Assembly (NCBI GenBank): GCA_018812715.1
Contig: JAHJCT010000017.1
Span: 204,019 to 268,018, forward strand
Reading direction: 5' to 3'
DNA length: 64,000 nucleotides
Source: Candidatus Micrarchaeota archaeon
GTDB taxonomy: Archaea > Micrarchaeota > Micrarchaeia > Anstonellales > Bilamarchaeaceae
Shown piece after piece: positions 1-64,000 of the stretch. Under the pieces are notes generated by a model. That model searched no databases and was not told where the DNA came from. It was given only the letters and a program-made list of their open reading frames with translations. Position numbers and translations under genes: made by a program. Every line of letters begins with the position of its first letter. The first letter of the stretch is position 1.

Positions 1-3000
1 CTGTTGATTCTTCTGGTTCATTTTCTCCTACCCAGCCTTCTAGTCTGCCATACATGTAATTGGCTGCAATCAACCATCCGGCATTTCTTGCCTGATCTTC
101 ATTCCAACCATAAAGATCGACGAACATTGTTGTCATATTCTGATACATTTCATCTGCTTCCTGCTCTACTACTCTGTATTCCCGAAGAAGATCGACTTCA
201 TTATATGCAACTGTTACTCCATACCCATATGTTTCATGTTCACTTGTTGGTACCTCATGCCTCCATCGTCCTCCTATTGTTGCCGGATAACCACCAATAA
301 GTCTTGCTTCCCATGAATGTGATAATGGATCTACGCGCATGCGCCTCCACATAAGTTCTCCGCTTCCATGTGCCCAATGAGTGTCCGTTACTCTTGCGGG
401 ATTTTCAGGATCTAATTCAACTGTCTGGGCTCCGCGATAGAATGCTGCATAAACATCTCTTTGTCTTCCACTTTGTAACAAGTTTGTCACTGCCATGCCA
501 GTTGCTTCTTCTATGTGTACAGGATCCATTGTACTTAGGTTTCTTACAAGCTCTCCAAAGAGAAGTGCTGAAACTGTATCTCCGTCATCTCCAGTTGGTA
601 TGGTAAATCCAACAGCAGCACCATCAAATCCAGCTGCTGCCGAATCTTCTGTGAGCATTTCACTTCCAACAAATCTTAATGAAGCAAGTATATTCTGCGT
701 ATTTACTCCCCCATAAAGGTAATTCATCAACTCTGCTTCTGTATTACGTCCAAATGCAAGCTGGTAAACATCTCCCTCTCCTGTTATGAAAAACAATCTG
801 CTTCTTATTTCTCCTTGTTCTTCCTGCAGTCTGTCTCTTGTTTGGTTTTCAATATCTTCCATTGTTATTCCATAACCTTCCAAAAGTGCATCTAATTCTT
901 CTTGTGCTGCTTCTCTGTCTTCTTCAGTTTCTCCATTTCTTGAAGTATCCAGAAGCGTATTTATATGCGAATAATTAACATCTTCAGGATTTTCGACCCC
1001 CATATCTGTTATATCATCTGATGTTAATCTCCATGTGGGAGGACCAAGAAGTTCTGGCACATAGGTACCTGCAACAAAGAAAAGCATATCTGTTCCGGAT
1101 TCTCTTGCTATCCTTTGGTATGACTCAAGCAGTCCATCTGTCCTCACAGCAGTTGTTACTTCCTCTCCTTCTACCATGCCTGTTGAACTTTCATAAGTAA
1201 ATTCTTCTCGTGCCCTGTGGATTCCTACTCCTTCTCCTCTTCTAAACGTATCAACAGGAACAAGTTGAAGTAAAGGAAGCGGGACTGGTCCAGTTAATGG
1301 ACTTGGAACACCTACTGCTTCTCCAGTATAATCGACCCTATGGCCACCAGTAACACTTTCTTCAGCTTCGGTTCTTTCTCCAGTATATTGCAGCTCCCAT
1401 CTTTCTCCGCCAGTGATGCCCCGTAATTGTCCTTCACCAAGAGCAGCACCACGTTCTGTAACACTTCCTTCTTCTCCTTCTACTGAGTAGTACATTCCTC
1501 CTTCGGCATTGCCACTTAACCAATAATCCTGATAATTCACTGGCATAGCTCCAAAGAGCTGGGTAATTCTTCTTATGATTGTAGATGAACCAAGTGCACC
1601 AATTCTATATCGTGCTGGCACGCCCATTCTGAACATTCTGTCGGTTGGAGGGCGTACTTGATCATACATGTTTGAGAATAATCCCATTGCACCTGAATCA
1701 AGTACATTCAATCCTAACATTGGTCCATTTGGCATTGTCACGCGTGGAAGCAAACTGAGTGGCTGTCCACTTTGTCCATAAAGTGTTGGCAATTGTTCTT
1801 CATCATATTGCCACCAGCCTGGTCTTTGTCTGTATAAAAATGGGCTAATGAAACCCTCATCAGTCATTGGCTCCGGAACCATACGCATTTCATCTTCTAA
1901 TCTATGATGATCAAATGTACTTGTAATTTCTGGAAGTTGTTCTCCAATTCGTCTAAATACTCCAAGGAAGTATTCTCTGTTTATTGCATTACTATACATC
2001 AGATATCTTTGACCTTCAGCATATCTTTGTGTAAACATTTGCCTGAATGCCGTCATTCCTGCAATCAGCGTCCGCTCATCCTGAGCAACTTCTAATAATG
2101 CTGGAAGAACATACAATAAATATGGGCCAACGAGATAAGGATCCCTGTGTGATATCACTAAAAGCGTGTTCATTAATTCTGTGGCTGCAGCTCTTTGGAA
2201 GGCTGATCCACTTCCAGAAATGCCCTCAAGAGCTATGCCCATATATACTGCATCTAATATTGTAAGTTCATTGCGTAATTGTTGAACATTCTCATCTGTA
2301 AATTCTCCTGTTTCAGGACTAAAACCAGTTTCATTTCTTTGTAATAGGTATTCAGTTTCCATACCTTCATAGAACGTTCTTCCGGCCCTTATCAATTGTC
2401 TTCCAGCATCTGTTTGGAAAAATCTGGCCAGTTCTTCTGGTGTAACCTCATCTTGTAAATAGTCTGGTATATCGATGTGATACTGCTGTCCAATGCGTGT
2501 AAGATTTTCTCTGAAAAGTTCAAGATTGAAATATTGATTGAAAAGATAGTTATTCTCTCCAAATTCTTGTCTGTATATGTTTACAGCCTGTTCAAAATTG
2601 GTTCCAAATTCATCACTGGGATTAGAGAATAGCAATGCATTTCTTAATCTTGCATATACGCCGGGCAATGTTCTTGCTACGTGGTCATAATTCTCCATAA
2701 AGTTTGCCCTTGTTGCCCCGGGACCCTCTTCAAATGCACTATAAAGTCTTTCCAGAGTTTCTTCAGGAATATTTTCAAGCTCACTTACTCTAGCGCTTGG
2801 TCTTTCCAAAAATCTCAATGCATTCATATTTTCATGTACAAGTGTTACAAGGTCCTCTCCATAAGCAACATTAAGCATCTGTATTCTTTCTTGGAATCTT
2901 TCATATTCTCTTGTTCCTTCTGCTGGTTCATTCAACCACACCGCATATATTGCTCCGAGTGCATAAAACAACTCTTCTCCTTGATTAAGATATGTTCTTG

Positions 3001-6000
3001 TCAAGACATCAATTGTTCTTGAATATGCAGATGAATATGCTGCCATAAGTTCTCCTCTTACATCTTCTGGCAGTTCCCTTACTTGATCTAGACCAACTTC
3101 TGATTCCAATAATGGTGCAAGATGTTCTCGTTGTGCTTCAACTGCAACTACGAACTCTTCTCCAAACAATTCAACCATTCTTGCCCTGTTTTCTTCTCCT
3201 TGTGGATTTACTAACGCACGGTGGCATCTGATTAAAATACTTGCAAAAAGAACATTTTCTCCTTGTCTTAAATCTTCTCTGGTTGTACCTGGGCTTTCTA
3301 AGAATTGTAAATGTGGCGCATGTGCTTCAACAAGCAATACGAATTCCTCTCCATAATTTCTGACCAAGTCTCTTCTGTTGCTTTCTTCCAAACCAGCATA
3401 TGTTCTTGTAAGTGCATTAAAGAATCCTCTTTCATTCATGCTTCCAACAAACTCGTATAGTTCAGGATCTGCCCCATGCAAAACACTTGCAACAATCTCT
3501 TCTACGACTGCCTGTTTTTCAGGTGTAAGACTTCCAAACCAATCTAACAATTCTCTTAACTCCTGACTGTCAACATCTACACTTACAGTTCCAATCGCTC
3601 CGGTTACCCTTGTTAAATCCCCACCAGTTTGCGCTACATGTATCAAGGAGTATGCCATTTCAACTGATCTGCGAAGTTCTTGCGGATTTAACATTGAGTC
3701 AGACAATGTTCTTTGCTCTTGCTCCAATCTCTCAAGTGATTCTGCATCGGATGTAAGTCTGGATCTTCTTACTATTTCTCTGTTTTGTATCTCCCACCTT
3801 CTTATACGCTCCAATAAAAGTGCCCTTGCTGGTTCAAGAACAGAATATTGCAATTGTCTTCTAATATCCCCAATGTCATTTGCAATAGTGTGGCTGCGTG
3901 ATTCTATTGCCCTACTCCCCTCGCCTTCGATAACTACTGTAGGTGCAGTTACCACTTCTCTTGATACCACTGGCCTTACAAATAATGTTCCAAGTGCATC
4001 TCTTGCATCGACAAGAGCAACTCCTCCTCTGTTAATCGATTGTCTTGCCCTAGCTAATGCTGCCACCAATTGTACTGGGCCATATGAGTAAATTCTTCCT
4101 GCCCTCAATTCTCTTGTAGTTTCATCAGTCCTTTCTTGCAAAGCTGTTTCTATGCTCTGGACATCCCCAGAGAGCCATTCTAATTCAGCGCGATTTGTTT
4201 CAACAAAACCAACAAGTTCTTCCCCATATCGACTAACAAGCCTGCTTCTGTCTGTGCTATTTTCGTAAATATCATGCAGTGCAATTGCAAATGTCCCATA
4301 GGTATATCCAATGTTTTGCTGTATTTGTGTAACAACAGCGTCTTCACTTCTTGTGCGCATACCTTCTTCTATTTGTTCTATTGGAAGTACTAACCAATGA
4401 AGATTTTCTATATTTGTTTCAACAAAATTAACAAACTCTTCCCCATATCTGCTAACTAGTTCTGCCCTTCTTTCCCTCATTGTTTGTACTTCACTATATG
4501 CTTGCGTGAGGACAGTGCCAGCATTATTACCATATCTGCTTATCAGAGCAGTTGCGAGCGGATCTGCTTCTTCTCCTCTGCGGGTTCTTGTTCTTCTTTC
4601 AAGTTCTCCTTGGGCATCAGCAGGACTCATGTCAGCAACCCATGAAAGCTGATCAAAATTTTCTTCAACTGTTTGCATTTCTTGAACAACGTTATGCCCT
4701 ATTGTTCCTTCTTGCACTAATCTTGCATTTCCTCTTATTCTCTCCTCACGCAAGGCACTATAAACTTCTATTAATGCAGCTCCCCTATTTTCAACATCTA
4801 TTTCCAGAAGTTGAAGTGCTAGTGTATCCTCAAACCCAACTCTTCTACTCAGTTCTCTTTCGGCTTGCGTTCCATCTCTCATTAACCAGTCAATTCTGCT
4901 ATTTTGTATTATTACATTGACAAGCTCAGGTCCATAGTCAGTTCTTAATCTGTCAAGATCTGGAGTTTCTCTTGCCAGTTCAGTATAAATATCTCTTATT
5001 GCAATCGGGAGAATGTTTCTGCCAAATCCTCTTATGATCGCTGCTAATGTTTCATCATTATTTAGTTCAGCCCTATATAATGCTTGGAATTCATTCCAGA
5101 ATGTCTCATTCTCCTCTATTGGTCTACCAAGGAATCTTCCATTGAGTATTCCTCTAAATTCATTGCTTGCCTGCTGACTTCCAGTTGCAATAACCTCATT
5201 CATTAATCTGATTGCATGTCCTGCTTGTCCTCTTGCAACAATGTCAAGTAATGGTCCAATTACCTGCTCGTTCATCTGCGTTATTTCTGTATCGCTAACA
5301 TCTCTCCTTAGTACATCGCGCATAAAGCGTTGAACATGCGCATCTACATCCTGTCTTGTACCAGTTATGGCAAGATTATATACTTCTCGAACTAGTGTTG
5401 CAAATTCGCCGGGCTCTATCCCACTCATAATTCTGTTATAATTCTGTGTTATACTTGCTAAACCAGATGCTGTATCATTGTATATTCTTTCACGAAACTG
5501 TTCTGTAAATGCATCTGTAAATTCATCACTTGTATTTGCATTCCATATTCTTACAAATTCATCTCTACTTGTTTGATCGCCAGTAAGTATGAAATTCCTA
5601 AGATGATCTATTGCTATTCTTGCCTGTTCTGCTGGCATGCTTGTTATAACTAATTGTGTAAGATTCTCTCCATATCGTGCAGAAAGTTCTTCTACTGCCG
5701 CTCTTTGCAATTCTTTTCTTACAGCATTATCAATGGTATATCCTTCTTCCATCAATGCTCTTACTCTTCCGACATCAGTATCTGCCCTTACTGCTGTGCT
5801 GGTTTCTACTCTTTCCCTTAATTCATCTACTGCATCATTATTAGGAATACTTCTTGCCAATCCAGCTCTTATATTATACAACGTATCGATGAAGTCAACC
5901 ATAACAACAGGTTCTAATGGCCTTCTATCCTCTCTATAAGCCTCTAAAAGAGCACTCACTTGCGGATCTTCTCTAACCCGTTCCATTTCTTCAGAAAAGT

Positions 6001-6349
6001 GAGCCATAAAAGTAGCATTTTCATTTAATGGAGCTCCTCTGAAATCTTCATTATATATTCTCCAAAACAAGTCTCGTTGTGATTCGTTTCCAGTGATTAC
6101 ATAATTCCTATAAGCGTCAGCAGCTTCAGTGCCTCTTTGCTGAAGATACGTGACGTCCTCTGCTTCAATACGTCCCTGTTCTGCCATAGCTTCATTACCC
6201 CCGAAGTAGTTTATATTGGTAACGGTACCTACGCCAATGCTTGCAGAGAGAAAATACTTCATCCATCTCGAACGCTTTACCCGATCAAGAATGCCTTCAC
6301 GGCGAATCGTCTCTCGCTGTTCGCTATAACAAAGTTTTGCTCCTGCCAT
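1..6349 (-). CDS. Giant acidic repetitive protein, 5' part only (>2116 aa; C-terminus lies beyond the window start). Start ATG is the complement of 6347-6349.
   Basis: My own translation of the minus strand from 6349 to the window edge gives an uninterrupted frame. It is missing from the ORF track because no stop falls inside the window. The N-terminus MAGAKLCYSEQ... has a hydrophobic stretch around residues 28-50. An RYGEEFV..VE module recurs (for example near 4440, 4215, 3345, 3155 and 2855). Composition is R/E/D/A/T-rich, unlike the K-rich housekeeping genes. No family recognised. Confidence 0.8.
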   Translation of the reverse strand, partial: MAGAKLCYSEQRETIRREGILDRVKRSRWMKYFLSASIGVGTVTNINYFGGNEAMAEQGRIEAEDVTYLQQRGTEAADAYRNYVITGNESQRDLFWRIYNEDFRGAPLNENATFMAHFSEEMERVREDPQVSALLEAYREDRRPLEPVVMVDFIDTLYNIRAGLARSIPNNDAVDELRERVETSTAVRADTDVGRVRALMEEGYTIDNAVRKELQRAAVEELSARYGENLTQLVITSMPAEQARIAIDHLRNFILTGDQTSRDEFVRIWNANTSDEFTDAFTEQFRERIYNDTASGLASITQNYNRIMSGIEPGEFATLVREVYNLAITGTRQDVDAHVQRFMRDVLRRDVSDTEITQMNEQVIGPLLDIVARGQAGHAIRLMNEVIATGSQQASNEFRGILNGRFLGRPIEENETFWNEFQALYRAELNNDETLAAIIRGFGRNILPIAIRDIYTELARETPDLDRLRTDYGPELVNVIIQNSRIDWLMRDGTQAERELSRRVGFEDTLALQLLEIDVENRGAALIEVYSALREERIRGNARLVQEGTIGHNVVQEMQTVEENFDQLSWVADMSPADAQGELERRTRTRRGEEADPLATALISRYGNNAGTVLTQAYSEVQTMRERRAELVSRYGEEFVNFVETNIENLHWLVLPIEQIEEGMRTRSEDAVVTQIQQNIGYTYGTFAIALHDIYENSTDRSRLVSRYGEELVGFVETNRAELEWLSGDVQSIETALQERTDETTRELRAGRIYSYGPVQLVAALARARQSINRGGVALVDARDALGTLFVRPVVSREVVTAPTVVIEGEGSRAIESRSHTIANDIGDIRRQLQYSVLEPARALLLERIRRWEIQNREIVRRSRLTSDAESLERLEQEQRTLSDSMLNPQELRRSVEMAYSLIHVAQTGGDLTRVTGAIGTVSVDVDSQELRELLDWFGSLTPEKQAVVEEIVASVLHGADPELYEFVGSMNERGFFNALTRTYAGLEESNRRDLVRNYGEEFVLLVEAHAPHLQFLESPGTTREDLRQGENVLFASILIRCHRALVNPQGEENRARMVELFGEEFVVAVEAQREHLAPLLESEVGLDQVRELPEDVRGELMAAYSSAYSRTIDVLTRTYLNQGEELFYALGAIYAVWLNEPAEGTREYERFQERIQMLNVAYGEDLVTLVHENMNALRFLERPSARVSELENIPEETLERLYSAFEEGPGATRANFMENYDHVARTLPGVYARLRNALLFSNPSDEFGTNFEQAVNIYRQEFGENNYLFNQYFNLELFRENLTRIGQQYHIDIPDYLQDEVTPEELARFFQTDAGRQLIRAGRTFYEGMETEYLLQRNETGFSPETGEFTDENVQQLRNELTILDAVYMGIALEGISGSGSAFQRAAATELMNTLLVISHRDPYLVGPYLLYVLPALLEVAQDERTLIAGMTAFRQMFTQRYAEGQRYLMYSNAINREYFLGVFRRIGEQLPEITSTFDHHRLEDEMRMVPEPMTDEGFISPFLYRQRPGWWQYDEEQLPTLYGQSGQPLSLLPRVTMPNGPMLGLNVLDSGAMGLFSNMYDQVRPPTDRMFRMGVPARYRIGALGSSTIIRRITQLFGAMPVNYQDYWLSGNAEGGMYYSVEGEEGSVTERGAALGEGQLRGITGGERWELQYTGERTEAEESVTGGHRVDYTGEAVGVPSPLTGPVPLPLLQLVPVDTFRRGEGVGIHRAREEFTYESSTGMVEGEEVTTAVRTDGLLESYQRIARESGTDMLFFVAGTYVPELLGPPTWRLTSDDITDMGVENPEDVNYSHINTLLDTSRNGETEEDREAAQEELDALLEGYGITMEDIENQTRDRLQEEQGEIRSRLFFITGEGDVYQLAFGRNTEAELMNYLYGGVNTQNILASLRFVGSEMLTEDSAAAGFDGAAVGFTIPTGDDGDTVSALLFGELVRNLSTMDPVHIEEATGMAVTNLLQSGRQRDVYAAFYRGAQTVELDPENPARVTDTHWAHGSGELMWRRMRVDPLSHSWEARLIGGYPATIGGRWRHEVPTSEHETYGYGVTVAYNEVDLLREYRVVEQEADEMYQNMTTMFVDLYGWNEDQARNAGWLIAANYMYGRLEGWVGENEPEEST

Positions 6350-6421
6350 TGACTAACTACCTTTGTATTTATTGTGTTAAGAAAGCTTAAAAAGAGGTGT
6401 CACAATAAGGATTTTCAGGGA

Positions 6422-6688
6422 TTATCCTACCCCCAAAAATTTCTCATATTCTTTGTGGTCGCCAATAAAATAAAATTTCCGAGTTTTTATTCTTTCTTCT
6501 GAAACAAAAAGCACACGATATTGCCCGATCTCATCAACAAAGAATTCAAGACCATATTTTTCATGTCTAAAGCCATGCGTAGGGAATATTTTATATTTGT
6601 CTCTACGTTTCATAAATCTCTTTTGGATATCTGGCGGAAGCTTGTCAAAATAATTTTTCCAGGCTTCATCATATTCAAGGATGTACAT
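6422..6688 (-). CDS. RelE/ParE-family toxin (type II toxin-antitoxin)
   Basis: 88 aa. Pattern YILEY...KLPPDIQKRF...YRVLFVSEE...FYFIGDHKEY fits RelE/StbE. It lies immediately downstream of a small partner ORF, the classic antitoxin-then-toxin order. Confidence 0.7.
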   Translation of the reverse strand: MYILEYDEAWKNYFDKLPPDIQKRFMKRRDKYKIFPTHGFRHEKYGLEFFVDEIGQYRVLFVSEERIKTRKFYFIGDHKEYEKFLGVG

Positions 6689-6697
6689 TTATCTCAT

Positions 6698-6922
6698 CTA
6701 TAAAAGATGTTGATATTTACCTGTAAATTCTTCATCGCCAATTGTTTTCCTTTTTCCTTTTTTTGCTTCTTCATGAAGTTCTTTAAGTACTTTTATTGCC
6801 TTTTTATCTTCAAGTGGCCTTACTCCCAACCTTTCATGAACTTCCTCTTCTAAGTAATTGATAATATCTCTGCATTTAAGTAGTTCTTCATACTCTTGCT
6901 TAGATATTTTGATATACTCCAT
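6698..6922 (-). CDS. Putative antitoxin partner of the RelE-like toxin
   Basis: 74 aa, charged and helical. It sits directly upstream of the toxin on the same strand with a 9-nt spacer. The local region is AT-rich, unlike the flanking giant genes. Confidence 0.5.
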   Translation of the reverse strand: MEYIKISKQEYEELLKCRDIINYLEEEVHERLGVRPLEDKKAIKVLKELHEEAKKGKRKTIGDEEFTGKYQHLL

Positions 6923-6967
6923 TTTATTTCACAGTTATATTATGATTCAGCTCTTTAAAAATCATTA

Positions 6968-8533
6968 TCATTCTATTTGCAATACTCTTCTGCGCCTTGT
7001 CCCTTCATCTTGTGGTTGCGCTTCTGGCACTGTGACGTTTGGTATGCTCCTTGCCCAATCCCCAACAGTGGAAGTATGGTGATTCATTCTCCACGTATAA
7101 ACAGAAATAGCAGAAAGTGTTCTCATATCTATTATTCCATTAACATGAAGATCTGTTCGTGGAGTTCCTAATATGCTGTTATATAATAAGTTAAGATCTC
7201 CATTGAGGCTGTCAAACCATTCTTCATCTGTTCTAGTTGCTGAGAAATTTATGAATGCCTGCACTGCCCTTGCTACTAATCTTCTATCCGTGTCTGATGT
7301 GGTACTTCTTAAGCGTGTCGCTTCTCTTCCAACAGTTGCATATTCATCATGACTTTGTACAAATGCTAAAAACACCTCATCTTCATGCAGGTAGTCATTG
7401 AATATTCTCATAAAAGCATCATATACATCAGTTCTCTCTAATTCAGTTAATGCACTTTCTAAGGAATCGTATCCTTCCGGAAGAGTGCGCATGAGTGTTA
7501 TTATTGCCTCTGGCCTTCCCTGTTGCACTCCTTGATATAATTCAGTACTAAGATTGGCCCAATGGCTTTCAGCAAATTGTTGCAGTGGGGTTTGTCGTAC
7601 TTCGACTGCTAATACTTCTGTAGCTTGCCATACATCAATACTATCCTGGCTTACACCAGTTCCTGTTTCCAAATACCATCTTCTCAAATATAATGCAGCG
7701 GCTGTAAGTGTATCTGCATCCATTGCTACAGTACGGTATGTTCTGAGACTTTGCTCATTTCCAATTCTTGTATGAATCTCTGGTAATTGATCTATCTCTT
7801 GATGATATCTTGCATAATTTTCACGTGCTGCTTCAAATTCAAGAAGATAATACCGGGTAAAAGCAAGTGCTGTGTTTACCAAATTAGCATCTGCATTTAT
7901 CGCAAGTGTTGGGGGTTCTCCTTGTTCTGTCATATATGCCTGAAGCGCAGCATAATTCCCTCCTTCTCTTCCAGCAACAGATGAAAGGAATAATCTGAAT
8001 CTTGGTATTTGATAAAATTCATTGAAAATTGTAACTGCTGCTCCTCTTCTGTTTTCATCTGTAGAAAGAAATTGCTGAATGCGATCTCTGTTAGTGTGCA
8101 AGGTATTTACAGCATTCAATGCATCTGTGCTTCCTCTTGCTCTTAATTGCATTTGAATCCAATCAGTTGAAATTGTTGGTATTGGAGGTTGTTCTTCTAC
8201 TGTTTCTTCTCTTCTTTCTCGTCTGGGCCTTCTCTCACGCCTTGGTGCAGGTTCTTCTACAGCTGGTTCTTCTACTACAGGCTGAGGGTGCAGTTCTCCA
8301 TAAATACGTGTAGCTATTGCCGCTACATTTAATCCATCAATAGCATCAAAATCCTGATCTGCACATCTTCCGCTTGCCCAGTTTTTAGCGCGTCTCAGTT
8401 CTCCTTGCAGATCTTCAACGCTCATTTGATCGTTTACAGTTACTCCTGTGTTATACCTTCTTGCCTCTCCTTCTCCACCTGTACAAACTATTACTATCGT
8501 ATTATTTCGAAGCGTTACTCTGGCATCAACCAT
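6968..8533 (-). CDS. Hypothetical 521-aa protein linked to the giant-protein cluster
   Basis: Its ATG shares a base (position 8533) with the stop of the 2854-aa gene. The N-terminus VTLRNNTIVIVCTGGEGEARRY loosely resembles the YGLTVSGEGE C-terminal motif of the giants. R/E/A/T-rich composition with a PRRERRPRRERREE linker. Confidence 0.6.
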   Translation of the reverse strand: MVDARVTLRNNTIVIVCTGGEGEARRYNTGVTVNDQMSVEDLQGELRRAKNWASGRCADQDFDAIDGLNVAAIATRIYGELHPQPVVEEPAVEEPAPRRERRPRRERREETVEEQPPIPTISTDWIQMQLRARGSTDALNAVNTLHTNRDRIQQFLSTDENRRGAAVTIFNEFYQIPRFRLFLSSVAGREGGNYAALQAYMTEQGEPPTLAINADANLVNTALAFTRYYLLEFEAARENYARYHQEIDQLPEIHTRIGNEQSLRTYRTVAMDADTLTAAALYLRRWYLETGTGVSQDSIDVWQATEVLAVEVRQTPLQQFAESHWANLSTELYQGVQQGRPEAIITLMRTLPEGYDSLESALTELERTDVYDAFMRIFNDYLHEDEVFLAFVQSHDEYATVGREATRLRSTTSDTDRRLVARAVQAFINFSATRTDEEWFDSLNGDLNLLYNSILGTPRTDLHVNGIIDMRTLSAISVYTWRMNHHTSTVGDWARSIPNVTVPEAQPQDEGTRRRRVLQIE

Positions 8534-11500
8534 TAACGTTCCCCTCTTCTGCTAACATACTGCATGATATGATTACGCAGGCCATTTCTTGCAGTCCTTC
8601 TATCAACTTCTACACTTAAACCTTCTCCTTCACCACTTACAGTAAGTCCATATCCTTCACGTAATTGCATGTCTCTATCTATGGTGCTAGTAAGTAATCT
8701 GTACATCTCTGCTTTGATATCTGCTCTTACAACATCTCTTGCTCTTTCTCTTGTTTCAGCATCTTCTGAATTTATTTCAGGACCATATGCATTTACCATT
8801 GCCTGTGCATCCTCTGTTAATGTTCCATCATCGTTTCTAGCTTCAATCATTCTGTCTATTGTTCCATCCAACAATGGTGTTAATGTACTTTCTTCATTTG
8901 CATAAAATCTCTGTGCTTCAGGTGATAAAGTTGCTGGAGGTGCATGAACTTCTTCAACATCAATCTGATCCTCTCTTCTGGGAGTCATTACTTCAAATCC
9001 AGGCCGTCTAACATATTGTGCTTCAAATTCTTCTCCAACCGGCTCCACTGTTTCTTCTCTTGTTACAGTTCCTCTGCTTCTTTCTCTTTCTTCCCTGGCT
9101 TGTTCTTCAGCAGGTGTTGCTCCATCCCACCAGCCGTTTGATCTGTACACTGTAGCCCTGCGGTCTAGATATTCGTATATTTCAGTGTATCTTCCAGGTC
9201 CTGGGACAGTGCTATGTTGCGAAGCATCTTCTATTATTTCTAAAACATGCCCGCGGATATTGTCTCTGTGATCTAGCAGCCATCTCACAAAACCTAATCT
9301 TTCTTCATCTGATCTTTCTGCAATAAATGTAACTAAGTGTGCATTCTCAGGATCAAACAATCTTGGTTCCATATATCCAAGAACTGCTGAACCTACAAAG
9401 CCGCGTTGTCTTGCTGCTTCAACTGCTTCTCCTGGAGTTTCACTTTCTAATATTAATGCTGCAAGCTCTTGCGGATTTCCATAGATTGCGTCTCCTCCAA
9501 TAACTCTATTCTCTTCTCCGTATCTAATATCCTCAATATTAAATGCATTGAATGCAAGCAAGGCTTCATTATTTTCTCTATATTGATTGAGCAGTTGTTC
9601 ATATGTATCTCTGAATCCAGGATCAAGTGATGCCCTGACATCAAGCAATCCAAGGAATGAATTTTGTCTTATTCCTGTAACTGTTCCATCTTCTTCTATT
9701 ACTTCAATGTAAAGATTCTGTGATCTCAAATGTGCTTCAAGTACCTGATAGATATCTCTTTCACTAGTAACCTGTTGCCTTAATTCTGTTATCCTTCCTT
9801 CGCTTGTAAGATCATTCATTATATTATCTAAATATACACTGGGTATGTGTCCTCCTTGTACTGCTTCCCATAAGTAGGCAAATACATCTGTGTTTGAAGT
9901 AAGGAAATCTACTCTTTGTCCGCCTTCTCTTGTATATCTTCCGCTTTCCGCCTCCCCTTCACTGATCAAACCAGTATCTACACAGAATGCATCTGCAACT
10001 GCATCCCTGAAATCTATCACAAGTCCTCTTTCTCTCCATTGTGGTATACGCAGATCAAATAAATCCGTAATATCTACTTCTTCTTTTCTTTCTTGCGAAA
10101 GAATTCCTTGCACATCATCAACAGTCAATCCCCATGGTTCAAGGATTGCTGCAAGCTCTGCCTCTCTTCTATCTTCTGCATCTCCTCTCCTCATATCACT
10201 CAATAGATCATTTATGTCATCTAATCTTCCGCCCATCTCTCTTCCGTCAGCAACTATCTCTCCAAGTCTTCTTGGTTCTATTAGTATGTCTGTTCTTTGA
10301 AGCAATTGATTAAGATCTTCTACATTTCCAGGTCTCCTATCTCTACCTCTTGGAAGAGCATTGGGCATGTGGAAGAAGAATCGCCTCCCTTCTTCAGTTG
10401 CAAGCCATTCCAAATCTTCATCACTGGCTCCGGCACAAAGATTTCCAAAGTCTCTTTCGCATAGCCTTCTTCCTTCTTCAACTGATCCGGCACTATTAAG
10501 TGAATTGTACCATGGCAATAGAACATTATCCCACGCGTAATTTCCAATCACATACCAGGCTATAGCCTGCGGTATTAAGTAAGGAGAATTCCTTAATCCT
10601 GCTCTTATCCTCCCTCCCGGAACTGCATTTCTTATGGAATTAACAAATCTTCTTGCTCCCCAATTAGTGAGTGGTTCCCAATTGTTGAGAAATCTAAGAA
10701 TTCTCCATCCAATATTTATTGCATCGTCCCTTAATGGTCTTGTATCTCTTGCAAATACATCTGCAGCAGTGCTTGCTTGGTCTAAAACTTGATTTATTCT
10801 TGGTCTTAATGCATTTATTGCTGAAAATTCTTGTGCAAATGCCGGGTCTTGACTAATATTTCTTACAAAACCTTCTAACGGAGTTCTCATTTCTCTTGGC
10901 ACAAACTGTGGTTCTGCTCCTTCTACAGCTCTGCCTTGTTCCAATACATTCAATATCTCGTCTACAGTTCTATTATTTTGCACTGCATCTCTGTAAATCT
11001 CTGCAGCTTCCCTTCCATATCTTTCCCTTACTGCTCTTTCAACTTCAGGACTTCTCAGAATCTCAGTTAACACATCATTAACATTTCCACCTTGGGAACT
11101 ACGCTCAAGAAGAGTACGCCTAATTACATTTGTTACTGGTTCATCAGCTATTGGAATTTCTCTTATTCTTCCTTCCACACTGTTTTGAACTCCAGCCAAT
11201 TCGCGAACAAGCATCTGAGGCGGAATTATGTCACTACCTTCTAATCTAGGCAATAATGATGCTCTTTCCAGCGGCGTGTATTCAATTCCAAGCAATTCCT
11301 GTGTTCTTAAAAGCGGTGCCAATTCACCCCGTTGTGCTTCAATTGCCCTTATCATCACTTCTACATCATTTGCAGAAAATCCTTCACGTGCTTGCACTGC
11401 CATATAATCTTCAGGACTTATTCCAGCATTTCTTGCCCCGCTTTCAATTGTTCTTCCTGTTCTATTTAATATATCTCTAAGTACTGGATCTGTTTCAGCT

Positions 11501-14500
11501 AATGTTTCAAGTTGTGCCCTTACATTTGGCCTTGAGTATATGCGTCTTAATAAATTCCAATAGCCACTAGTCTCCCCTCTTGCCGTTTGTGCTGTGTCGT
11601 ATAAAGATTTCATGATATCTGCTATTCTCTGAGGACTAGAATTCAACAGGTTTTCAAGTTCTACTGCCTCTGTTCTTGCTGTTTGTGCTTCTTGCTCTGC
11701 AACCCTTATCTCTTCTGGTCTTGCCCCTCCTTCTCTAAGTTCTTCTACTCTGACTTCAAGTTCAGTAGCTCTTGTGCGTGCCCTACTTATTTCTAATTGT
11801 GCCAATTCAGGATCTAATACCATATCCAAAGTATTTCTAACTCCTTCGCCTGTTGTACTAAGTACTTCTTCAGCTTCAGGAAGTTCGGCCCTTGCATTTC
11901 TCTCTACTCTATCGCTTCTCCAATTTTGCCAGCGCTCTCTTCCAAATCTATACATTCGTTCAAAGCGTCCCCATCTTACTTCTGGTATTGGCCGAACTGG
12001 TCCACCACCTCCACCCTGGCCCCCACCAACGGTTGTATCAACAGGACCTATTCCTCCTTGTTGCACTCCTGGTGGCCTTGCTCCTCCCTCTTCAGCCATT
12101 GCTCTTACTTCAGGCATCTGCCTTATCATCATTGGACCTTCGCCTTCAACAAGATGAGGCCTGCGTGCCATTTCACTTGCAACAACATCTTCTATGTAAT
12201 AGTTGTAATCATTCACTGCCATTGCAACAGCTTCAGGTTCAAACATTGCTTCTATTTGTGATCTTGCATTTTCCAAAGCACGTTGTGAAAATGGAGTTGC
12301 TTCTCCAGTTTCAAAGTAATGCCTTACACTTGGATTCCTGATAAGTCCATCTATTATTTCTGCAACTTCAGGATTTTCTGCCCTTATATTCTCTAATGTT
12401 TGTTGTGCTGCAGCTCTATGAACTACATTTTCTCTTGCTGTTGTTCCTTCAGGTGTTAGCAATCCCTCAAGCAGCCAATCCAATCTTCCTGGCTGCAATG
12501 TTCCTGTGCTTTCAACTTCTGTTACTGGTCTTCCGCCTCTTGGCCCTGGCGTTGGAGGTTCTGGGCCTCTGAATATCATATCAATTACACTTGTCATATT
12601 TCCTCGTGCAAGTGGTGTCATTTCTCCTGTTACTAGGGCCTCTGGAACATGCATAAAGCTTGTATTTCCAATGCTGCCCGTCTCCATAAACTGCATTATT
12701 CTTCCTTGTACTTCCTCAGGCAGTGTTCTCAACCGTGCCTGTGCACCATCCCTTACAGTCGGGTCTTCACTTCTCAACTCTCTCATGAATTCAAACATTT
12801 CTTCTGGGGTTCGAAGTCTTTGTGCTTCTCTAACTGAAGGAATTTCATTAGGTTCTATTTCAATTGGAACCTCTCGCGGTTCCGGTGCCCTTATCTCTTC
12901 AGCTACAAGCTCAGTTTCTGTTCTTGCTTCTGTTGTTCCTCTTACTGGTCTGGCTCTCATAGCTTGCCATCCACGTGACCCTGCCATATGTGCCCATGGG
13001 AAAGCGGCCATTGCAGTTAGGAAAATTCCCTCCCGCATATTCCCTTCTGAAAAGGCATCAACTGCATGATATCCCATATATCCTGAGAAACCAACTCCAA
13101 TTCCAATGTTTGTATAATTAAGGGCTCTTACCACTTGTGTCATTCTAGTAGCATATGCAGTTCCTTGTGCAAACTGTGCTTCTGTACGTAAAACGCCTGC
13201 AAGTCCTCCGATACCCATAGTTGCTATTATCCCACCAAACATCAACCACGATGTCCAACTTGCTTCTCCTTGTACCCGGTATTCTGTAACTATCTGATCA
13301 AATGCCATAGTTGCAAAGAGCGACCCACCAAAAAGTTGTCCTCCAGGTACGAGACACGCTACAACCCCAACAGCAGTTAGTCCAACTGTAGTCCAAAATT
13401 GGTGGTCTGCTACTCGTTCCTGCATTCGATCTATGATTGCATTAGCATCATCAAATCTTCCCATGCCAACAAGGGCATATACATTGCCTTGATCGACAGC
13501 ATACTCTGCAAACATCTGGCTTCCTGAATCTGCAGGAATTGCGAATATTGATGCTTCAACAATTCTTGCACCATTCAAATCCAACTGCATTCTCTCTTGT
13601 GATCCAGACCCTCCTCTACCAAAGAGAATATAATGCATCGAATCTGTTTGCATTTCTCTGTAAGCATCCCAATAAGATCTATCTGGTTCGCTTCTCATAA
13701 ATTCTGCAAAATCTTCTGGGAAAAATATTGCCTCTCCTAATCGTTCTGCACCTTCAAGGAAGTTTTCAATACCTGTAGCAGTTAAATTCATCGCACTTCT
13801 TCCTTCATATGATGCCATAGCAGTTATCCTATGATCTATAGCAGCTTCATATGCTTCTTCAGCTTCCTGGAACCTTCCCTCCAAAATAAGATTTTGAGCT
13901 CTTTGCAAATCAGTATTACAATCTCTTAAATTATCTTCTGCTAAACTAAATCTATCTCCACCCCCAATTCTTATCATTCTTAGATATTCATCGTTTACTT
14001 CTATCTGCTGTCCTATCTGTGAATAAGCCATGGCTGCCCTGCTTTCTCCTTGCACTAATTCGAGCAGATAACTCATCACAGTTCCGCCTCTTAGCCCCTC
14101 TCCATATATTGGCAGATCATCTGTAGTATATTCTATCCCATCCATCTGTGTAAGCAGAGCATCTACTTCGGTAGAAAGATATATCACTTGCCTTAATCTT
14201 CCCATCTCAAGGTCTGATACTGCTCCAAATGTCTCTGGATGCTGTTCAATATAATCTGCCATTAAAGAAAGGCCATTGCTTGTTGTAGTAAATGCGCCTA
14301 CATCATGGCCATAATCCCATGCTGTTTGCCAAGCTCTTTCTCCTGTTGTTCCTCCTCCGCACATGTTTATGACATAAGCTCGGAATGCTTCAGTAAGTGC
14401 ATCATTTCCTTGCCTAAGTATTACTTCAGCATCTACTACTGTACTTCGTCTATGCACTCTTGTAGCAATTAATGACAATCGGTTCCAATATGTTTCACTT

Positions 14501-17097
14501 GCTTGTTCATATTCTCTTAAATTTCCACTAAAAGCCGCTTCTCTAAGTTCTTCAAGATCACTTCTTAAGCTATGCAATGGATAATCTCTGGCTATTGTTA
14601 AATCGCGCTCCCCATGACTTCTTTCATAACCTCTTATCTGTTCAGCAGTAACATATGCTGGAAATGTTCCATCCTCATTTCTTTCACCGAGTGGAATTTG
14701 TCCGGCTTCTACACCTTCTGCTATCGGCTCTCTTCCCCAGTAAATACCTGTTAATCTGTTATAATCAGCAATAAGCATTTCTGTTTGTACGATTCTTCTT
14801 GTTCCTCTATCAAACTGTTGTGCAGCTGCATAATGCTCTTCATCTGTTCCTGCATGCATTTCCATTTCTATTGCTTCAAGCATTATCCTTCTGCCTCTTC
14901 TGTATCCATATGGCACTTCTTCAGTTCCTTCTCGAATCATGCGTTCATGAGTAAATAGTTCATATCTCCAGCCTTCCTCTCTTCCTCCTTCAGCTGCACC
15001 ATAATAATCTCTTATATATTGCAGCAATAGATTTGCTCCCCGATAATCTCCAGCTTCGACTCTTTCTCTTACAATTCCTAATGCTTCATTTATTGTTGTT
15101 CTCCCAACTCCTCTTCTTTGTGCAAATGTCTCCAATCTGTTTGCTTCTGCTTCTATGTAAACTATCTGCGCTAAGTTGAAGCTTTCCATGAAGGCACCAT
15201 CATCACCTGGTTCGCCTTGTGCCATAGCCTGCAATTGTGTCTCCATTCCACTTAGGTGTATTGCATTTTCATCCGTAATTCTGGTGACTCTTCCATTGCT
15301 TACTACTCCAAGCCTTTGCACAGAATCAACATACATTGCAAGAAGTGTAAGTACTCTTGCTGCTTCTTGTGCATTCCCTTGTCTTGCAAGTTCTTCTGCA
15401 CGTTCAAGTGTTTGATTTACTATCCCTATCTGGAAAGTCATTCTTCTTGAACTCCAGTTTTCAATCAGTTCTCTGAATTGATCTGTTTCTCCTCTAACCT
15501 GGTGGTAAATCATTCCTATATTGAACTGCTCACTGGCATCTTCTCCTGCCATTTCACTTTGAAGTGCTTGTTCTATTGTTTCGCGTCCTTCCCAATCCCC
15601 CCAGCGATGCCCTTCATTTCTGTCATAATAAAATGAAATCATGTAAAGTAATCTTCTTGCTCCTTCGAAATCACCAAGCTTGAATCTTTCATCTGCAATG
15701 GCTGCTGCATTTCTGATAAGTTCTCTTCTCTCTTGCCCTCTTCTTCCTGTAATTGCTTGGAACCCTTCAATATCTACAAGCATGTGTGCCATGTCCATTT
15801 CAGTTGAATACTGTGCAAGCATTGATGAAGTAGGGCTTCTTCCTTCAATTATTATATTATATATTGTCTGATAACTCGGCAGATAATCTACTGCATGCCT
15901 ATCTAATTGTCTTGCAGACCGTTCAAGCAATCCTAAAGAAATGGCAAGTGCTGCAAGATTTCTATCTCCTCTTTGCAGTGCATCAAGTGCCTGTTGACCA
16001 TACCATTCCGGACTTTCTTCTGTTACTCTTCCTGTTCCACGTAAACTAGTAGCAATCATAGTCAGGTTTGCATCTCTTTCTTCTTCGCTTAATGGCATCT
16101 CTCTTCCAATTGTCATGAAATAGCTGGTTGTAATTCTTTCAAATTCCAACTGACCAATTATTTGTCCTTGTTCAAGTCTTCTGATTATTTCATCTAGTTC
16201 ATGCCTGAGATTTTCCATTTGCTGTCTCATCTGTTCATTTGTCTGTTGTTCTATTGCAAGTGCTATCTCATCTCTCCATTGGCTGAAGACTGTTGTGTTT
16301 ATCTCAGTCCATTGGTCCTTTATTGTTCCTATATTAGCTTCAAAAGACCAAAGCGATTGTCTATCTTCATGTTCCTGTTCACTAGTATACCCAATCCTTT
16401 GCCTCCCCTGGTTTCCTCTCTCCACTATAAAACCAAAGAGTGCATTTCTTTCCATTTCTACAGCTGAATTGTCGATATTGTAAATAGGAATATTCTCAAC
16501 GTACAATCTCCCTGCTTTTAGTACTGCCTCTGCTCTGCCGTGATTTGTTGTTGCAATATCTAATACAGAAGCTTCCAGGCTATCAAAAATAGTTTCAAGT
16601 GCATCTTCTGATTCCACGCCAGGAATCTGAATATTTTCAGGCATGCCCCCCGTTAGCATATGTAATTCTATATCAAATACATCTCCGACTGTTCTGAGCA
16701 TTGCCCTTGATCTTGTTATCATGTGGAATGATGCAGCAATGTTTCCTTCTCCACCAGTTGTTCTTGCATCATTTAATATCTGCTGAACTAAATCGAGTTC
16801 ATCCGTATACCTTTCTCCAAGTATTGGCAGTGCAGTTACTCTTAATCTCACTTGTTCCAATGTTTCTTCTGTTCTTTCTACTTCTGAATTAATGTATTCA
16901 ATAGTTGCATCATCAGGCCTGACAGTTAAGGTTCGCGCATGATCCTGGAGTGCACTAATCTCTCCAAGCACTTCATCCAATCCCTGTTCTAATTCTCTTC
17001 TTTGTTCATCCATTGCTTCTATTCTTGTTGGAATGATTGCAATTGGTAATCGTGTAATCTCCTCCTCTTCAGGTCTTTCTATTGTTGTTCCTCCCAT
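8533..17097 (-). CDS. Giant membrane protein, 2854 aa. TPR-like N-terminal region, central block of 4-5 TM helices, repeat modules, Trp-rich module and a conserved C-terminal domain.
   Basis: Single uninterrupted ORF. TPR-like segments (GDFEGARRLLYMISFYY, GDYRGANLLLQYIRDYY). Hydrophobic helices around 12960-13390 (FWTTVGLTAVGVVACLVPGG, WLMFGGIIATMGIGGLAGVL, IFLTAMAAFPWAHMA). IEAQRGELAPLL matches the VEAQREHLAPLL repeat of the upstream giant. Trp-rich module 10480-10700. C-terminal YRLLTSTIDRDMQLREGYGLTVSGEGEGLSVEV is shared with the 1463-aa protein. Confidence 0.85.
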   Translation of the reverse strand: MGGTTIERPEEEEITRLPIAIIPTRIEAMDEQRRELEQGLDEVLGEISALQDHARTLTVRPDDATIEYINSEVERTEETLEQVRLRVTALPILGERYTDELDLVQQILNDARTTGGEGNIAASFHMITRSRAMLRTVGDVFDIELHMLTGGMPENIQIPGVESEDALETIFDSLEASVLDIATTNHGRAEAVLKAGRLYVENIPIYNIDNSAVEMERNALFGFIVERGNQGRQRIGYTSEQEHEDRQSLWSFEANIGTIKDQWTEINTTVFSQWRDEIALAIEQQTNEQMRQQMENLRHELDEIIRRLEQGQIIGQLEFERITTSYFMTIGREMPLSEEERDANLTMIATSLRGTGRVTEESPEWYGQQALDALQRGDRNLAALAISLGLLERSARQLDRHAVDYLPSYQTIYNIIIEGRSPTSSMLAQYSTEMDMAHMLVDIEGFQAITGRRGQERRELIRNAAAIADERFKLGDFEGARRLLYMISFYYDRNEGHRWGDWEGRETIEQALQSEMAGEDASEQFNIGMIYHQVRGETDQFRELIENWSSRRMTFQIGIVNQTLERAEELARQGNAQEAARVLTLLAMYVDSVQRLGVVSNGRVTRITDENAIHLSGMETQLQAMAQGEPGDDGAFMESFNLAQIVYIEAEANRLETFAQRRGVGRTTINEALGIVRERVEAGDYRGANLLLQYIRDYYGAAEGGREEGWRYELFTHERMIREGTEEVPYGYRRGRRIMLEAIEMEMHAGTDEEHYAAAQQFDRGTRRIVQTEMLIADYNRLTGIYWGREPIAEGVEAGQIPLGERNEDGTFPAYVTAEQIRGYERSHGERDLTIARDYPLHSLRSDLEELREAAFSGNLREYEQASETYWNRLSLIATRVHRRSTVVDAEVILRQGNDALTEAFRAYVINMCGGGTTGERAWQTAWDYGHDVGAFTTTSNGLSLMADYIEQHPETFGAVSDLEMGRLRQVIYLSTEVDALLTQMDGIEYTTDDLPIYGEGLRGGTVMSYLLELVQGESRAAMAYSQIGQQIEVNDEYLRMIRIGGGDRFSLAEDNLRDCNTDLQRAQNLILEGRFQEAEEAYEAAIDHRITAMASYEGRSAMNLTATGIENFLEGAERLGEAIFFPEDFAEFMRSEPDRSYWDAYREMQTDSMHYILFGRGGSGSQERMQLDLNGARIVEASIFAIPADSGSQMFAEYAVDQGNVYALVGMGRFDDANAIIDRMQERVADHQFWTTVGLTAVGVVACLVPGGQLFGGSLFATMAFDQIVTEYRVQGEASWTSWLMFGGIIATMGIGGLAGVLRTEAQFAQGTAYATRMTQVVRALNYTNIGIGVGFSGYMGYHAVDAFSEGNMREGIFLTAMAAFPWAHMAGSRGWQAMRARPVRGTTEARTETELVAEEIRAPEPREVPIEIEPNEIPSVREAQRLRTPEEMFEFMRELRSEDPTVRDGAQARLRTLPEEVQGRIMQFMETGSIGNTSFMHVPEALVTGEMTPLARGNMTSVIDMIFRGPEPPTPGPRGGRPVTEVESTGTLQPGRLDWLLEGLLTPEGTTARENVVHRAAAQQTLENIRAENPEVAEIIDGLIRNPSVRHYFETGEATPFSQRALENARSQIEAMFEPEAVAMAVNDYNYYIEDVVASEMARRPHLVEGEGPMMIRQMPEVRAMAEEGGARPPGVQQGGIGPVDTTVGGGQGGGGGPVRPIPEVRWGRFERMYRFGRERWQNWRSDRVERNARAELPEAEEVLSTTGEGVRNTLDMVLDPELAQLEISRARTRATELEVRVEELREGGARPEEIRVAEQEAQTARTEAVELENLLNSSPQRIADIMKSLYDTAQTARGETSGYWNLLRRIYSRPNVRAQLETLAETDPVLRDILNRTGRTIESGARNAGISPEDYMAVQAREGFSANDVEVMIRAIEAQRGELAPLLRTQELLGIEYTPLERASLLPRLEGSDIIPPQMLVRELAGVQNSVEGRIREIPIADEPVTNVIRRTLLERSSQGGNVNDVLTEILRSPEVERAVRERYGREAAEIYRDAVQNNRTVDEILNVLEQGRAVEGAEPQFVPREMRTPLEGFVRNISQDPAFAQEFSAINALRPRINQVLDQASTAADVFARDTRPLRDDAINIGWRILRFLNNWEPLTNWGARRFVNSIRNAVPGGRIRAGLRNSPYLIPQAIAWYVIGNYAWDNVLLPWYNSLNSAGSVEEGRRLCERDFGNLCAGASDEDLEWLATEEGRRFFFHMPNALPRGRDRRPGNVEDLNQLLQRTDILIEPRRLGEIVADGREMGGRLDDINDLLSDMRRGDAEDRREAELAAILEPWGLTVDDVQGILSQERKEEVDITDLFDLRIPQWRERGLVIDFRDAVADAFCVDTGLISEGEAESGRYTREGGQRVDFLTSNTDVFAYLWEAVQGGHIPSVYLDNIMNDLTSEGRITELRQQVTSERDIYQVLEAHLRSQNLYIEVIEEDGTVTGIRQNSFLGLLDVRASLDPGFRDTYEQLLNQYRENNEALLAFNAFNIEDIRYGEENRVIGGDAIYGNPQELAALILESETPGEAVEAARQRGFVGSAVLGYMEPRLFDPENAHLVTFIAERSDEERLGFVRWLLDHRDNIRGHVLEIIEDASQHSTVPGPGRYTEIYEYLDRRATVYRSNGWWDGATPAEEQAREERERSRGTVTREETVEPVGEEFEAQYVRRPGFEVMTPRREDQIDVEEVHAPPATLSPEAQRFYANEESTLTPLLDGTIDRMIEARNDDGTLTEDAQAMVNAYGPEINSEDAETRERARDVVRADIKAEMYRLLTSTIDRDMQLREGYGLTVSGEGEGLSVEVDRRTARNGLRNHIMQYVSRRGER

Positions 17098-17106
17098 TTT
17101 TTCACC

Positions 17107-17430
17107 TCAAGTATATTCCTTACACATAAGTACAAAATCCTGCAGCCTCTCAAGTCTCGCCTTTTCATTATCTTTTCCTTTCACTGCTTTTTTCTGCCAT
17201 TCAACCAGCTCATCATGGAATTTTCTTATTTTTTCTATCTGTGGCTCCATACTCCTGCTTTTTACCTTTGAAGCCTCCCATTTTGCAAGGAATTTTTCTA
17301 TTACAGTAATAGTATGATTTACCCTGTTTATTGTATTTTTTTCAACAGAAGCAGCATCAGTCTTAACAGGTATTTTCTTCTTGGAGATTTTTTTCTTTTT
17401 TGAAGATTTTTTCTTAGCCATCAGAAGCAC
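17107..17430 (-). CDS. Small lysine-rich protein (107 aa) immediately upstream of the 2854-aa gene
   Basis: Its ORF ends 9 nt before the giant's start codon. K-rich and AT-rich like the housekeeping genes, not like the giants. The N-terminus MAKKKSSKKKKISKKK suggests nucleic-acid or acidic-partner binding. No family recognised. Confidence 0.45.
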   Translation of the reverse strand: MLLMAKKKSSKKKKISKKKIPVKTDAASVEKNTINRVNHTITVIEKFLAKWEASKVKSRSMEPQIEKIRKFHDELVEWQKKAVKGKDNEKARLERLQDFVLMCKEYT

Positions 17431-17511
17431 CTAAAAATTTATGGCGCTCCAACTTTATAAATTTGTACTATTTCACATAGAATTAGAAAAATATTATAAA
17501 AAATAAAAGAA

Positions 17512-20500
17512 TTATTCATTTTCTCTGCCTACAAAGCTCAGAGTGTGTCTCTCTATGCCTCTTCTGGCTCTTCCCATATCTGTTATTTGAACAGCGAACT
17601 CTTCGCCTTCACCACTTACAGTGAGTCCATAGTCAGTACGGTGCTGTACGTCCCTTCGTATATCACTTGTAAGAAGTCTATACCACTCTGCTCTTATTGC
17701 CATTTCAGTTTGTTCTCTGTTCCCTTCAAATGCACTTCTTAGCAATTGACCGTCTTCTCCTTCATCAGTGAAGAGCCTTTCCAGGGTTCCGTCCAACATG
17801 CTGTTAAAGTCATTTTCAATAGTATAGAACTGTTGAGCCTCAGCGTTCAATTCTGTACCACTTCTCTCAGTTCCAGTTCCTCTAAATCTTTCTACTTCAT
17901 TGATGTATCCTGTATCAACAGCCCACTGTACACGAACACCTTGTGGATCTGAGAATGGATTATAGTCAGATACATTTCCACCATCTGCTTTGTGCCTTTG
18001 CAGTTCTTCAACAAATTCTTCAAGACGGTATCTGTTGAGTCTGTATCGTGCACCTCTGGTATCGACAAAGCTTGTCAGGAGCTCTCTTATATCCTGGTTT
18101 GTTGGCGCAAGAAGAGTGTATGCCATGCTATCTGAAATATCAAATTCAGAAAGTTCTCTTCTTAACTCCCTTCTTGCATATTGTTCAGAGGTATCTTCAA
18201 CCCATCCATTTGTTCTTGCAGTTGCCATTGCTTCATTGAATGTTTCTTCTAACATTACATCAGTTACAGGAACACGTCTTGTTTGCAATGTTTGTCCTTC
18301 CCCAGCTCTTGCTTGTGTTTTTTCTTCCCAAAGAGTAACAAATGCTTCTCTATTTTCTGGTTTGAGGTACTCGGTATGCTCTCCCCTTTCAGCCACTAAT
18401 GGAAGCATAAGTCTTCCTACTCTATCTCTTCCTTGTGCAAAGACAAAATCCACTAATCCAAGATCTGCTATATTATAATTATCCATTACTCTTTCTTGTT
18501 GCTCAGATACGAGGAATCCTCTTTCTACCCATTGCCTTGTATGTTCATTCATATAGTCATAGTCAACTGTTGCCCTCGTTCCCTCTTGTGCCATTAAATA
18601 ATCAACAAATTCATTTGTCATATTCCTGTTGAGTTTAAGGCCATCGGTTATCACAGTATATTCTACATCGATTATACAACAGAACTGATTTCCTGATTCC
18701 CATTCATCTTCAATTGCTAGTGGTTCCCAGTTTTCTACATCATCCATACTTTCAATACCAAGTTCTCTGCATGAATTAGGTATTACTAATCCCGGTGTTG
18801 CTGGAGGCCTTTCAACTGCTTCTCCTGTTCCCTCGGCTACTTCATTAGTTCCTTCAGCTACCTCGCCAGTTCCTTCTGCATTTTCTTCTCTAGGCGGAGG
18901 TTGTGCTCTAGAGGTAGAACCTGCACTTGTTTCCTGAGAACAATTAGCTATGTCATCATCATCCAGTTCGTTTACATCTCTAACATGTTTCAATGTTCTT
19001 CTCTCTTGGAAGAATGTAAGAACACCTTCATTATCATGTTCAACTTGATTATCCCTTAGCCAGTCTAATCTTTCCTCACCTGTAACTCCATATGCAGTTG
19101 TGTAATAACTATCCTCTCTTTCTGCAAGTCGTTCTGGAATGTCGTAACTATCATTTATCATTCTCTTATTTGAGAGCTCACCTTGCATCGGAGACCACCA
19201 TTCCCAAGGTGCTCGGTCGAAGTGGTTTCCAAAATGATTAAAGCTCCAACGCCATGGCATCGCATTCCATGAGAATGGATTGTACCAATGACCTGTAGTT
19301 GATGTACCAATGCGATAGGTCCAAGGTTTGTACCATGCTCCGTTTGGTGTTGTTGTCATCCATTCATTTGGTGATGTGAACCATGCAACACCAAAAGATC
19401 CTATCAAGTATGCTTTGAGTGCTCCTTTCCAAAGTCCCCTCAACCATCTCGGGTAATGTTGGTATGTGTGAGCCTTTCCTGTAATTGGATTTCTACCAAC
19501 AACTTGCTTATTCCAATTTCGTTTCTTAAGATCATCAACTGTTTCTCCAAAGCCCCAACTTGAAAGTCTTCTAAGACGCCCACCTCTAAAATTACCTTGT
19601 GACTTTCCTATCCATGCTTCGCTTGTAAATAATCTCCAGAACCATTTATCTTTGAACTTTTGCCATTTTCCTACAGTTACTTTTGGAGACGGATCCCAGC
19701 TTTCTTTTGTAGCTTCCCAGATCGTTCTTGCTATAACAAATTGACCTTGAGGTATTTCACCTAAGTTTTCAGCAGTTCTTTTATGAAGCATTTCAACTGA
19801 TTTTTCAGCTGCTTTTCCTAATGGCTTGGAATACTTATTTTCTATTTTTACCAGCATCTCTTCTAATGAAGCACGAGGATACTTTCTAGTTTCTATTGCC
19901 TTTACAACTGTCAGCATTCTTTTTCTTACTTCATCAGGCAATTCTGCTCCTTCTACTTTTGTTCTTAATGCAGTTGCTTTTGTATCAAATGCTTCAAGCT
20001 TATATCTGAAAAGTTCTTCGCTTTCACCTTTACCTTTTCGTTCTTGTATCACTGCATCATATTCTGCTTTAGTAATACTTCTTGCTCTAAGCAGTTCATC
20101 CAATTGTTCTGCAGTTTTTGTTCTCAATCCTTGTTCTGTTGAAGGAATACCAAACAATTGCTGGCAGTCGTCCATACGATCAAGAACTTTCTTTGTATCT
20201 TTCATCAATTCACTGATAACTGGATTGCCTAGCCACTCTCCTGCTCTATTTGGAAGTTCATGAATTAATTCTGTACTCACTTCTCTGCAGTCAAGCATAT
20301 GCTTTTTGAAGTTTTCAGAGTATGTCCGTACTACATTTTCAAATCTGCCATTTTCAGTTCCTTGTATTCCACCTAATTCTGCTGAAAGTGTATCAAATAT
20401 TTCTTTTGCTTGAGTATACTCGTCCTCTATTCTCGCCCCCCTAGCAGACAAACTCAGTCCACGGGTATTAAATTCACTAATTCGCTGTCTTGCAATTACT

Positions 20501-21903
20501 AATTCTTGTTCTGCAGTATCCTTCTCTTCAGTAGCTTTTCTTTCTGCATCCTCAATCTGTTTTTGTGTTGCTTTTGCCTTTCCTTCTGCAACAAGCTGTT
20601 TTAGTTTTACAACTTTATCATACTGTTCTGTTTTTTCTACAACAGTTGCTTCGGCTCGTTCAACCAGTCTCTCTGCATCTGCCCTTTCGTTTCTAAATTC
20701 TGAAATTTCGTCATCTATTGCATCTACTCTTGCTGCACTTTCTTCCATGACGCTTTCAGCAGCAGCTCTCCGTACCATCATGTCTTCAACAGTTTGTCGT
20801 TGGCTTGGTCTGCATGGTCCAAATCCTTCAACATCAACAAAATGACCTGTTCCTGGAATACCTAGCCCTTCAACTGTCTCATTTGTAGGTGTTAAAAGAA
20901 TTGCACGAACGAATTGCCTGAAATTATCTGCAGCCATATCTATTGCTATAGATGTTCTTGATTCAAGATAAGCATCCACATAACTTCCATCAAGTACACG
21001 ACGATTAGTTTCTTGAGTATTCTCCGAGTCCATGCTTCTGGTCCCAGAAAGTTGCTTTAAAACACTACCTATGAATTCTCCTTCTTTTCCTGGGCTGAGT
21101 CTTTGTGCGACATTTTCAAGAAATCTAAAGAATGCGTCTGGAGGTAACGCTACTCCTTCTGGCCATGTTTCATGAGTCCACAATGATTCATATAATTTAT
21201 CTCCCCTTTCATCTCTTACACAATTTCCTTGTTCATCTTCTTGCTCAATCGGATTCCCCTTATCATCTAATTTAAATCTAGATCCGATCATTTGCGAATA
21301 AATAATATCAATTCTATCAGCATCAAAATCTTCGACTCTTCCTTCACTTAACTCTTGAGCAAGTCTTTGCCTTACGGCATACATTCTTTCTGCATACGCA
21401 GTATCAAGTTCTTCAAGCGGTGTCGGCACCGTCGGTTTCTTCAACCCATCAATAAATTCTTTTCTGCATACAATCTCTCTTATAAGCATATCAAAGCCAG
21501 AACTTGTCCTGCCCTGTCCTCTTCGTATTGCATCTACCAATTCTAATGTAAATTTAGTCAAATACTCTGCATTTGCTGTATCAGCACCGCTTTGCGGGGT
21601 TCCTCCGGCACCATGCCGTGTATCTTTATCTTGCCCTCGTTCTCCTCTCAGTTCTTTTAATCTTTCTTCTTTAGCAAATTCAATTCTTGCGTCTTTATCT
21701 GCTCTTTTTCGAGCTTTATGATCTTTTCTTAATTCAGGACTTAATGCAGCCCCCAGAACGGGCACTCTCTCTGCCATATATTTGTAACTCTTTGCAGAGC
21801 GACTTTCTCCACCTCTTGCCCAATCAAATACTCTTTGCCTTATACCAGCTTTCTCAGCCTGTTTATCTCTTCCCTGAGCCCTATCTATAACACTACCCGT
21901 CAT
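17512..21903 (-). CDS. Giant protein, 1463 aa, paralogous to the 2854-aa protein. Coiled-coil N-terminal half, Trp-rich module and a conserved C-terminal domain.
   Basis: Uninterrupted ORF. Trp-rich module 19190-19680 (WFWRLFTSEAW...GGRLRRLSSWGFG...YLIGSFGVAWF...PWEWW) aligns with the 2854-aa segment WRILRFLNNWEPLTNWGARRF...GGRIRAGLRNS...YVIGNYAWDN. The last ~100 aa (AEAQQFY...WYRLLTSDIRRDVQHRTDYGLTVSGEGEEFAVQI) align with the 2854-aa C-terminus. TATA-like TTTACTATTTAAT and GGAGG lie upstream of the ATG. Confidence 0.85.
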   Translation of the reverse strand: MTGSVIDRAQGRDKQAEKAGIRQRVFDWARGGESRSAKSYKYMAERVPVLGAALSPELRKDHKARKRADKDARIEFAKEERLKELRGERGQDKDTRHGAGGTPQSGADTANAEYLTKFTLELVDAIRRGQGRTSSGFDMLIREIVCRKEFIDGLKKPTVPTPLEELDTAYAERMYAVRQRLAQELSEGRVEDFDADRIDIIYSQMIGSRFKLDDKGNPIEQEDEQGNCVRDERGDKLYESLWTHETWPEGVALPPDAFFRFLENVAQRLSPGKEGEFIGSVLKQLSGTRSMDSENTQETNRRVLDGSYVDAYLESRTSIAIDMAADNFRQFVRAILLTPTNETVEGLGIPGTGHFVDVEGFGPCRPSQRQTVEDMMVRRAAAESVMEESAARVDAIDDEISEFRNERADAERLVERAEATVVEKTEQYDKVVKLKQLVAEGKAKATQKQIEDAERKATEEKDTAEQELVIARQRISEFNTRGLSLSARGARIEDEYTQAKEIFDTLSAELGGIQGTENGRFENVVRTYSENFKKHMLDCREVSTELIHELPNRAGEWLGNPVISELMKDTKKVLDRMDDCQQLFGIPSTEQGLRTKTAEQLDELLRARSITKAEYDAVIQERKGKGESEELFRYKLEAFDTKATALRTKVEGAELPDEVRKRMLTVVKAIETRKYPRASLEEMLVKIENKYSKPLGKAAEKSVEMLHKRTAENLGEIPQGQFVIARTIWEATKESWDPSPKVTVGKWQKFKDKWFWRLFTSEAWIGKSQGNFRGGRLRRLSSWGFGETVDDLKKRNWNKQVVGRNPITGKAHTYQHYPRWLRGLWKGALKAYLIGSFGVAWFTSPNEWMTTTPNGAWYKPWTYRIGTSTTGHWYNPFSWNAMPWRWSFNHFGNHFDRAPWEWWSPMQGELSNKRMINDSYDIPERLAEREDSYYTTAYGVTGEERLDWLRDNQVEHDNEGVLTFFQERRTLKHVRDVNELDDDDIANCSQETSAGSTSRAQPPPREENAEGTGEVAEGTNEVAEGTGEAVERPPATPGLVIPNSCRELGIESMDDVENWEPLAIEDEWESGNQFCCIIDVEYTVITDGLKLNRNMTNEFVDYLMAQEGTRATVDYDYMNEHTRQWVERGFLVSEQQERVMDNYNIADLGLVDFVFAQGRDRVGRLMLPLVAERGEHTEYLKPENREAFVTLWEEKTQARAGEGQTLQTRRVPVTDVMLEETFNEAMATARTNGWVEDTSEQYARRELRRELSEFDISDSMAYTLLAPTNQDIRELLTSFVDTRGARYRLNRYRLEEFVEELQRHKADGGNVSDYNPFSDPQGVRVQWAVDTGYINEVERFRGTGTERSGTELNAEAQQFYTIENDFNSMLDGTLERLFTDEGEDGQLLRSAFEGNREQTEMAIRAEWYRLLTSDIRRDVQHRTDYGLTVSGEGEEFAVQITDMGRARRGIERHTLSFVGRENE

Positions 21904-21990
21904 TTTTTCTAAGCCTCCAGTTATTACATTAAATAGTAAATAATGTGGCTAAAACTCTTTAAAAAAGTATGTTTCAGTGGTTTTACATGG

Positions 21991-22428
21991 TTATAATCTT
22001 TCCTTAACTAGCTCAACGAATTTCTTTGCATTTTCTAATGCCTTTTCTGCTTCTTCTTTTCCTACACTATCTGATTCTCCATATACGACGTCATGCCGTC
22101 TTACTCGATACCGATTAAATGTATTTGCTAATCCGATCGACTCTGCTGGAAAGACTGCTGCACAGAATTGAACTACCGCGAGATGATGGGCCTCTGATAC
22201 TGGCATATATCCTTTATACGTCATCAAAGCCCTACCAGCAGATAGCATAGCATTATACGCTATTGCCAGTGCCCAATCATAATTCTTATTTTTCAAATTA
22301 TCTGATGCTACCCTCAGGTCTCTTTCTGCCATCAATAGTATCTCTTTAGCTTTTTCTCTATCGCTTTCCACTTTTCTTACTAAATCCTTCTTTAACAATT
22401 CTGCTAAATTCATCCTTCTCACCAACAA
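21991..22428 (-). CDS. HEPN-domain protein (toxin-like partner of the upstream nucleotidyltransferase)
   Basis: Rx4HxxxY motif (RYRVRRHDVVYG) near the C-terminus of a small helical protein. It overlaps the 3' end of the upstream minimal-nucleotidyltransferase gene. Confidence 0.65.
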   Translation of the reverse strand: MLVRRMNLAELLKKDLVRKVESDREKAKEILLMAERDLRVASDNLKNKNYDWALAIAYNAMLSAGRALMTYKGYMPVSEAHHLAVVQFCAAVFPAESIGLANTFNRYRVRRHDVVYGESDSVGKEEAEKALENAKKFVELVKERL

Positions 22429-22966
22429 GCCAAATGATTTTTTTCTTTAAAATATTAGTCAAAAATGAACCTTTCTTTTTTATTTTTTCTTCGAAATCTT
22501 TCTCACTCCATAAAATGAAATTTATTGCTTTTTCATGTTCTTTTTGTATTTCAAATATTCTATTTGCAAGAGTTTCATCATTCACATCTCCAATAACTAG
22601 GATATCTATATCACTATGTTTTTTCTCCTGTTCTCTGGCGCTACTGCCAAAAATAAAGGCATATTTTATTCTACCAGTTGCTTGCAAAACACTCTGTAAT
22701 TTGAAAATTACGCCCTCTGTTTTTTGGTAAAGTTTTTTTAGATCATGTAAAAACGGACATGCTTTGTTTAAATTGAATGCGAGCTGATTCCCTCTTTTTT
22801 CTTTTAGTAATATGTTTAACTCTGTCAATATCTCAAGTTCTCGTTTTGCTTCATAAGGTGAAACTCCAGCTCTTCTTGCAATTTCTCTAAGATGAAGCCC
22901 GTCTTCAAATAATACAATCCCAAGAACTTTTACTTCAGCCTTTGAACGCAATAATCTCTCTAACAT
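22358..22966 (-). CDS. Minimal nucleotidyltransferase (MNT) with N-terminal winged-HTH, paired with the HEPN protein
   Basis: GSSAREQEKKHSDIDILVIGD matches the GS...D.D nucleotidyltransferase signature. The N-terminal LHLREIARRAGVSPYEAKRELEIL is HTH-like. HEPN/MNT pairs are typical toxin-antitoxin or defence modules. Confidence 0.7.
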   Translation of the reverse strand: MLERLLRSKAEVKVLGIVLFEDGLHLREIARRAGVSPYEAKRELEILTELNILLKEKRGNQLAFNLNKACPFLHDLKKLYQKTEGVIFKLQSVLQATGRIKYAFIFGSSAREQEKKHSDIDILVIGDVNDETLANRIFEIQKEHEKAINFILWSEKDFEEKIKKKGSFLTNILKKKIIWLVGEKDEFSRIVKEGFSKKSGKR

Positions 22967-23006
22967 GTTATACTAAATAAAACAATTGTTATTTTAAATT
23001 TAACAC

Positions 23007-24365
23007 TTACTCAACGATCCGATTTACTATCTTAACTGGATCAAAGGCTTCTAAATCCTCATACCGTTGCCCAATACCAACATAGAGCACAGGTATGTCA
23101 GTCGTTTTATTTATAGAGAGCATTGTTCCGCCTTTAGGGTCACAATCTAATTTAGTTAGTATTATCCCATCAATCCCAATTTCCTTGTTAAATGTTTGAA
23201 TCTGCTCTATTATTGCATTACCAGCAATACTCTCTCCAATATACACTTTAATTTCAGGTTGAATAATTCGATTCATTTTCTTTATTTCATTTATCAGGCT
23301 TATGTTGGTATCTTGTCTTCCTGCAGTGTCTATAAGCACTGCATCAATACCGCGTGCTTTTGCATAATTCATTGCATCATAAGCAACAGAAGTAGGGTCA
23401 CTTCCATATTCTCTTTTTATCATCTTCACTCCGAGCCTGTCAGCATGAATCTCCATTTGTTCAATTGCAGCAGCCCTGAATGTATCTGCTGCAGCAAACA
23501 CAACTTTCTGATCATTTTCCATTAATAATCTTGCAACCTTGCCGATAGTCGTTGTTTTTCCAGCTCCATTAATTCCAAGAAACATTATTTTTACAGGTTT
23601 TTCAGATACTTTTACCTTTTCTACAATGTCAAAGATTCTTTCATTTGTTATCATCTGAATCAATGTTTCTCTGATAGTATTGCTCACAAAAGCATGGAGT
23701 TCTTCTTTCTTTATTTTTGCGCCAACAAGTCTCTCAGTTAATTCTAGTCTTATAGCTTCTGCAACAGATAATTCAACATCTGATTCGAGAAGTTCAAGCT
23801 CTAAATTTTCTAATAATTCTTTTACATCTCCTTCGGTTATTTCTACTTCACGAATTACAAAGCTCTTTATTTTACTAATTGCACCAAGTTTGATTCTTTC
23901 TTTTTCTTCTACTTTTGGTGGAGGTTCTTCTTTCTTTTCTTGTTGTTCGATTATCTTCTCTTTAGGTTCGACTACTTTTGGTTCTTCTTTTTTCTTTTCT
24001 GGTTTTTTTGGAATAACCCTTTCAATTACTTTCTCTATTATTGGTTTTTCTTTAACTAAAACTGGCTCTTCCTTTGGTATTTCTTCTTTAGGTTCGATTT
24101 TTTTAGCTTCAGTAACTATTTCAACAGTTTTCTTTGGTGCTTCTTTTTTCTTTTCAGATTTTTTAGGGAGTGATTTTTCTTCTACCTTTTGAGGTTCTTT
24201 TTTTGGTAGAACTTTTTTCTTTTCAATTTTTTTCTCAGAAATCTTTTCCTGTTTTTCTTTCTTTTCAGGGGCAATCTTTTCTTCTATTTCTTTAGGTGGG
24301 AGGTCTTCTTTTTTTGTAAGTTTATCTACAAAACCAGTGATTTTTTTCTTTAAAAAATCAAACAT
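23007..24365 (-). CDS. ftsY: Signal recognition particle receptor FtsY
   Basis: SRP-GTPase motifs GINGAGKTTTIGK and DTAGRQ. Long K/E-rich N-terminal region and no M-domain. Conserved archaeal position downstream of pfdA. Confidence 0.9.
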   Translation of the reverse strand: MFDFLKKKITGFVDKLTKKEDLPPKEIEEKIAPEKKEKQEKISEKKIEKKKVLPKKEPQKVEEKSLPKKSEKKKEAPKKTVEIVTEAKKIEPKEEIPKEEPVLVKEKPIIEKVIERVIPKKPEKKKEEPKVVEPKEKIIEQQEKKEEPPPKVEEKERIKLGAISKIKSFVIREVEITEGDVKELLENLELELLESDVELSVAEAIRLELTERLVGAKIKKEELHAFVSNTIRETLIQMITNERIFDIVEKVKVSEKPVKIMFLGINGAGKTTTIGKVARLLMENDQKVVFAAADTFRAAAIEQMEIHADRLGVKMIKREYGSDPTSVAYDAMNYAKARGIDAVLIDTAGRQDTNISLINEIKKMNRIIQPEIKVYIGESIAGNAIIEQIQTFNKEIGIDGIILTKLDCDPKGGTMLSINKTTDIPVLYVGIGQRYEDLEAFDPVKIVNRIVE

Positions 24366-24396
24366 AGAAACTTTGACCTCTTGCTAGATGAAATAA

Positions 24397-24855
24397 TCAG
24401 ATGTAATCCTCTCTTATATTACTATCTACGCGTTCACTTAGTTCTGCTTCATTTTGTATTTGTCTCATTTCTACTGCAGTGGTATGAAGTTTTGTTGTTA
24501 TTTTGTTGAATTCCTCTGTTAATCTTTCTACTGCTTTTTTTGTTGCCTCTATTCTTTTTTCAATTTCTGTGATGGCACTTTCCCTATCCATCTCTGCCAT
24601 ATATTGTGCCCCTATCGGAACAAGGATTTTTGTTTCGCTGATGGCGCTTTTTATCATAGCGCCGCCGCCTATCGGAACAAGAACTGATTTCTCCTTTGGT
24701 TCTTCTTTGATGTTCTCTATTGTAGTAAGTGCGTTTGTCAAATCTACAGTTGTTAATCCTATTCTTTCCGTTTCACGTTTTATTAATGCGATCTGTTCTT
24801 TGTATACTGCAAGTTCATAATTCAGTTGAGCTACTCTTTCTTCTATTGATGCCAT
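24397..24855 (-). CDS. pfdA: Prefoldin alpha subunit
   Basis: 152 aa with coiled-coil ends and a central beta-hairpin region (VLVPIGGGAMIKSAI...ILVPIGAQYMAEM). Conserved LX-pfdA-ftsY gene order. Confidence 0.75.
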   Translation of the reverse strand: MASIEERVAQLNYELAVYKEQIALIKRETERIGLTTVDLTNALTTIENIKEEPKEKSVLVPIGGGAMIKSAISETKILVPIGAQYMAEMDRESAITEIEKRIEATKKAVERLTEEFNKITTKLHTTAVEMRQIQNEAELSERVDSNIREDYI

Positions 24856-24856
24856 A

Positions 24857-25030
24857 TTATCCCTTTTCTATCTTCTCTATCTTAATATTATTCCTTTTCA
24901 CTCCATTTTCAGAACCAAAGAGTGCATAAACTCTTTCCGTTGCCGCTTTTTCGGTTTGGGCATCTACTGTTTTTGCAAATGTCCGCCTTTCTTTTCCAAG
25001 CATTAATGTTCCACTGATGGTAAACTCCAT
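24857..25030 (-). CDS. Ribosomal protein LX (L18Ae/L20A family), 58 aa; below the ORF-track cutoff
   Basis: My translation is MEFTISGTLMLGKERRTFAKTVDAQTEKAATERVYALFGSENGVKRNNIKIEKIEKG, with the LX-like ...LGS..GVKR..I.I.. pattern. It sits between eIF6 and pfdA as in the conserved archaeal cluster. Confidence 0.65.
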   Translation of the reverse strand: MEFTISGTLMLGKERRTFAKTVDAQTEKAATERVYALFGSENGVKRNNIKIEKIEKG

Positions 25031-25039
25031 GTTTTCACC

Positions 25040-25699
25040 TCATTTTATTAAACCCAGGGCCTCTTCAAGCCTTCCAAGTTCAAATGCTGTTGTGTGCTCT
25101 CCAGCCACATAACCATTCTTATTAACAATAATCCCATAAGATACAAATCCAGTTCCTGTGTTTACTGTTCCTTTACTTCCATATACTTTCAATGCGTCTT
25201 TCAATACTGCCATTTCATTTTCATTGCTTTTGTAATGTGCTAGGAATCCAGTATTTGTTGCTATACACGCACTTCCAACTGTACTATGCCCAGCGACTGT
25301 TGTAGGCACTAATTCAACTCCAAGTACCTCTTCCATCTCTTTAATCTCTTTTTTACTTATATTCGGATTGATTATGCCTCCCTTATCATTTACTGCTATA
25401 TTATTGCCATGTGCGTTATACCTCTCCGATGATATATACGTATTAAGTCCACATTTTTTTAGTGCATCCACTTCTTTTTCGTTTACAATATTTGGCAGAA
25501 TAATACCATTGGAGTTTATTGCAGTATAGATACCAAGAAGGTTTGAATCTGCAATTGTAGTCTTTATTATCTCAGTCTTTAGGTTACTCTCTATCGCTTC
25601 ATCAAGCTTCTTCATGCTGTCAACCGGCAGCATGGTTATTTTGTCATTTGTTTTGATAAACATCCCTATCCAAGGATTTCCAAAGTATGTAGTCCTCAT
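25040..25699 (-). CDS. eif6: Translation initiation factor 6 (eIF6)
   Basis: 219 aa with the pentameric-repeat character of eIF6 (LLGIYTAINSNGIILP..., GNNIAVNDKGGIINP...). Conserved L31e-eIF6-LX-pfdA order. Confidence 0.85.
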   Translation of the reverse strand: MRTTYFGNPWIGMFIKTNDKITMLPVDSMKKLDEAIESNLKTEIIKTTIADSNLLGIYTAINSNGIILPNIVNEKEVDALKKCGLNTYISSERYNAHGNNIAVNDKGGIINPNISKKEIKEMEEVLGVELVPTTVAGHSTVGSACIATNTGFLAHYKSNENEMAVLKDALKVYGSKGTVNTGTGFVSYGIIVNKNGYVAGEHTTAFELGRLEEALGLIK

Positions 25700-26178
25700 T
25701 TCTTTTCCTCAACTTTTTCCTTCTTTTCAGGTTCCTTTGTTTTTTCCTCTACTTTCTTCGGTTCAGCCTTCTCTTCTTTCTTTGATTCTACTTTCTCCTT
25801 TGGCTTTTCTTCGACCTTCTTTGTTTCTATCTTCTCGTCAATCTTCTTTTCTTCCTTTTTAGGTTCAGCCTTCTCTTCGGATTTCTTTTCCTTAGGTTTT
25901 TCCTTCGGCACTTCATCTGAGAGATATGCATTTATCGTGCCATCCTCTTTGATGACTCTTATTTTGATTTTTCTTGGTGGTTTTTGTATGCTCCTTTCCC
26001 ATAAACTTTTGTTCAATGCTTCACTGATTAGTATCCTTTCTCCAGTAGCTTTCATATGCTTTGAAATAAATTCTCTGAGCAATTTTACTGCCTTCGGAAC
26101 ACGCTTATTTCTAGGGACCTCAAATGCATCTCCAAGCGGAACAGTGTAGATTCTTTCCAGTTTCACCATAAAAATCAC
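25696..26178 (-). CDS. rpl31e: Ribosomal protein L31e with K/E-rich C-terminal extension
   Basis: N-terminal ~90 aa (RIYTVPLGDAF...PRNKRVPKAVKLLREF...) match L31e. A low-complexity KEKPKEKK tail follows. It may start at the GTG at 26178 or the ATG at 26169. Confidence 0.8.
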   Translation of the reverse strand: MIFMVKLERIYTVPLGDAFEVPRNKRVPKAVKLLREFISKHMKATGERILISEALNKSLWERSIQKPPRKIKIRVIKEDGTINAYLSDEVPKEKPKEKKSEEKAEPKKEEKKIDEKIETKKVEEKPKEKVESKKEEKAEPKKVEEKTKEPEKKEKVEEKK

Positions 26179-26337
26179 CTAATCTTCTATTCGGAGTTTG
26201 TCTGTCCTCCAATTTCTATTTCTTTTATTCTGTGTAACCTTTCTTTTGGTCCTGAGCATTACAAATGCAGGTATTCTCCTTATCTTTCTCTTTTCTTTAG
26301 CGAGTCTCATCTTCTTTGTCAATCCTTTCTTACTCAT
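26179..26337 (-). CDS. rpl39e: Ribosomal protein L39e (52 aa); below the ORF-track cutoff
   Basis: My translation is MSKKGLTKKMRLAKEKRKIRRIPAFVMLRTKRKVTQNKRNRNWRTDKLRIED. It is a very basic protein matching L39e. Its stop abuts the L31e start. Confidence 0.75.
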   Translation of the reverse strand: MSKKGLTKKMRLAKEKRKIRRIPAFVMLRTKRKVTQNKRNRNWRTDKLRIED

Positions 26338-26342
26338 AATGA

Positions 26343-26657
26343 TCACTTCCGCTGAAATTTTATTGTAGATTCTCTTTCAGTCTGTTCTTTTATTACAGTT
26401 AAAAGCGAGAGCAACTCACTTTCGCTTATTTTGCGACCCATTCTTTTGAACAACATAAGAGCATTTTTTGCAGCAGTAAGATAAAGCTCTTTATTAGCCA
26501 ACGAAACGTTTATGAGACGTTCATAGGCAGATTCATCAAGAGCATATCTCAAAGTTGCTTTCAATTGCTCTTCAGCTTTTTTTGCTTCAAACTTTTTCTT
26601 TTTTATATCTTCGACTTCTTCGTCGTCCATCTTAAACGCTCTCTTTAGCAGCCTCAT
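26343..26657 (-). CDS. PDCD5-like dsDNA-binding protein (pfam01984 family)
   Basis: 104 aa. LRYALDESAYERLINVSLANKELYLTAA fits the archaeal PDCD5/TFAR19 homologues, which conventionally lie between S19e and L39e. Confidence 0.6.
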   Translation of the reverse strand: MRLLKRAFKMDDEEVEDIKKKKFEAKKAEEQLKATLRYALDESAYERLINVSLANKELYLTAAKNALMLFKRMGRKISESELLSLLTVIKEQTERESTIKFQRK

Positions 26658-27039
26658 CTAAGAGCTTTCTTCCATTGGCAGAAACCTTTCTCCCGCTTTT
26701 TTCCTTGACTAGCAAACCTGCTTTCTCAAGCTCCTGCATAGCTTTTCTTATAATAGAACCGCCAGCAGGGCTATGTCTCGCTGGTTTTACTCCGCGTCTT
26801 TTTCTACCGCCATAGTGCCTTCTGAGTCTTTGTACGCCGACACTATCATTCACATATGCCTGTCTCAAAATTGAAGCACATCTGAAATACCAGAAATCTG
26901 GGTCTTGTGGCGGCCTCTCTGCTTGCGCCCCTGTTTTCACTAACCCTACGAATGCAGGCTTTGGAATCTTCATTTCCTTCAGCTTTTTAGCTGTAATTTC
27001 TATGAGCTTATTCGGCTCAACATCAAATGCTGTAACCAT
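26632..27039 (-). CDS. rps19e: Ribosomal protein S19e
   Basis: 135 aa. DVEPNKLIEITAKKLKE...PDFWYFRCASILRQAYV...GGRKRRG is characteristic of S19e. Confidence 0.85.
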   Translation of the reverse strand: MVTAFDVEPNKLIEITAKKLKEMKIPKPAFVGLVKTGAQAERPPQDPDFWYFRCASILRQAYVNDSVGVQRLRRHYGGRKRRGVKPARHSPAGGSIIRKAMQELEKAGLLVKEKSGRKVSANGRKLLDEAAKESV

Positions 27040-27121
27040 CTGTACACCTCAACTGTTGCAACCCATGATACTAAATGTAAAAATTGGATACTTCTAACGT
27101 TAAGATACATAAGTAATAATA

Positions 27122-27532
27122 TTAAAAGATATCCTTTATCCCCAAGGACCGGCAACAATCCATTATATCGCTTTCAAGTGGGCTAAATCTTCCAAATATC
27201 GTGCGTTCTTCACTTTTATGCGCCCCAACCACTAATCTTGGTCTTTCTATTAACATATCTCTATTTGCATCAACTAATTCTCTAAATACCCTGATTCTCC
27301 TAGTTGCCGTTTCACCATCCAAATCTTTTGGTATACTAACTCCTAATTCAATACAGCCAAAGGCGTTCGTTATCTTTACTATGCCTAACTTCTGTAATTC
27401 TTCTTGTGAGAAATCTCTTAATGGAATTTTCTTTTTCTTTGCTAATATATACACATAATTCAGTGCTAGAGACCGATAACTGCCATTAGTCATTTTTGTG
27501 TTACTTTGCATAGATAGACATGATATTCTCAA
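27122..27532 (-). CDS. Hypothetical protein, divergent from fibrillarin
   Basis: 136-aa ORF with no recognisable family. The real start may be the Met at about 27493. Confidence 0.4.
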   Translation of the reverse strand: MRISCLSMQSNTKMTNGSYRSLALNYVYILAKKKKIPLRDFSQEELQKLGIVKITNAFGCIELGVSIPKDLDGETATRRIRVFRELVDANRDMLIERPRLVVGAHKSEERTIFGRFSPLESDIMDCCRSLGIKDIF

Positions 27533-27566
27533 CTTATTAAAAAATATGCGCTTCTATCTCTATATG

Positions 27567-28220
27567 ATGAAACCTATTCTTAACGGAGTTTATCAAATAG
27601 ACAATTCCCTGGCCACTCTTAGTGCTGATCCTGGTCGTAAAGTATACAATGAAAGATTAATCAAAAAAGAAGGCAAGGAATATCGCCTATGGGATGCCTT
27701 TCGCAGCAAACTTGCAGCTGCTCTAAAAAAAGGGCTGAAAACCTTCCCATTCAACAAAAACAGCAAAGTCCTTTATCTTGGCGCTTCTTATGGCACAACT
27801 GTTTCTCATCTTTCAGATATTCTAGAAGATGGTGAAATCTACGCTGTTGAATTTGCCCCTCAGTGTATGCATGATCTGATTGAACTTGCAGAGAGAAGAG
27901 AAAATATAATTCCAATACATGGAGATGCAAGAAAACCAGACCAATATGAAGAAGTTGGCGAAGTTGATATTATCTATCAAGATGTTGCGCAGCCAGACCA
28001 AGATGATATTCTGCTAAAAAACGCCAAAGTCTTTCTCAAAAAAGATGGCATTGCGATGTTTTGTATAAAAAGCCAGAGTATAGATGTTACTAAGGATCCA
28101 AAAGAAATTTTTGAAATGGTGATAAGCAATTTGGAAAAAGATTTCGAAGTCCTAGAGAAAATAAAATTAGATCCATTTGATAAGGACCATCTTTTCCTTG
28201 TTTTGAAATATCTTGGTTAA
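27567..28220 (+). CDS. flpA: Fibrillarin (rRNA/tRNA 2'-O-methyltransferase)
   Basis: MKPILNGVYQID...KVLYLGASYGTTVSHLSDI...IYAVEFAP...IHGDARKP...VDIIYQDVAQPDQ are classic fibrillarin motifs. The start is set at the internal Met. A TATA-like TTATTAAAAAATAT lies upstream. Confidence 0.9.
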   Translation: MKPILNGVYQIDNSLATLSADPGRKVYNERLIKKEGKEYRLWDAFRSKLAAALKKGLKTFPFNKNSKVLYLGASYGTTVSHLSDILEDGEIYAVEFAPQCMHDLIELAERRENIIPIHGDARKPDQYEEVGEVDIIYQDVAQPDQDDILLKNAKVFLKKDGIAMFCIKSQSIDVTKDPKEIFEMVISNLEKDFEVLEKIKLDPFDKDHLFLVLKYLG

Positions 28221-28995
28221 ACCTCATTTATACATCTTTAAAAACATTTTCAGCTTAATTATGCTAATGGATCTTCTAGAACGCCTCAAGTCAAATACTA
28301 CTCTTTACCCACCAATGCAACCTTTCACATCTCCTGATCATCATCTTACTGTTTCTTCAGTATTAGCGCACTGCCAAAGATTAGCTGGCGGTCTTGCGTG
28401 GTTAGAAGATATGATGAATGCACCGCATCTGTTTGCATTTTTTGGAGGTGCTGTTTATGTTCCAAATCACACACCAAAAGATGTAGATGTTCTTTTTTTC
28501 TGTGCTGACGGCCCTAATCACATGAGTGTTTTTCCACCTAAATTTATCCATTTTCAAAAAATCTATGAAAATGAACACACATTTGGAATCAGTATCAATT
28601 GCTGGAAGTTTCTTGTTGCGCATGCGCTTCTGATTCATCCAACCATTCCTCCGGATTTTGTTCTAAAAAGAATTGAACAAGGCAGAGATATGATTCGTGC
28701 AAGTCCATTTTTTAATGGTGGAATTGGAGATCTTCTTCTTTATGGAGCATTCAAAGAACATGAAGATTTTTTTGATATAAAATGGAGCGAGGTTGACGGT
28801 GCAACTATGATGAATAAAAGCATTACACTTGCAGAACTCCATACTCAAATTAAGAGACAAATGTGTGGTATGGAAGATCATGAAATTATGACATTAACTA
28901 AAGCTGCCATGAGAAGGATGCGAGTAAATAATAAGAAAAGAGAAGCATTAGGAAAAAGATTTTTTCAAGAATTAAGAAAATTACAATTTCAATAA
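28213..28995 (+). CDS. Hypothetical protein co-transcribed with fibrillarin; possible nucleotidyltransferase-fold (FFGGAVYV...DVDVLFF)
   Basis: It overlaps the fibrillarin stop by 8 nt. It does not look like a Nop5 Nop domain. The GG...D.D pattern is only suggestive. Confidence 0.4.
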   Translation: MVKPHLYIFKNIFSLIMLMDLLERLKSNTTLYPPMQPFTSPDHHLTVSSVLAHCQRLAGGLAWLEDMMNAPHLFAFFGGAVYVPNHTPKDVDVLFFCADGPNHMSVFPPKFIHFQKIYENEHTFGISINCWKFLVAHALLIHPTIPPDFVLKRIEQGRDMIRASPFFNGGIGDLLLYGAFKEHEDFFDIKWSEVDGATMMNKSITLAELHTQIKRQMCGMEDHEIMTLTKAAMRRMRVNNKKREALGKRFFQELRKLQFQ

Positions 28996-29400
28996 GTTCA
29001 ATCCTGTTTTTTCATCTTTTTCTCTTTTGATTTTTGTTTTGAATTGGATTATTGCAATCTCACAGGTAGGACTAATTACTGCCCTTACCAAATGCCCGCC
29101 ATAAGAAGTGAAATCAGCATTAGCAACAATAATATGTGCATGTACCAGTGGTTCATCATCGAGCAGCGTTACATTGCCATTCAATGAAACAATCTCAAAC
29201 ATACCCTCTGTTATTTTTGAGTTATACTTTTTCTCTTTAGTGTCAAAATGGGCGATTTCAATTTCTCTTGTTGCACCTATCCCGCTAAATATTGCATTTT
29301 CAATATTTTCTTTTTTACAGATGCGAGTAAGCATCTCCATTATTTCTTCTCCTTCATCAAGACGCAGTACAATCTCATGTTTGCCTTTTTTATATCTCAT
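28981..29400 (-). CDS. DUF296 / PPC-domain (PD1-like DNA-binding) protein
   Basis: 139 aa. VLRLDEGEEIMEMLTRICKKENIENAIFSGIGATREIEIAHFD fits the PPC/DUF296 fold (COG1661). Confidence 0.55.
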   Translation of the reverse strand: MRYKKGKHEIVLRLDEGEEIMEMLTRICKKENIENAIFSGIGATREIEIAHFDTKEKKYNSKITEGMFEIVSLNGNVTLLDDEPLVHAHIIVANADFTSYGGHLVRAVISPTCEIAIIQFKTKIKREKDEKTGLNLLKL

Positions 29401-29831
29401 TATACTAGCTCCTCTGCTTCTACTAGTTTTTCACAATATCCACATCTATAATTCCCATCCTCCATCTTAAATCTATTTTCTGTTTCTTCGCTATTTGTTA
29501 TGCAATTTGGATTTGGGCATTTACCTGCTCCTTTTAGTTCAGCAGGGAGCTCAACTCTAAATTTCTTTTCTACTTTTTCATTTTGTATAATATTTATTGT
29601 GGCTCCGGGAGAGATCAAAGCAATAATATTTGCAGCTTCATCACCAACAATTTTTCCCTCAATCTTTACAATATCCTTTGTTCCTCCTTTCTTACTTGGA
29701 ACATGCATCATCAGTGCTACTCTGTGCGGGTAATCCTCCCCTATTTTCAAAACTTCAAGAACCCTTCCTCCTTTTCCTGCTTTTATGTGGTCTACTACAG
29801 TTCCCATTTCAATTGTATCTACCTTTAGCAT
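29400..29831 (-). CDS. pyrI: Aspartate carbamoyltransferase regulatory subunit
   Basis: VVDHIKAGKGGRVLEVLKI plus the C-terminal zinc domain CPNPNCIT...CGYC. It lies directly downstream of pyrB. Confidence 0.9.
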   Translation of the reverse strand: MLKVDTIEMGTVVDHIKAGKGGRVLEVLKIGEDYPHRVALMMHVPSKKGGTKDIVKIEGKIVGDEAANIIALISPGATINIIQNEKVEKKFRVELPAELKGAGKCPNPNCITNSEETENRFKMEDGNYRCGYCEKLVEAEELV

Positions 29832-29835
29832 GTTA

Positions 29836-30783
29836 TCACCTTAGAAGATATTCAAGAACAGCCATTCTCAACGGTATGCCGTAATGCGCCTGTTCGAAGT
29901 ATTTTGCCTGTGGCATTTCATCAATAGAACTCTCTATTTCATTTATTTTAGGAAGTGGATGAAGTATTGCCAGGTCTTCCTTTGCATCTTTTAGATCTGC
30001 TTTTTTCACTCTGAACTCTTCCTGAACTCGTTGTGCTTCATATGGGTCAGCAAATCTTTCTGCTTGTATCCTACAAACATACAACACATCTGCATCAGAG
30101 TAATTTGGTGTATTATCTATCTTTACATTCAATCCAAACTTCTTATTTACTTCATCTAAATATCGGGGATCCATCTCAAGTCCTTTAGGAGAAACAAGTG
30201 TAATGTTTGCATTAAACATTGCAAGTCCATAAACTAGTGATCTCATGGTTCTTGCGTGTTTCATGTCTCCGAGCAAAGTAACGTTCAATCCTTTTATCCT
30301 TCCCTTACTTTTTCTTATTGAAAATAAATCAATCAGCGTTTGTGTTGGATGTTGGTTTCCTCCATCTCCCCCATTTACAACCGGTTTATTACTTACACTT
30401 GCAGCAAGCCTCGCAGAACCTTCTTTTGGGTGTCTTACTGCTAAAGCATCAGCATATCCAGTCACAGTCTTTATAGTGTCAACAAAACTTTCGCCTTTTT
30501 TCAAAGAGCTGCTTTCAGGCAAAAAATCCAATATTTCCATCCCGCATCTCATTGCAGCCGATTGAAAGGATAATTTTGTTCTTGTAGATGGTTCAAAAAA
30601 TAATGTTGCCAGTATTTTTCCCTTCAGATCAACTTCGTGTTCCTTGTTATGTATTTTTTCCGTTGTGTCAAGAATGGCCTCTATATCTTTCAGTCCAACA
30701 TCTCTTATAGAAATTAGATCCATATAAGCACCATAGACTATTGAGAATATAGTTTTATATACCGCTACCAACCCATAATTCAT
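29836..30783 (-). CDS. pyrB: Aspartate carbamoyltransferase catalytic subunit
   Basis: STRTK, HPTQTL and HPLP motifs. 315 aa. Confidence 0.9.
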   Translation of the reverse strand: MNYGLVAVYKTIFSIVYGAYMDLISIRDVGLKDIEAILDTTEKIHNKEHEVDLKGKILATLFFEPSTRTKLSFQSAAMRCGMEILDFLPESSSLKKGESFVDTIKTVTGYADALAVRHPKEGSARLAASVSNKPVVNGGDGGNQHPTQTLIDLFSIRKSKGRIKGLNVTLLGDMKHARTMRSLVYGLAMFNANITLVSPKGLEMDPRYLDEVNKKFGLNVKIDNTPNYSDADVLYVCRIQAERFADPYEAQRVQEEFRVKKADLKDAKEDLAILHPLPKINEIESSIDEMPQAKYFEQAHYGIPLRMAVLEYLLR

Positions 30784-30796
30784 ATAAATCTAACGT

Positions 30797-33700
30797 ATGT
30801 CATCTATACGATGCGCTATGAGTAGATCGTTGTTATTACTGGTTCTAAGTGTATTATTGCTCTCAAGTTTTGCTTTTGCTGCAACTCTTGAAGTTACTAC
30901 AGGCACAAGTTGTGTTGGTTCTCCTGATGGAACATTCACAACGATCCAGGCTGCAATAAATAACGCATCTACTGGTGATGTAGTAATTGTGTGTGATGGC
31001 ACGTATACAGAAAATGTTGAAGTGAACACATCGATAAACCTATCAGGTGAAACTCCTGATGTTACTGTTGTAGCTTTCAATGATACATTACCTGCAATTA
31101 CTACTTATGCCAGCAATGTTAACATTACTAATTTTACTGTTACTGGTGCAGATGGCATTGGTGATTATTCATGCGGATTATTAGTAGGCCGAGTATTAAC
31201 TGGCAAATTTCCTGATACTGAAAATGTTACTGTCTATAATGTAATAGCAGAAGATAATGATAATGGATTTTGTGTTTATGATGATACTGTTTCTTTGGTT
31301 GGTCTTGTAAATGTAACAGCAGATGGAAATGATATCGGCATTTTTCTAACATCATTGTCTACTACTTATGGTCCAAATTATGTGTTTGTAATTAATTCTA
31401 CCATGACTGACAACGCAGTTGGATTAAAGCTCTATAGAACTAATTATACATTTGTATATAACAACACATTTTATGCCAACAATCGTGATGCGGGCCATTT
31501 CGATATTTCAGGTGGATTTGGCGTATGGTCACAATCGCATGTAAGAAATCTTGATTTCATGTATAATAATATCTCTGAGAATGATGCTGGTTTTCTTGCT
31601 GGCTGTGATTGGCCTTGTATAACTCTTGGAGAACACCTGGCTGATGCAAGAATAGCTTTCAATAATTTCACTGATAATGTAATGTTGTCACTTGTAATGG
31701 ATCAGGATCATATTGATCCGTCTTCTCCTATAAATGTCACTGGAAATCGTTTTACTGGCGATACATTATTCCATTTTGTTACAGATGATATGTACAATCT
31801 TACTGTAGCTGATAATTATTTCAGCGATGCTGTAGCCTGTATTGGTTTTGGCTTTACCTCAGGACCGGTAGATATTTTTTCGAACTACATAACTGATTGC
31901 CAGGTTGGAATGGCTTTCTTAGAGCTTGAAGAAAATACATTGTTTGTGTATGACAATGAACTTGTTAACAATTACTTCAATTTTGGTGTTCTTTCAGCCT
32001 TTGGAAGCGGATATATCCAGAATATATCTACTAACAATACAGTTGATGGCAAGCCAATCTATTACTTTGTCAATGGGACCACTGGAGATGGAAATACTAA
32101 TTTCAATCCTGTTCCTGCAGATGCCGGATATGTGGCTTTAATTCTTACAAATAATTCAAGAGTTGAAAATCTCTTATTAGAACATAATATTAACGGGTTA
32201 GTTGCTCTCGAGTCAGTCAATGTCACTGTTGATAATGTAAGCATGGTGACTAATTTTTGGGGGGCATTCCTGGGAACAGTTAATTCTACTTATAGTAATG
32301 TAGAAATTAGCGACTGTAATAATCCTGTTATCACCCCATACCTGTCAACATATCTTGGTTATTTCATGTGCGGTTTGATTACAGCAGCATTCAACAATAC
32401 GTACAATAATTTTTCAATCTATGACCAGGAGGAGTGTTATCTTCTTGCAATGAATGCAACTGGATATCAAGGTTGGGCCCCTGGTTGGGGAGATACGATC
32501 TACGCAAACAACTTCACCATCGGTTATACTGAAACCACTGGTCTTATCAATTACAGATACTTTGAAATTCACGGCGGCGGATCAAGTACAATGAACCTCA
32601 CATGGCTTGTCCCAAAAGATCTTTCATTATTTAATGCAACAGTTTTACTAGATGACTTTATTGTCTTGATAAACGACTCTGATCCTGCAGTTGAACCTTA
32701 TTTCGAAAACCCGGCGAATGTTACATTATTGGGGGCTGGCTGTCCTTTGACATATTACAATGTAACTGGTTTCCCAACAACTGAAGCAGCCATACTCACA
32801 GCCGCAACAGAATTTACTCCAAATATCATCTCAGCTTGTAATGGCGGGCTAACAACCTTTGAAGTTCCTGGATTTACTGGCTATTTTGTTGCTGGACCAG
32901 AAGATGATGAAGATGATGGGGAGAATCAGATATCATTAGATTATGAAAGACTGGAATGTCCAGAAAATGGAGTTTTATTAACTGCAACTCGTGGCAATAC
33001 GGTTCTTTCTAATGTTGAATTTAGAGTTTTATTCAATAGTTTATTCTATGATCTTATTCCATCTGCACCTGGAGAGTATCAACTTATGCTAACTGCAGAA
33101 GGGGATTATGATATTACTGCAAGAAAGAGCAGTTACAACGATGACAGCGTTTCATTTACTTTTGAACTCTGTGAAGTAGATGAAACACATTTAGCGTGTG
33201 TGAATTCTGCATGTGTTAGAGTGAGTGGTGCTGGTGAAAACCTCTGTTCCTCAAGTGCAGATTGTGAAGAAACCCCAGTATACGAATGCTATTCAGATGG
33301 CGATTGCGATGATGCATACTTCTGTGATATTCCAGCAGGACAAATCGGAGGAACATGCGAACCAGTAACTGGCGAATGCGGCTATCCACAAAATCATACC
33401 TGGGTGCAATATGAATGTGGCAATGAAGTGGGATGTCAGCCATGCCCAGAAGGAGAAGTTTGCGTAAATCATGTATGTGCTGAAAGATTACTTACTGGTC
33501 CTGAAACCGGCTTTGTAGGAGACAATGTAACACTCAATGGAAAAGAAAACGGTGGGCCGTGTGCACTTTGTGATGTTGTCATACTTAATCCTGTGGGCGA
33601 AACCCTCTACGGCAAAACAAATACTAATGGTGATCTTAATCTTCCGTTAACTATGAAAGGAAATTATTCCATTGGTCTTCTTGCTCCAGATGGTGCAATC

Positions 33701-33862
33701 GTATCAACAATAATTGTTGAAGCACTTCCAAAGGCCCAACCTTCAGAACCATCAAAACCAACACAAGAAATGCCACCTGACTATACCTGGCTTTGGTTCT
33801 TGATTTTACTCCTGATATTGGCAGCAGCATTCTTCTATTTGAGAAAAAGAGGCAAAAAATGA
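30797..33862 (+). CDS. Surface (S-layer-like) glycoprotein paralog A: signal peptide, parallel beta-helix repeats, Cys-rich module, C-terminal TM anchor
   Basis: Signal peptide MSSIRCAMSRSLLLLVLSVLLLSSFAFA. Dozens of N-x-S/T sequons. PbH1-like repeats. Cys-rich CGYPQNHTWVQYECGNEVGCQPCPEGEVCVNHVC around 33360-33480. Ends WLWFLILLLILAAAFFYLRKRGKK. Confidence 0.8.
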   Translation: MSSIRCAMSRSLLLLVLSVLLLSSFAFAATLEVTTGTSCVGSPDGTFTTIQAAINNASTGDVVIVCDGTYTENVEVNTSINLSGETPDVTVVAFNDTLPAITTYASNVNITNFTVTGADGIGDYSCGLLVGRVLTGKFPDTENVTVYNVIAEDNDNGFCVYDDTVSLVGLVNVTADGNDIGIFLTSLSTTYGPNYVFVINSTMTDNAVGLKLYRTNYTFVYNNTFYANNRDAGHFDISGGFGVWSQSHVRNLDFMYNNISENDAGFLAGCDWPCITLGEHLADARIAFNNFTDNVMLSLVMDQDHIDPSSPINVTGNRFTGDTLFHFVTDDMYNLTVADNYFSDAVACIGFGFTSGPVDIFSNYITDCQVGMAFLELEENTLFVYDNELVNNYFNFGVLSAFGSGYIQNISTNNTVDGKPIYYFVNGTTGDGNTNFNPVPADAGYVALILTNNSRVENLLLEHNINGLVALESVNVTVDNVSMVTNFWGAFLGTVNSTYSNVEISDCNNPVITPYLSTYLGYFMCGLITAAFNNTYNNFSIYDQEECYLLAMNATGYQGWAPGWGDTIYANNFTIGYTETTGLINYRYFEIHGGGSSTMNLTWLVPKDLSLFNATVLLDDFIVLINDSDPAVEPYFENPANVTLLGAGCPLTYYNVTGFPTTEAAILTAATEFTPNIISACNGGLTTFEVPGFTGYFVAGPEDDEDDGENQISLDYERLECPENGVLLTATRGNTVLSNVEFRVLFNSLFYDLIPSAPGEYQLMLTAEGDYDITARKSSYNDDSVSFTFELCEVDETHLACVNSACVRVSGAGENLCSSSADCEETPVYECYSDGDCDDAYFCDIPAGQIGGTCEPVTGECGYPQNHTWVQYECGNEVGCQPCPEGEVCVNHVCAERLLTGPETGFVGDNVTLNGKENGGPCALCDVVILNPVGETLYGKTNTNGDLNLPLTMKGNYSIGLLAPDGAIVSTIIVEALPKAQPSEPSKPTQEMPPDYTWLWFLILLLILAAAFFYLRKRGKK

Positions 33863-34425
33863 AGCTTGTAGTTATTGAGGGTATAGACGGCTGCGGGAAG
33901 GAGACTCAGATAAAACTCCTAAAAGAAAAGTTCCCTAACGCAGTTGTATTCAAATACCCAACGAAACGCTATTCTTTACTCAATGACTATCTTGAAAAAA
34001 AAGCTGAATTAAACCCAAAAGCCCTTTTCCTTTTATTTCTCTCAGATATAGCCAATGAGCAGAAAAAAGTAAAAAAAACCCTTGAAGATGACAAACTTGT
34101 AATTCTGGATCGCTATGTTTTCTCAACTATTGCCTATGAAATTAATGGCATCTCTTACAAACAAGGAAAAAAAATTGTCGAAGATTGTGATTTTCTAAAA
34201 CCCGACATGGTTCTTCTCCTTGATATAACCTCAGAAACTTCACAAAGTCGTAAGAAAAAGCAAAAACAGCTCGATCGTTATGAAGAAAATGCAGAATACC
34301 TCGAACAAGTAAGATCAAATTTTTTGAAACTCTCTGAAGAAAGGTTTTTAACACCTAATTGGCACAGAATTGACGCTAGCAAGGATATAAATTCAATCCA
34401 TGCAGAAATAATGAAACTTCTTTAG
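33859..34425 (+). CDS. tmk: Thymidylate kinase
   Basis: MKLVVIEGIDGCGKETQ P-loop and the DRY motif (LDRYVFS). The start at the ATGA overlaps the upstream stop. Confidence 0.8.
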   Translation: MKLVVIEGIDGCGKETQIKLLKEKFPNAVVFKYPTKRYSLLNDYLEKKAELNPKALFLLFLSDIANEQKKVKKTLEDDKLVILDRYVFSTIAYEINGISYKQGKKIVEDCDFLKPDMVLLLDITSETSQSRKKKQKQLDRYEENAEYLEQVRSNFLKLSEERFLTPNWHRIDASKDINSIHAEIMKLL

Positions 34426-34609
34426 CTGCGTTCGTCTAGTCCGGCCAAGGATAGTGGACTTTCACAAACTTTTTGAAAAACAGCAAAGAACTTTGTTCTT
34501 TGTGCCCCATGAAAACCATTCGGTTTTCATTCGGGAAGTTTGATCAAAAACCAAATCTCGAAAAGTTTGAAGAACTCCATTGACCTGGGTTCGAATCCCA
34601 GACGCAGCA
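34425..34609 (+). tRNA. tRNA-Glu(UUC) with an intron of about 112 nt at the canonical 37/38 position
   Basis: Acceptor GCUGCGU/ACGCAGC, D-arm GUC-UAGUCCGGCCAAG-GAU, anticodon stem GUGGA/UCCAU around loop CUUUCAC, T-arm CUGGG-UUCGAAU-CCCAG, discriminator A, no encoded CCA. The intron ends AAACUUUU and AAAAGUUU can pair as expected for a bulge-helix-bulge motif. An oligo-T follows. Confidence 0.8.
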
Positions 34610-34617
34610 TTTTTTCT
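34610..34617 (+). terminator. Oligo-T tract after tRNA-Glu (archaeal-type terminator)
   Basis: TTTTTTCT lies immediately 3' of the discriminator base. Confidence 0.5.
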
Positions 34618-34707
34618 TGAATAGCAGATGCCATTCACCAATATGTAATTTGCTCAAAAAATAACCGTACCAAACTATTTATAGCGTAAGGGCATATCTT
34701 TGAAACA

Positions 34708-35181
34708 ATGAAGGCCATACTTTTCGAGCCGAAATACCAGAAAGCAGTGCTTGAACTGAACGAACTTGCATTGAAACGATCGAAATACATAGGAAAAACA
34801 GTGGACTCTAACTGGCACGATGATCTCGTAAAAATAAAGGAATTATATTTGGATAATAATGGTGCTTTTTTGCTATGGCTTGTTGGTGACAAGCTAATAG
34901 GAATGGGTGGTCTTCTCAAAGTTGATACAAATACCGCCAATATCAAGAGAATAAGGGTACATCCAGATTACCAGCATAAAGGATTATCTAGCGAAATTTT
35001 AGCAGAACTGGAAAAGAGAGCGAGGGTGCTTGGTTATAATCGACTAATCACAAACGTTGCTAAAGGCAACATCCCTGCAGAAAAAATGTTTCTTAAAGCT
35101 AATTTCAAACCAGTTGAAGAAAAACATTTCTTTTCTGTACTCTGCACTGTTTTTGAAAAAAAGTGCGAAGTACTTTATTAA
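34708..35181 (+). CDS. GNAT-family N-acetyltransferase
   Basis: RVHPDYQHKGLSSEILAELEKRA matches GNAT motif A. 157 aa. Confidence 0.7.
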   Translation: MKAILFEPKYQKAVLELNELALKRSKYIGKTVDSNWHDDLVKIKELYLDNNGAFLLWLVGDKLIGMGGLLKVDTNTANIKRIRVHPDYQHKGLSSEILAELEKRARVLGYNRLITNVAKGNIPAEKMFLKANFKPVEEKHFFSVLCTVFEKKCEVLY

Positions 35182-35207
35182 CCTGGCGTTGAATCCCAGA
35201 ACTGCAA
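35182..35207 (+). repeat. Degenerate copy of the tRNA-Glu 3' end (T-arm and acceptor)
   Basis: CCTGGCGTTGAATCCCAGAACTGCAA against the tRNA CCTGGGTTCGAATCCCAGACGCAGCA (about 20 of 26 identical). It lies 573 nt downstream of the tRNA 3' end, just past the GNAT stop. Confidence 0.5.
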
Positions 35208-35269
35208 TCCGTTTAGGATTTGCTGAATACAAACACAGTATTATATTAAACAAACCCATATTTTTGATT

Positions 35270-36175
35270 ATGCGAATTTTTCTTTTCCTTTTCTTAATTT
35301 CTCTTACATTTGCAGCAAATGTAACTCCATTTCTTAATTTAGAATTAGAAACTAGTTGTCCAGGCAATTTCCTCAACATAACAACCATCTTATCTAATGG
35401 TACAGCGGCAGCAGATGTAGAACTTCGACTTGTACGTCATATTCCCTATCAAGGCCTTCGTGCTATTCAACATACTAATGAAAATGGGACAGCATCTGTA
35501 GAATTAACAAACACAGGTGAATATCGTATCTACATTGAAAACAGCGATTACTACAATAGTGATACATTTGTAGAGTTCAATTACTCTGAGATGTGTCCTC
35601 TTCCTCCTCCAGAAGAGTTTAATCTCTCTATTGAAGTAAATTGCAATGCCAGCATCCTCAAAATAACTGCAAGTAAAGATGGAATCCCATTGGAAAATGT
35701 TTTCATAAACACACAGAATTGGTCTTCTCTCACCGGAACTACTGGAACTGTTTTCTTTCTGCTTGAAGAAGGTTGGACTTTGATACGTGCAAATAAATCT
35801 GGATATGTTTACAAAGAATCAATTATAAACATAGTTTGCACACCGCCAGAATGCATTACAGATGAGAATTGCACCTATAATCAATATTGCTTCAATGAGA
35901 GTTGCATCAATCTCACTGGTGTATGTGGCTATCCAGAAAATCATTCATGGATTGGATATGAGTGCTGTGAAGATGGGGGTTGTGAAATGAATTTTGTATG
36001 TCTGAATAACAGCTGCATTTCATTGCCTCCACAGCCTGAAAATATAAACAATGTTTCCCTAAACCAAACTGTCTCTCAAGAAGAACCTGCAGAACCCCCC
36101 TGTATTGCGGCATTATTGCTACTATTTATTTTGCTATTGACCACTTTATTGAACTACGTTCAATATGCGCCTTGA
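35270..36175 (+). CDS. Secreted Cys-rich surface protein paralog C (301 aa) with signal peptide and C-terminal hydrophobic anchor
   Basis: MRIFLFLFLISLTFAANVTP signal. Cys-rich CGYPENHSWIGYECCEDGGCEMNFVCLNNSC matches the module in the 1021- and 1189-aa proteins. C-terminal PCIAALLLLFILLLTTLL. The start is set at the internal Met; the ORF track extends further upstream. Confidence 0.7.
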   Translation: MRIFLFLFLISLTFAANVTPFLNLELETSCPGNFLNITTILSNGTAAADVELRLVRHIPYQGLRAIQHTNENGTASVELTNTGEYRIYIENSDYYNSDTFVEFNYSEMCPLPPPEEFNLSIEVNCNASILKITASKDGIPLENVFINTQNWSSLTGTTGTVFFLLEEGWTLIRANKSGYVYKESIINIVCTPPECITDENCTYNQYCFNESCINLTGVCGYPENHSWIGYECCEDGGCEMNFVCLNNSCISLPPQPENINNVSLNQTVSQEEPAEPPCIAALLLLFILLLTTLLNYVQYAP

Positions 36176-36235
36176 ACTTTGTTCAAGTGCGACCCATTTA
36201 CTTTTGCCATTAGAATAACATAAATCAGAAGTAAT

Positions 36236-36548
36236 TGGAGTGGGCTTTCTGCTTGAAAATAAATTTTCAAGATCAGCCAACTTTGCATAAGCAAAGTGGG
36301 CTTTCCAGTTAGCCTTGACATGAATATAAGGAGCCAATATCCGCTACTCAATCCTGGATCTTATAAGCACGGAACGATACATTTAGGGCTGCTTCTTCCG
36401 ATCTGACCCGGTTCATATATAATCCCGCCACATAAGGCAGGACGTCAACGCTTAAGATACTGGGCATACATCCACGGCAAAACGCCCCAGACCTTCGAGT
36501 CGCCTAAGGGGATTTGCGATGCCGGGACCCCTAGCCCCGCTCTAGCCC
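36236..36548 (-). ncRNA. Signal recognition particle RNA (7S / SRP RNA)
   Basis: The minus strand reads GGUCAGAUCGGAAGAAGCAGCC, the helix-8 GGAA-tetraloop and GCAGCC motif of SRP RNA. Alu-domain-like 5' loops (GGGGUCCCGGCAUCGC...GACUCGAAGGUC). Helix-6-like hairpin CCUGCC-UUAUGU-GGCGGG. The 5' GAGCGGGGCU can pair with the 3' AGCCCACUCC. The 3' boundary is approximate. Confidence 0.75.
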
Positions 36549-36585
36549 ATTATTATAACGAAATTCTCCTTTTTAAAACGCATAC
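36549..36585 (-). promoter_or_regulatory. TATA-box promoter of the SRP RNA
   Basis: On the transcribed strand CGTTTTAAAAAGGAGAATTTCGTTATAATAAT precedes GGGCUAGAGC. The TTTTAAAAA element sits about 25-32 nt upstream of the inferred 5' end. Confidence 0.5.
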
Positions 36586-37127
36586 CTAACTCTTTTTTCT
36601 ACATTTTTAACTCGTTTCAATATGCCTTTGGCTTTAGAATAAGATTCATATCCTTTGATGAAACTTTCTTTTTCAGAGATTGCCCTTAACATAGTAAAAA
36701 CATCAACTGCTTTATCTTCAATATCATTAGAAACAAATCCTAATCCAAAATCTATGACAAACATTTCTCCATCAACAAAAAGATTTGCCGGGGTGTAATC
36801 ACCATGAATGATATCTGATGTATGTAATTTAGCAAGCAGCTCTCCCGCTTCTTTTGCTTCTTCATTATTCATCTCAGGTCTTTTCCCTGCAATAAAACTC
36901 ATTGTTATGGCAAATTCCTCTACTTCAAGAACTGTTGGGCATGCGACCCCTGCAATCTTTGCTTTATGCAAAAGCCTTGCCTCTCCGCGCGTTCTTTCTC
37001 TTCTTAATTTTTCATCTAAATTCTTATCTCTGTAAGCTTTTGCGATTCTCTCTTTAATCACTACTGGCTTTCCTAAAAGACTAGTTTTATGCAATACTGC
37101 TTCAGCACCCCTCATCTTTTCACCCAA
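36573..37127 (-). CDS. bud32: Bud32/Kae1-associated small protein kinase (KEOPS subunit)
   Basis: 184 aa. Conserved Lys in VVIKERI, catalytic loop IIHGDYTPANLFV, and DFG in VIDFGLGF. No kae1 gene is adjacent. Confidence 0.7.
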   Translation of the reverse strand: MGEKMRGAEAVLHKTSLLGKPVVIKERIAKAYRDKNLDEKLRRERTRGEARLLHKAKIAGVACPTVLEVEEFAITMSFIAGKRPEMNNEEAKEAGELLAKLHTSDIIHGDYTPANLFVDGEMFVIDFGLGFVSNDIEDKAVDVFTMLRAISEKESFIKGYESYSKAKGILKRVKNVEKRVRYAF

Positions 37128-37851
37128 AAGCCAATTTAGAGAAAATTAGTACAATGACTAATAGTATAGCCCAATTTAGAACCATTGCAGGGCTTATGAA
37201 TATCCATCCCAAAGCCAATACTACTAATGTTATTGCAGTCCAAACAAGCCTGCTCCATCTAAATATCTTACTTCCATCCAATGGAAATGCCGGTATAGTA
37301 TTGAAGAGTGCCAGCAAAAGATTAATTGCAGCACCGAACTGCCATACTTTGAATACACCGTTACTTATTCCAAGTCCTCCAAATCCATCTCCTAATCCAA
37401 CTAAGAATGAAAAGTATTGATTCACTGGAGCAATCAATTCAAGACCGAGGAAAAAGAAAAATAACAAAACATTTAGCACCGGGCCAGCAATTGATATAAT
37501 GCCATTTTGTCTGACGGTTATCCTGTTTGAATAAATATAAACTGCACCAGGAGCTGCAAAAAGCAGACCAAAAAGAGACATCAGCAACATCAGCACTAAT
37601 CCTTGGGTCCACATTTTGAATTTTGCCTTTGCTCCATACATTATGGCAACAAGCTTATGGGCCATTTCATGTAATACAAATCCGCTTCCAATCGTCACCA
37701 TTAAAGGTGCCATGAAAACGAAAAATTCTACTGGATACTTCAACATTCCACCAATTTCTGCGAATACTAATCCTAATGCAAATGAAATAGCCACTACACT
37801 GATGATTATTTCTATTGCCTCATCTGCTTCTATCGAAAATATCCTATGCAA
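37120..37851 (-). CDS. Membrane zinc metalloprotease, M50 (site-2 protease) family
   Basis: Polytopic membrane protein with HEMAHKLVA (HExxH in a TM helix) and NTIPAFPLDGSKIF (the M50 second motif). Confidence 0.75.
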   Translation of the reverse strand: MHRIFSIEADEAIEIIISVVAISFALGLVFAEIGGMLKYPVEFFVFMAPLMVTIGSGFVLHEMAHKLVAIMYGAKAKFKMWTQGLVLMLLMSLFGLLFAAPGAVYIYSNRITVRQNGIISIAGPVLNVLLFFFFLGLELIAPVNQYFSFLVGLGDGFGGLGISNGVFKVWQFGAAINLLLALFNTIPAFPLDGSKIFRWSRLVWTAITLVVLALGWIFISPAMVLNWAILLVIVLIFSKLAFG

Positions 37852-38244
37852 TCAATCAACCAACTTTTCTTCGTAAATAATACGAATTTTTGCAGGAGTT
37901 ATAAGTCCCGTATAACTTTCTATAATTCCTAATACCTCAGTTCCATTATTAAGTGTTATCTTTATCTGGTCATTTTTTCTTCCATTCGCAGCTGCCTTCC
38001 CAACCCTCCCTATAATTCCAGGAAGGGCCGAATCTGTGACAACTGCTACCTTATCTCCTGATTTTACTCCTCTAACATCGGGATATAATGCTGTTGCTCC
38101 TATCGAAATAACAGTGCTAATTGCAAATATCTTGAGCGTAGTAATGATAGTAATTTCTGGCAGCAACCCGAACGCTAACAATGAAATGCAAATAGAAATT
38201 AACATCAATTTGAAGAACATCGCAATTCTCATTGTTTCACCCAT
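37852..38244 (-). CDS. Small membrane protein with C-terminal OB/NfeD-like domain
   Basis: Two N-terminal TM helices, then GDKVAVVTDS...ITLNNGTEVLGIIES, which resembles the NfeD C-terminal beta-barrel. Weak call. Confidence 0.35.
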   Translation of the reverse strand: MGETMRIAMFFKLMLISICISLLAFGLLPEITIITTLKIFAISTVISIGATALYPDVRGVKSGDKVAVVTDSALPGIIGRVGKAAANGRKNDQIKITLNNGTEVLGIIESYTGLITPAKIRIIYEEKLVD

Positions 38245-40384
38245 ACATAGTAGATGCCGTAGTTTTGAATTTCTTCACACTCTCAACATCCTCTTTCTTA
38301 ATACTTGGCACTATTGATTTGAACGAGAGTTCGAAGTGCCTTGTTTCAACCTTTTTTGCCCCTTCCCTTATGGCAGCCATTCCAGCTTCTCTTACAAGAT
38401 TTTCTATATCTGCACCAGTGTAGCCATCTGTAAGTTTTGTCAAATCTTTGAGATTTACATCATTACTAAGCGGCATATTTCTGACTGCTATTTTGAATAT
38501 ACTGAGTCTTGCTGCTTCATCTGGTGCCTTTATTTCTATAAATCTATCAAATCTTCCTGGCCGCATAAGTGCTGGATCAAGAATATCTGGTCTATTTGTT
38601 GCAGCGATAACTACAACATTTTTGAGGCTCCTTAAACCATCCATCTCAGTAAGTAATGTGTCAACTATTCTTTCAGTTACTAATGCGCCCCCCTCACCAT
38701 ATCCAGTTCTTCTCACAGCAACTGCATCCATCTCATCTATGAACAATACGCATGGTGCTGCCATTCGTGCTTTTTTGAAAAGTTCTCTTACTGTTCTTTC
38801 AGATTCTCCAACATACTTAGACAACACCTGTGCCCCGCTTATTGATATGAAATTGGCTTCGGTTTCATTAGCTACGGCCTTAGCAAGTAGTGTTTTTCCT
38901 GTTCCCGGTGGACCGTACATTAAGATACCTTTAATCGGTCTGATACCCATTTTTTCAAACATTTCGGGCATTTTCAATGGCAATTCTACTGCTTCTTGAA
39001 TCTCTCTTTTCACTTCTTCAAGACCTCCGATATCCTCCCATTTGACTGATGGCCTTTCAACAAAGACCTCACGAAGTGCAGATGGTTGTATCTCATGCAT
39101 TGCATTGAAGAAATCATCTCGCGTTACTTTTATGCTTTCAAGTAATTGTGGAGAAAGATTTTCCTCATCCATATTTATACTTGGAAGAATCCTCCTCAGT
39201 GCTTTTATTGCAGCTTCTTTTGTAAGCAGAGCAAGATCAGCACCAGTATAACCATGAGTAACATTTGCCATTTCTATGATCTTAAAGTTTTCTTCAAGTG
39301 GCATGCATCTTACATGGATATTCAATATCTCCTCTCTTCCTTTTTTGTCTGGTACTCCTATTTCAATTTCCCTGTCAAATCTACCCGGCCGCCTCAATGC
39401 CGGATCCAATGAATCTGGCCTATTAGTAGCCCCAATTACTATTACCTCCCCTCTCACTCTTAGGCCATCCATGGTGGTAAGCAATTGTGATACCATTCTT
39501 TTTTCTACTTCACCAACAACCTCTTCACGTTTTGGGGCTATGGCATCTATCTCGTCTATGAAAATTATGGATGGTGCAGTTTCTTGTGCCTCTGCAAACA
39601 ATTTACGCAGTCTTTCTTCACTCTCTCCGACATATTTGCTTATTATTTCTGGCCCACCAACATAGAAGAAATTTGCATCACTTTCATTAGCCACGGCTTT
39701 AGCAAGTAATGTTTTTCCTGTTCCTGGAGAACCATGAAGCAGAATTCCCTTTGGTGGTTCTATTCCCAAACGCTCGAATAATTCCGGATGCCTCAAAGGA
39801 AGTTCAATCATCTCACGCACTTTTTGTATGGTGTCCTTTAAGCCGCCAACATCATCATAGGTAATATTCGGTATATTCTTCATCTCTTTAATCGGTTCTT
39901 TGTTTATATGTACTTCAGTATCTTCGCTTATCACTACTGGCCCTTGCGGGAAGACCTGGGCTACTATTAATGGTATAGAAGTTCCGAAAATACCAACAGG
40001 AAGTAGATTTCCTTTGAGTACTGCTTTGCCAATCAATCTTTTCTTTACATATTGGTCAAATCCTACTGAATATCTTACACTTTCCTGAGGCGCAAGAACA
40101 ATCTTTTTCGCATTTTTCACCTGTATTGGTTCTACTCTTATCCGTTCGCCAAGTCCAATACTGAGGTTTTGCCGCAGAATTCCATCTATTCTTATCATAT
40201 CTAATCCTTCGTCATCTTGGTGGGCCTGCCAAACGATAGCAAGTGCAGATTTTTTTCCAGTCAGTTTGATGATATCTCCAGTAGAGACTCCCAATTGACT
40301 TTTTGCTTTGGAGTCAACCCTTGCAATTCCTCTTCCGATATCATTCTGGAATGCTTCAGCAATTTTTAGTGATATCCCAGCCAT
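38237..40384 (-). CDS. cdc48: CDC48/VCP-like AAA+ ATPase (two AAA domains)
   Basis: N-domain, then two Walker A boxes (GSPGTGKT and GPPGTGKT), DEID/DEMD Walker B and second-region-of-homology motifs. 715 aa. Confidence 0.95.
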   Translation of the reverse strand: MAGISLKIAEAFQNDIGRGIARVDSKAKSQLGVSTGDIIKLTGKKSALAIVWQAHQDDEGLDMIRIDGILRQNLSIGLGERIRVEPIQVKNAKKIVLAPQESVRYSVGFDQYVKKRLIGKAVLKGNLLPVGIFGTSIPLIVAQVFPQGPVVISEDTEVHINKEPIKEMKNIPNITYDDVGGLKDTIQKVREMIELPLRHPELFERLGIEPPKGILLHGSPGTGKTLLAKAVANESDANFFYVGGPEIISKYVGESEERLRKLFAEAQETAPSIIFIDEIDAIAPKREEVVGEVEKRMVSQLLTTMDGLRVRGEVIVIGATNRPDSLDPALRRPGRFDREIEIGVPDKKGREEILNIHVRCMPLEENFKIIEMANVTHGYTGADLALLTKEAAIKALRRILPSINMDEENLSPQLLESIKVTRDDFFNAMHEIQPSALREVFVERPSVKWEDIGGLEEVKREIQEAVELPLKMPEMFEKMGIRPIKGILMYGPPGTGKTLLAKAVANETEANFISISGAQVLSKYVGESERTVRELFKKARMAAPCVLFIDEMDAVAVRRTGYGEGGALVTERIVDTLLTEMDGLRSLKNVVVIAATNRPDILDPALMRPGRFDRFIEIKAPDEAARLSIFKIAVRNMPLSNDVNLKDLTKLTDGYTGADIENLVREAGMAAIREGAKKVETRHFELSFKSIVPSIKKEDVESVKKFKTTASTMYG

Positions 40385-40387
40385 TTT

Positions 40388-41365
40388 CTAACCTCTAATA
40401 AAAACTTGACCTTTTTTCTCCTCTATTTTAACTGCGATTCTAGTATTTATTAAAGTTCCTCTTTTAAGTTCCACGACGGTAGAAAGGGCAATATCATCAG
40501 CCACTTTAATTCCCAAGAACTTAAGGGCATTTTTACGATTTAAAGAAACAGTTTTGTTATTTACATCCACTGAGAGCATTTCATCTTTGCATGTTAGCTC
40601 TTTCACTGTCCCAATAAGCATATTCTCTTTTCTTCTTGTCTTTATTCTTGAGGAGTGATCAAGAGTTATGTCTCCTTTATTGACATGCCCACCTTCAATC
40701 AAAATCTCATCACCTTCTTTGAGCTTTTCTCCCCTCTCAACATTTTCACATATCACAACCCTTCGTTCTGTTTTTCCATTTGATATCATGAATGAGAATC
40801 CCATCGAGCTTCGCCCATCTCTTACAAATTTGTCATATCTTTCAATCTTGCTTATAATTCCCTTCAGATGTACTATCTCATCATCTTCCAGCTCATCTAA
40901 TTCAGAAAATGGGGACTTTTTCTCAATCGTCAACTTTCCGCTATACCCAAAATGAAGTTCTCCTGATTTTTCATATACTCCATTTACATTAATCTCATCA
41001 TTCACTCTAACGCTCTTTACTAATTCGGTATCTTTGTTCCAAAATACCAACGGCATCTCCCCAGTTTCATCTTTCACTTCTACAACCTGCGAGCATTTTC
41101 CTGAGGGGTAAGTTACTAGTGGCCAGATCTTTTTTACATGTGCTCTAAAAGCCATTTTTCTGATTCCTTTGGGTGCCTCACCAAGTTTGTAGGTCTCTTC
41201 CTTTTGTTTAAGTATGTCCCTTTCCTTTGCTATTAATCTTACTGCAACTTCTCGAGTAAGCAGGCCATGAAACGATGCAATTTTTTGTTTTATCAACTGC
41301 TCTAATTCGTCTTTTTCAATTAATTTGAGCAGTTCCCCCTCCATGTCCATGAAAAGCATTTGCAC
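40388..41365 (-). CDS. OB-fold-rich protein; possible RPA-like ssDNA-binding protein
   Basis: 325 aa with repeated beta-rich segments of about 100 aa. Separated by 3 nt from the downstream cdc48 gene. No decisive motif. Confidence 0.3.
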   Translation of the reverse strand: MQMLFMDMEGELLKLIEKDELEQLIKQKIASFHGLLTREVAVRLIAKERDILKQKEETYKLGEAPKGIRKMAFRAHVKKIWPLVTYPSGKCSQVVEVKDETGEMPLVFWNKDTELVKSVRVNDEINVNGVYEKSGELHFGYSGKLTIEKKSPFSELDELEDDEIVHLKGIISKIERYDKFVRDGRSSMGFSFMISNGKTERRVVICENVERGEKLKEGDEILIEGGHVNKGDITLDHSSRIKTRRKENMLIGTVKELTCKDEMLSVDVNNKTVSLNRKNALKFLGIKVADDIALSTVVELKRGTLINTRIAVKIEEKKGQVFIRG

Positions 41366-41400
41366 CCAAATAATTTAAACGTAAATGACTATTTTCATAC

Positions 41401-42369
41401 ATGCGAAAAATGTCAAATCTAGAGTATTCATTTATAGTCAAAGAACTTTCTTCTTTACTTGGTAAGCACTTCTCAAAAATACGCAAAATGAACGAGGATA
41501 CCTATCGTATGAAAATAGGAAACATTGAAATTCTTTGTCAATTAGGCGTCCGCATCCACAAAACTAAATATATAGAAGAACCAGAACCACATGACAAATT
41601 TGTACAAAAATTAGAAAAAGAACTTGTAAATGCAAAGCTTCTCTCAATAGAACAACTAAACAACGATCGCATTATTTCATTCAATTTTGATAAAGGAAAT
41701 CTAGTTTTTGAAATGTTTGGAAAAGGCAACATTATCCTGTTGAAAGATGAAAAAATCATCTGTGCTTATAAAAATGAAAAATGGGCAGACAGGGAAATTA
41801 AGGTTGGCCTTGGTTACTCCCCACCAAAGAAGCCTTCAGATGAAATCGAAGTTTCAGATCGATATATCATAGTATCATTGACAAAACTTCCTCTGGGAAA
41901 GGAGTATGCACTTGAAGTACTGGCAAGATTGGGAATAGATGAAAAAACACCTGGAAACAAACTTAACACAGAACAACTTTCTAAACTTGAAAAAGAAATT
42001 GAAAAAATCAAAAAAAGCTGCCAGCCCTGCATGTTCATTCAAGATGGAAGACCATTTGATTTCTCACTTACAGAACTATCCTCTTATTCAACCCACGAAT
42101 CTAAGAAATTCCAATCTCTCAGTGAGGCAATTGATGAGTTTTATTATGCACGTGAAGCACCAAATGAACAACTTGAAAAACTGAAAAAAAGACTAGAAAA
42201 ACAGAAAGAAAGATTGGAATCTTTGAAAGGGGAAGAAAAAGAAAATCGGCAGAAAGGCGATCTGATATATGAAAATTACAGTAAAGTAGAAGAAAGTATA
42301 AAAGCTGCCAAAGCGGATAAAATTAAAAATTTAAATAAAAAAGAAAAATCAGTTGAAACCGACCTTTAG
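41401..42369 (+). CDS. NFACT-N domain protein (short Rqc2/NEMF/FbpA-like homologue)
   Basis: The N-terminal MSNLEYSFIVKELSSLLGKHFSKI... pattern is typical of NFACT-N (fibronectin-binding A N-terminal) proteins. At 322 aa it is about half the usual archaeal length. K/E-rich coiled-coil C-terminus. Confidence 0.45.
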   Translation: MRKMSNLEYSFIVKELSSLLGKHFSKIRKMNEDTYRMKIGNIEILCQLGVRIHKTKYIEEPEPHDKFVQKLEKELVNAKLLSIEQLNNDRIISFNFDKGNLVFEMFGKGNIILLKDEKIICAYKNEKWADREIKVGLGYSPPKKPSDEIEVSDRYIIVSLTKLPLGKEYALEVLARLGIDEKTPGNKLNTEQLSKLEKEIEKIKKSCQPCMFIQDGRPFDFSLTELSSYSTHESKKFQSLSEAIDEFYYAREAPNEQLEKLKKRLEKQKERLESLKGEEKENRQKGDLIYENYSKVEESIKAAKADKIKNLNKKEKSVETDL

Positions 42370-42788
42370 TATACTGATTCATTAGCCAATAAATTATCCT
42401 TCAGAATCAGTGCTGTTTTTCTTGGGTTGTCCACCATCAATGACAGTACTGTTGTTTTACCATCTTTAGAAATCATGTGGACATTTTGTATATTCACTCC
42501 CTCTTTTGACAGTGAACTAGTTATTCTGTTTAATTCTCCTGGTTTGTCGTCAAGTTTTACTACAACTGAATTAAGTTCTTCAACCTTGAATCCTGCGGAT
42601 TCAAGTACTTCTTTTCCTTTTTCTGCATCGGAAAGAGTCAAAGTAATAATTCCTTTTCCTGAAATGACATCAGCACTTATCGATTCAATATTTACTTTTT
42701 CTTTTGCTAAGACATATGAAATATCTGCCAAAAGACCTACTTTATCATTTGATACTATAGTTATAGTTCTCATACAACCACCTCTCAC
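42366..42788 (-). CDS. Tandem ACT-domain protein
   Basis: Two beta-alpha-beta-beta-alpha-beta units (ITIVSNDKVGLLADISYVLA... and VVKLDDKPGELNRITSSLS...), typical of ACT regulatory domains. Confidence 0.65.
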   Translation of the reverse strand: MRGGCMRTITIVSNDKVGLLADISYVLAKEKVNIESISADVISGKGIITLTLSDAEKGKEVLESAGFKVEELNSVVVKLDDKPGELNRITSSLSKEGVNIQNVHMISKDGKTTVLSLMVDNPRKTALILKDNLLANESVY

Positions 42789-43081
42789 AATCTATAAATT
42801 TGGACATAAGGAATTTTATTTATATACATAATTTCTTCTTTATCTATTATATCCATAGAAATAGCAATACTTACACATCTACTCCCAACTAAATTAGCAG
42901 AATCAAATTCTTTTAAAGCACTTTTAACGTCGTCATCTCCTGCTCTTTCTCCAATGTAAAATGCCCTATGCCTGTCAAGATCCATATACACAGTTCCATC
43001 ATCAAGAACCTTTCCAATTAGTTCTTTATCACAAATAGCAACTATGCGTCCTGTTTGAGTTTCGTGTATCTTCAAATACAT
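42785..43081 (-). CDS. Conserved archaeal small protein (DUF424/COG2412-like)
   Basis: 98 aa. MYLKIHETQTGRIVAICDKELIGK...FYIGE pattern. Low-confidence family call. Confidence 0.4.
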   Translation of the reverse strand: MYLKIHETQTGRIVAICDKELIGKVLDDGTVYMDLDRHRAFYIGERAGDDDVKSALKEFDSANLVGSRCVSIAISMDIIDKEEIMYINKIPYVQIYRL

Positions 43082-43103
43082 AAAAAATTCTATATGTTAA
43101 TCT

Positions 43104-44216
43104 TTATCTGCTTTTGCAATAGTGCAAAGCCAATGCTTTATATGCATCTTTCCATTCTTTGATGCTTTTCATTCCTACATGTTCATTGGATCGATGAATT
43201 ACTTTGTTACCATTTTCATCATAACCAGTTGGTCCCATGCTAATAGTCGGAATGTTTTTCTCTGTGAAAAAATGCCCGTCACAGCCGCCCAATTTAATTC
43301 TAAGCTCTAACTTCCTTTCAAGTACTCTCTCTGCTACTTCTTTTGCATTTACAACTAATTCGTGATCTGGAGCAGTATACATTCCCTTAATCTTCATACT
43401 TATTTCAACTTTTGATTTTTCATCCATGAGACTCTCAAGATACTTCACAACGTTTTCCATATCTTCATTCACTGGCACTCTAATATCAAGTCCAAAGTAA
43501 CACTCTTCAGGTATTACATTGATTGTTTCTCCACCTCTGAAAAGTCCAATATTGCATGTTTTTAGATTAACTGATTCATCTCTAGTTGCTTTCAATATCA
43601 GTATTTTATCTTCAGCTATTTTGTTGATGATACGAATTGCTCTAAGAACAGCACTATCACCTGCATAAAGGCGTGACCCGTGTGCTCGTTTTCCAAATGT
43701 TTTTACATCTGCCCGAACAAGGCCTTTGTGCGCATATGCAATTCCTTCTCCACTTGGTTCCCCAATTACCATTCTTTTTGCATACAATCCTCTTTCTATA
43801 AGAGTCCTTGTTCCATGCTCTCCTCCTTTTTCTTCATCCCCAACAACCTGCAGAATTACCTTTCTCGAAAGATCCTCTTCAGCAAGTTCTAAGTATGCTA
43901 CAAGCATAGCTGCTAATCCGCCTTTCATATCAGTGGCTCCTAACCCGTAAAGCTCTCCACCTTTTATCACAGGTTCAAGCGGATCCGTTTCCCACCCAGT
44001 TCCTGGCGGCACAGTGTCATAATGTCCATTAAATCCTATCTCTGCCTCCCCTTCTCCAATGGTAGCATGTATATTCTTCACACCATTTGATTCAATTATT
44101 GACATTTCTATTCCAGATGTTTCAAGAAGTTCCTTTATGTAGAAAAACGGCCCATCTGCTCCATCATAACTTTTAAGCGCTATAAGGTCTTGAGTTATTT
44201 TTACTGGATCCATCAA
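43104..44216 (-). CDS. M20-family peptidase / deacylase (ArgE/DapE-like)
   Basis: GHYDTVPPG, GATDMKGGLAAM and the metal-ligand E of the dimerisation domain. 370 aa. Confidence 0.8.
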   Translation of the reverse strand: MMDPVKITQDLIALKSYDGADGPFFYIKELLETSGIEMSIIESNGVKNIHATIGEGEAEIGFNGHYDTVPPGTGWETDPLEPVIKGGELYGLGATDMKGGLAAMLVAYLELAEEDLSRKVILQVVGDEEKGGEHGTRTLIERGLYAKRMVIGEPSGEGIAYAHKGLVRADVKTFGKRAHGSRLYAGDSAVLRAIRIINKIAEDKILILKATRDESVNLKTCNIGLFRGGETINVIPEECYFGLDIRVPVNEDMENVVKYLESLMDEKSKVEISMKIKGMYTAPDHELVVNAKEVAERVLERKLELRIKLGGCDGHFFTEKNIPTISMGPTGYDENGNKVIHRSNEHVGMKSIKEWKDAYKALALHYCKSR

Positions 44217-44869
44217 ATCAAACCTGCAATAGAATTCAATATCAAAATGCCAAACATACTAACTACTACAAAGAAAAGAAAAATATTTGCTAATTTCATA
44301 AGTTCGAATACATCTTCTACTGATTTCTTTGTTTGCCCCAGTGTTTCTCTTTGGGATTGTACTCCGTCTTTTATATCGCCGATGTCTTCTCCCAATTCAT
44401 TTACTGTTGTTTTTTGCTCTTCAAATGCGGATACTGTTTCATTTAATTCCTGTGCCGATTCTTTTAATGATTCTGCAGCTTCCATATACTCTTCTTCAGG
44501 CATATCTACTCCAAGGCCTTCAATTCCAGATAATATCTCGCCAGTGCTGTTCAATGCATCTGCAGTTGATTGCAGCCCTTCTGAAAGTGGTTCTATCGAT
44601 TCCTGAAGAGATTCAAGTGCAGTGTCAGTAGAATTTAGCCCGCCTTCCAATGTTTCAAGTGTTTCTTCCATTTCAATCATATTTTGTCTTGCTTCTTCAA
44701 GATTGTTCAAAAGAGAGTTTTTGGTTTTGTCCATTGCATCGTTTATGATGAATACCAATACCAACAAGATAAAGCAACCTATAAATGCAATCGCCAATGA
44801 TGCTGCACGAAGAGGTTTTTTCAAATGTTCTAGTTTGAATTCATCCTCTTCAGATTTCTTTTTGGCCAT
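44213..44869 (-). CDS. Membrane protein with N- and C-terminal TM helices and a central acidic coiled-coil
   Basis: Hydrophobic LAIAFIGCFILLVLVFII and IFLFFVVVSMFGILILNSIAGLI flank an E/L-rich region. No family recognised. Confidence 0.5.
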   Translation of the reverse strand: MAKKKSEEDEFKLEHLKKPLRAASLAIAFIGCFILLVLVFIINDAMDKTKNSLLNNLEEARQNMIEMEETLETLEGGLNSTDTALESLQESIEPLSEGLQSTADALNSTGEILSGIEGLGVDMPEEEYMEAAESLKESAQELNETVSAFEEQKTTVNELGEDIGDIKDGVQSQRETLGQTKKSVEDVFELMKLANIFLFFVVVSMFGILILNSIAGLI

Positions 44870-44927
44870 AGTTCTATCACTACATCTTTATTCTTAAAAT
44901 TTTGTTTTATTTTTTAGTTAAAAGTAT

Positions 44928-45045
44928 AATGCAGGAGGCGCTTGAATCGAGCTTCATTACAGTCAGTTTTTTGCCTCACTTTTCAAGGATCAGTTTTTTG
45001 GTTCTTTTTTCCTAAAAAAGAACAATGCAGGAGGAAGGACATTCG
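44928..45045 (+). repeat. Direct repeat copy 1 (~115 bp) flanking the PIN/antitoxin cassette
   Basis: Shares an ~85-bp identical core AGCTTCATTACAGTCAGTTTTTTGCCTCACTTTTCAAG[G/A]ATCAGTTTTTTGGTTCTTTTTTCCTAAAAAAGAACAATGCAGGAGGAAGGA with 45787-45903. Contains the palindrome GTTCTTTTTT-CCT-AAAAAAGAAC. Confidence 0.85.
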
Positions 45046-45087
45046 TAATTAGTACAGTGCAGACCCCCGAAATCTCGAGGACAGAGT

Positions 45088-45507
45088 TTATAACTTCTGC
45101 CCCAGCATTTCAATGAGTTCTTTTGTTGTGAGAACCTTTACCCCTTTCTGTTTCTTGAAGTGTTTATCATCACTCCAAATAGGAGCTTTGGTTGCCAAAG
45201 CTGCCGCAATGAACGGGACATCAGCTGAATCTATTTTTTCCATTATCCCCTTTGCTTCTCCCATGTATATAACAATTATTTTATCGTCTAGAATAGTCAT
45301 TTTTGAAAAAAGCTTGTTCAGAATCATCTCGAGATCTGTTTCTGATATTTTTGCTTTCTTGAGAATCTCCTTCTTATGATTGCCTAGTTCTTCCATTGAA
45401 AAGCCAATCGTAATGAGTTCTCCATCGAAATGGGTGATGATTTTCCTGGAAACCCCATCTCGCACTAGGGCAGCGATGATTCTGTTGGTATCTACAACAA
45501 GCCTCAT
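45088..45507 (-). CDS. PIN-domain ribonuclease (VapC-like toxin)
   Basis: N-terminal LVVDTN signature, central D and C-terminal acidic residues. 139 aa. Overlaps the upstream small ORF by 4 nt. Confidence 0.75.
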   Translation of the reverse strand: MRLVVDTNRIIAALVRDGVSRKIITHFDGELITIGFSMEELGNHKKEILKKAKISETDLEMILNKLFSKMTILDDKIIVIYMGEAKGIMEKIDSADVPFIAAALATKAPIWSDDKHFKKQKGVKVLTTKELIEMLGQKL

Positions 45508-45725
45508 TTTGAGAACCTTTTTCTCATTTTAGCTTTTACGTCATGGCCTATTCTCTCGGCATCTTCTTCAGTCATCTTACTGTTCTTCAGAACTTCGTCC
45601 ATCCAATGCAGCTCTCTAATTTTCTTCTCGAAAGCCTGTCTGGCCACGTCGCTCCATTTGAGCTCTGAATGGGCAATCATCTCTTTGTAGAGTTCTTCTG
45701 GAATCGAAAGCGTCATGTTAACCAT
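45504..45725 (-). CDS. Putative antitoxin of the PIN toxin
   Basis: 73 aa. It sits upstream of and translationally coupled to the PIN gene. The N-terminal MVNMTLSIPEELYKEM is typical of ribbon/AbrB-like antitoxins. Confidence 0.55.
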   Translation of the reverse strand: MVNMTLSIPEELYKEMIAHSELKWSDVARQAFEKKIRELHWMDEVLKNSKMTEEDAERIGHDVKAKMRKRFSK

Positions 45726-45786
45726 AATCTCACCTATTTGTATTATGTGCTAACACATATTTAAAGCTTTGCTACAAAAATGAGAA

Positions 45787-45903
45787 AATGCAAGAAAGGC
45801 ACTCGAAGCAAGCTTCATTACAGTCAGTTTTTTGCCTCACTTTTCAAGAATCAGTTTTTTGGTTCTTTTTTCCTAAAAAAGAACAATGCAGGAGGAAGGA
45901 TTG
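45787..45903 (+). repeat. Direct repeat copy 2 (~115 bp)
   Basis: See copy 1. Both copies lie about 60 nt upstream of a minus-strand gene start (44869 and 45725). Confidence 0.85.
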
Positions 45904-46179
45904 ACGGCACTATTTTAGAGCACCAGTTTTTGGTGCAGCTTTCTAAAAAGGTGCATTCGAACCTTCGAAGGCGCGTAGCCCATGTGCCTTTTAGTAAAAG
46001 GCACCCCAAAACGGGGAGTTACATGTTAAGCCAGCAGATTTCCCAAACCGCAATTGGAAAAGGAAAATAACGCGACTATTTACGACCTTGTTTGTTGTTC
46101 CTCAGGCCTTTTTCCAGGGTTTTTGGCCGTGGAATGGCAGAGGTCAAAAGGCCCCTTGAGTCTGCCACGTTTGACCGCT

Positions 46180-46362
46180 TCGCTACTCCTGCAGAAACTT
46201 TCCTTAGATGAAACAATTGTTAAAGTTTCATCAAACTTCCTGAGTTTTCCTCAGGATTGGAGTTGCGAATCGTGAACGGATTGCCGTTCAGGTACTTCGC
46301 TACTCCTGCAGAAACTTTCCTTAGATGAAACAATTGTTAAAGTTTCATCAAACTTCCTAAGA
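46180..46362 (+). repeat. Two tandem copies of a ~66-bp unit (46180-46245 and 46297-46362) containing the palindrome GATGAAAC-N10-GTTTCATC
   Basis: TTCGCTACTCCTGCAGAAACTTTCCTTAGATGAAACAATTGTTAAAGTTTCATCAAACTTCCT occurs twice, 12-190 nt downstream of the ferredoxin stop. A third partial copy lies at 47262-47293. Confidence 0.8.
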
Positions 46363-46373
46363 AAAAATAAAAG

Positions 46374-46646
46374 TTAATACTCTACAACCACCTTGCCTTT
46401 CTTTATCTTGCATTGGCAAAGCAATCTTTCATCAGAACTTCCACCAAAAATCTCCAAACCTGCCTTTTCTGTTTCATTGGCCGGTTCAAGATTCTCCATT
46501 CCTTCAAGAACTTTCACTTTGCATGATCCGCAAGTTCCTGCTTTACATGCAAAAAGAATAGAACACTTTCCTTCTAGTTCAACAAGTGATGAACCATCGG
46601 GAACTTCAATTTTTTTTCCTTCATTTTTGATTTCTACAGTTGCCAT
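46374..46646 (-). CDS. [2Fe-2S] ferredoxin (plant/adrenodoxin-type fold)
   Basis: CKAGTCGSCKVKV plus a downstream Cys (LLCQC) match the 2Fe-2S ferredoxin cluster-binding pattern. 90 aa. Confidence 0.75.
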   Translation of the reverse strand: MATVEIKNEGKKIEVPDGSSLVELEGKCSILFACKAGTCGSCKVKVLEGMENLEPANETEKAGLEIFGGSSDERLLCQCKIKKGKVVVEY

Positions 46647-46658
46647 AAAATCACACCA

Positions 46659-47240
46659 TCATTTTCTTGCGAAAACAAGATAAGCTGTATGCATAAGACC
46701 AAAATGCTTGGGTCTGAATCCTCGCTCTCTTGCCTCATATTCTCTTACAATTCCTTCTATTGTAAACACTTCACTAAAAACCCCTTCAGCAGCAATATGG
46801 AGTGCTTTTGCCTGTTCTGCATGCAAACAATGTGCTGCCAAATATCCATTCTTCTTCAGTGCCTTGTCTGCCATTTCAACTACTTTTTCTGCTTCTGCTA
46901 TATCACAAAAAACAAGATCCCAGGACCCATCGTTTTCATCTATTCCCTCCAGTACATCTTTATGCCTGAAAGTAACATTTTTCAATCCGCTGCGCTCAAC
47001 ATTTTTCTGTGCAAGGGCTAAAAATTCATCTCGTTTCTCATAACTTACGACTTCTTTAACAATATTGGCCAGTTGGACTGTCATAAAGCCTGTCCCTGAA
47101 CCAAGTTCAATTACTTTTGATTCTTTGCCAATGCCAGTATACCCAATTATCAATCCTGCATCCTTTGGTTGTGTTACTGCTGGGCCTCCTCTTTTCAATT
47201 TTGTCAATAATGCAGGAAAATGAAATTCAGTTTTCTTCAT
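46659..47240 (-). CDS. SAM-dependent methyltransferase, TrmI/Gcd14-like (tRNA m1A)
   Basis: QPKDAGLIIGYTGIGKESKVIELGSGTGFMT resembles the TrmI pKD..I motif and SAM motif I. It is shorter than typical (193 aa). A PIMT-like alternative cannot be excluded. Confidence 0.5.
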   Translation of the reverse strand: MKKTEFHFPALLTKLKRGGPAVTQPKDAGLIIGYTGIGKESKVIELGSGTGFMTVQLANIVKEVVSYEKRDEFLALAQKNVERSGLKNVTFRHKDVLEGIDENDGSWDLVFCDIAEAEKVVEMADKALKKNGYLAAHCLHAEQAKALHIAAEGVFSEVFTIEGIVREYEARERGFRPKHFGLMHTAYLVFARK

Positions 47241-47261
47241 AGAAACTTTCCTCCGGCCATT

Positions 47262-47293
47262 CTCATGTTAAAGTTTCATCAAACTTCTTAAGG
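47262..47293 (+). repeat. Third (half) copy of the GTTAAAGTTTCATCAAACTTC element
   Basis: CATGTTAAAGTTTCATCAAACTTCTTAAGG lies between the purE stop and the trmI-like start. Confidence 0.7.
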
Positions 47294-47294
47294 T

Positions 47295-47732
47295 TTACTC
47301 CTTGAGTTTTTCTTTAAATTCTACTAATTTTTGCCTTAGTTCTGGATCACTTATTGCAAGTATTTCAATAGCCAGAATAGCCGCATTCTTTCCATTATTG
47401 ATTCCAACACTTGCAACTGGAACATTGGGTGGCATTTGGGCAATGGAAAGCAATGAATCAAGTCCTCCAAGGGCAGCATCAATAGGAACGCCTATAACTG
47501 GTTTTATTGTCTTTGATGCAACAACTCCTGGGAGTGCTGCACTCAGACCTGCAATTGCTATAAACACATCAGCAGTACTTTCTTTTACAAGCATTTCAAC
47601 TTTCTCTGGATTTCTGTGTGCAGATGCAACCTCAGATCTGTAAGATACTCCGAAAGCACTCAGCACACCCTCTACCTTTGTTACTATCTCCTCGTCGCTC
47701 TTGCTCCCGCTTAAAATAAGTACTTTTTCCAT
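47295..47732 (-). CDS. purE: N5-carboxyaminoimidazole ribonucleotide mutase
   Basis: SGSKSD, AGLSAALPGVVASKT and VPVASVGINNGKNAAILA are typical PurE motifs. 145 aa. Confidence 0.85.
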   Translation of the reverse strand: MEKVLILSGSKSDEEIVTKVEGVLSAFGVSYRSEVASAHRNPEKVEMLVKESTADVFIAIAGLSAALPGVVASKTIKPVIGVPIDAALGGLDSLLSIAQMPPNVPVASVGINNGKNAAILAIEILAISDPELRQKLVEFKEKLKE

Positions 47733-47781
47733 ACTAACGTCTTATGCTAAACTCTTTAAAAACATTGAACAGAGTCTCTTT

Positions 47782-48093
47782 ATGGTAAAAGTGCTTTCCT
47801 TGAAAAAAAGATACATTGCCTTTGAGCTCCGCGGAAAAGAAATGAATGAAAAGGAACTCAAACATGCCATTTATACAGAGGCACTCACATTCTTTGGTGA
47901 ATATGGCCTTTCTTATGCGGCGCTTAAACTAATTGAGTATAATCCAGTAACAAAAAGAGGAATACTTCGATGCGAAAGGGATTACAAAGACAAAGTTCTT
48001 GGTTTTTTAGCACTTTCTGAAATTCGTTTAGTGGCTCTAAAATCAAGCGGAACTCTCAAGAGCTTAGAAAGTACGCTTTCTTCTATCCATTGA
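47782..48093 (+). CDS. pop5: RNase P protein component Pop5
   Basis: LKKRYIAFEL...FFGEYGLSYAALKLIEY...GILRCERDYKDKVLGFLALSEI...SSGTLKSL matches archaeal Pop5. The start is set at the internal Met (MVKVLSL). Confidence 0.8.
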   Translation: MVKVLSLKKRYIAFELRGKEMNEKELKHAIYTEALTFFGEYGLSYAALKLIEYNPVTKRGILRCERDYKDKVLGFLALSEIRLVALKSSGTLKSLESTLSSIH

Positions 48094-48374
48094 ATATATT
48101 CAGTATTGCCCCCCTCAACATCTATCTTCAATATTTCAGCTACTTTATATGGGTGATTCTGTTTGATGTACATCTCCAGTTGCTTGTATGCTTTTTCAGT
48201 TGTTTTTATCACAAGGAGGTATTCTGGACGTTTCTCTATTTTCCCTTTCCATTTGTAAATTGAATTTTCAACCTTGATCACATTAACACACGCAGCGAGT
48301 TCCTTTTCAACTAAATTCGTTGCTACTTCTTCTGCTTTTTCCTTATCCGGATATGCTGAAAGAACAATCTTCAT
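47982..48374 (-). CDS. cutA: CutA1 divalent-cation tolerance protein homologue with a ~33-aa C-terminal read-through
   Basis: MKIVLSAYPDKEKAEEVATNLVEKELAACVNVI...YKWKGKIEKRPEYLLVIKT...HPYKVAEILKIDVEGGNTEYIQWIEESV covers a full CutA1 domain. The ATG lies 1 nt after the upstream GTPase stop. The 3' end overlaps pop5 on the opposite strand by about 110 nt. Confidence 0.7.
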   Translation of the reverse strand: MKIVLSAYPDKEKAEEVATNLVEKELAACVNVIKVENSIYKWKGKIEKRPEYLLVIKTTEKAYKQLEMYIKQNHPYKVAEILKIDVEGGNTEYIQWIEESVLSKLLRVPLDFRATKRISESAKKPRTLSL

Positions 48375-48375
48375 A

Positions 48376-49566
48376 TTACCCCTTTTTCTTGAAAACAATC
48401 TCAACAACATCTCTGTGCTTTAGCACATGCTCCTTTCCAATTACCTGTTTTTTCTTTACATCTATTGCTTTGATGAAACCATTTCCTATATCGCTATGCA
48501 ATCTGAATGCAAAATCAATTGCAGTGGTGCCTGGTGGCATTAAATAGCAATCAGGGATCACATTTCCCTGCGAATCTTCTAGTTTTCCTACCCCGCCAGG
48601 AAAAACAGCTATATACTGAAGGAAATCAAATACGGCCGCATTCAAGCATTTTTGTACTCCTGTTCCGTTGCATTTATCACACACATTTTTCAATATCCCA
48701 AGTGCCTTTTTTTGCTGTTCATCTGCTTTTTTTATCTCAAATGTTTCATCGCCTGGGAGATAAGATACATACTCGTGCTTAGCAGCTTCTTTCAGGGCTA
48801 TCTCAGCTTCTGAAGAACATGGGATAATAAGATAATCTGGAAATTCTTTTTTCAATTTCTGATAATTGCCCCATCCATGCGGAAGATCACACTTATTTGC
48901 TGCGATTATTGTTGGTTTTCCCATATGCCTTAATTTTTTTGCAAGTGCCATCTTTTCTTCTTCTGTCCATTCTTCCAGGGCCTTCTCCTCGAGATTAAGG
49001 CTTTTCAATACTCTCCCAACTATCTCTCTATTCATGCCAAGCCCACTAAACTGTTCGGTAAGTGCATCTTCATTTTTGCCTTTGTGCTTTGCTTCTTTTT
49101 CTAGTTTTTTCCAATTCCTATCTAGAATTCCCTTTATCCAGAAATCAAGTTCTTCTTCAAGAAATCTTACATCATTACATGGATCGTAGCTGCCTGCAGA
49201 AACTTTCTCACCCACTTCATTTGTGGATCCGCTTGCATCAACAATATGAACGAGCACATCTGCCTGTCTCAAATCATCAAGAAATTTATTTCCTAGTCCT
49301 TTTCCTTCATGTGCTCCTGGTACTAGGCCAGCTACATCCAGAAGTTCAACCGGAACGAATCTTCTAGAATCTATACAATAACCAGCTCTTGGATTGCATT
49401 TCTTTCCAAATTCCTTATCTACACATTCTACTTCAACATAAGCCATCGCATGATTTGGTTTTATTGTAGTAAAAGGACGTGGCGATCGCTCTACAGTTGC
49501 AGATGTTGCTGCCATGAAAAATGTACTTTTCCCCGTACTAGGTTTGCCAACAATTCCAATAAGCAT
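48376..49566 (-). CDS. Obg-like ATPase/GTPase of the YchF/OLA1 family with C-terminal TGS domain
   Basis: [14 protein letters not shown] (G1), [33 protein letters not shown] (G3/G-domain core), NKCD (G4), and a C-terminal TGS-like region. Confidence 0.75.
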
Positions 49567-49596
49567 GATTAATCACTTTGTCATTTTCTTTTATAA

Positions 49597-50739
49597 TTAC
49601 TTCTTCAAAACCACAATACTCTCTCTTGTTTTTATTTTCTGTGGTTTTACATCTGCTATTCTTTCTGCACCAATGATTATTTCTGCTTCAAAGCCAATCC
49701 TCTCCCCTATCTCAGCAAGAATCTCATCAACAAGCACATGTGTCTGATGTATTACTGAATTGGAAACAATTATGTGTGTGCTTCCCCCATCCTGCAAAAC
49801 TCGGTACATTTCAGCTATTGACTGTTCCATATCTTTGAAATACGTGCCTATTATTGGAATCCTATATCCTATTTCTCCAACTTCTGGGGGCATTTCTTGG
49901 ACATCCATTTTCTTTCCAATAAATGATCTCACTGCGCGCATTCTCGTTTCTTCAGCCTCTGCTTTGCTCATATGCAATAAGCTCAATTCAAGTCCATAAA
50001 TTTTGGAATAATCTATGTTGTTTAAATATGGTGGGGAAGTTACAACCAAATCAACGCTTTCTTCAGGTAAATCCAGCCCTCTTGCATCACCTAAGAAAAC
50101 TTGCGGAACTGGTTCAAGTGCTTCGTTTTGTTCCAAATCCTCCAGTATTTTTTTCACTTTTCTTTTGAATATTTCTTTTGCAGGAAGCGCTCTCTTTCTT
50201 CGTGTTATTTTCAAAACTCCGCCATCCTTTACAATGATACTTGCCTGAGGAAGAATAGATAATAATGCTAAGAGCAAAAGATCACGTCCTTTCCCTTCCT
50301 CCTGCTCTATTGCATTCCGCAATGCCAGAATTTGATTGTAATTCCTTTTTGGGAATGCAGCACGGGCATCAAACAACTCAAACTCCCAACGTAGGGGACG
50401 CACGCCCTCTTCTGGTTTTATCTTTGTTGCTAAAAATGATTTAACGGATTCAATATCTTCTTTACTATAATTCTCGGTTTTTGTTTTTGAAATAAAAACT
50501 GCAAGAGAAGAAGCATCAACACCAACGGATTCAATTCCCCCCTGTTTTGCAGTTAATAACGTTGTCCCAACTCCACAAAAGGGATCTAGGATTATTTTTG
50601 GTTTTGAATTTCCAATTGCATATTCGACTATCTCCGGAGCAAATCCTTCTTTATACCAAAACCAGTTATGTGTTGGTTTACTCTTGGAATATTCAAAGGT
50701 CATATACTTTCCAAGATCATAATTTTGTTTGATTTTCAT
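49597..50739 (-). CDS. SAM-dependent nucleic-acid methyltransferase (N6A/N4C-type; motif I FCGVGTT then motif IV SPPY)
   Basis: DPFCGVGTTLLTA, then about 180 aa later VVTSPPYLNNIDY. This spacing suggests an alpha-type DNA MTase, though a Trm11-like RNA MTase cannot be excluded. The start is uncertain; the longest ORF runs to 50844 and would overlap rnhA. Confidence 0.5.
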   Translation of the reverse strand: MKIKQNYDLGKYMTFEYSKSKPTHNWFWYKEGFAPEIVEYAIGNSKPKIILDPFCGVGTTLLTAKQGGIESVGVDASSLAVFISKTKTENYSKEDIESVKSFLATKIKPEEGVRPLRWEFELFDARAAFPKRNYNQILALRNAIEQEEGKGRDLLLLALLSILPQASIIVKDGGVLKITRRKRALPAKEIFKRKVKKILEDLEQNEALEPVPQVFLGDARGLDLPEESVDLVVTSPPYLNNIDYSKIYGLELSLLHMSKAEAEETRMRAVRSFIGKKMDVQEMPPEVGEIGYRIPIIGTYFKDMEQSIAEMYRVLQDGGSTHIIVSNSVIHQTHVLVDEILAEIGERIGFEAEIIIGAERIADVKPQKIKTRESIVVLKK

Positions 50740-51133
50740 TTCTTTTTCCTCGTTTTGCACCTTCTTTTGATAATTCATCTGCTTCGTTGTTTTTCTCACG
50801 TGGTATATGTTCAAAATGTACCTTAAGACCTTTACAAAGTTCATCTATTCTTTTTTTGAGTGGTTTCAATTTCAGATCTTTTACTTTATACTCATTATTT
50901 AATTGTCTAATCACAAGTTGACTATCACTTTTGATGTGTACCTCGCGTTCTCCCATCTGGTGAGCAGTTTCAAGTGCTTTAATCACTGCAGTATACTCAG
51001 CTATATTATTTGTCCCATTCCCTAAATACTCACTCAATTCTTCTACACATATCCCTTCACGATAAATTACAATGCCAATTCCCATAGGGCCGGGGTTTCC
51101 TAGCGAGGCTCCATCAGTATAAATTATCAGCAT
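50717..51133 (-). CDS. rnhA: Ribonuclease HI
   Basis: IYTDGASLGNPGPMGIGIV...NNIAEYTAVIKAL...HIKSDSQLVIRQL...NNEADELSK contains the catalytic DEDD residues of type 1 RNase H. Confidence 0.9.
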   Translation of the reverse strand: MLIIYTDGASLGNPGPMGIGIVIYREGICVEELSEYLGNGTNNIAEYTAVIKALETAHQMGEREVHIKSDSQLVIRQLNNEYKVKDLKLKPLKKRIDELCKGLKVHFEHIPREKNNEADELSKEGAKRGKRNENQTKL

Positions 51134-51165
51134 ATCTTAACCTTGCCTCATGCTTTTTATAATCT

Positions 51166-51633
51166 TTGTCGTTAGGTGTTCACATGTCATATTCCTTCAA
51201 TCCTTACCCCGTGGTTGGAGCAGTTCGAGCCGCTGTTATAGCAGCACTTTTCTCAATTTTCTTGTTATTTGTAACATTCTTTCTTGGCCCATGGACATTC
51301 ATTATTATCATTCTCGTTTGGGCATTGACCCTACTAAGAATAGTATCTGTATTCTTAATGGCCAAATATCAAGTTTTAACCTTAGAGAAAAATAGCATAA
51401 CTTATAGGGTTGGCGTTTTTTCTCATAGCAGCGTTGTTCTTCCTTATCAAAAAATCACAGAAGCAAGTTACAGTCAGGGCTTTATTCAACGTATTTTTGG
51501 GGTTGGAACGTTAAGATTAGATAGTGCGGGGGGCTCTCAAGTTGCTATTTATGTACAGGATGTTCGTCATGTCGATGTCCAAAAGACACTTCGTGAAATA
51601 GATGAGAAAGGTGGCAAGGTAGATACTAAATGA
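51166..51633 (+). CDS. Membrane protein with bacterial-type PH domain (bPH_2/YdbS-like)
   Basis: Two N-terminal TM helices, then a PH-like region TYRVGVFSHSSVVLPYQKITEA...GTLRLDSAGG. Overlaps the next gene by ATGA. Confidence 0.45.
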   Translation: MSLGVHMSYSFNPYPVVGAVRAAVIAALFSIFLLFVTFFLGPWTFIIIILVWALTLLRIVSVFLMAKYQVLTLEKNSITYRVGVFSHSSVVLPYQKITEASYSQGFIQRIFGVGTLRLDSAGGSQVAIYVQDVRHVDVQKTLREIDEKGGKVDTK

Positions 51634-52112
51634 AATTCGATACGGATTATCTTGTAATTAATGATCGATCTCTTATACTTAAACTCCGTAGCCTTGGGGC
51701 AGGCGTAGAAGAAGGAGATGAAACAAAAATAACCTATCTTGAAGCTGCCTATTTTGCAGATCGTGGAGTACTTCCAGCAGATAAAGAAAAACTCCTGAAA
51801 CACGTTAAGGAAGACTTTGCAAAAGAAAAATATATTGTTATAAAGTACCTCAGAGACCAAGGCTATATCATTCGGCCAAGCCTTGATGGAAGTGGTTATC
51901 TTCGCCTCCATAGAAAAGGATATCGCCCTGGTGAAGATAAAACTTATTATCTGATTAAAGTAGTTCCAAAAGACTGGAAATGCAGCTCAGAATCCCTTTT
52001 GCCTTCTTTGGAAACCGCAGGAAAATTACGTAAGGAACTCGCTATCGCGATTGTTGATCCAGAATATGACAAACCTTTGTTTATAAAATTCGGAAGAATG
52101 AATTTTGATTGA
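51630..52112 (+). CDS. tRNA-splicing endonuclease (EndA) family protein, apparently lacking the catalytic Tyr and His
   Basis: ITYLEAAYFADRGVL matches the EndA N-terminal domain, and YIVIKYLRDQGYIIRPSLDGSGYLRLH...YYLIKVVP...LRKELAIAIVD matches the catalytic-domain fold. The catalytic Tyr position reads His (LRLH) and the His position reads T/Y. That fits a structural or non-catalytic subunit. Inference from remembered family motifs. Confidence 0.5.
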   Translation: MKFDTDYLVINDRSLILKLRSLGAGVEEGDETKITYLEAAYFADRGVLPADKEKLLKHVKEDFAKEKYIVIKYLRDQGYIIRPSLDGSGYLRLHRKGYRPGEDKTYYLIKVVPKDWKCSSESLLPSLETAGKLRKELAIAIVDPEYDKPLFIKFGRMNFD

Positions 52113-52147
52113 TATACTTATAAGGAGTTCACTTACAAATAATTTTT

Positions 52148-53647
52148 ATGGAACTTGGAACTATCATAGTTACAGATGGGACTCCTTCTACTACTGATTT
52201 TTCATTTGTCCTTAAAAATCCTGTAAAAAAAGGCCAGTATGTTCAAGTAAAAAACAATGATGATATTCTTTTTGGTTATATTTCTGAAATAACAAAAGCA
52301 AATAGATATTTTGAACGTGCTGAAAGCGTAGCAGAATTTGAAAAATATTCTGGCATGGAATCATTTCCTTCAAGTTCATGGGAATATGTGCTTGCAACTG
52401 TGAAAGTTCTTGGAGTTTTTAAGGATAACCAATTTCAAAGGGCATTCGTTCCACCATCTCCAGGGATCCAAGTATTCAATGCAGATAACAATGTTCTTCA
52501 CACTTTCTTAGGATTTGATAAAAACGGCCTTCATCTTGGCTCTATTGAACATCATGATGTTCCTGCAAAATTATCCATGACCAGGTTATTCCAGAAGCAC
52601 ATGGCCATTCTTGCAATGAGTGGTGCAGGAAAATCACATTTAGCAAGTGTGCTTCTCGAAGAAATACTTGAACGTAAAAAAGAGGATGGTCGTATTGCAG
52701 TTATCTTAATCGATATCCACGGAGAATATATAGGTTTTGCCCACGATCCAGTGTTTGGATCAAAAACTGAAGTAATTGATGGCAAAGATATCGCAATTCC
52801 ACTCAAGAAAATAAGTCCGGAACTTATCATGGGGTGGTTACCTAATCTTTCCTCACCCCAAAAGGATGTACTACGTCATGCACTTTTAACTCTGAAAAAA
52901 GAGAAAAAAGATGCTACAGGTTATAATTTCAAAGAACTTATAGAAAAAATCGATGCTTCTGATATTTCCAGAGATGAAGTAAAACGTGCACTTAAACGCA
53001 GCCTAAGCGAACTTAGAAGATACCGATTCGTCTCCAAAAAAACAGAAAAACCTCATCTACTATCAGATATTAAACCAGGAAAACTCATGATTCTTGATTT
53101 CAGCACAATAGATTCTCTTAGAAAAAAACAAATCTTAGTATCTCTAATAGCACGAAGACTTTTCAATCTCAGAAAGAAAAATAAAATTCCTCCATTTTTG
53201 CTTCTTATTGAAGAGGCCCATAATTTTGCAAGAGAAAAAGCCGAAGCCAGTGAGGCAGTCTCAAGAAGCATAATTGAAACAATTGCGCGTGAAGGGAGGA
53301 AATTTGGGGCATCACTATGCCTGATAAGCCAGAGACCAGTAAATCTTAGTACTACTGCCTTAAGTCAATGCAATACTCACATAATTCTCAGGGTTACAAA
53401 TCCAAATGATCTTGATCACATTCAAATGAGTTCGGAGGGGATAGATTCAAGAGTAGCAAGAAGTATAACTGGTCTTAAAGTAGGAGAAGCAATAGTAGTT
53501 GGGTCAGCTGTCAATTACCCTGTTTTTATCAGCGTAAGAGATAGAAAATCAGAAAAAAGAGAAAAAGGTGCACCTCTCCATACCCAAGCTATTGACTTCG
53601 AAGAAAAACAAGAAAAAAAGGAAAAGGCGGTTGAAGCCTTCATCTAA
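52148..53647 (+). CDS. HerA/DUF87-type P-loop ATPase
   Basis: N-terminal barrel (GTIIVTDGTPSTTDFSFVL), Walker A AMSGAGKSHLASVLLEE, Walker B LLLIEEAHNF, and FGASLCLISQRPVNLSTTALSQCNTHIILRVTNPND, characteristic of HerA/VirB4-like ATPases. No adjacent NurA, Mre11 or Rad50. Confidence 0.6.
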   Translation: MELGTIIVTDGTPSTTDFSFVLKNPVKKGQYVQVKNNDDILFGYISEITKANRYFERAESVAEFEKYSGMESFPSSSWEYVLATVKVLGVFKDNQFQRAFVPPSPGIQVFNADNNVLHTFLGFDKNGLHLGSIEHHDVPAKLSMTRLFQKHMAILAMSGAGKSHLASVLLEEILERKKEDGRIAVILIDIHGEYIGFAHDPVFGSKTEVIDGKDIAIPLKKISPELIMGWLPNLSSPQKDVLRHALLTLKKEKKDATGYNFKELIEKIDASDISRDEVKRALKRSLSELRRYRFVSKKTEKPHLLSDIKPGKLMILDFSTIDSLRKKQILVSLIARRLFNLRKKNKIPPFLLLIEEAHNFAREKAEASEAVSRSIIETIAREGRKFGASLCLISQRPVNLSTTALSQCNTHIILRVTNPNDLDHIQMSSEGIDSRVARSITGLKVGEAIVVGSAVNYPVFISVRDRKSEKREKGAPLHTQAIDFEEKQEKKEKAVEAFI

Positions 53648-53679
53648 CACTTTTTAATTCTTAATGCGGATATAGAATC

Positions 53680-54486
53680 ATGCTCAGAAGATTGTTCGTC
53701 GTATCTCTTATTTTGCTTTCATTAACGTTTTCCATCGCTATTGTTTCTCCAGTTAATGCTGATGTAGACGAAAGTGATATCATTGATCTTGGTATTATCG
53801 GTCCAGGCCAGACAATTTATGTACAAATTGATCCTATTGTTAGTAGCGGTGGAACCCACGGTATTGGGGGCACCTATGATATGGCTGTTGCAGAAAACCT
53901 TCCTGAAGGCTGGGAATCAAGTGAAAGTAAGCTCTACCAAAACCCTCTCCAGGTTACTATTACAGCCGATCCAGATACCCCTGAAGGCAATTATAGTGTA
54001 AGAATAAATGTCATTGACGAATTCAATGGTGAAAATCTTGGGAATGTTAGTTTTATCCTAAGGGTTCAAGTCACCTGGGATGTTCTAGATTTTGAAGTTA
54101 CTCCAATCAGCCAAACAGTTGGTCCTGGCCAACCTGCTGTTTTTGATATAACCATCAAAAATAAAGCATCCACAAGTGATGCCTTTCAAGTAAGTGCCGA
54201 AGGTGCTAGAAGATGGGAATTTACAAAGCCTGTTTTCGTACCTGCCAAAAGCTCAAGAACTATTTCTTACGAAATTGTAGGTACTGAAGAGGAGAATTAT
54301 GCTGCAACTATTAAAATTGTCTCTCTTGCAAGCAGCAACATTGCAGACGAAGAAAACGTAACTCTTTCTATTGAATCTAACCTGCTAGGTGATTATAAAG
54401 CAACAAACAATGGAGCCATTGTTTTCCCTATATTTGAGCTTCCTATTTATTCCTTAGCTGGTTTACTCTCCAACTTCTTCGGATAG
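53680..54486 (+). CDS. Secreted protein with Ig-like/CARDB-like beta-sandwich domains and C-terminal hydrophobic tail
   Basis: Signal peptide MLRRLFVVSLILLSLTFSIAIVSPVNA. Repeated beta-rich segments. Ends IVFPIFELPIYSLAGLLSNFFG. Confidence 0.5.
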   Translation: MLRRLFVVSLILLSLTFSIAIVSPVNADVDESDIIDLGIIGPGQTIYVQIDPIVSSGGTHGIGGTYDMAVAENLPEGWESSESKLYQNPLQVTITADPDTPEGNYSVRINVIDEFNGENLGNVSFILRVQVTWDVLDFEVTPISQTVGPGQPAVFDITIKNKASTSDAFQVSAEGARRWEFTKPVFVPAKSSRTISYEIVGTEEENYAATIKIVSLASSNIADEENVTLSIESNLLGDYKATNNGAIVFPIFELPIYSLAGLLSNFFG

Positions 54487-54519
54487 TTCTTTTAAATTAA
54501 ATCAAACAATCTATCCTCA

Positions 54520-56028
54520 ATGACGAGAAGAGAGGCTATAGATTATATCATAGACAGACTCATTGCTGGAGAGGAGGATCTAGGGCAAATAAAACGCGAA
54601 GCAGGAAACAAATTCAAGATCTCATCAATGATAACAAATCCAGAGATTCTTGCACAGTTTCCAGCTTCAAAACTCACTTCAAAAATAAAAGATATGCTGA
54701 TAAAAAAACCAACAAAAACCATCTCAGGAGTCACACCTGTTGCTGTAATGATAAAGCCTCAAGATTCTTGCAAATATGCCTGCATTTACTGCCCATTTAC
54801 AGGGCTTGCTGCAAAAAGTTATCTAGGTTATGAGCCTGCTGCTTTACGGGGAAGAAATTTCTCTTTTGATCCTTACATGCAAGTTTCAAGCAGAGCAGAG
54901 CAATTTGAAACGGGTGGCCATGCAACTGATAAATGCGAAGTCATAATCATGGGTGGCACATTCCTAGGTATGGACAAAAACTACAAAGAATATTTCATAA
55001 AAGGCGTTTATGAGGGCCTTAATGGAAAGAGATCTCATACGCTTCAGCATGCAATCAAAACAAATGAAACAGCAAAACACCGGGTAATTGGCCTTACAAT
55101 TGAAACCAGACCAGATATGTGCTCTCAATACATAGATGAAATGCTTTCTTATGGCGCTACGCGTGTAGAATTAGGAGTACAGCATGCTGATGATGAAATC
55201 TATAAAATCATAAATCGTGGGCATACAACTGCTGATGTCATAAGTGCAACAAGAGATCTGAAAGATGCAGCATTCAAGGTTCTTTATCACATCATGCCTG
55301 GCCTTCCTGGTTCTAATATGAAAAAAGATATTGCTTTTGTAAAAAAACTCTTTAATGATAAGAATTTCAGGCCAGACATGCTCAAGATATACCCTACTCT
55401 TGTTGTGGGTGGCACTGTCTTACAAAAATGGGCTGAAGAAGGTAAATACAATCCATACACTACAGAAGAGGCGGCAGAAGTAATCTCTGAATTCTACCGT
55501 TATATCCCCAAATATGTTAGGGTAATGCGCATCCAAAGAGACATTCCTGCTGGCAGAATAAATTCAGGTGTAAGAAAAAGTAATCTAAGAGAGCTTGTAG
55601 AAGCAAAACTTAGAGAAAAAGGCATCATTCCGCAGGAAATACGTTATAGGGAAGTAAAAAGAAAACACATCAAACTTGCTGATTTTGAACTAAAAAGATT
55701 AGATTACGAAGCAAGTCAAGGTAAGGAAATTTTCTTATCATATGAAAATGAAAATCTTATTGCAGGGTTTCTAAGATTAAGGTTTCCTCAAGAAACTTCA
55801 GTTGCATTTGTAAGAGAATTGCATGTTTACGGTTCTGAAGTTCCAATAAGTGGAAATGGGAAAGTCCAGCACAAAGGTTTTGGCTCAAAATTATTACAAG
55901 AAGCTGAAGAAATAGCAAAAGAAAATGGAAAAGAAAAAATGCTAATTATTAGCGGCGTGGGTGTAAGGCCATATTACTCAAAATACGGCTATTCATTTTC
56001 AGGATCTTACATGTGTAGGAACCTATGA
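54520..56028 (+). CDS. elp3: Elp3-like radical-SAM/acetyltransferase (tRNA wobble uridine modification)
   Basis: Radical SAM Cys cluster CKYACIYCPF. C-terminal GNAT region LHVYGSEVPISGNGKVQHKGFGSKLLQEAEEIAKENGKEKMLIISGVGVRPYYSKYGY matches the Elp3 HAT domain. Confidence 0.8.
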   Translation: MTRREAIDYIIDRLIAGEEDLGQIKREAGNKFKISSMITNPEILAQFPASKLTSKIKDMLIKKPTKTISGVTPVAVMIKPQDSCKYACIYCPFTGLAAKSYLGYEPAALRGRNFSFDPYMQVSSRAEQFETGGHATDKCEVIIMGGTFLGMDKNYKEYFIKGVYEGLNGKRSHTLQHAIKTNETAKHRVIGLTIETRPDMCSQYIDEMLSYGATRVELGVQHADDEIYKIINRGHTTADVISATRDLKDAAFKVLYHIMPGLPGSNMKKDIAFVKKLFNDKNFRPDMLKIYPTLVVGGTVLQKWAEEGKYNPYTTEEAAEVISEFYRYIPKYVRVMRIQRDIPAGRINSGVRKSNLRELVEAKLREKGIIPQEIRYREVKRKHIKLADFELKRLDYEASQGKEIFLSYENENLIAGFLRLRFPQETSVAFVRELHVYGSEVPISGNGKVQHKGFGSKLLQEAEEIAKENGKEKMLIISGVGVRPYYSKYGYSFSGSYMCRNL

Positions 56029-56030
56029 AA

Positions 56031-56456
56031 TCAGTCTGGAGGGCTGAAACACATTGATAAGAACATTCTTGAAAACATATAGTCATTTCTAATATCATCT
56101 CTTGTTTCCCATCCTTGAGAAAATGCATACCTTGCTTCATCTTTAAATGTTCTATACGCATCGAATACAAGTGTCATTATGGTGTGCACTTGGGCATCAA
56201 ATCCTTCGCGGTCACCACTTTCTCCATAAGTAGTTAAATCATCCATTGCATCACTGAGTGCATCTCTTTTATCTTGCAGTGATTGCGGAGGAGTCGAATA
56301 GTAACCTTGGGCAGTCGCCAATAAATTATCTGCAGAATTATACCAACAATATATGTTACCATATTTATTATTCATATAATCGTCTTCAAATAATGGCTTT
56401 GCAAATCCAACACTTGCAAGCAAAAGTATCCCTAAAATAATGAATTTTTTCATCAT
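56031..56456 (-). CDS. Small secreted protein downstream of surface-protein paralog B
   Basis: Signal peptide MMKKFIILGILLLASVGFA (start set at the internal Met). No family recognised. Its start abuts the 1189-aa gene stop. Confidence 0.45.
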   Translation of the reverse strand: MMKKFIILGILLLASVGFAKPLFEDDYMNNKYGNIYCWYNSADNLLATAQGYYSTPPQSLQDKRDALSDAMDDLTTYGESGDREGFDAQVHTIMTLVFDAYRTFKDEARYAFSQGWETRDDIRNDYMFSRMFLSMCFSPPD

Positions 56457-56458
56457 AC

Positions 56459-59400
56459 TCACCTCTTTTTTCCTCTTCTTGAAAGCACTAAGTATGCTAC
56501 TCCCACAACTACGGCCAATACTAAAAATAGTGTTATGCATGGGAACTCTTCTTCTTGTTGCGTTGCTTTATCTGTTTCAATACTTTCTTCAGGAGCAAGT
56601 GATTCTCCAATTGCACCCATTGCTTGTATTGCATATTCTTTTGCTGCTTTATAATCGCCAGCTTCAAATGCCTCTTCAGCCAGTGCATAATATTCCAGGG
56701 CAGCTGTAACATTTTTGCCAGCTTCCTCAGCAGCATTAATCGCAGCACTTGCATCATCAAGTGCATCTTGTGCTTCTTCCTGTGTTACCTCTTCAGGAGG
56801 TAATTCTTCAGGTGGTTGTTCCTCCTCAATTATACATCCATTACTGGTGCAAACTTCCCCTTCAGCACAATCTTCATCATTGCAGCATTCATATGGAACG
56901 CATTCATGATTCTGCACGACTCCACACTCACATTCAACAGCAACACAAGCTCCCCCAATACATTCTTTTGTTGTAGGACAATCCGAATTTTCTGTACAAC
57001 CTACTGGTTCTTCTTCACATAGTGTGTAATGGATCACATACGGATTAGCATAATCATACCCAGCTTTGCTCAGATAAGCTCTGTATGTAGCAGTTGCTGG
57101 CATATCAAACGTTATCTCCCCATTACTGTTGGTGTATTTTGTTGCTATTACTCCTACAAACGGAGTATATTGCGTGAGTTTTATCTCAACATTAGTTACG
57201 GGACTTCCACTGTTTGTTATAGTGAATTCAACACCATCACAATCTGTTTCTGTTGTTACGCTCAATTGTTTTAGAGCTTCATCACCGCCACTATCTGTGC
57301 TTCCACTTGCAGTATACCCTGAAAATCCAGCAACTTCAAATGTTGCTGTTCCTCCTGCACATGATGAAGAAGCTGGCGTGAATGTTGTTCCGCTTAGAAT
57401 ATCAAGTCTTGTCAATGGGAATCCTGCTGCTTCATAAAATACTAAATTGTCACAACCGCCTGCGTATACACTCACTTCAGCTCCGGTGTTTAGTTCGTCT
57501 ACATCTATGTCACTATCATTTAGAGAAACAAAATTGCGTTCTAGTAAAAGATTATCCTCATTTGCATCCGTACCGGTAAGCATTACTGTGGGCCATAGGA
57601 CACCTTGAGTTTCACTGTAACCCATCCAAAGATCAGTTGCAGATACTGTACCACGAACTATTATCCAAGAATCATCATTGCCATAAATCATGAAGTTGTC
57701 GAGTGTTACAATTCCGCCATTGGCACCAAATCCATAGACTCCTGTTGAATGATCGTGTGATGTACAGTCAGTAACTGTTGCACTGGTCCCCTCAAAGTAA
57801 TAACCCCGTGCTCCATCATTGTATGCTTCATCATCTACTAGTAATGCATTGTCACTATCTACAATAGAAAATCCTTCCCATTGATTATTGTAAGACATCG
57901 TTTCTGTGATGTTTGCGTTATCTACATCATAGAGATAAATCCCCCCCCAAGAGTCATAAACTTCCGTATCGTTTATTATAAGATTCTGAAAGCCATTTCC
58001 TTGTATCCCATATTGATTCCATCCATATCCGTTTGAGTATAACGTTTCTCTCTGGAGTTCATTATCGTATGAGTTTACCAACCAATAACCTGAGCCCCCA
58101 TTATCATAGATCGTATTCCCTGAGAAGTACCCGTCATCAGTAAATTGAAGGCGTAGTCCTCTGAAATCATTATCATAAATTTCGTTATCAGTTACTCTTA
58201 CATTATCAGCATTGTAAAGATATATCCCCTCATCACCGTTTTCAAATATATAATTTGGATCCATAACAGCAAAAGCAGAATCAGTAATATCTATCCCACT
58301 ACCATTATTATTTCCTATTTCATTATCATTGATGGTTACAAAATCAGTCGATACTATTGTTATTCCGCTGCCTATGCCAGTCACAAATCCGTTCCCTGAA
58401 ATATTATTATTGATTATATCACTTGTATCGCCATTGAAGATACGAATACCATCACCGCCATTGAAGATAATGTCGTTTTCTTCTATCAAACTTGGATATA
58501 CTTGAAGGAAATAAATACCGTTATCCGTACTACCTAATATTGTGTTATTCGTAACATTAATGTTTGTTGTTGGGTCGGCATACACTCCATAATAGTTGCC
58601 ACCTATTAAATTATCATGAATATCAATGGCATCAGAATCTTCGATGTATACACCTGCAGCCAAGAAATCATCATTTGAAGTAATACTATTGTCATATACT
58701 TCTACATTTGTTGCTTCTGTTATATACAAACCATTACTATTCCCCATAATATTATTTTCATATACTAAAGAATCATCACACCAAATATCAAGCCGTATTC
58801 CATCATCAGGATTATCATAGATATAATTATTGCTTATATTTACTCCATATGACCAGTATAAGTAAATACCATCATCACCGTTACCATAGATCGTATTATT
58901 AGTAATTATAGCATAATCTAGATACTCACCATATATTCCATCTTGTAATCCATTGTCGTGAATACTGTTGTTATCAAACACTAAGTCAGGATTACTACCC
59001 CAAGCAGATACATGTACCTCAATACCATTATTTGTATTATCATATACCTCATTATCTCGGAATGTTACTGTATCTAAATCATACGCCATTATTGCAAACA
59101 TATCATTCTGATAGACCTCATTATCCTCTATAAGTGCATCAGTTACCATTTCAAGATATAATCCAGCATAATCATTACCCTCTATAACATTAGATATAAC
59201 TTCCACACTACTTCCATCTTCAATATCAAGACCAACATAATTGTCAGTGAAATTATTATCAAAAATATAATCATCCGAACCAGCTAGATACACCCCCCAT
59301 ACAACATTGCCAGTAAACTCACTTCCCACTATATTTATATCGTCACCAGTGATGTATACCCCAGATCCATCATGATTCTCGAATGTAGAACTTTCTATTG

Positions 59401-60028
59401 TAACATTGTCAATCTGCGCAAGCTGAATTCCACCTAAAATATCTCTCGCAGCAATCCCAGATAGTGCTGTTCCTGGGGGGCTTACTCCAATAACACTACT
59501 AAACAACGTATTATTTACAATTAATCCGCTTGTTGGTACATTACTATAAGTTATTTGATCTCCATAGCCAGGAGAAAGACCAGTGTAATACAGTTCACTA
59601 TCTTCAATTGTTACGTTTGTTGCCCCATCTACAAAAATATTACCAACATCATTTCTTCCAACAGCCCATCCAAAGTCGTAAATATTACAGTTTCTAATAG
59701 TTACATTATCCATTCCTGGCGCTATATAAATTCCGATTTCCCCCATGCTTAGAGGGCCTAAACTGCTTCCATAAATGGGCATTGCATTACAGTCTATAAT
59801 CACATCAGAAGTCCAAACCTCCATACATGTGCGGCCAACTGGACTACCAGAAAAAGTTCCATCATATGACATTGGTAGTCCGTTACCTATGTACTCTCCA
59901 GGAGTAACTATCAGTATAGTTCCTGTTGGAGCACCACAATCAAGTCCCGTGCCAGGACCAAATGCTGTTAGAGCAAAACTCAAACCACCAATTAAGAAAA
60001 GTATCAGAATAATGATGTTGGCTTTCAT
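56459..60028 (-). CDS. Surface (S-layer-like) protein paralog B, 1189 aa: signal peptide, long parallel beta-helix repeat region, Cys-rich module, acidic linker, C-terminal TM anchor
   Basis: MKANIIILILFLIGGLSFALTAF signal. More than 15 PbH1-type repeats (NNTIYGNGDDGIYLY..., ISNNYIYDNPDDGIRL..., NNEIGNNNGSGIDIT...). Cys-rich CECGVVQNHECVPYECCNDEDCAEGEVCTSNGC. Ends FPCITLFLVLAVVVGVAYLVLSRRGKKR. Confidence 0.8.
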   Translation of the reverse strand: MKANIIILILFLIGGLSFALTAFGPGTGLDCGAPTGTILIVTPGEYIGNGLPMSYDGTFSGSPVGRTCMEVWTSDVIIDCNAMPIYGSSLGPLSMGEIGIYIAPGMDNVTIRNCNIYDFGWAVGRNDVGNIFVDGATNVTIEDSELYYTGLSPGYGDQITYSNVPTSGLIVNNTLFSSVIGVSPPGTALSGIAARDILGGIQLAQIDNVTIESSTFENHDGSGVYITGDDINIVGSEFTGNVVWGVYLAGSDDYIFDNNFTDNYVGLDIEDGSSVEVISNVIEGNDYAGLYLEMVTDALIEDNEVYQNDMFAIMAYDLDTVTFRDNEVYDNTNNGIEVHVSAWGSNPDLVFDNNSIHDNGLQDGIYGEYLDYAIITNNTIYGNGDDGIYLYWSYGVNISNNYIYDNPDDGIRLDIWCDDSLVYENNIMGNSNGLYITEATNVEVYDNSITSNDDFLAAGVYIEDSDAIDIHDNLIGGNYYGVYADPTTNINVTNNTILGSTDNGIYFLQVYPSLIEENDIIFNGGDGIRIFNGDTSDIINNNISGNGFVTGIGSGITIVSTDFVTINDNEIGNNNGSGIDITDSAFAVMDPNYIFENGDEGIYLYNADNVRVTDNEIYDNDFRGLRLQFTDDGYFSGNTIYDNGGSGYWLVNSYDNELQRETLYSNGYGWNQYGIQGNGFQNLIINDTEVYDSWGGIYLYDVDNANITETMSYNNQWEGFSIVDSDNALLVDDEAYNDGARGYYFEGTSATVTDCTSHDHSTGVYGFGANGGIVTLDNFMIYGNDDSWIIVRGTVSATDLWMGYSETQGVLWPTVMLTGTDANEDNLLLERNFVSLNDSDIDVDELNTGAEVSVYAGGCDNLVFYEAAGFPLTRLDILSGTTFTPASSSCAGGTATFEVAGFSGYTASGSTDSGGDEALKQLSVTTETDCDGVEFTITNSGSPVTNVEIKLTQYTPFVGVIATKYTNSNGEITFDMPATATYRAYLSKAGYDYANPYVIHYTLCEEEPVGCTENSDCPTTKECIGGACVAVECECGVVQNHECVPYECCNDEDCAEGEVCTSNGCIIEEEQPPEELPPEEVTQEEAQDALDDASAAINAAEEAGKNVTAALEYYALAEEAFEAGDYKAAKEYAIQAMGAIGESLAPEESIETDKATQQEEEFPCITLFLVLAVVVGVAYLVLSRRGKKR

Positions 60029-60061
60029 GCCTTAGTAACTAACTTAAGTTTTTTAAATCTC

Positions 60062-60853
60062 TCAGACATTCACTGAAAGCCTTTCCTCATCATTAAATTC
60101 CTTAAGTAATTCATCCTGCTCTTTCAATAGATTAAGGTAAGCGCCTTGGAATTCTTCAAAGTCTTTTTCTTCTTCTTCACTGAATTTTTTTACATACCGC
60201 ACTGCATTCATAAGCTGGATCTTTGTATTAACTTCCTTCATTTTCTCAAGATTCTCTCTTAGCTTCTCTTTTGTATTTAGGTCTACCCAAACACTTTTAG
60301 TGGCCAGTTCTATACATTCTTCGTTCTTACTGTCATTAGGGACAAGCATTCCCTCTTGAATATCGCAGCCTATCCCACATCTTCTCATAAATCTAACTAA
60401 ATTCTTTGCAACTTTTTCTTCAAGAGTTATTGAAATATTGTTCTCTACAGCCCCTAATTTCACTGCATCCGAAACTGCTGTTTTTTCATCTTTCAGCATT
60501 GAAATAATTACAGAAAGCTTTGCAATTTCAAGGCGGTTTTTGTAATTTTTCTTTATTATTTCCCCTCGTTCACAAAGTATATCAAATGCCTCGCCAGTTT
60601 TATTAGTAATCCCATCTTTGATTTCTTCTGCTGAAAATTCGCTTAGTTTCCCAGTCATATCATCTAATTTATTCTGATTAGGACAAACAATCTCTACTTT
60701 TGCCGTTTTTCTTTGCAATTCAGTTACTCTTTGATTAATGATCTCTAATTCTTCATCACACTCTCCATCTAATATCGCTTTCTTGAACTCAAACTCTGCC
60801 TTTTTTTTGTTTAGCTCTATTAGGTTTGCGATATCCTTTACGTTGATTTCCAT
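60062..60853 (-). CDS. Hypothetical coiled-coil protein (263 aa)
   Basis: K/E-rich helical ORF. Its 5' end overlaps the upstream Lon-like gene by about 65 nt, so the real start may be a downstream Met. Confidence 0.4.
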   Translation of the reverse strand: MEINVKDIANLIELNKKKAEFEFKKAILDGECDEELEIINQRVTELQRKTAKVEIVCPNQNKLDDMTGKLSEFSAEEIKDGITNKTGEAFDILCERGEIIKKNYKNRLEIAKLSVIISMLKDEKTAVSDAVKLGAVENNISITLEEKVAKNLVRFMRRCGIGCDIQEGMLVPNDSKNEECIELATKSVWVDLNTKEKLRENLEKMKEVNTKIQLMNAVRYVKKFSEEEEKDFEEFQGAYLNLLKEQDELLKEFNDEERLSVNV

Positions 60854-62477
60854 ATGTTCTCATTATTAGAACGATGATAATAAATAAAAATAGTAATACC
60901 ACTACACCAGCAAGAAATACAACATCAACACTCTCTTCTTCTGTCTTCTCAACTACTAATTCTGCCTTCATTTCTTCTGTTGCCTGTTCCAATCCTTTAG
61001 CAAACTTAATTGTTCTATATGCTGCATCGTATTCATTCATTTCATAAAGAAAAACGGCATGGGAGTGGTATATCTCCCCCCAAAGCGAATCGTATTCTTC
61101 CTCTAAAAGCGGTTCAATATCATCCATTTCTCCACTTAAGATCTCAGCATCTGCTTCTTCCATTGCTATTACATAGACTGCATCAAATATTGCTGCTCCA
61201 TAATTGCCCTGTTCATATGATTTTTCTGCAATAGCCAATCTATTTTGTGTATCTAATGCTGTTATCCCAACCTCGCTGGCTTCTGCAATTTTGTCCTCTG
61301 CTAATCCCTCCCAACTGCTTTCATTTATGGCATTTCCTCCTTCTGGTGCTGCTGCAGTAAGTTCTTTTGCAACATTGCACCAAGCTTTTGCATATAATAA
61401 CTCATGGTATACTACAAATTCTTCATCTGTTAGAAGATCATCTAGTGTATTAGTTTTATTCCATCTATCATATGCCCACGCCTGCCTTAAATCTGAGCCA
61501 ACTACCCACTCAAAATTTTCATTTGTTACATTTGGTCGAGTTATTCCAGTAAGGCAAATTCCTATTTCCCCTTTCTTGCGTGATAAATCTGCTTTTCCTT
61601 TTATGATAGCTGCAACTGTTGAAATGTCCATATAATTAAGAAATGCCTCATTTGCCGCACTGAAAACATAGCCATCATCCATCAGGCTTTCTTGTCTTTG
61701 TATCTCATTCTCAAAAAATTCCTTTATCGCAGTAGTTTCATTATCCTCTACACTGATCGATACAAGCACCTCTTCCTCAAAATAGACCATTTTCTCAGCT
61801 ATAGGAATAAATGCCTCTAATTTTGAAGTATCATAGGCAGGAAGTTCAGGTATCTCACGCTTTTTTGCACTAAATGGTTCCTGTACTATTGTTTCATTAT
61901 CCATCATGAATCCTATAACATCTTCAATCCGATCTACTTCAAGTACTGTAATCTTGTCCTCAAGATTTTTCAGAAGAAGTGTTTCATATAAATTGCCCTG
62001 TGGCGCTATGAAGTATGTTGCGCCCTTTGCAGCTGCACCTTTTACCTTTTCATAAACGCCACCAACAGCGCCGACGTTTCCCCCGCCATCTATACTTCCA
62101 GTTATTATTGTATCATTTCTCATGGTTTTATTTTCTAATAAGGCATATGCCATTACAGTAAATGCGGCCCCTCCACTCGGCCCTTCAATATAACTGGTTG
62201 GATAATCATGGCCAAATGTAAATAAGATGCTACATCTTGTCTGTTTTCCTGATAATAAATAGGCGTAACTTACAGCTTCAATTATTGATTGTTGTGTCAT
62301 CAGACCTGTTGTTGGATATACTGTTGAATATACATTTCCATTTCCGGGTATTAACTCCACACTTACATTTATGAGTCCGCCATCAGTACCTATTACTGCT
62401 GGGACATACTGTGATATTTCACCTTCACATGCAAACGATAATGTGGCAAAAACTAACAGGAGGAAAACAATTCTCAT
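60789..62477 (-). CDS. Secreted, membrane-anchored Lon-like S16 peptidase domain protein without AAA module
   Basis: Signal peptide MRIVFLLLVFATLSFA. IEGPSGGAAFTVMAYALL...ITGSIDGGGNVGAVGGVYEKVKGAAAKGATYFIAP aligns with the Lon proteolytic domain (Ser in PSGG, Lys in EKVKG). TPR-like helical C-terminal part, then a TM helix VVFLAGVVVLLFLFIIIVLI and a basic tail. Confidence 0.6.
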   Translation of the reverse strand: MRIVFLLLVFATLSFACEGEISQYVPAVIGTDGGLINVSVELIPGNGNVYSTVYPTTGLMTQQSIIEAVSYAYLLSGKQTRCSILFTFGHDYPTSYIEGPSGGAAFTVMAYALLENKTMRNDTIITGSIDGGGNVGAVGGVYEKVKGAAAKGATYFIAPQGNLYETLLLKNLEDKITVLEVDRIEDVIGFMMDNETIVQEPFSAKKREIPELPAYDTSKLEAFIPIAEKMVYFEEEVLVSISVEDNETTAIKEFFENEIQRQESLMDDGYVFSAANEAFLNYMDISTVAAIIKGKADLSRKKGEIGICLTGITRPNVTNENFEWVVGSDLRQAWAYDRWNKTNTLDDLLTDEEFVVYHELLYAKAWCNVAKELTAAAPEGGNAINESSWEGLAEDKIAEASEVGITALDTQNRLAIAEKSYEQGNYGAAIFDAVYVIAMEEADAEILSGEMDDIEPLLEEEYDSLWGEIYHSHAVFLYEMNEYDAAYRTIKFAKGLEQATEEMKAELVVEKTEEESVDVVFLAGVVVLLFLFIIIVLIMRTYGNQRKGYRKPNRAKQKKGRV

Positions 62478-62529
62478 GAATTTTTCACTCGTGTTATATT
62501 AATAAACATGTTCATTAACAATAATTCTA

Positions 62530-62961
62530 GTGAATCAACAACTAGAGCGCAAGCTTGAAAACCTTAGAAAAAGTATACGGAAGCTGGATAGTGCAATTGT
62601 TACATATACAGACAGTATAGACGATGCATTTCTTCTAAGAATCTGTCGTGATGAACTTGGTGAAAAAGCAATTGCAGTAACCATATGTCCTGATGATTAC
62701 CTAGAAACTGAACTTTCTATTACTGAAAGTGTAACCAAGGTTCTAGGAATAAAACATATAGTTACTAAAAAATCTCAACTCAAGAAGCTTGCAACACGTA
62801 TGAATATTCAGAATATACTAGTTGGCATAAGTAAAGGTAATCCAGCATCACTTATTATTGGTGTGAAGTGCCCTCTTCTTGAATGCGGACTTACCAAAGC
62901 AGAGATAGAGTTCTTGGCAAAAGAATTAGGTGTTGATAAATTAAAAAAGAAAAAATATTAA
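62530..62961 (+). pseudogene. Truncated, PP-loop-degenerate COG1606 (LarE-like) ATPase homologue
   Basis: LERKLENLRKSIRKLDSAIVTYTDSIDDAFLLRICRDELGEKAIAVT parallels the COG1606 N-terminus, but SGGxDS is replaced by TYTDSID. At 143 aa it is about half the family length. The C-terminal PLLECGLTKAEIEFLAKELGV is retained. Confidence 0.4.
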
Positions 62962-63521
62962 GCAATTTTTTTGAATGCAAGTGTTCCTTTTTCTGTTCTA
63001 TGAAATTCATAATCTTCTGAAAGAAATAATTTCTCTAATTGACTCCCAGCCTCTCTTATATACTCAGAAATATTCCCTTTTGGCAGATCTTCATAAAGAT
63101 AGCTTATTACATACTTGAATTCTGATTCTGTAGCTTCTTTCTCTCTTTCTTTCAATAATATTCTTCTGATGCCCCTTCCTTCGTAAGCCAGCAGGACTGC
63201 TGGATCTTCTAGATAAAGTGCATTAGGATCGCCATGCATAATTATCATCTTTTCAGCATCTAACCTGGCTGGCCATGATAATCCCACGCCAATGAGCATG
63301 CGGTTAACAGTTGCTCCAAAGCTTTTTTCATAATCCACTATACTTTTTACTTCTGCCTCTGTAACATCAAATGCGCATTTTCTCATAACTTTTACACATT
63401 CTTCAATATCTTCTTCTCCAAGCCTTTTTACCTCTACTTCTTCCTCATCTAGGAGATGGATGAATTTAGGTTTGAATTTTTCTTCCTCCTCATCTTTCTT
63501 CTCTTGTTTGAATGATTCCAT
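62958..63521 (-). CDS. Possible GNAT-like acetyltransferase with acidic N-terminus
   Basis: LLAYEGRGIRRILL resembles GNAT motif A. Otherwise unassigned. 187 aa. Confidence 0.35.
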   Translation of the reverse strand: MESFKQEKKDEEEEKFKPKFIHLLDEEEVEVKRLGEEDIEECVKVMRKCAFDVTEAEVKSIVDYEKSFGATVNRMLIGVGLSWPARLDAEKMIIMHGDPNALYLEDPAVLLAYEGRGIRRILLKEREKEATESEFKYVISYLYEDLPKGNISEYIREAGSQLEKLFLSEDYEFHRTEKGTLAFKKIA

Positions 63522-63527
63522 AATTTC

Positions 63528-63863
63528 TCACACGAGACGCACATTACATGCTGGACAACGTGTATACATTGTATCCATTTTATATCCACATCTAGGGCAT
63601 ACATAATAAGTTTTTTTCGCTCTTTGCAATTCTGCCTCAAAATCATATCTGCACTGTCTGCATCTCTGTATATCTAATTCGTTCAATGTGTTGCATTTAG
63701 GACATTTTCTACGAAACATGCTCTTTATACGTACGCCGCATTTAGGGCAGCGTTCCATGCTTAAATTAACTGTTTCACTACAACTTGGACATTTCCTTGG
63801 CGGTCCTTTGGATACTGGTTTGCTACCTTTGAACAAGCCACTAAGAAAATCTCCTAATCCCAT
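63528..63863 (-). CDS. Multi-zinc-ribbon protein (six CxxC pairs)
   Basis: CPSCSE, CPKCG, CPKCN, CRQCR, CPRCG and CPACN are spaced as tandem zinc ribbons. 111 aa. Confidence 0.55.
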   Translation of the reverse strand: MGLGDFLSGLFKGSKPVSKGPPRKCPSCSETVNLSMERCPKCGVRIKSMFRRKCPKCNTLNELDIQRCRQCRYDFEAELQRAKKTYYVCPRCGYKMDTMYTRCPACNVRLV

Positions 63864-64000
63864 ATTATCAACTGTATGAACATTCTATTGTGTAATCTCG
63901 TATTGGTGATTGTTGGAGGCCACAGAACGTACTAATCTCTCCAATTTGTGAGGTGGTACTTCCAAATCCACAATCTACGTTTTCATAGCCGCTTTTTGGG

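Follow-up and report, generated by a model that had tools for sequence, protein, structure and literature searches.

Results

Organization of the tRNA-Leu(CAA) locus

All positions refer to a 64-kb window, the whole stretch of Candidatus Micrarchaeota DNA that was analysed. The region considered here (Table 1) comprises, in the direction of transcription, a tRNA-Leu(CAA) gene, a small toxin–antitoxin (TA) operon and a gene for a 218-aa protein, with one copy of a direct repeat on either side of the TA operon. A first-pass annotation had recognized that these repeats bracket a VapBC-like pair, and this pair is indeed an intact one. It consists of a PIN_2 toxin, which scores just under the cutoff of PF01850, the classical PIN family, and an RHH antitoxin with 88% identity to homologues tagged RHH_12. 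In distant syntenic relatives found via the M20 peptidase (L003–L008) the 218-aa/M20 gene pair is kept, the region upstream of it not being comparable. A 300-aa ORF considered as a possible counterpart of the 218-aa gene in the relative L039 is not a homologue.

Table 1. Features of the locus, listed in the direction of transcription
Feature	Positions	Strand	Remarks
tRNA-Leu(CAA) gene, unannotated	45887–46192	-	three inserts: anticodon loop (37/38), variable arm, T loop
55-nt T-loop insert of the tRNA	45900–45954	-	absent from the orthologues L036, L038 and L039; 3′ boundary coincides with the repeat boundary
Repeat copy B	45797–45900	-	last 14 nt of tRNA-Leu(CAA) (45900–45887, TCCTTCCTCCTGCA) plus 90-nt downstream hairpin/A-tract module (HM)
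Hairpin GTTCTTTTTT-AGG-AAAAAAGAAC, copy B	45862–45884		starts 2 nt past the tRNA end; T6 run on both strands
TA promoter and operator (putative)	45726–45772	-	TATA box TTTAAATA (45765–45758), palindrome ATGTGTTAGCACAT (45745–45758); outside the repeat
Antitoxin, 73 aa	45504–45725	-	RHH_12-type by homology; overlaps the toxin gene by 4 nt
PIN_2 toxin, 139 aa	45088–45507	-	PF10130, E = 1e-27
Conserved cassette 3′ module (CTCGAGATTTCGGGGGTCTGCACTGTACTAATTACGAATG)	45040–45087	-	leads into the core; found in other genomes at the end of TA cassettes and of a Ymh cassette
Repeat copy A	44936–45039	-	detached tRNA-3′-end fragment (45039–45026) plus second HM; located after the PIN stop codon and before the 218-aa gene
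Same hairpin, copy A	45001–45023		65 nt downstream of the PIN stop codon
Third, degenerate partial copy	44900–44938	-	74% identical to the repeat start
218-aa membrane/coiled-coil gene	44213–44869	-	conserved chromosomal flank; adjoins an M20 peptidase gene, in distant relatives too

The direct repeat

The two copies of the repeat are identical at 99 of their 104 positions and spaced by 861 nt. The perfect core, initially put at 85 bp, in fact consists of two runs of 38 nt (44950–44987) and 51 nt (44989–45039) split by a single G/A mismatch. The remaining four mismatches are all found at the gene-proximal end, which lies 67 nt (copy A) and 72 nt (copy B) from the ATGs at 44869 and 45725; the earlier estimate was about 60 nt. 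Past this end a weaker similarity continues for about 30 nt towards the genes; at the other end it stops abruptly, between 45039 and 45040 and between 45900 and 45901. The resulting identity profile, with 1 mismatch in 90 nt followed by about 8 in the next 28, is not the one predicted for a single clean duplication and requires gene conversion or differential constraint. The unit had also been described as beginning and ending with ATGCAGGAGG. This is correct for copy A, where the motif is found at 44929–44938 and 45025–45034, and only half correct for copy B, which has it at the end (45886–45895) and a degenerate start (ATGCAAGAAAGG). A perfect 10 + 10 palindrome, GTTCTTTTTT-CCT-AAAAAAGAAC, lies inside both copies as reported; no further copy of it was detected in the 64 kb, where shuffled sequences lead one to expect none.

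The search for additional copies suggested by the first-pass annotation yielded only the two full ones and the degenerate 39-nt partial copy within the window, and the GTDB representative genomes contained no exact match to a 44-mer taken from the repeat. A motif scan of JGI metagenomes for the HM gave 2 matches only, both at tRNA-Leu(CAA). Scans of IMG/VR returned no match to the repeat or to the cassette 3′ module and no relative of the PIN protein; the tRNA 3′ end matched nothing there beyond an array of phage tRNAs (L047) and, within a gene for an SNF2 helicase, a fragment resembling tRNA-Leu (L048), both uninformative. The Logan contigs from SRR2540949 (L001, L002) break within the repeats, and no alternative arrangement is visible in them.

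Several identities of the repeat were considered and discarded. It does not have the makings of a MITE or insertion sequence, since the 104-nt unit is devoid of terminal inverted repeats and is present in two copies in 64 kb rather than many dispersed ones. A 28-codon frame in copy A might have encoded a small peptide, but inspection shows that a 2-nt indel interrupts it in copy B. A C/D-box sRNA is contradicted by the wrong order of the boxes and the lack of a significant model match. No Rfam family was found when the window was scanned at the gathering threshold and positions 44700–46500 at E ≤ 10 (best E = 0.34–9), the weak matches to SNORD57 and Atu_Ti4 being noise. Apart from the 23-nt hairpin, neither copy folds better than shuffled sequences on either strand (z-scores of −1.0 to +0.6 for the whole unit).

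A tRNA gene with three inserts

Read on the gene strand, the repeat begins with TCCTTCCTCCTGCA, which corresponds to the last T-loop base, the 3′ strand of the T stem, the 3′ strand of the acceptor stem and the discriminator of tRNA-Leu(CAA). The three inserts make this gene invisible to default tRNA finders: ARAGORN run with default settings detected no tRNA in the window, and the intron option together with manual splicing was required. In silico splicing of positions 46192–45887, guided by the orthologues, then produced a clean tRNA-Leu(caa) cloverleaf, the splice points being our own choice from the alignments and splicing itself being presumed. The unspliced L036 orthologue is called Leu(caa) by ARAGORN with the intron option, and the 27–43 pair varies compatibly across orthologues (G-C, A-T, G-T). 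By inspection, the 37/38 insert fits a BHB motif well, with a central helix CTCA/TGGG and 3-nt bulges. The T-loop insert has a BHB-like frame made up of the T stem, AAT bulges and a GCAC/GTGC helix, with 2 of the 4 central helix pairs formed. As judged in silico, the repeat is thus composed of the tRNA-Leu 3′ end and the hairpin module downstream of it.

The hairpin module in related genomes

The HM is 90 nt long and consists of the hairpin followed by A-tracts. A comparison with relatives lacking the cassette, as had been proposed, could be made with L038, in which the tRNA-Leu is followed directly by the HM with no TA cassette in between, and the HM itself precedes a gene on the opposite strand. 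Elsewhere its place varies, L039 having a TFIIB cassette and L036 the TA cassette in front of it. The first 46 nt of the module are 100% identical in L038 and L039; L036 agrees with L038 in 47 nt and with L039 at 96% over 53 nt, while the TFIIB region beside the HM reaches only 88% identity. All three relatives have a hairpin variant with a different outer stem that is still self-complementary, AAAACTTTTTT-AGG-AAAAAAGTTTT. In the window and in L039 the HM begins after a core, a short tRNA-3′-end sequence described below, and finishes in a core-like, decayed tRNA 3′ fragment (GATTCAAGCGCCTCCTGCA and GGTTCAAGCGCTCCTGCA, respectively). The hairpin is probably either a bidirectional oligo-T terminator or the inverted repeat of a cassette left end.

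A tRNA-3′-end core at cassette boundaries

In related Micrarchaeota the core (CC)TTCCTCCTGCA marks the bounds of successive small cassettes located downstream of tRNA-Leu(CAA) or tRNA-Leu(UAA). About 12 cassette junctions, from six or more genomes, show this core, which measures 11–13 nt, has the same orientation throughout and always ends at TGCA. Besides the present TA pair, genes for an ATPase, a kinase, TFIIB and a Y1 transposase are among the cargo of the core-bounded cassettes, those with the ATPase or TFIIB lying on the opposite strand. In L036, four cores separate the tRNA, an ATPase_2 cassette, an RHH + PIN cassette, a CPT-kinase cassette and a Y1_Tnp cassette, and the 9-mer CCTCCTGCA occurs there four times in 4.4 kb, each time intergenic and in the same orientation. 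At our locus 1 kb contains it three times, on the gene strand in every case, and the 64 kb have one other match; for this locus that is far too frequent. The degenerate third copy of the repeat opens with a third core, GCGCCTCCTGCA (44941–44930), preceded by a T-loop-like GATTCAAG. It now constitutes the upstream region of the 218-aa gene and is probably an older att remnant.

The TA module adjoins tRNA-Leu genes, or sits between tRNA-3′-end cores, in at least six other Micrarchaeota contexts. TA modules end in a core or are preceded by one in L031, L032, L034, L043 and L049. In L031 a flank beginning with TTTAGTACTTAGTACAG, with a 233-aa gene and the TA pair behind it, is joined to the end of tRNA-Leu(UAA); in L032 the same flank is joined instead to the 3′ module of another cassette, the switch occurring inside the core. 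In L039, where Fer2 and the methyltransferase are shared on the upstream side and DUF424-ACT-NFACT on the downstream side, the order is tRNA, TFIIB cassette, core, HM. TFIIB lies on opposite sides of the HM in L038 and L039 and has no core boundaries in L038, a placement that a simple rule of insertion always at the tRNA end leaves unexplained.

The first-pass annotation had named a relative carrying the cassette without flanking repeats as one observation that would refute its reading. Such relatives exist as far as the 104-nt version is concerned, although cores of 11–25 nt still flank the cassette in L036, L031 and L043; core repeats are absent around it in L040, L045 and L050. The 104-nt repeat therefore appears to be a local accident of the DNA that was carried in rather than a fixed part of the cassette. 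The stretch of 47 nt upstream of the antitoxin gene hardly varies between lineages, with 0–3 changes: it is identical in L036, has one change, next to the ATG, in L031 and L032, and one to three in L034, L040 and L043. Beyond these 47 nt the sequence is unrelated in L031, L034, L036, L040 and L043, none of which has an HM there.

Discussion

The tRNA 3′ end at the start of the repeat, the recurrence of the core at cassette boundaries and the position of the HM directly after the tRNA in a cassette-free relative together indicate that the two repeats are probably attL/attR-like products of a site-specific integration at the 3′ end of tRNA-Leu(CAA). The original proposal that the duplication is the footprint of a mobile TA cassette thereby gains support and becomes specific, given the tRNA 3′ end with which the repeat opens and the recurrence of the TA module in tRNA-Leu/core contexts.

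In the ancestral locus, Fer2 would have been followed by tRNA-Leu, the HM and the flanking chromosomal genes (218-aa gene, M20 peptidase). A small DNA circle of ~861 bp, carrying the tRNA-3′-end core (CCTTCCTCCTGCA), a copy of the HM, the RHH/PIN_2 operon and the conserved 3′ module, would then have recombined with the T-loop/acceptor 3′ segment of the tRNA gene, leaving the tRNA intact and placing a second core beside the resident HM. Because the incoming DNA would already have contained an HM, the duplication extends over 104 nt as opposed to 11–25 nt elsewhere. This HM was presumably acquired in a related strain, where excision at the same locus would have involved two cores that are not adjacent to each other. 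Site-specific excision would be expected to have its breakpoints inside CTCCTGCA. Once inserted, the TA pair is predicted from its sequence to use its own promoter-palindrome for both expression and autoregulation and would probably stabilize the insertion, and the hairpin with its T6 runs on both strands would most likely terminate the tRNA and TA transcripts and so insulate neighbouring units. An identity of 90 nt beyond the tRNA within the 104-nt block is unusual for att sites, and neither a circular form nor an empty site was seen for this exact strain.

The recombinase is presumed to act in trans and would most likely be a tyrosine integrase. We infer such an enzyme since none is encoded in the 861-bp cassette or among the window ORFs checked; nor was one seen in the related arrays, except for the Y1 transposase of L036. 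The search consisted of a motif scan for tyrosine recombinases, covering the window and key loci in all six reading frames, and of Pfam searches with 16 of the ~53 window ORFs and 10 locus ORFs.

It is also conceivable, if unlikely, that the HM is a small mobile unit of its own, a mini-cassette of ~96–115 nt bounded by cores that landed twice independently, with the TA cassette merely lying in between. The changing position of the HM among L038, L039 and L036 would fit this idea, as would its identity of 96–100% next to a TFIIB region conserved at only 88%, and its core and core-like ends in the window and L039. The HM is however confined to one locus in every data set (the 64-kb window, the GTDB exact 44-mers and the JGI metagenomes). 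Moreover, its mobility would rely on the same core-based recombination as integration at the tRNA end, which makes it a variant of that explanation and not an alternative to it.

A purely local duplication by replication slippage or unequal crossing-over, with the TA pair arriving by illegitimate recombination and the likeness to a tRNA end being coincidental or due to old decay, would be compatible with the fuzzy gene-side boundary of the repeat and with the failure to find a recombinase. We consider it quite improbable because neither chance nor slippage accounts for a co-oriented 11–13-nt core at some 12 junctions in at least six genomes. Least probable is the earlier suggestion that the repeat is a duplicated promoter, operator or other cis-regulatory module co-controlling the TA operon and the 218-aa gene, possibly with the palindrome as antitoxin site: each copy does lie 67–72 nt upstream of a same-strand gene start and contains a perfect 10 + 10 palindrome, but the repeat begins inside a tRNA gene, a TATA box and a palindrome belonging to the TA pair itself lie outside the repeat, (nearly) identical in relatives whose sequence further upstream is unrelated and without HM, and the HM in relatives follows the tRNA or another cassette rather than preceding the TA pair, standing in L038 before a gene of opposite orientation.

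Read as integration at the tRNA end, the previously unexplained repeat allows a concrete claim: in this DPANN archaeon the tRNA-Leu locus is a hot spot of integration, where annotation pipelines will overlook the tRNA as well as the att sites. It also implies that a minimal TA cassette travels with a tRNA-3′-end fragment across Micrarchaeota lineages. Small integrase-less cassettes are stacked at tRNA-Leu and, if actively mobilized, would amount to a simple gene-capture system in tiny-genome hosts with little known mobile DNA. Very tentatively, Micrarchaeota might even possess an integron-like gene-capture platform on tRNA-Leu, in which the T-arm/acceptor 3′ end would be the primary site and a recombinase acting in trans would shuffle cassettes of 0.1–1.9 kb that lack a recombinase and bear as their own site a tRNA-3′-end mimic (an inverted repeat followed by (CC)TTCCTCCTGCA). 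The 55-nt T-loop insert ends exactly at the repeat boundary, and non-canonical inserts in tRNA genes may likewise have their origin in this activity, acting on the T loop.

Comparison with known systems

Integrative elements at tRNA 3′ ends have reportedly been described before, among others by Reiter et al. (1989), She et al. (2001) and Williams (2002), including the att sites of tyrosine integrases, archaeal 'gene capture' and tandem arrays at a single tRNA. As in such elements, a direct repeat of the tRNA 3′ segment flanks foreign DNA here and one copy completes the tRNA, which stays intact; the boundary falls in the T loop, the cargo is of the accessory/defence type, and the sites of relatives are empty or differently filled at the same junction. 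The present case differs in that there is no integrase gene inside or beside the 0.86-kb unit, nor in the neighbouring units of 0.1–1.9 kb in relatives, that the identity block reaches 90 nt past the tRNA, and that unrelated cassettes share conserved 3′ modules. Integrated elements in archaea usually recombine with the 3′-distal part of tRNA genes (PMC6563490).

The inserts of the tRNA gene recall the multi-intron tRNA genes of archaea, for which a model holds that the integration of mobile elements disrupts tRNA genes (PMC3293823), and Micrarchaeota possess a splicing endonuclease of broad specificity, the epsilon2 enzyme of Micrarchaeum (PMC3239211). In both situations inserts are found at canonical and non-canonical sites (D loop, 37/38, variable arm, T loop), and a tRNA fragment and inserted DNA share one locus. 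Our locus provides a naturally occurring case on which to consider the suggested link of element integration to the disruption of tRNA genes. The difference is that the T-loop insert described here has an imperfect BHB motif and that splicing at our locus is presumed.

The cassette resembles VapBC-type type II TA systems in its PIN-domain toxin (PF10130), the small RHH antitoxin encoded upstream with a 4-nt overlap and the palindrome in the promoter, and differs from them in that the toxin, predicted from sequence alone, belongs to the PIN_2 family and not to the classical PF01850.

Cis-mobilizable elements (CIMEs), known from accretion-mobilization at ICE att sites as in the Streptococcus thermophilus fda locus, have been described in bacteria where the cognate ICE was identified. 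They share with the Micrarchaeota cassettes the att-flanked units without recombination genes of their own, the tandem accumulation and an enzyme presumably provided in trans. In contrast to CIMEs, the units seen here are much smaller, have no known donor element or integrase and reside in a DPANN archaeon.

The likeness to integron cassettes and CALINs, including archaeal integrons (PMC9668308), lies in arrays of small, mostly single-function cassettes that end in an inverted-repeat recombination site, with TA cassettes among the cargo and new units joined at one fixed primary site. The archaeal integron paper makes no mention of Micrarchaeota or tRNA (PMC9668308). Here there is no IntI, the cassettes occur in both orientations with their own promoters and the primary site is the end of a tRNA gene. 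By inspection, RYYYAAC...GTTRRRY core sites are absent from the repeat and the 3′ modules; in the repeat only the 23-nt palindrome folds, and an attC/integron reading was rejected. The type of event is an already known one in an unusually minimal, integrase-less form, and what remains of interest is the arrays of integrase-less mini-cassettes.

The direct repeat and its surroundings

The repeat consists of two copies, A (44936-45039) and B (45797-45900), which are identical at 99 of 104 positions with a spacing of 861 nt and bracket a toxin-antitoxin (TA) pair in a gene set lying entirely on the minus strand (see table). Perfect runs of 38 and 51 nt are separated by a single mismatch, the remaining mismatches being found at the gene-proximal end. 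The first-pass annotation had captured the substance of this repeat; its length, the 'perfect' core and the view that both units start with ATGCAGGAGG needed correction. The distribution of mismatches between the copies, one in 90 nt and then roughly eight in 28, calls for gene conversion or unequal constraint. Both copies contain the palindrome GTTCTTTTTT-CCT-AAAAAAGAAC, which has no extra copies in the 64 kb at ≤3 mismatches, and none in shuffles. Scanning the whole window added a 39-nt partial copy at 44900-44938 (74% identical), and no further copies were found in the 64 kb, the GTDB representatives, IMG/VR or a motif scan of the JGI metagenomes. The closest relatives of the M20 peptidase downstream (≤57% identity) come from Candidatus Micrarchaeota MAGs, and the PIN protein has a 100% identical counterpart in a Micrarchaeota MAG, on a contig of 302 kb; the window thus belongs to a DPANN archaeon. 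A separate repeat is common to two very large ORFs of 2854 and 1463 aa at 8533-21903 (minus strand), where 8622-8718 and 17601-17697 are 70% identical.

Features around the direct repeat, in gene order
Feature	Position	Length	Strand	Remarks
Fer2	46374-46646		-	first in gene order
Non-coding stretch		470 nt		between Fer2 and copy B
tRNA-Leu(CAA) gene	46192-45887		-	unannotated; three inserts; in-silico splicing, orthologue comparison
Anticodon-loop insert	37/38 (tRNA position)	~115 nt	-	good bulge-helix-bulge (BHB) motif by inspection
Variable-arm insert		~51 nt	-	
T-loop insert	45954-45900	55 nt	-	absent from orthologues; BHB-like frame, central helix imperfect
Antitoxin, RHH-type	45504-45725	73 aa	-	after copy B
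PIN_2 toxin	45088-45507		-	PF10130, E = 1e-27; after antitoxin
Membrane/coiled-coil gene	44213-44869	218 aa	-	after copy A
M20 peptidase gene			-	after 218-aa gene

Copy B begins within a hidden tRNA-Leu(CAA) gene

Loci for comparison were obtained by locating the closest PIN homologues (79-89% identity) on their contigs. One of these, L036, has the PurE, methyltransferase and Fer2 genes in common with the window, and a BLAST comparison of the window intergenic DNA with all loci found the 270 nt that follow Fer2 to be kept there at 72.5%. The 3′ terminus of the conserved stretch in L036, ...GCGCCTTCGAAGGTTCGAATCCTTCCTCCTGCA, is composed of a canonical T arm (GAAGG-TTCGAAT-CCTTC), the acceptor 3′ strand (CTCCTGC) and the discriminator A, while its start provides the complementary 5′ strand GCAGGAG, then the D arm and an anticodon loop, CTCAAG. 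With the intron option, ARAGORN identified the L036 gene as tRNA-Leu(caa) and, in another relative, L031, a paralogue as tRNA-Leu(taa); the window gene was missed by default ARAGORN and by Rfam. When insert limits were chosen by comparing the four orthologues (window, L036 and the metagenomic loci L038 and L039), removal of the inserts in silico gave clean class II tRNA-Leu(CAA) cloverleaves in all four, with compatible variation at the anticodon-stem pair 27-43 (G-C, A-T, G-T). The L038 and L039 genes carry a 113-140-nt D-loop insert instead. Such inserts are plausible, because Micrarchaeum possesses a broad-specificity epsilon2 splicing endonuclease (PMC3239211).

Since the gene extends from 46192 to 45887, copy B begins with the tRNA 3′ end: on the gene strand it comprises the last 14 nt of the tRNA (45900-45887, TCCTTCCTCCTGCA) and then 90 nt of downstream DNA, here called the hairpin module. 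Copy A starts with a detached duplicate of the same 14 nt, and ATGCAGGAGG is the acceptor 3′ strand in reverse complement. The T-loop insert has its 3′ limit exactly at the boundary of the repeat (45900|45901), a coincidence that recalls a published model of tRNA genes being disrupted through element integration (PMC3293823).

Other RNA genes and promoter-like repeats

A second hidden tRNA, tRNA-Glu(UUC) at 34425-34609 (plus strand), has a 110-nt anticodon-loop intron and is seen only with the ARAGORN intron option. This intron is clearly related to the D-loop insert of the L039 tRNA-Leu(CAA) (local alignment score 55 versus 18.6 ± 3.7 for shuffles), a kinship that suggests a mobile intron family. 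At 36296-36550 (minus strand), an SRP RNA is recognised by the large bacterial SRP model of Rfam, not by an archaeal one, at 65 bits, just above the cutoff.

Just upstream of tRNA-Leu(CAA), 46245-46361 (minus strand) is a tandem duplicate of the tRNA promoter and nt 1-15, followed by a short hairpin and then tRNA nt 1-14 inverted. The same arrangement is found ahead of tRNA-Leu(CAA) in L040 (~5402-5470) and of tRNA-Leu(UAA) in L043 (~5480-5540), with an inverted arm that follows the tRNA type (TTCGC versus TTTGC). The element might act as a small RNA or in processing, or it might be what remains of a 5′ attachment site. A 67-nt promoter-like repeat is used three times on the minus strand: by the tRNA (46178-46244), by the upstream hairpin element (46295-46361) and, as a diverged copy (64%) at 47226-47292, by the methyltransferase gene (46659-47240); its TTTAACAA stops 24 nt ahead of tRNA position +1. 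A tRNA-Leu-like T-arm and acceptor fragment, GGAGGTTCGAATCCTCCCTCCTGCA, also occurs on an IMG/VR viral contig of 51% GC (L048, 10867-10888), within a SNF2-family helicase gene and with no tRNA gene around.

The tRNA 3′-end core bounds cassettes in relatives

Related loci were scanned for CCTCCTGCA, the short tRNA-Leu 3′-end core. L036 has four intergenic core sites in one orientation within 4.4 kb, bounding in order the tRNA end, an ATPase_2/DUF234 gene, an RHH_12+PIN_2 pair, a CPT-like kinase and a Y1 transposase. In L031, tRNA-Leu(UAA) is followed by a 233-aa gene with a TA pair, a core and UvrC. An identical 233-aa+TA unit with the same left-end sequence is present in L032, where its left partner is not a tRNA but the 3′ module of a Ymh-gene cassette, the switch occurring inside the core. 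L034 contains a methyltransferase and TA pair between two cores, and in L043 an intron-less tRNA-Leu(UAA) precedes the TA pair, a 3′ module with core (CCTCTCTCCTGCA) and AsnC. The TA pair of L049 is preceded by a core and followed by a truncated ...TCCTGCA; that of L040 comes immediately after tRNA-Leu(CAA) without a second core, and L045 and L050 have it at other places without a core. A short inverted repeat of one of two sequence classes, CTGYACTGTACTARNTAC... and CAGAG...CTCTGG, stands in front of every cassette-end core, and in many cassettes an inverted repeat lies within 25 nt of the start. The stretch of 48 nt that separates copy A from the PIN stop codon (window 45087-45040) belongs to the CTGYACTGTACTARNTAC... 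class. The earlier proposal that the repeats are the footprint of a mobile cassette is thus supported and can be sharpened, since the repeat starts with the tRNA-Leu(CAA) 3′ end and the core bounds cassettes elsewhere. In L036, downstream of tRNA-Leu(CAA), 5805-7498 (GCA_016926175.1) encodes the IS200/IS605-type Y1 transposase and then, on the opposite strand, an RVT_1 reverse transcriptase.

The other proposal, a duplicated operator shared by the cassette and the flanking gene, is rejected, because the TA pair has its own conserved TATA box (TTTAAATA) and palindrome (ATGTGTTAGCACAT) in the 47 nt that precede the antitoxin ATG (45726-45772, minus strand), and the repeat falls outside this stretch. 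The 47 nt are identical in L036, differ in L031 and L032 by one base beside the ATG and in L034, L040 and L043 by one to three changes, while the TA proteins of the same lineages are only 79-89% identical. Upstream, similarity ends abruptly in every genome compared. A promoter this invariant with so sharp an edge may reflect strong constraint, or the edge may mark where recombination took place.

The hairpin module

When JGI metagenomes were scanned for the motif 'core, 3-6 nt, CTTTTTTAGGAAAAAAG', two matches appeared, L038 and L039, both at Micrarchaeota tRNA-Leu(CAA) genes. The module lies directly 3′ of the tRNA in L038, where the TA cassette and second core are absent. L039 is flanked as in the window (methyltransferase and Fer2 upstream, DUF424-ACT-NFACT downstream), and between its tRNA and the module sits a TFIIB gene that has a second core as its boundary. 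In L036 the module comes after the core that follows the TA cassette. Usually single-copy, it flanks the TA pair on either side only in the window. Its first 46-47 nt are identical between L038 and L039 and between L036 and L038 (L036-L039, 96% over 53 nt), and the outer stem is GTTC/GAAC in the window versus AAAAC/GTTTT in the others, with self-complementarity retained. In these two loci, the window and L039, the 3′ end is a decayed tRNA 3′ fragment with T-loop bases (GATTCAAGCGCCTCCTGCA and GGTTCAAGCGCTCCTGCA, respectively). Given this occurrence and this end, the module represents either what was once the flank downstream of the tRNA, or an old cassette's remnant or left end. The TFIIB gene, a general transcription factor paralogue (L038 2258-3196 and L039 4693-5625, 88% identical DNA), is placed after the module without core boundaries in L038 and before it in L039, and behaves like movable cargo.

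A model for integration and its relation to known systems

As the simplest account, we infer that the tRNA-Leu 3′ end, from T loop through discriminator, serves as attachment site in site-specific recombination. A circle of 861 bp would have recombined with this end, bringing along the core, a hairpin module whose internal core (CCTTTCTTGCA) has since degenerated, the TA operon and the 3′ module, and yielding the order tRNA, hairpin module, TA pair, core, resident hairpin module, third core and 218-aa gene. The circle would have originated in a related strain, by excision between non-adjacent cores of this locus, which would explain a duplication of 104 nt and not 13 nt. The hairpin has a T6 run 2-10 nt past the tRNA end and a second T6 run on the other strand. 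Since oligo-T tracts terminate archaeal RNA polymerase, it probably acts as a bidirectional terminator, also ending the TA transcript at copy A. Archaeal integrated elements usually enter tRNA genes at their 3′-distal part (PMC6563490). Neither scanning the window and related loci for tyrosine-recombinase motifs nor Pfam searches of 16 of the about 53 window ORFs and of locus ORFs revealed an integrase; the sole transposase-like gene is the Y1_Tnp of the L036 array.

The core-bounded mini-cassettes could possibly make up an active platform for gene capture, with a tRNA as its anchor. The type of event is ordinary; its setting and the integrase-less arrays are the part worth follow-up. Integron arrays are similar in their small cassettes, in an inverted-repeat recombination site at each cassette end and in TA cargo. 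However, there are here no attC core sites and no IntI, cassette orientation is mixed and cassettes have their own promoters. A paper on archaeal integrons makes no mention of Micrarchaeota or tRNA (PMC9668308). These are defining features of integrons. The locus behaves like a tRNA-targeted integration site at which elements without an integrase of their own accrete in tandem, for which the cis-mobilisable elements of bacteria provide a parallel.
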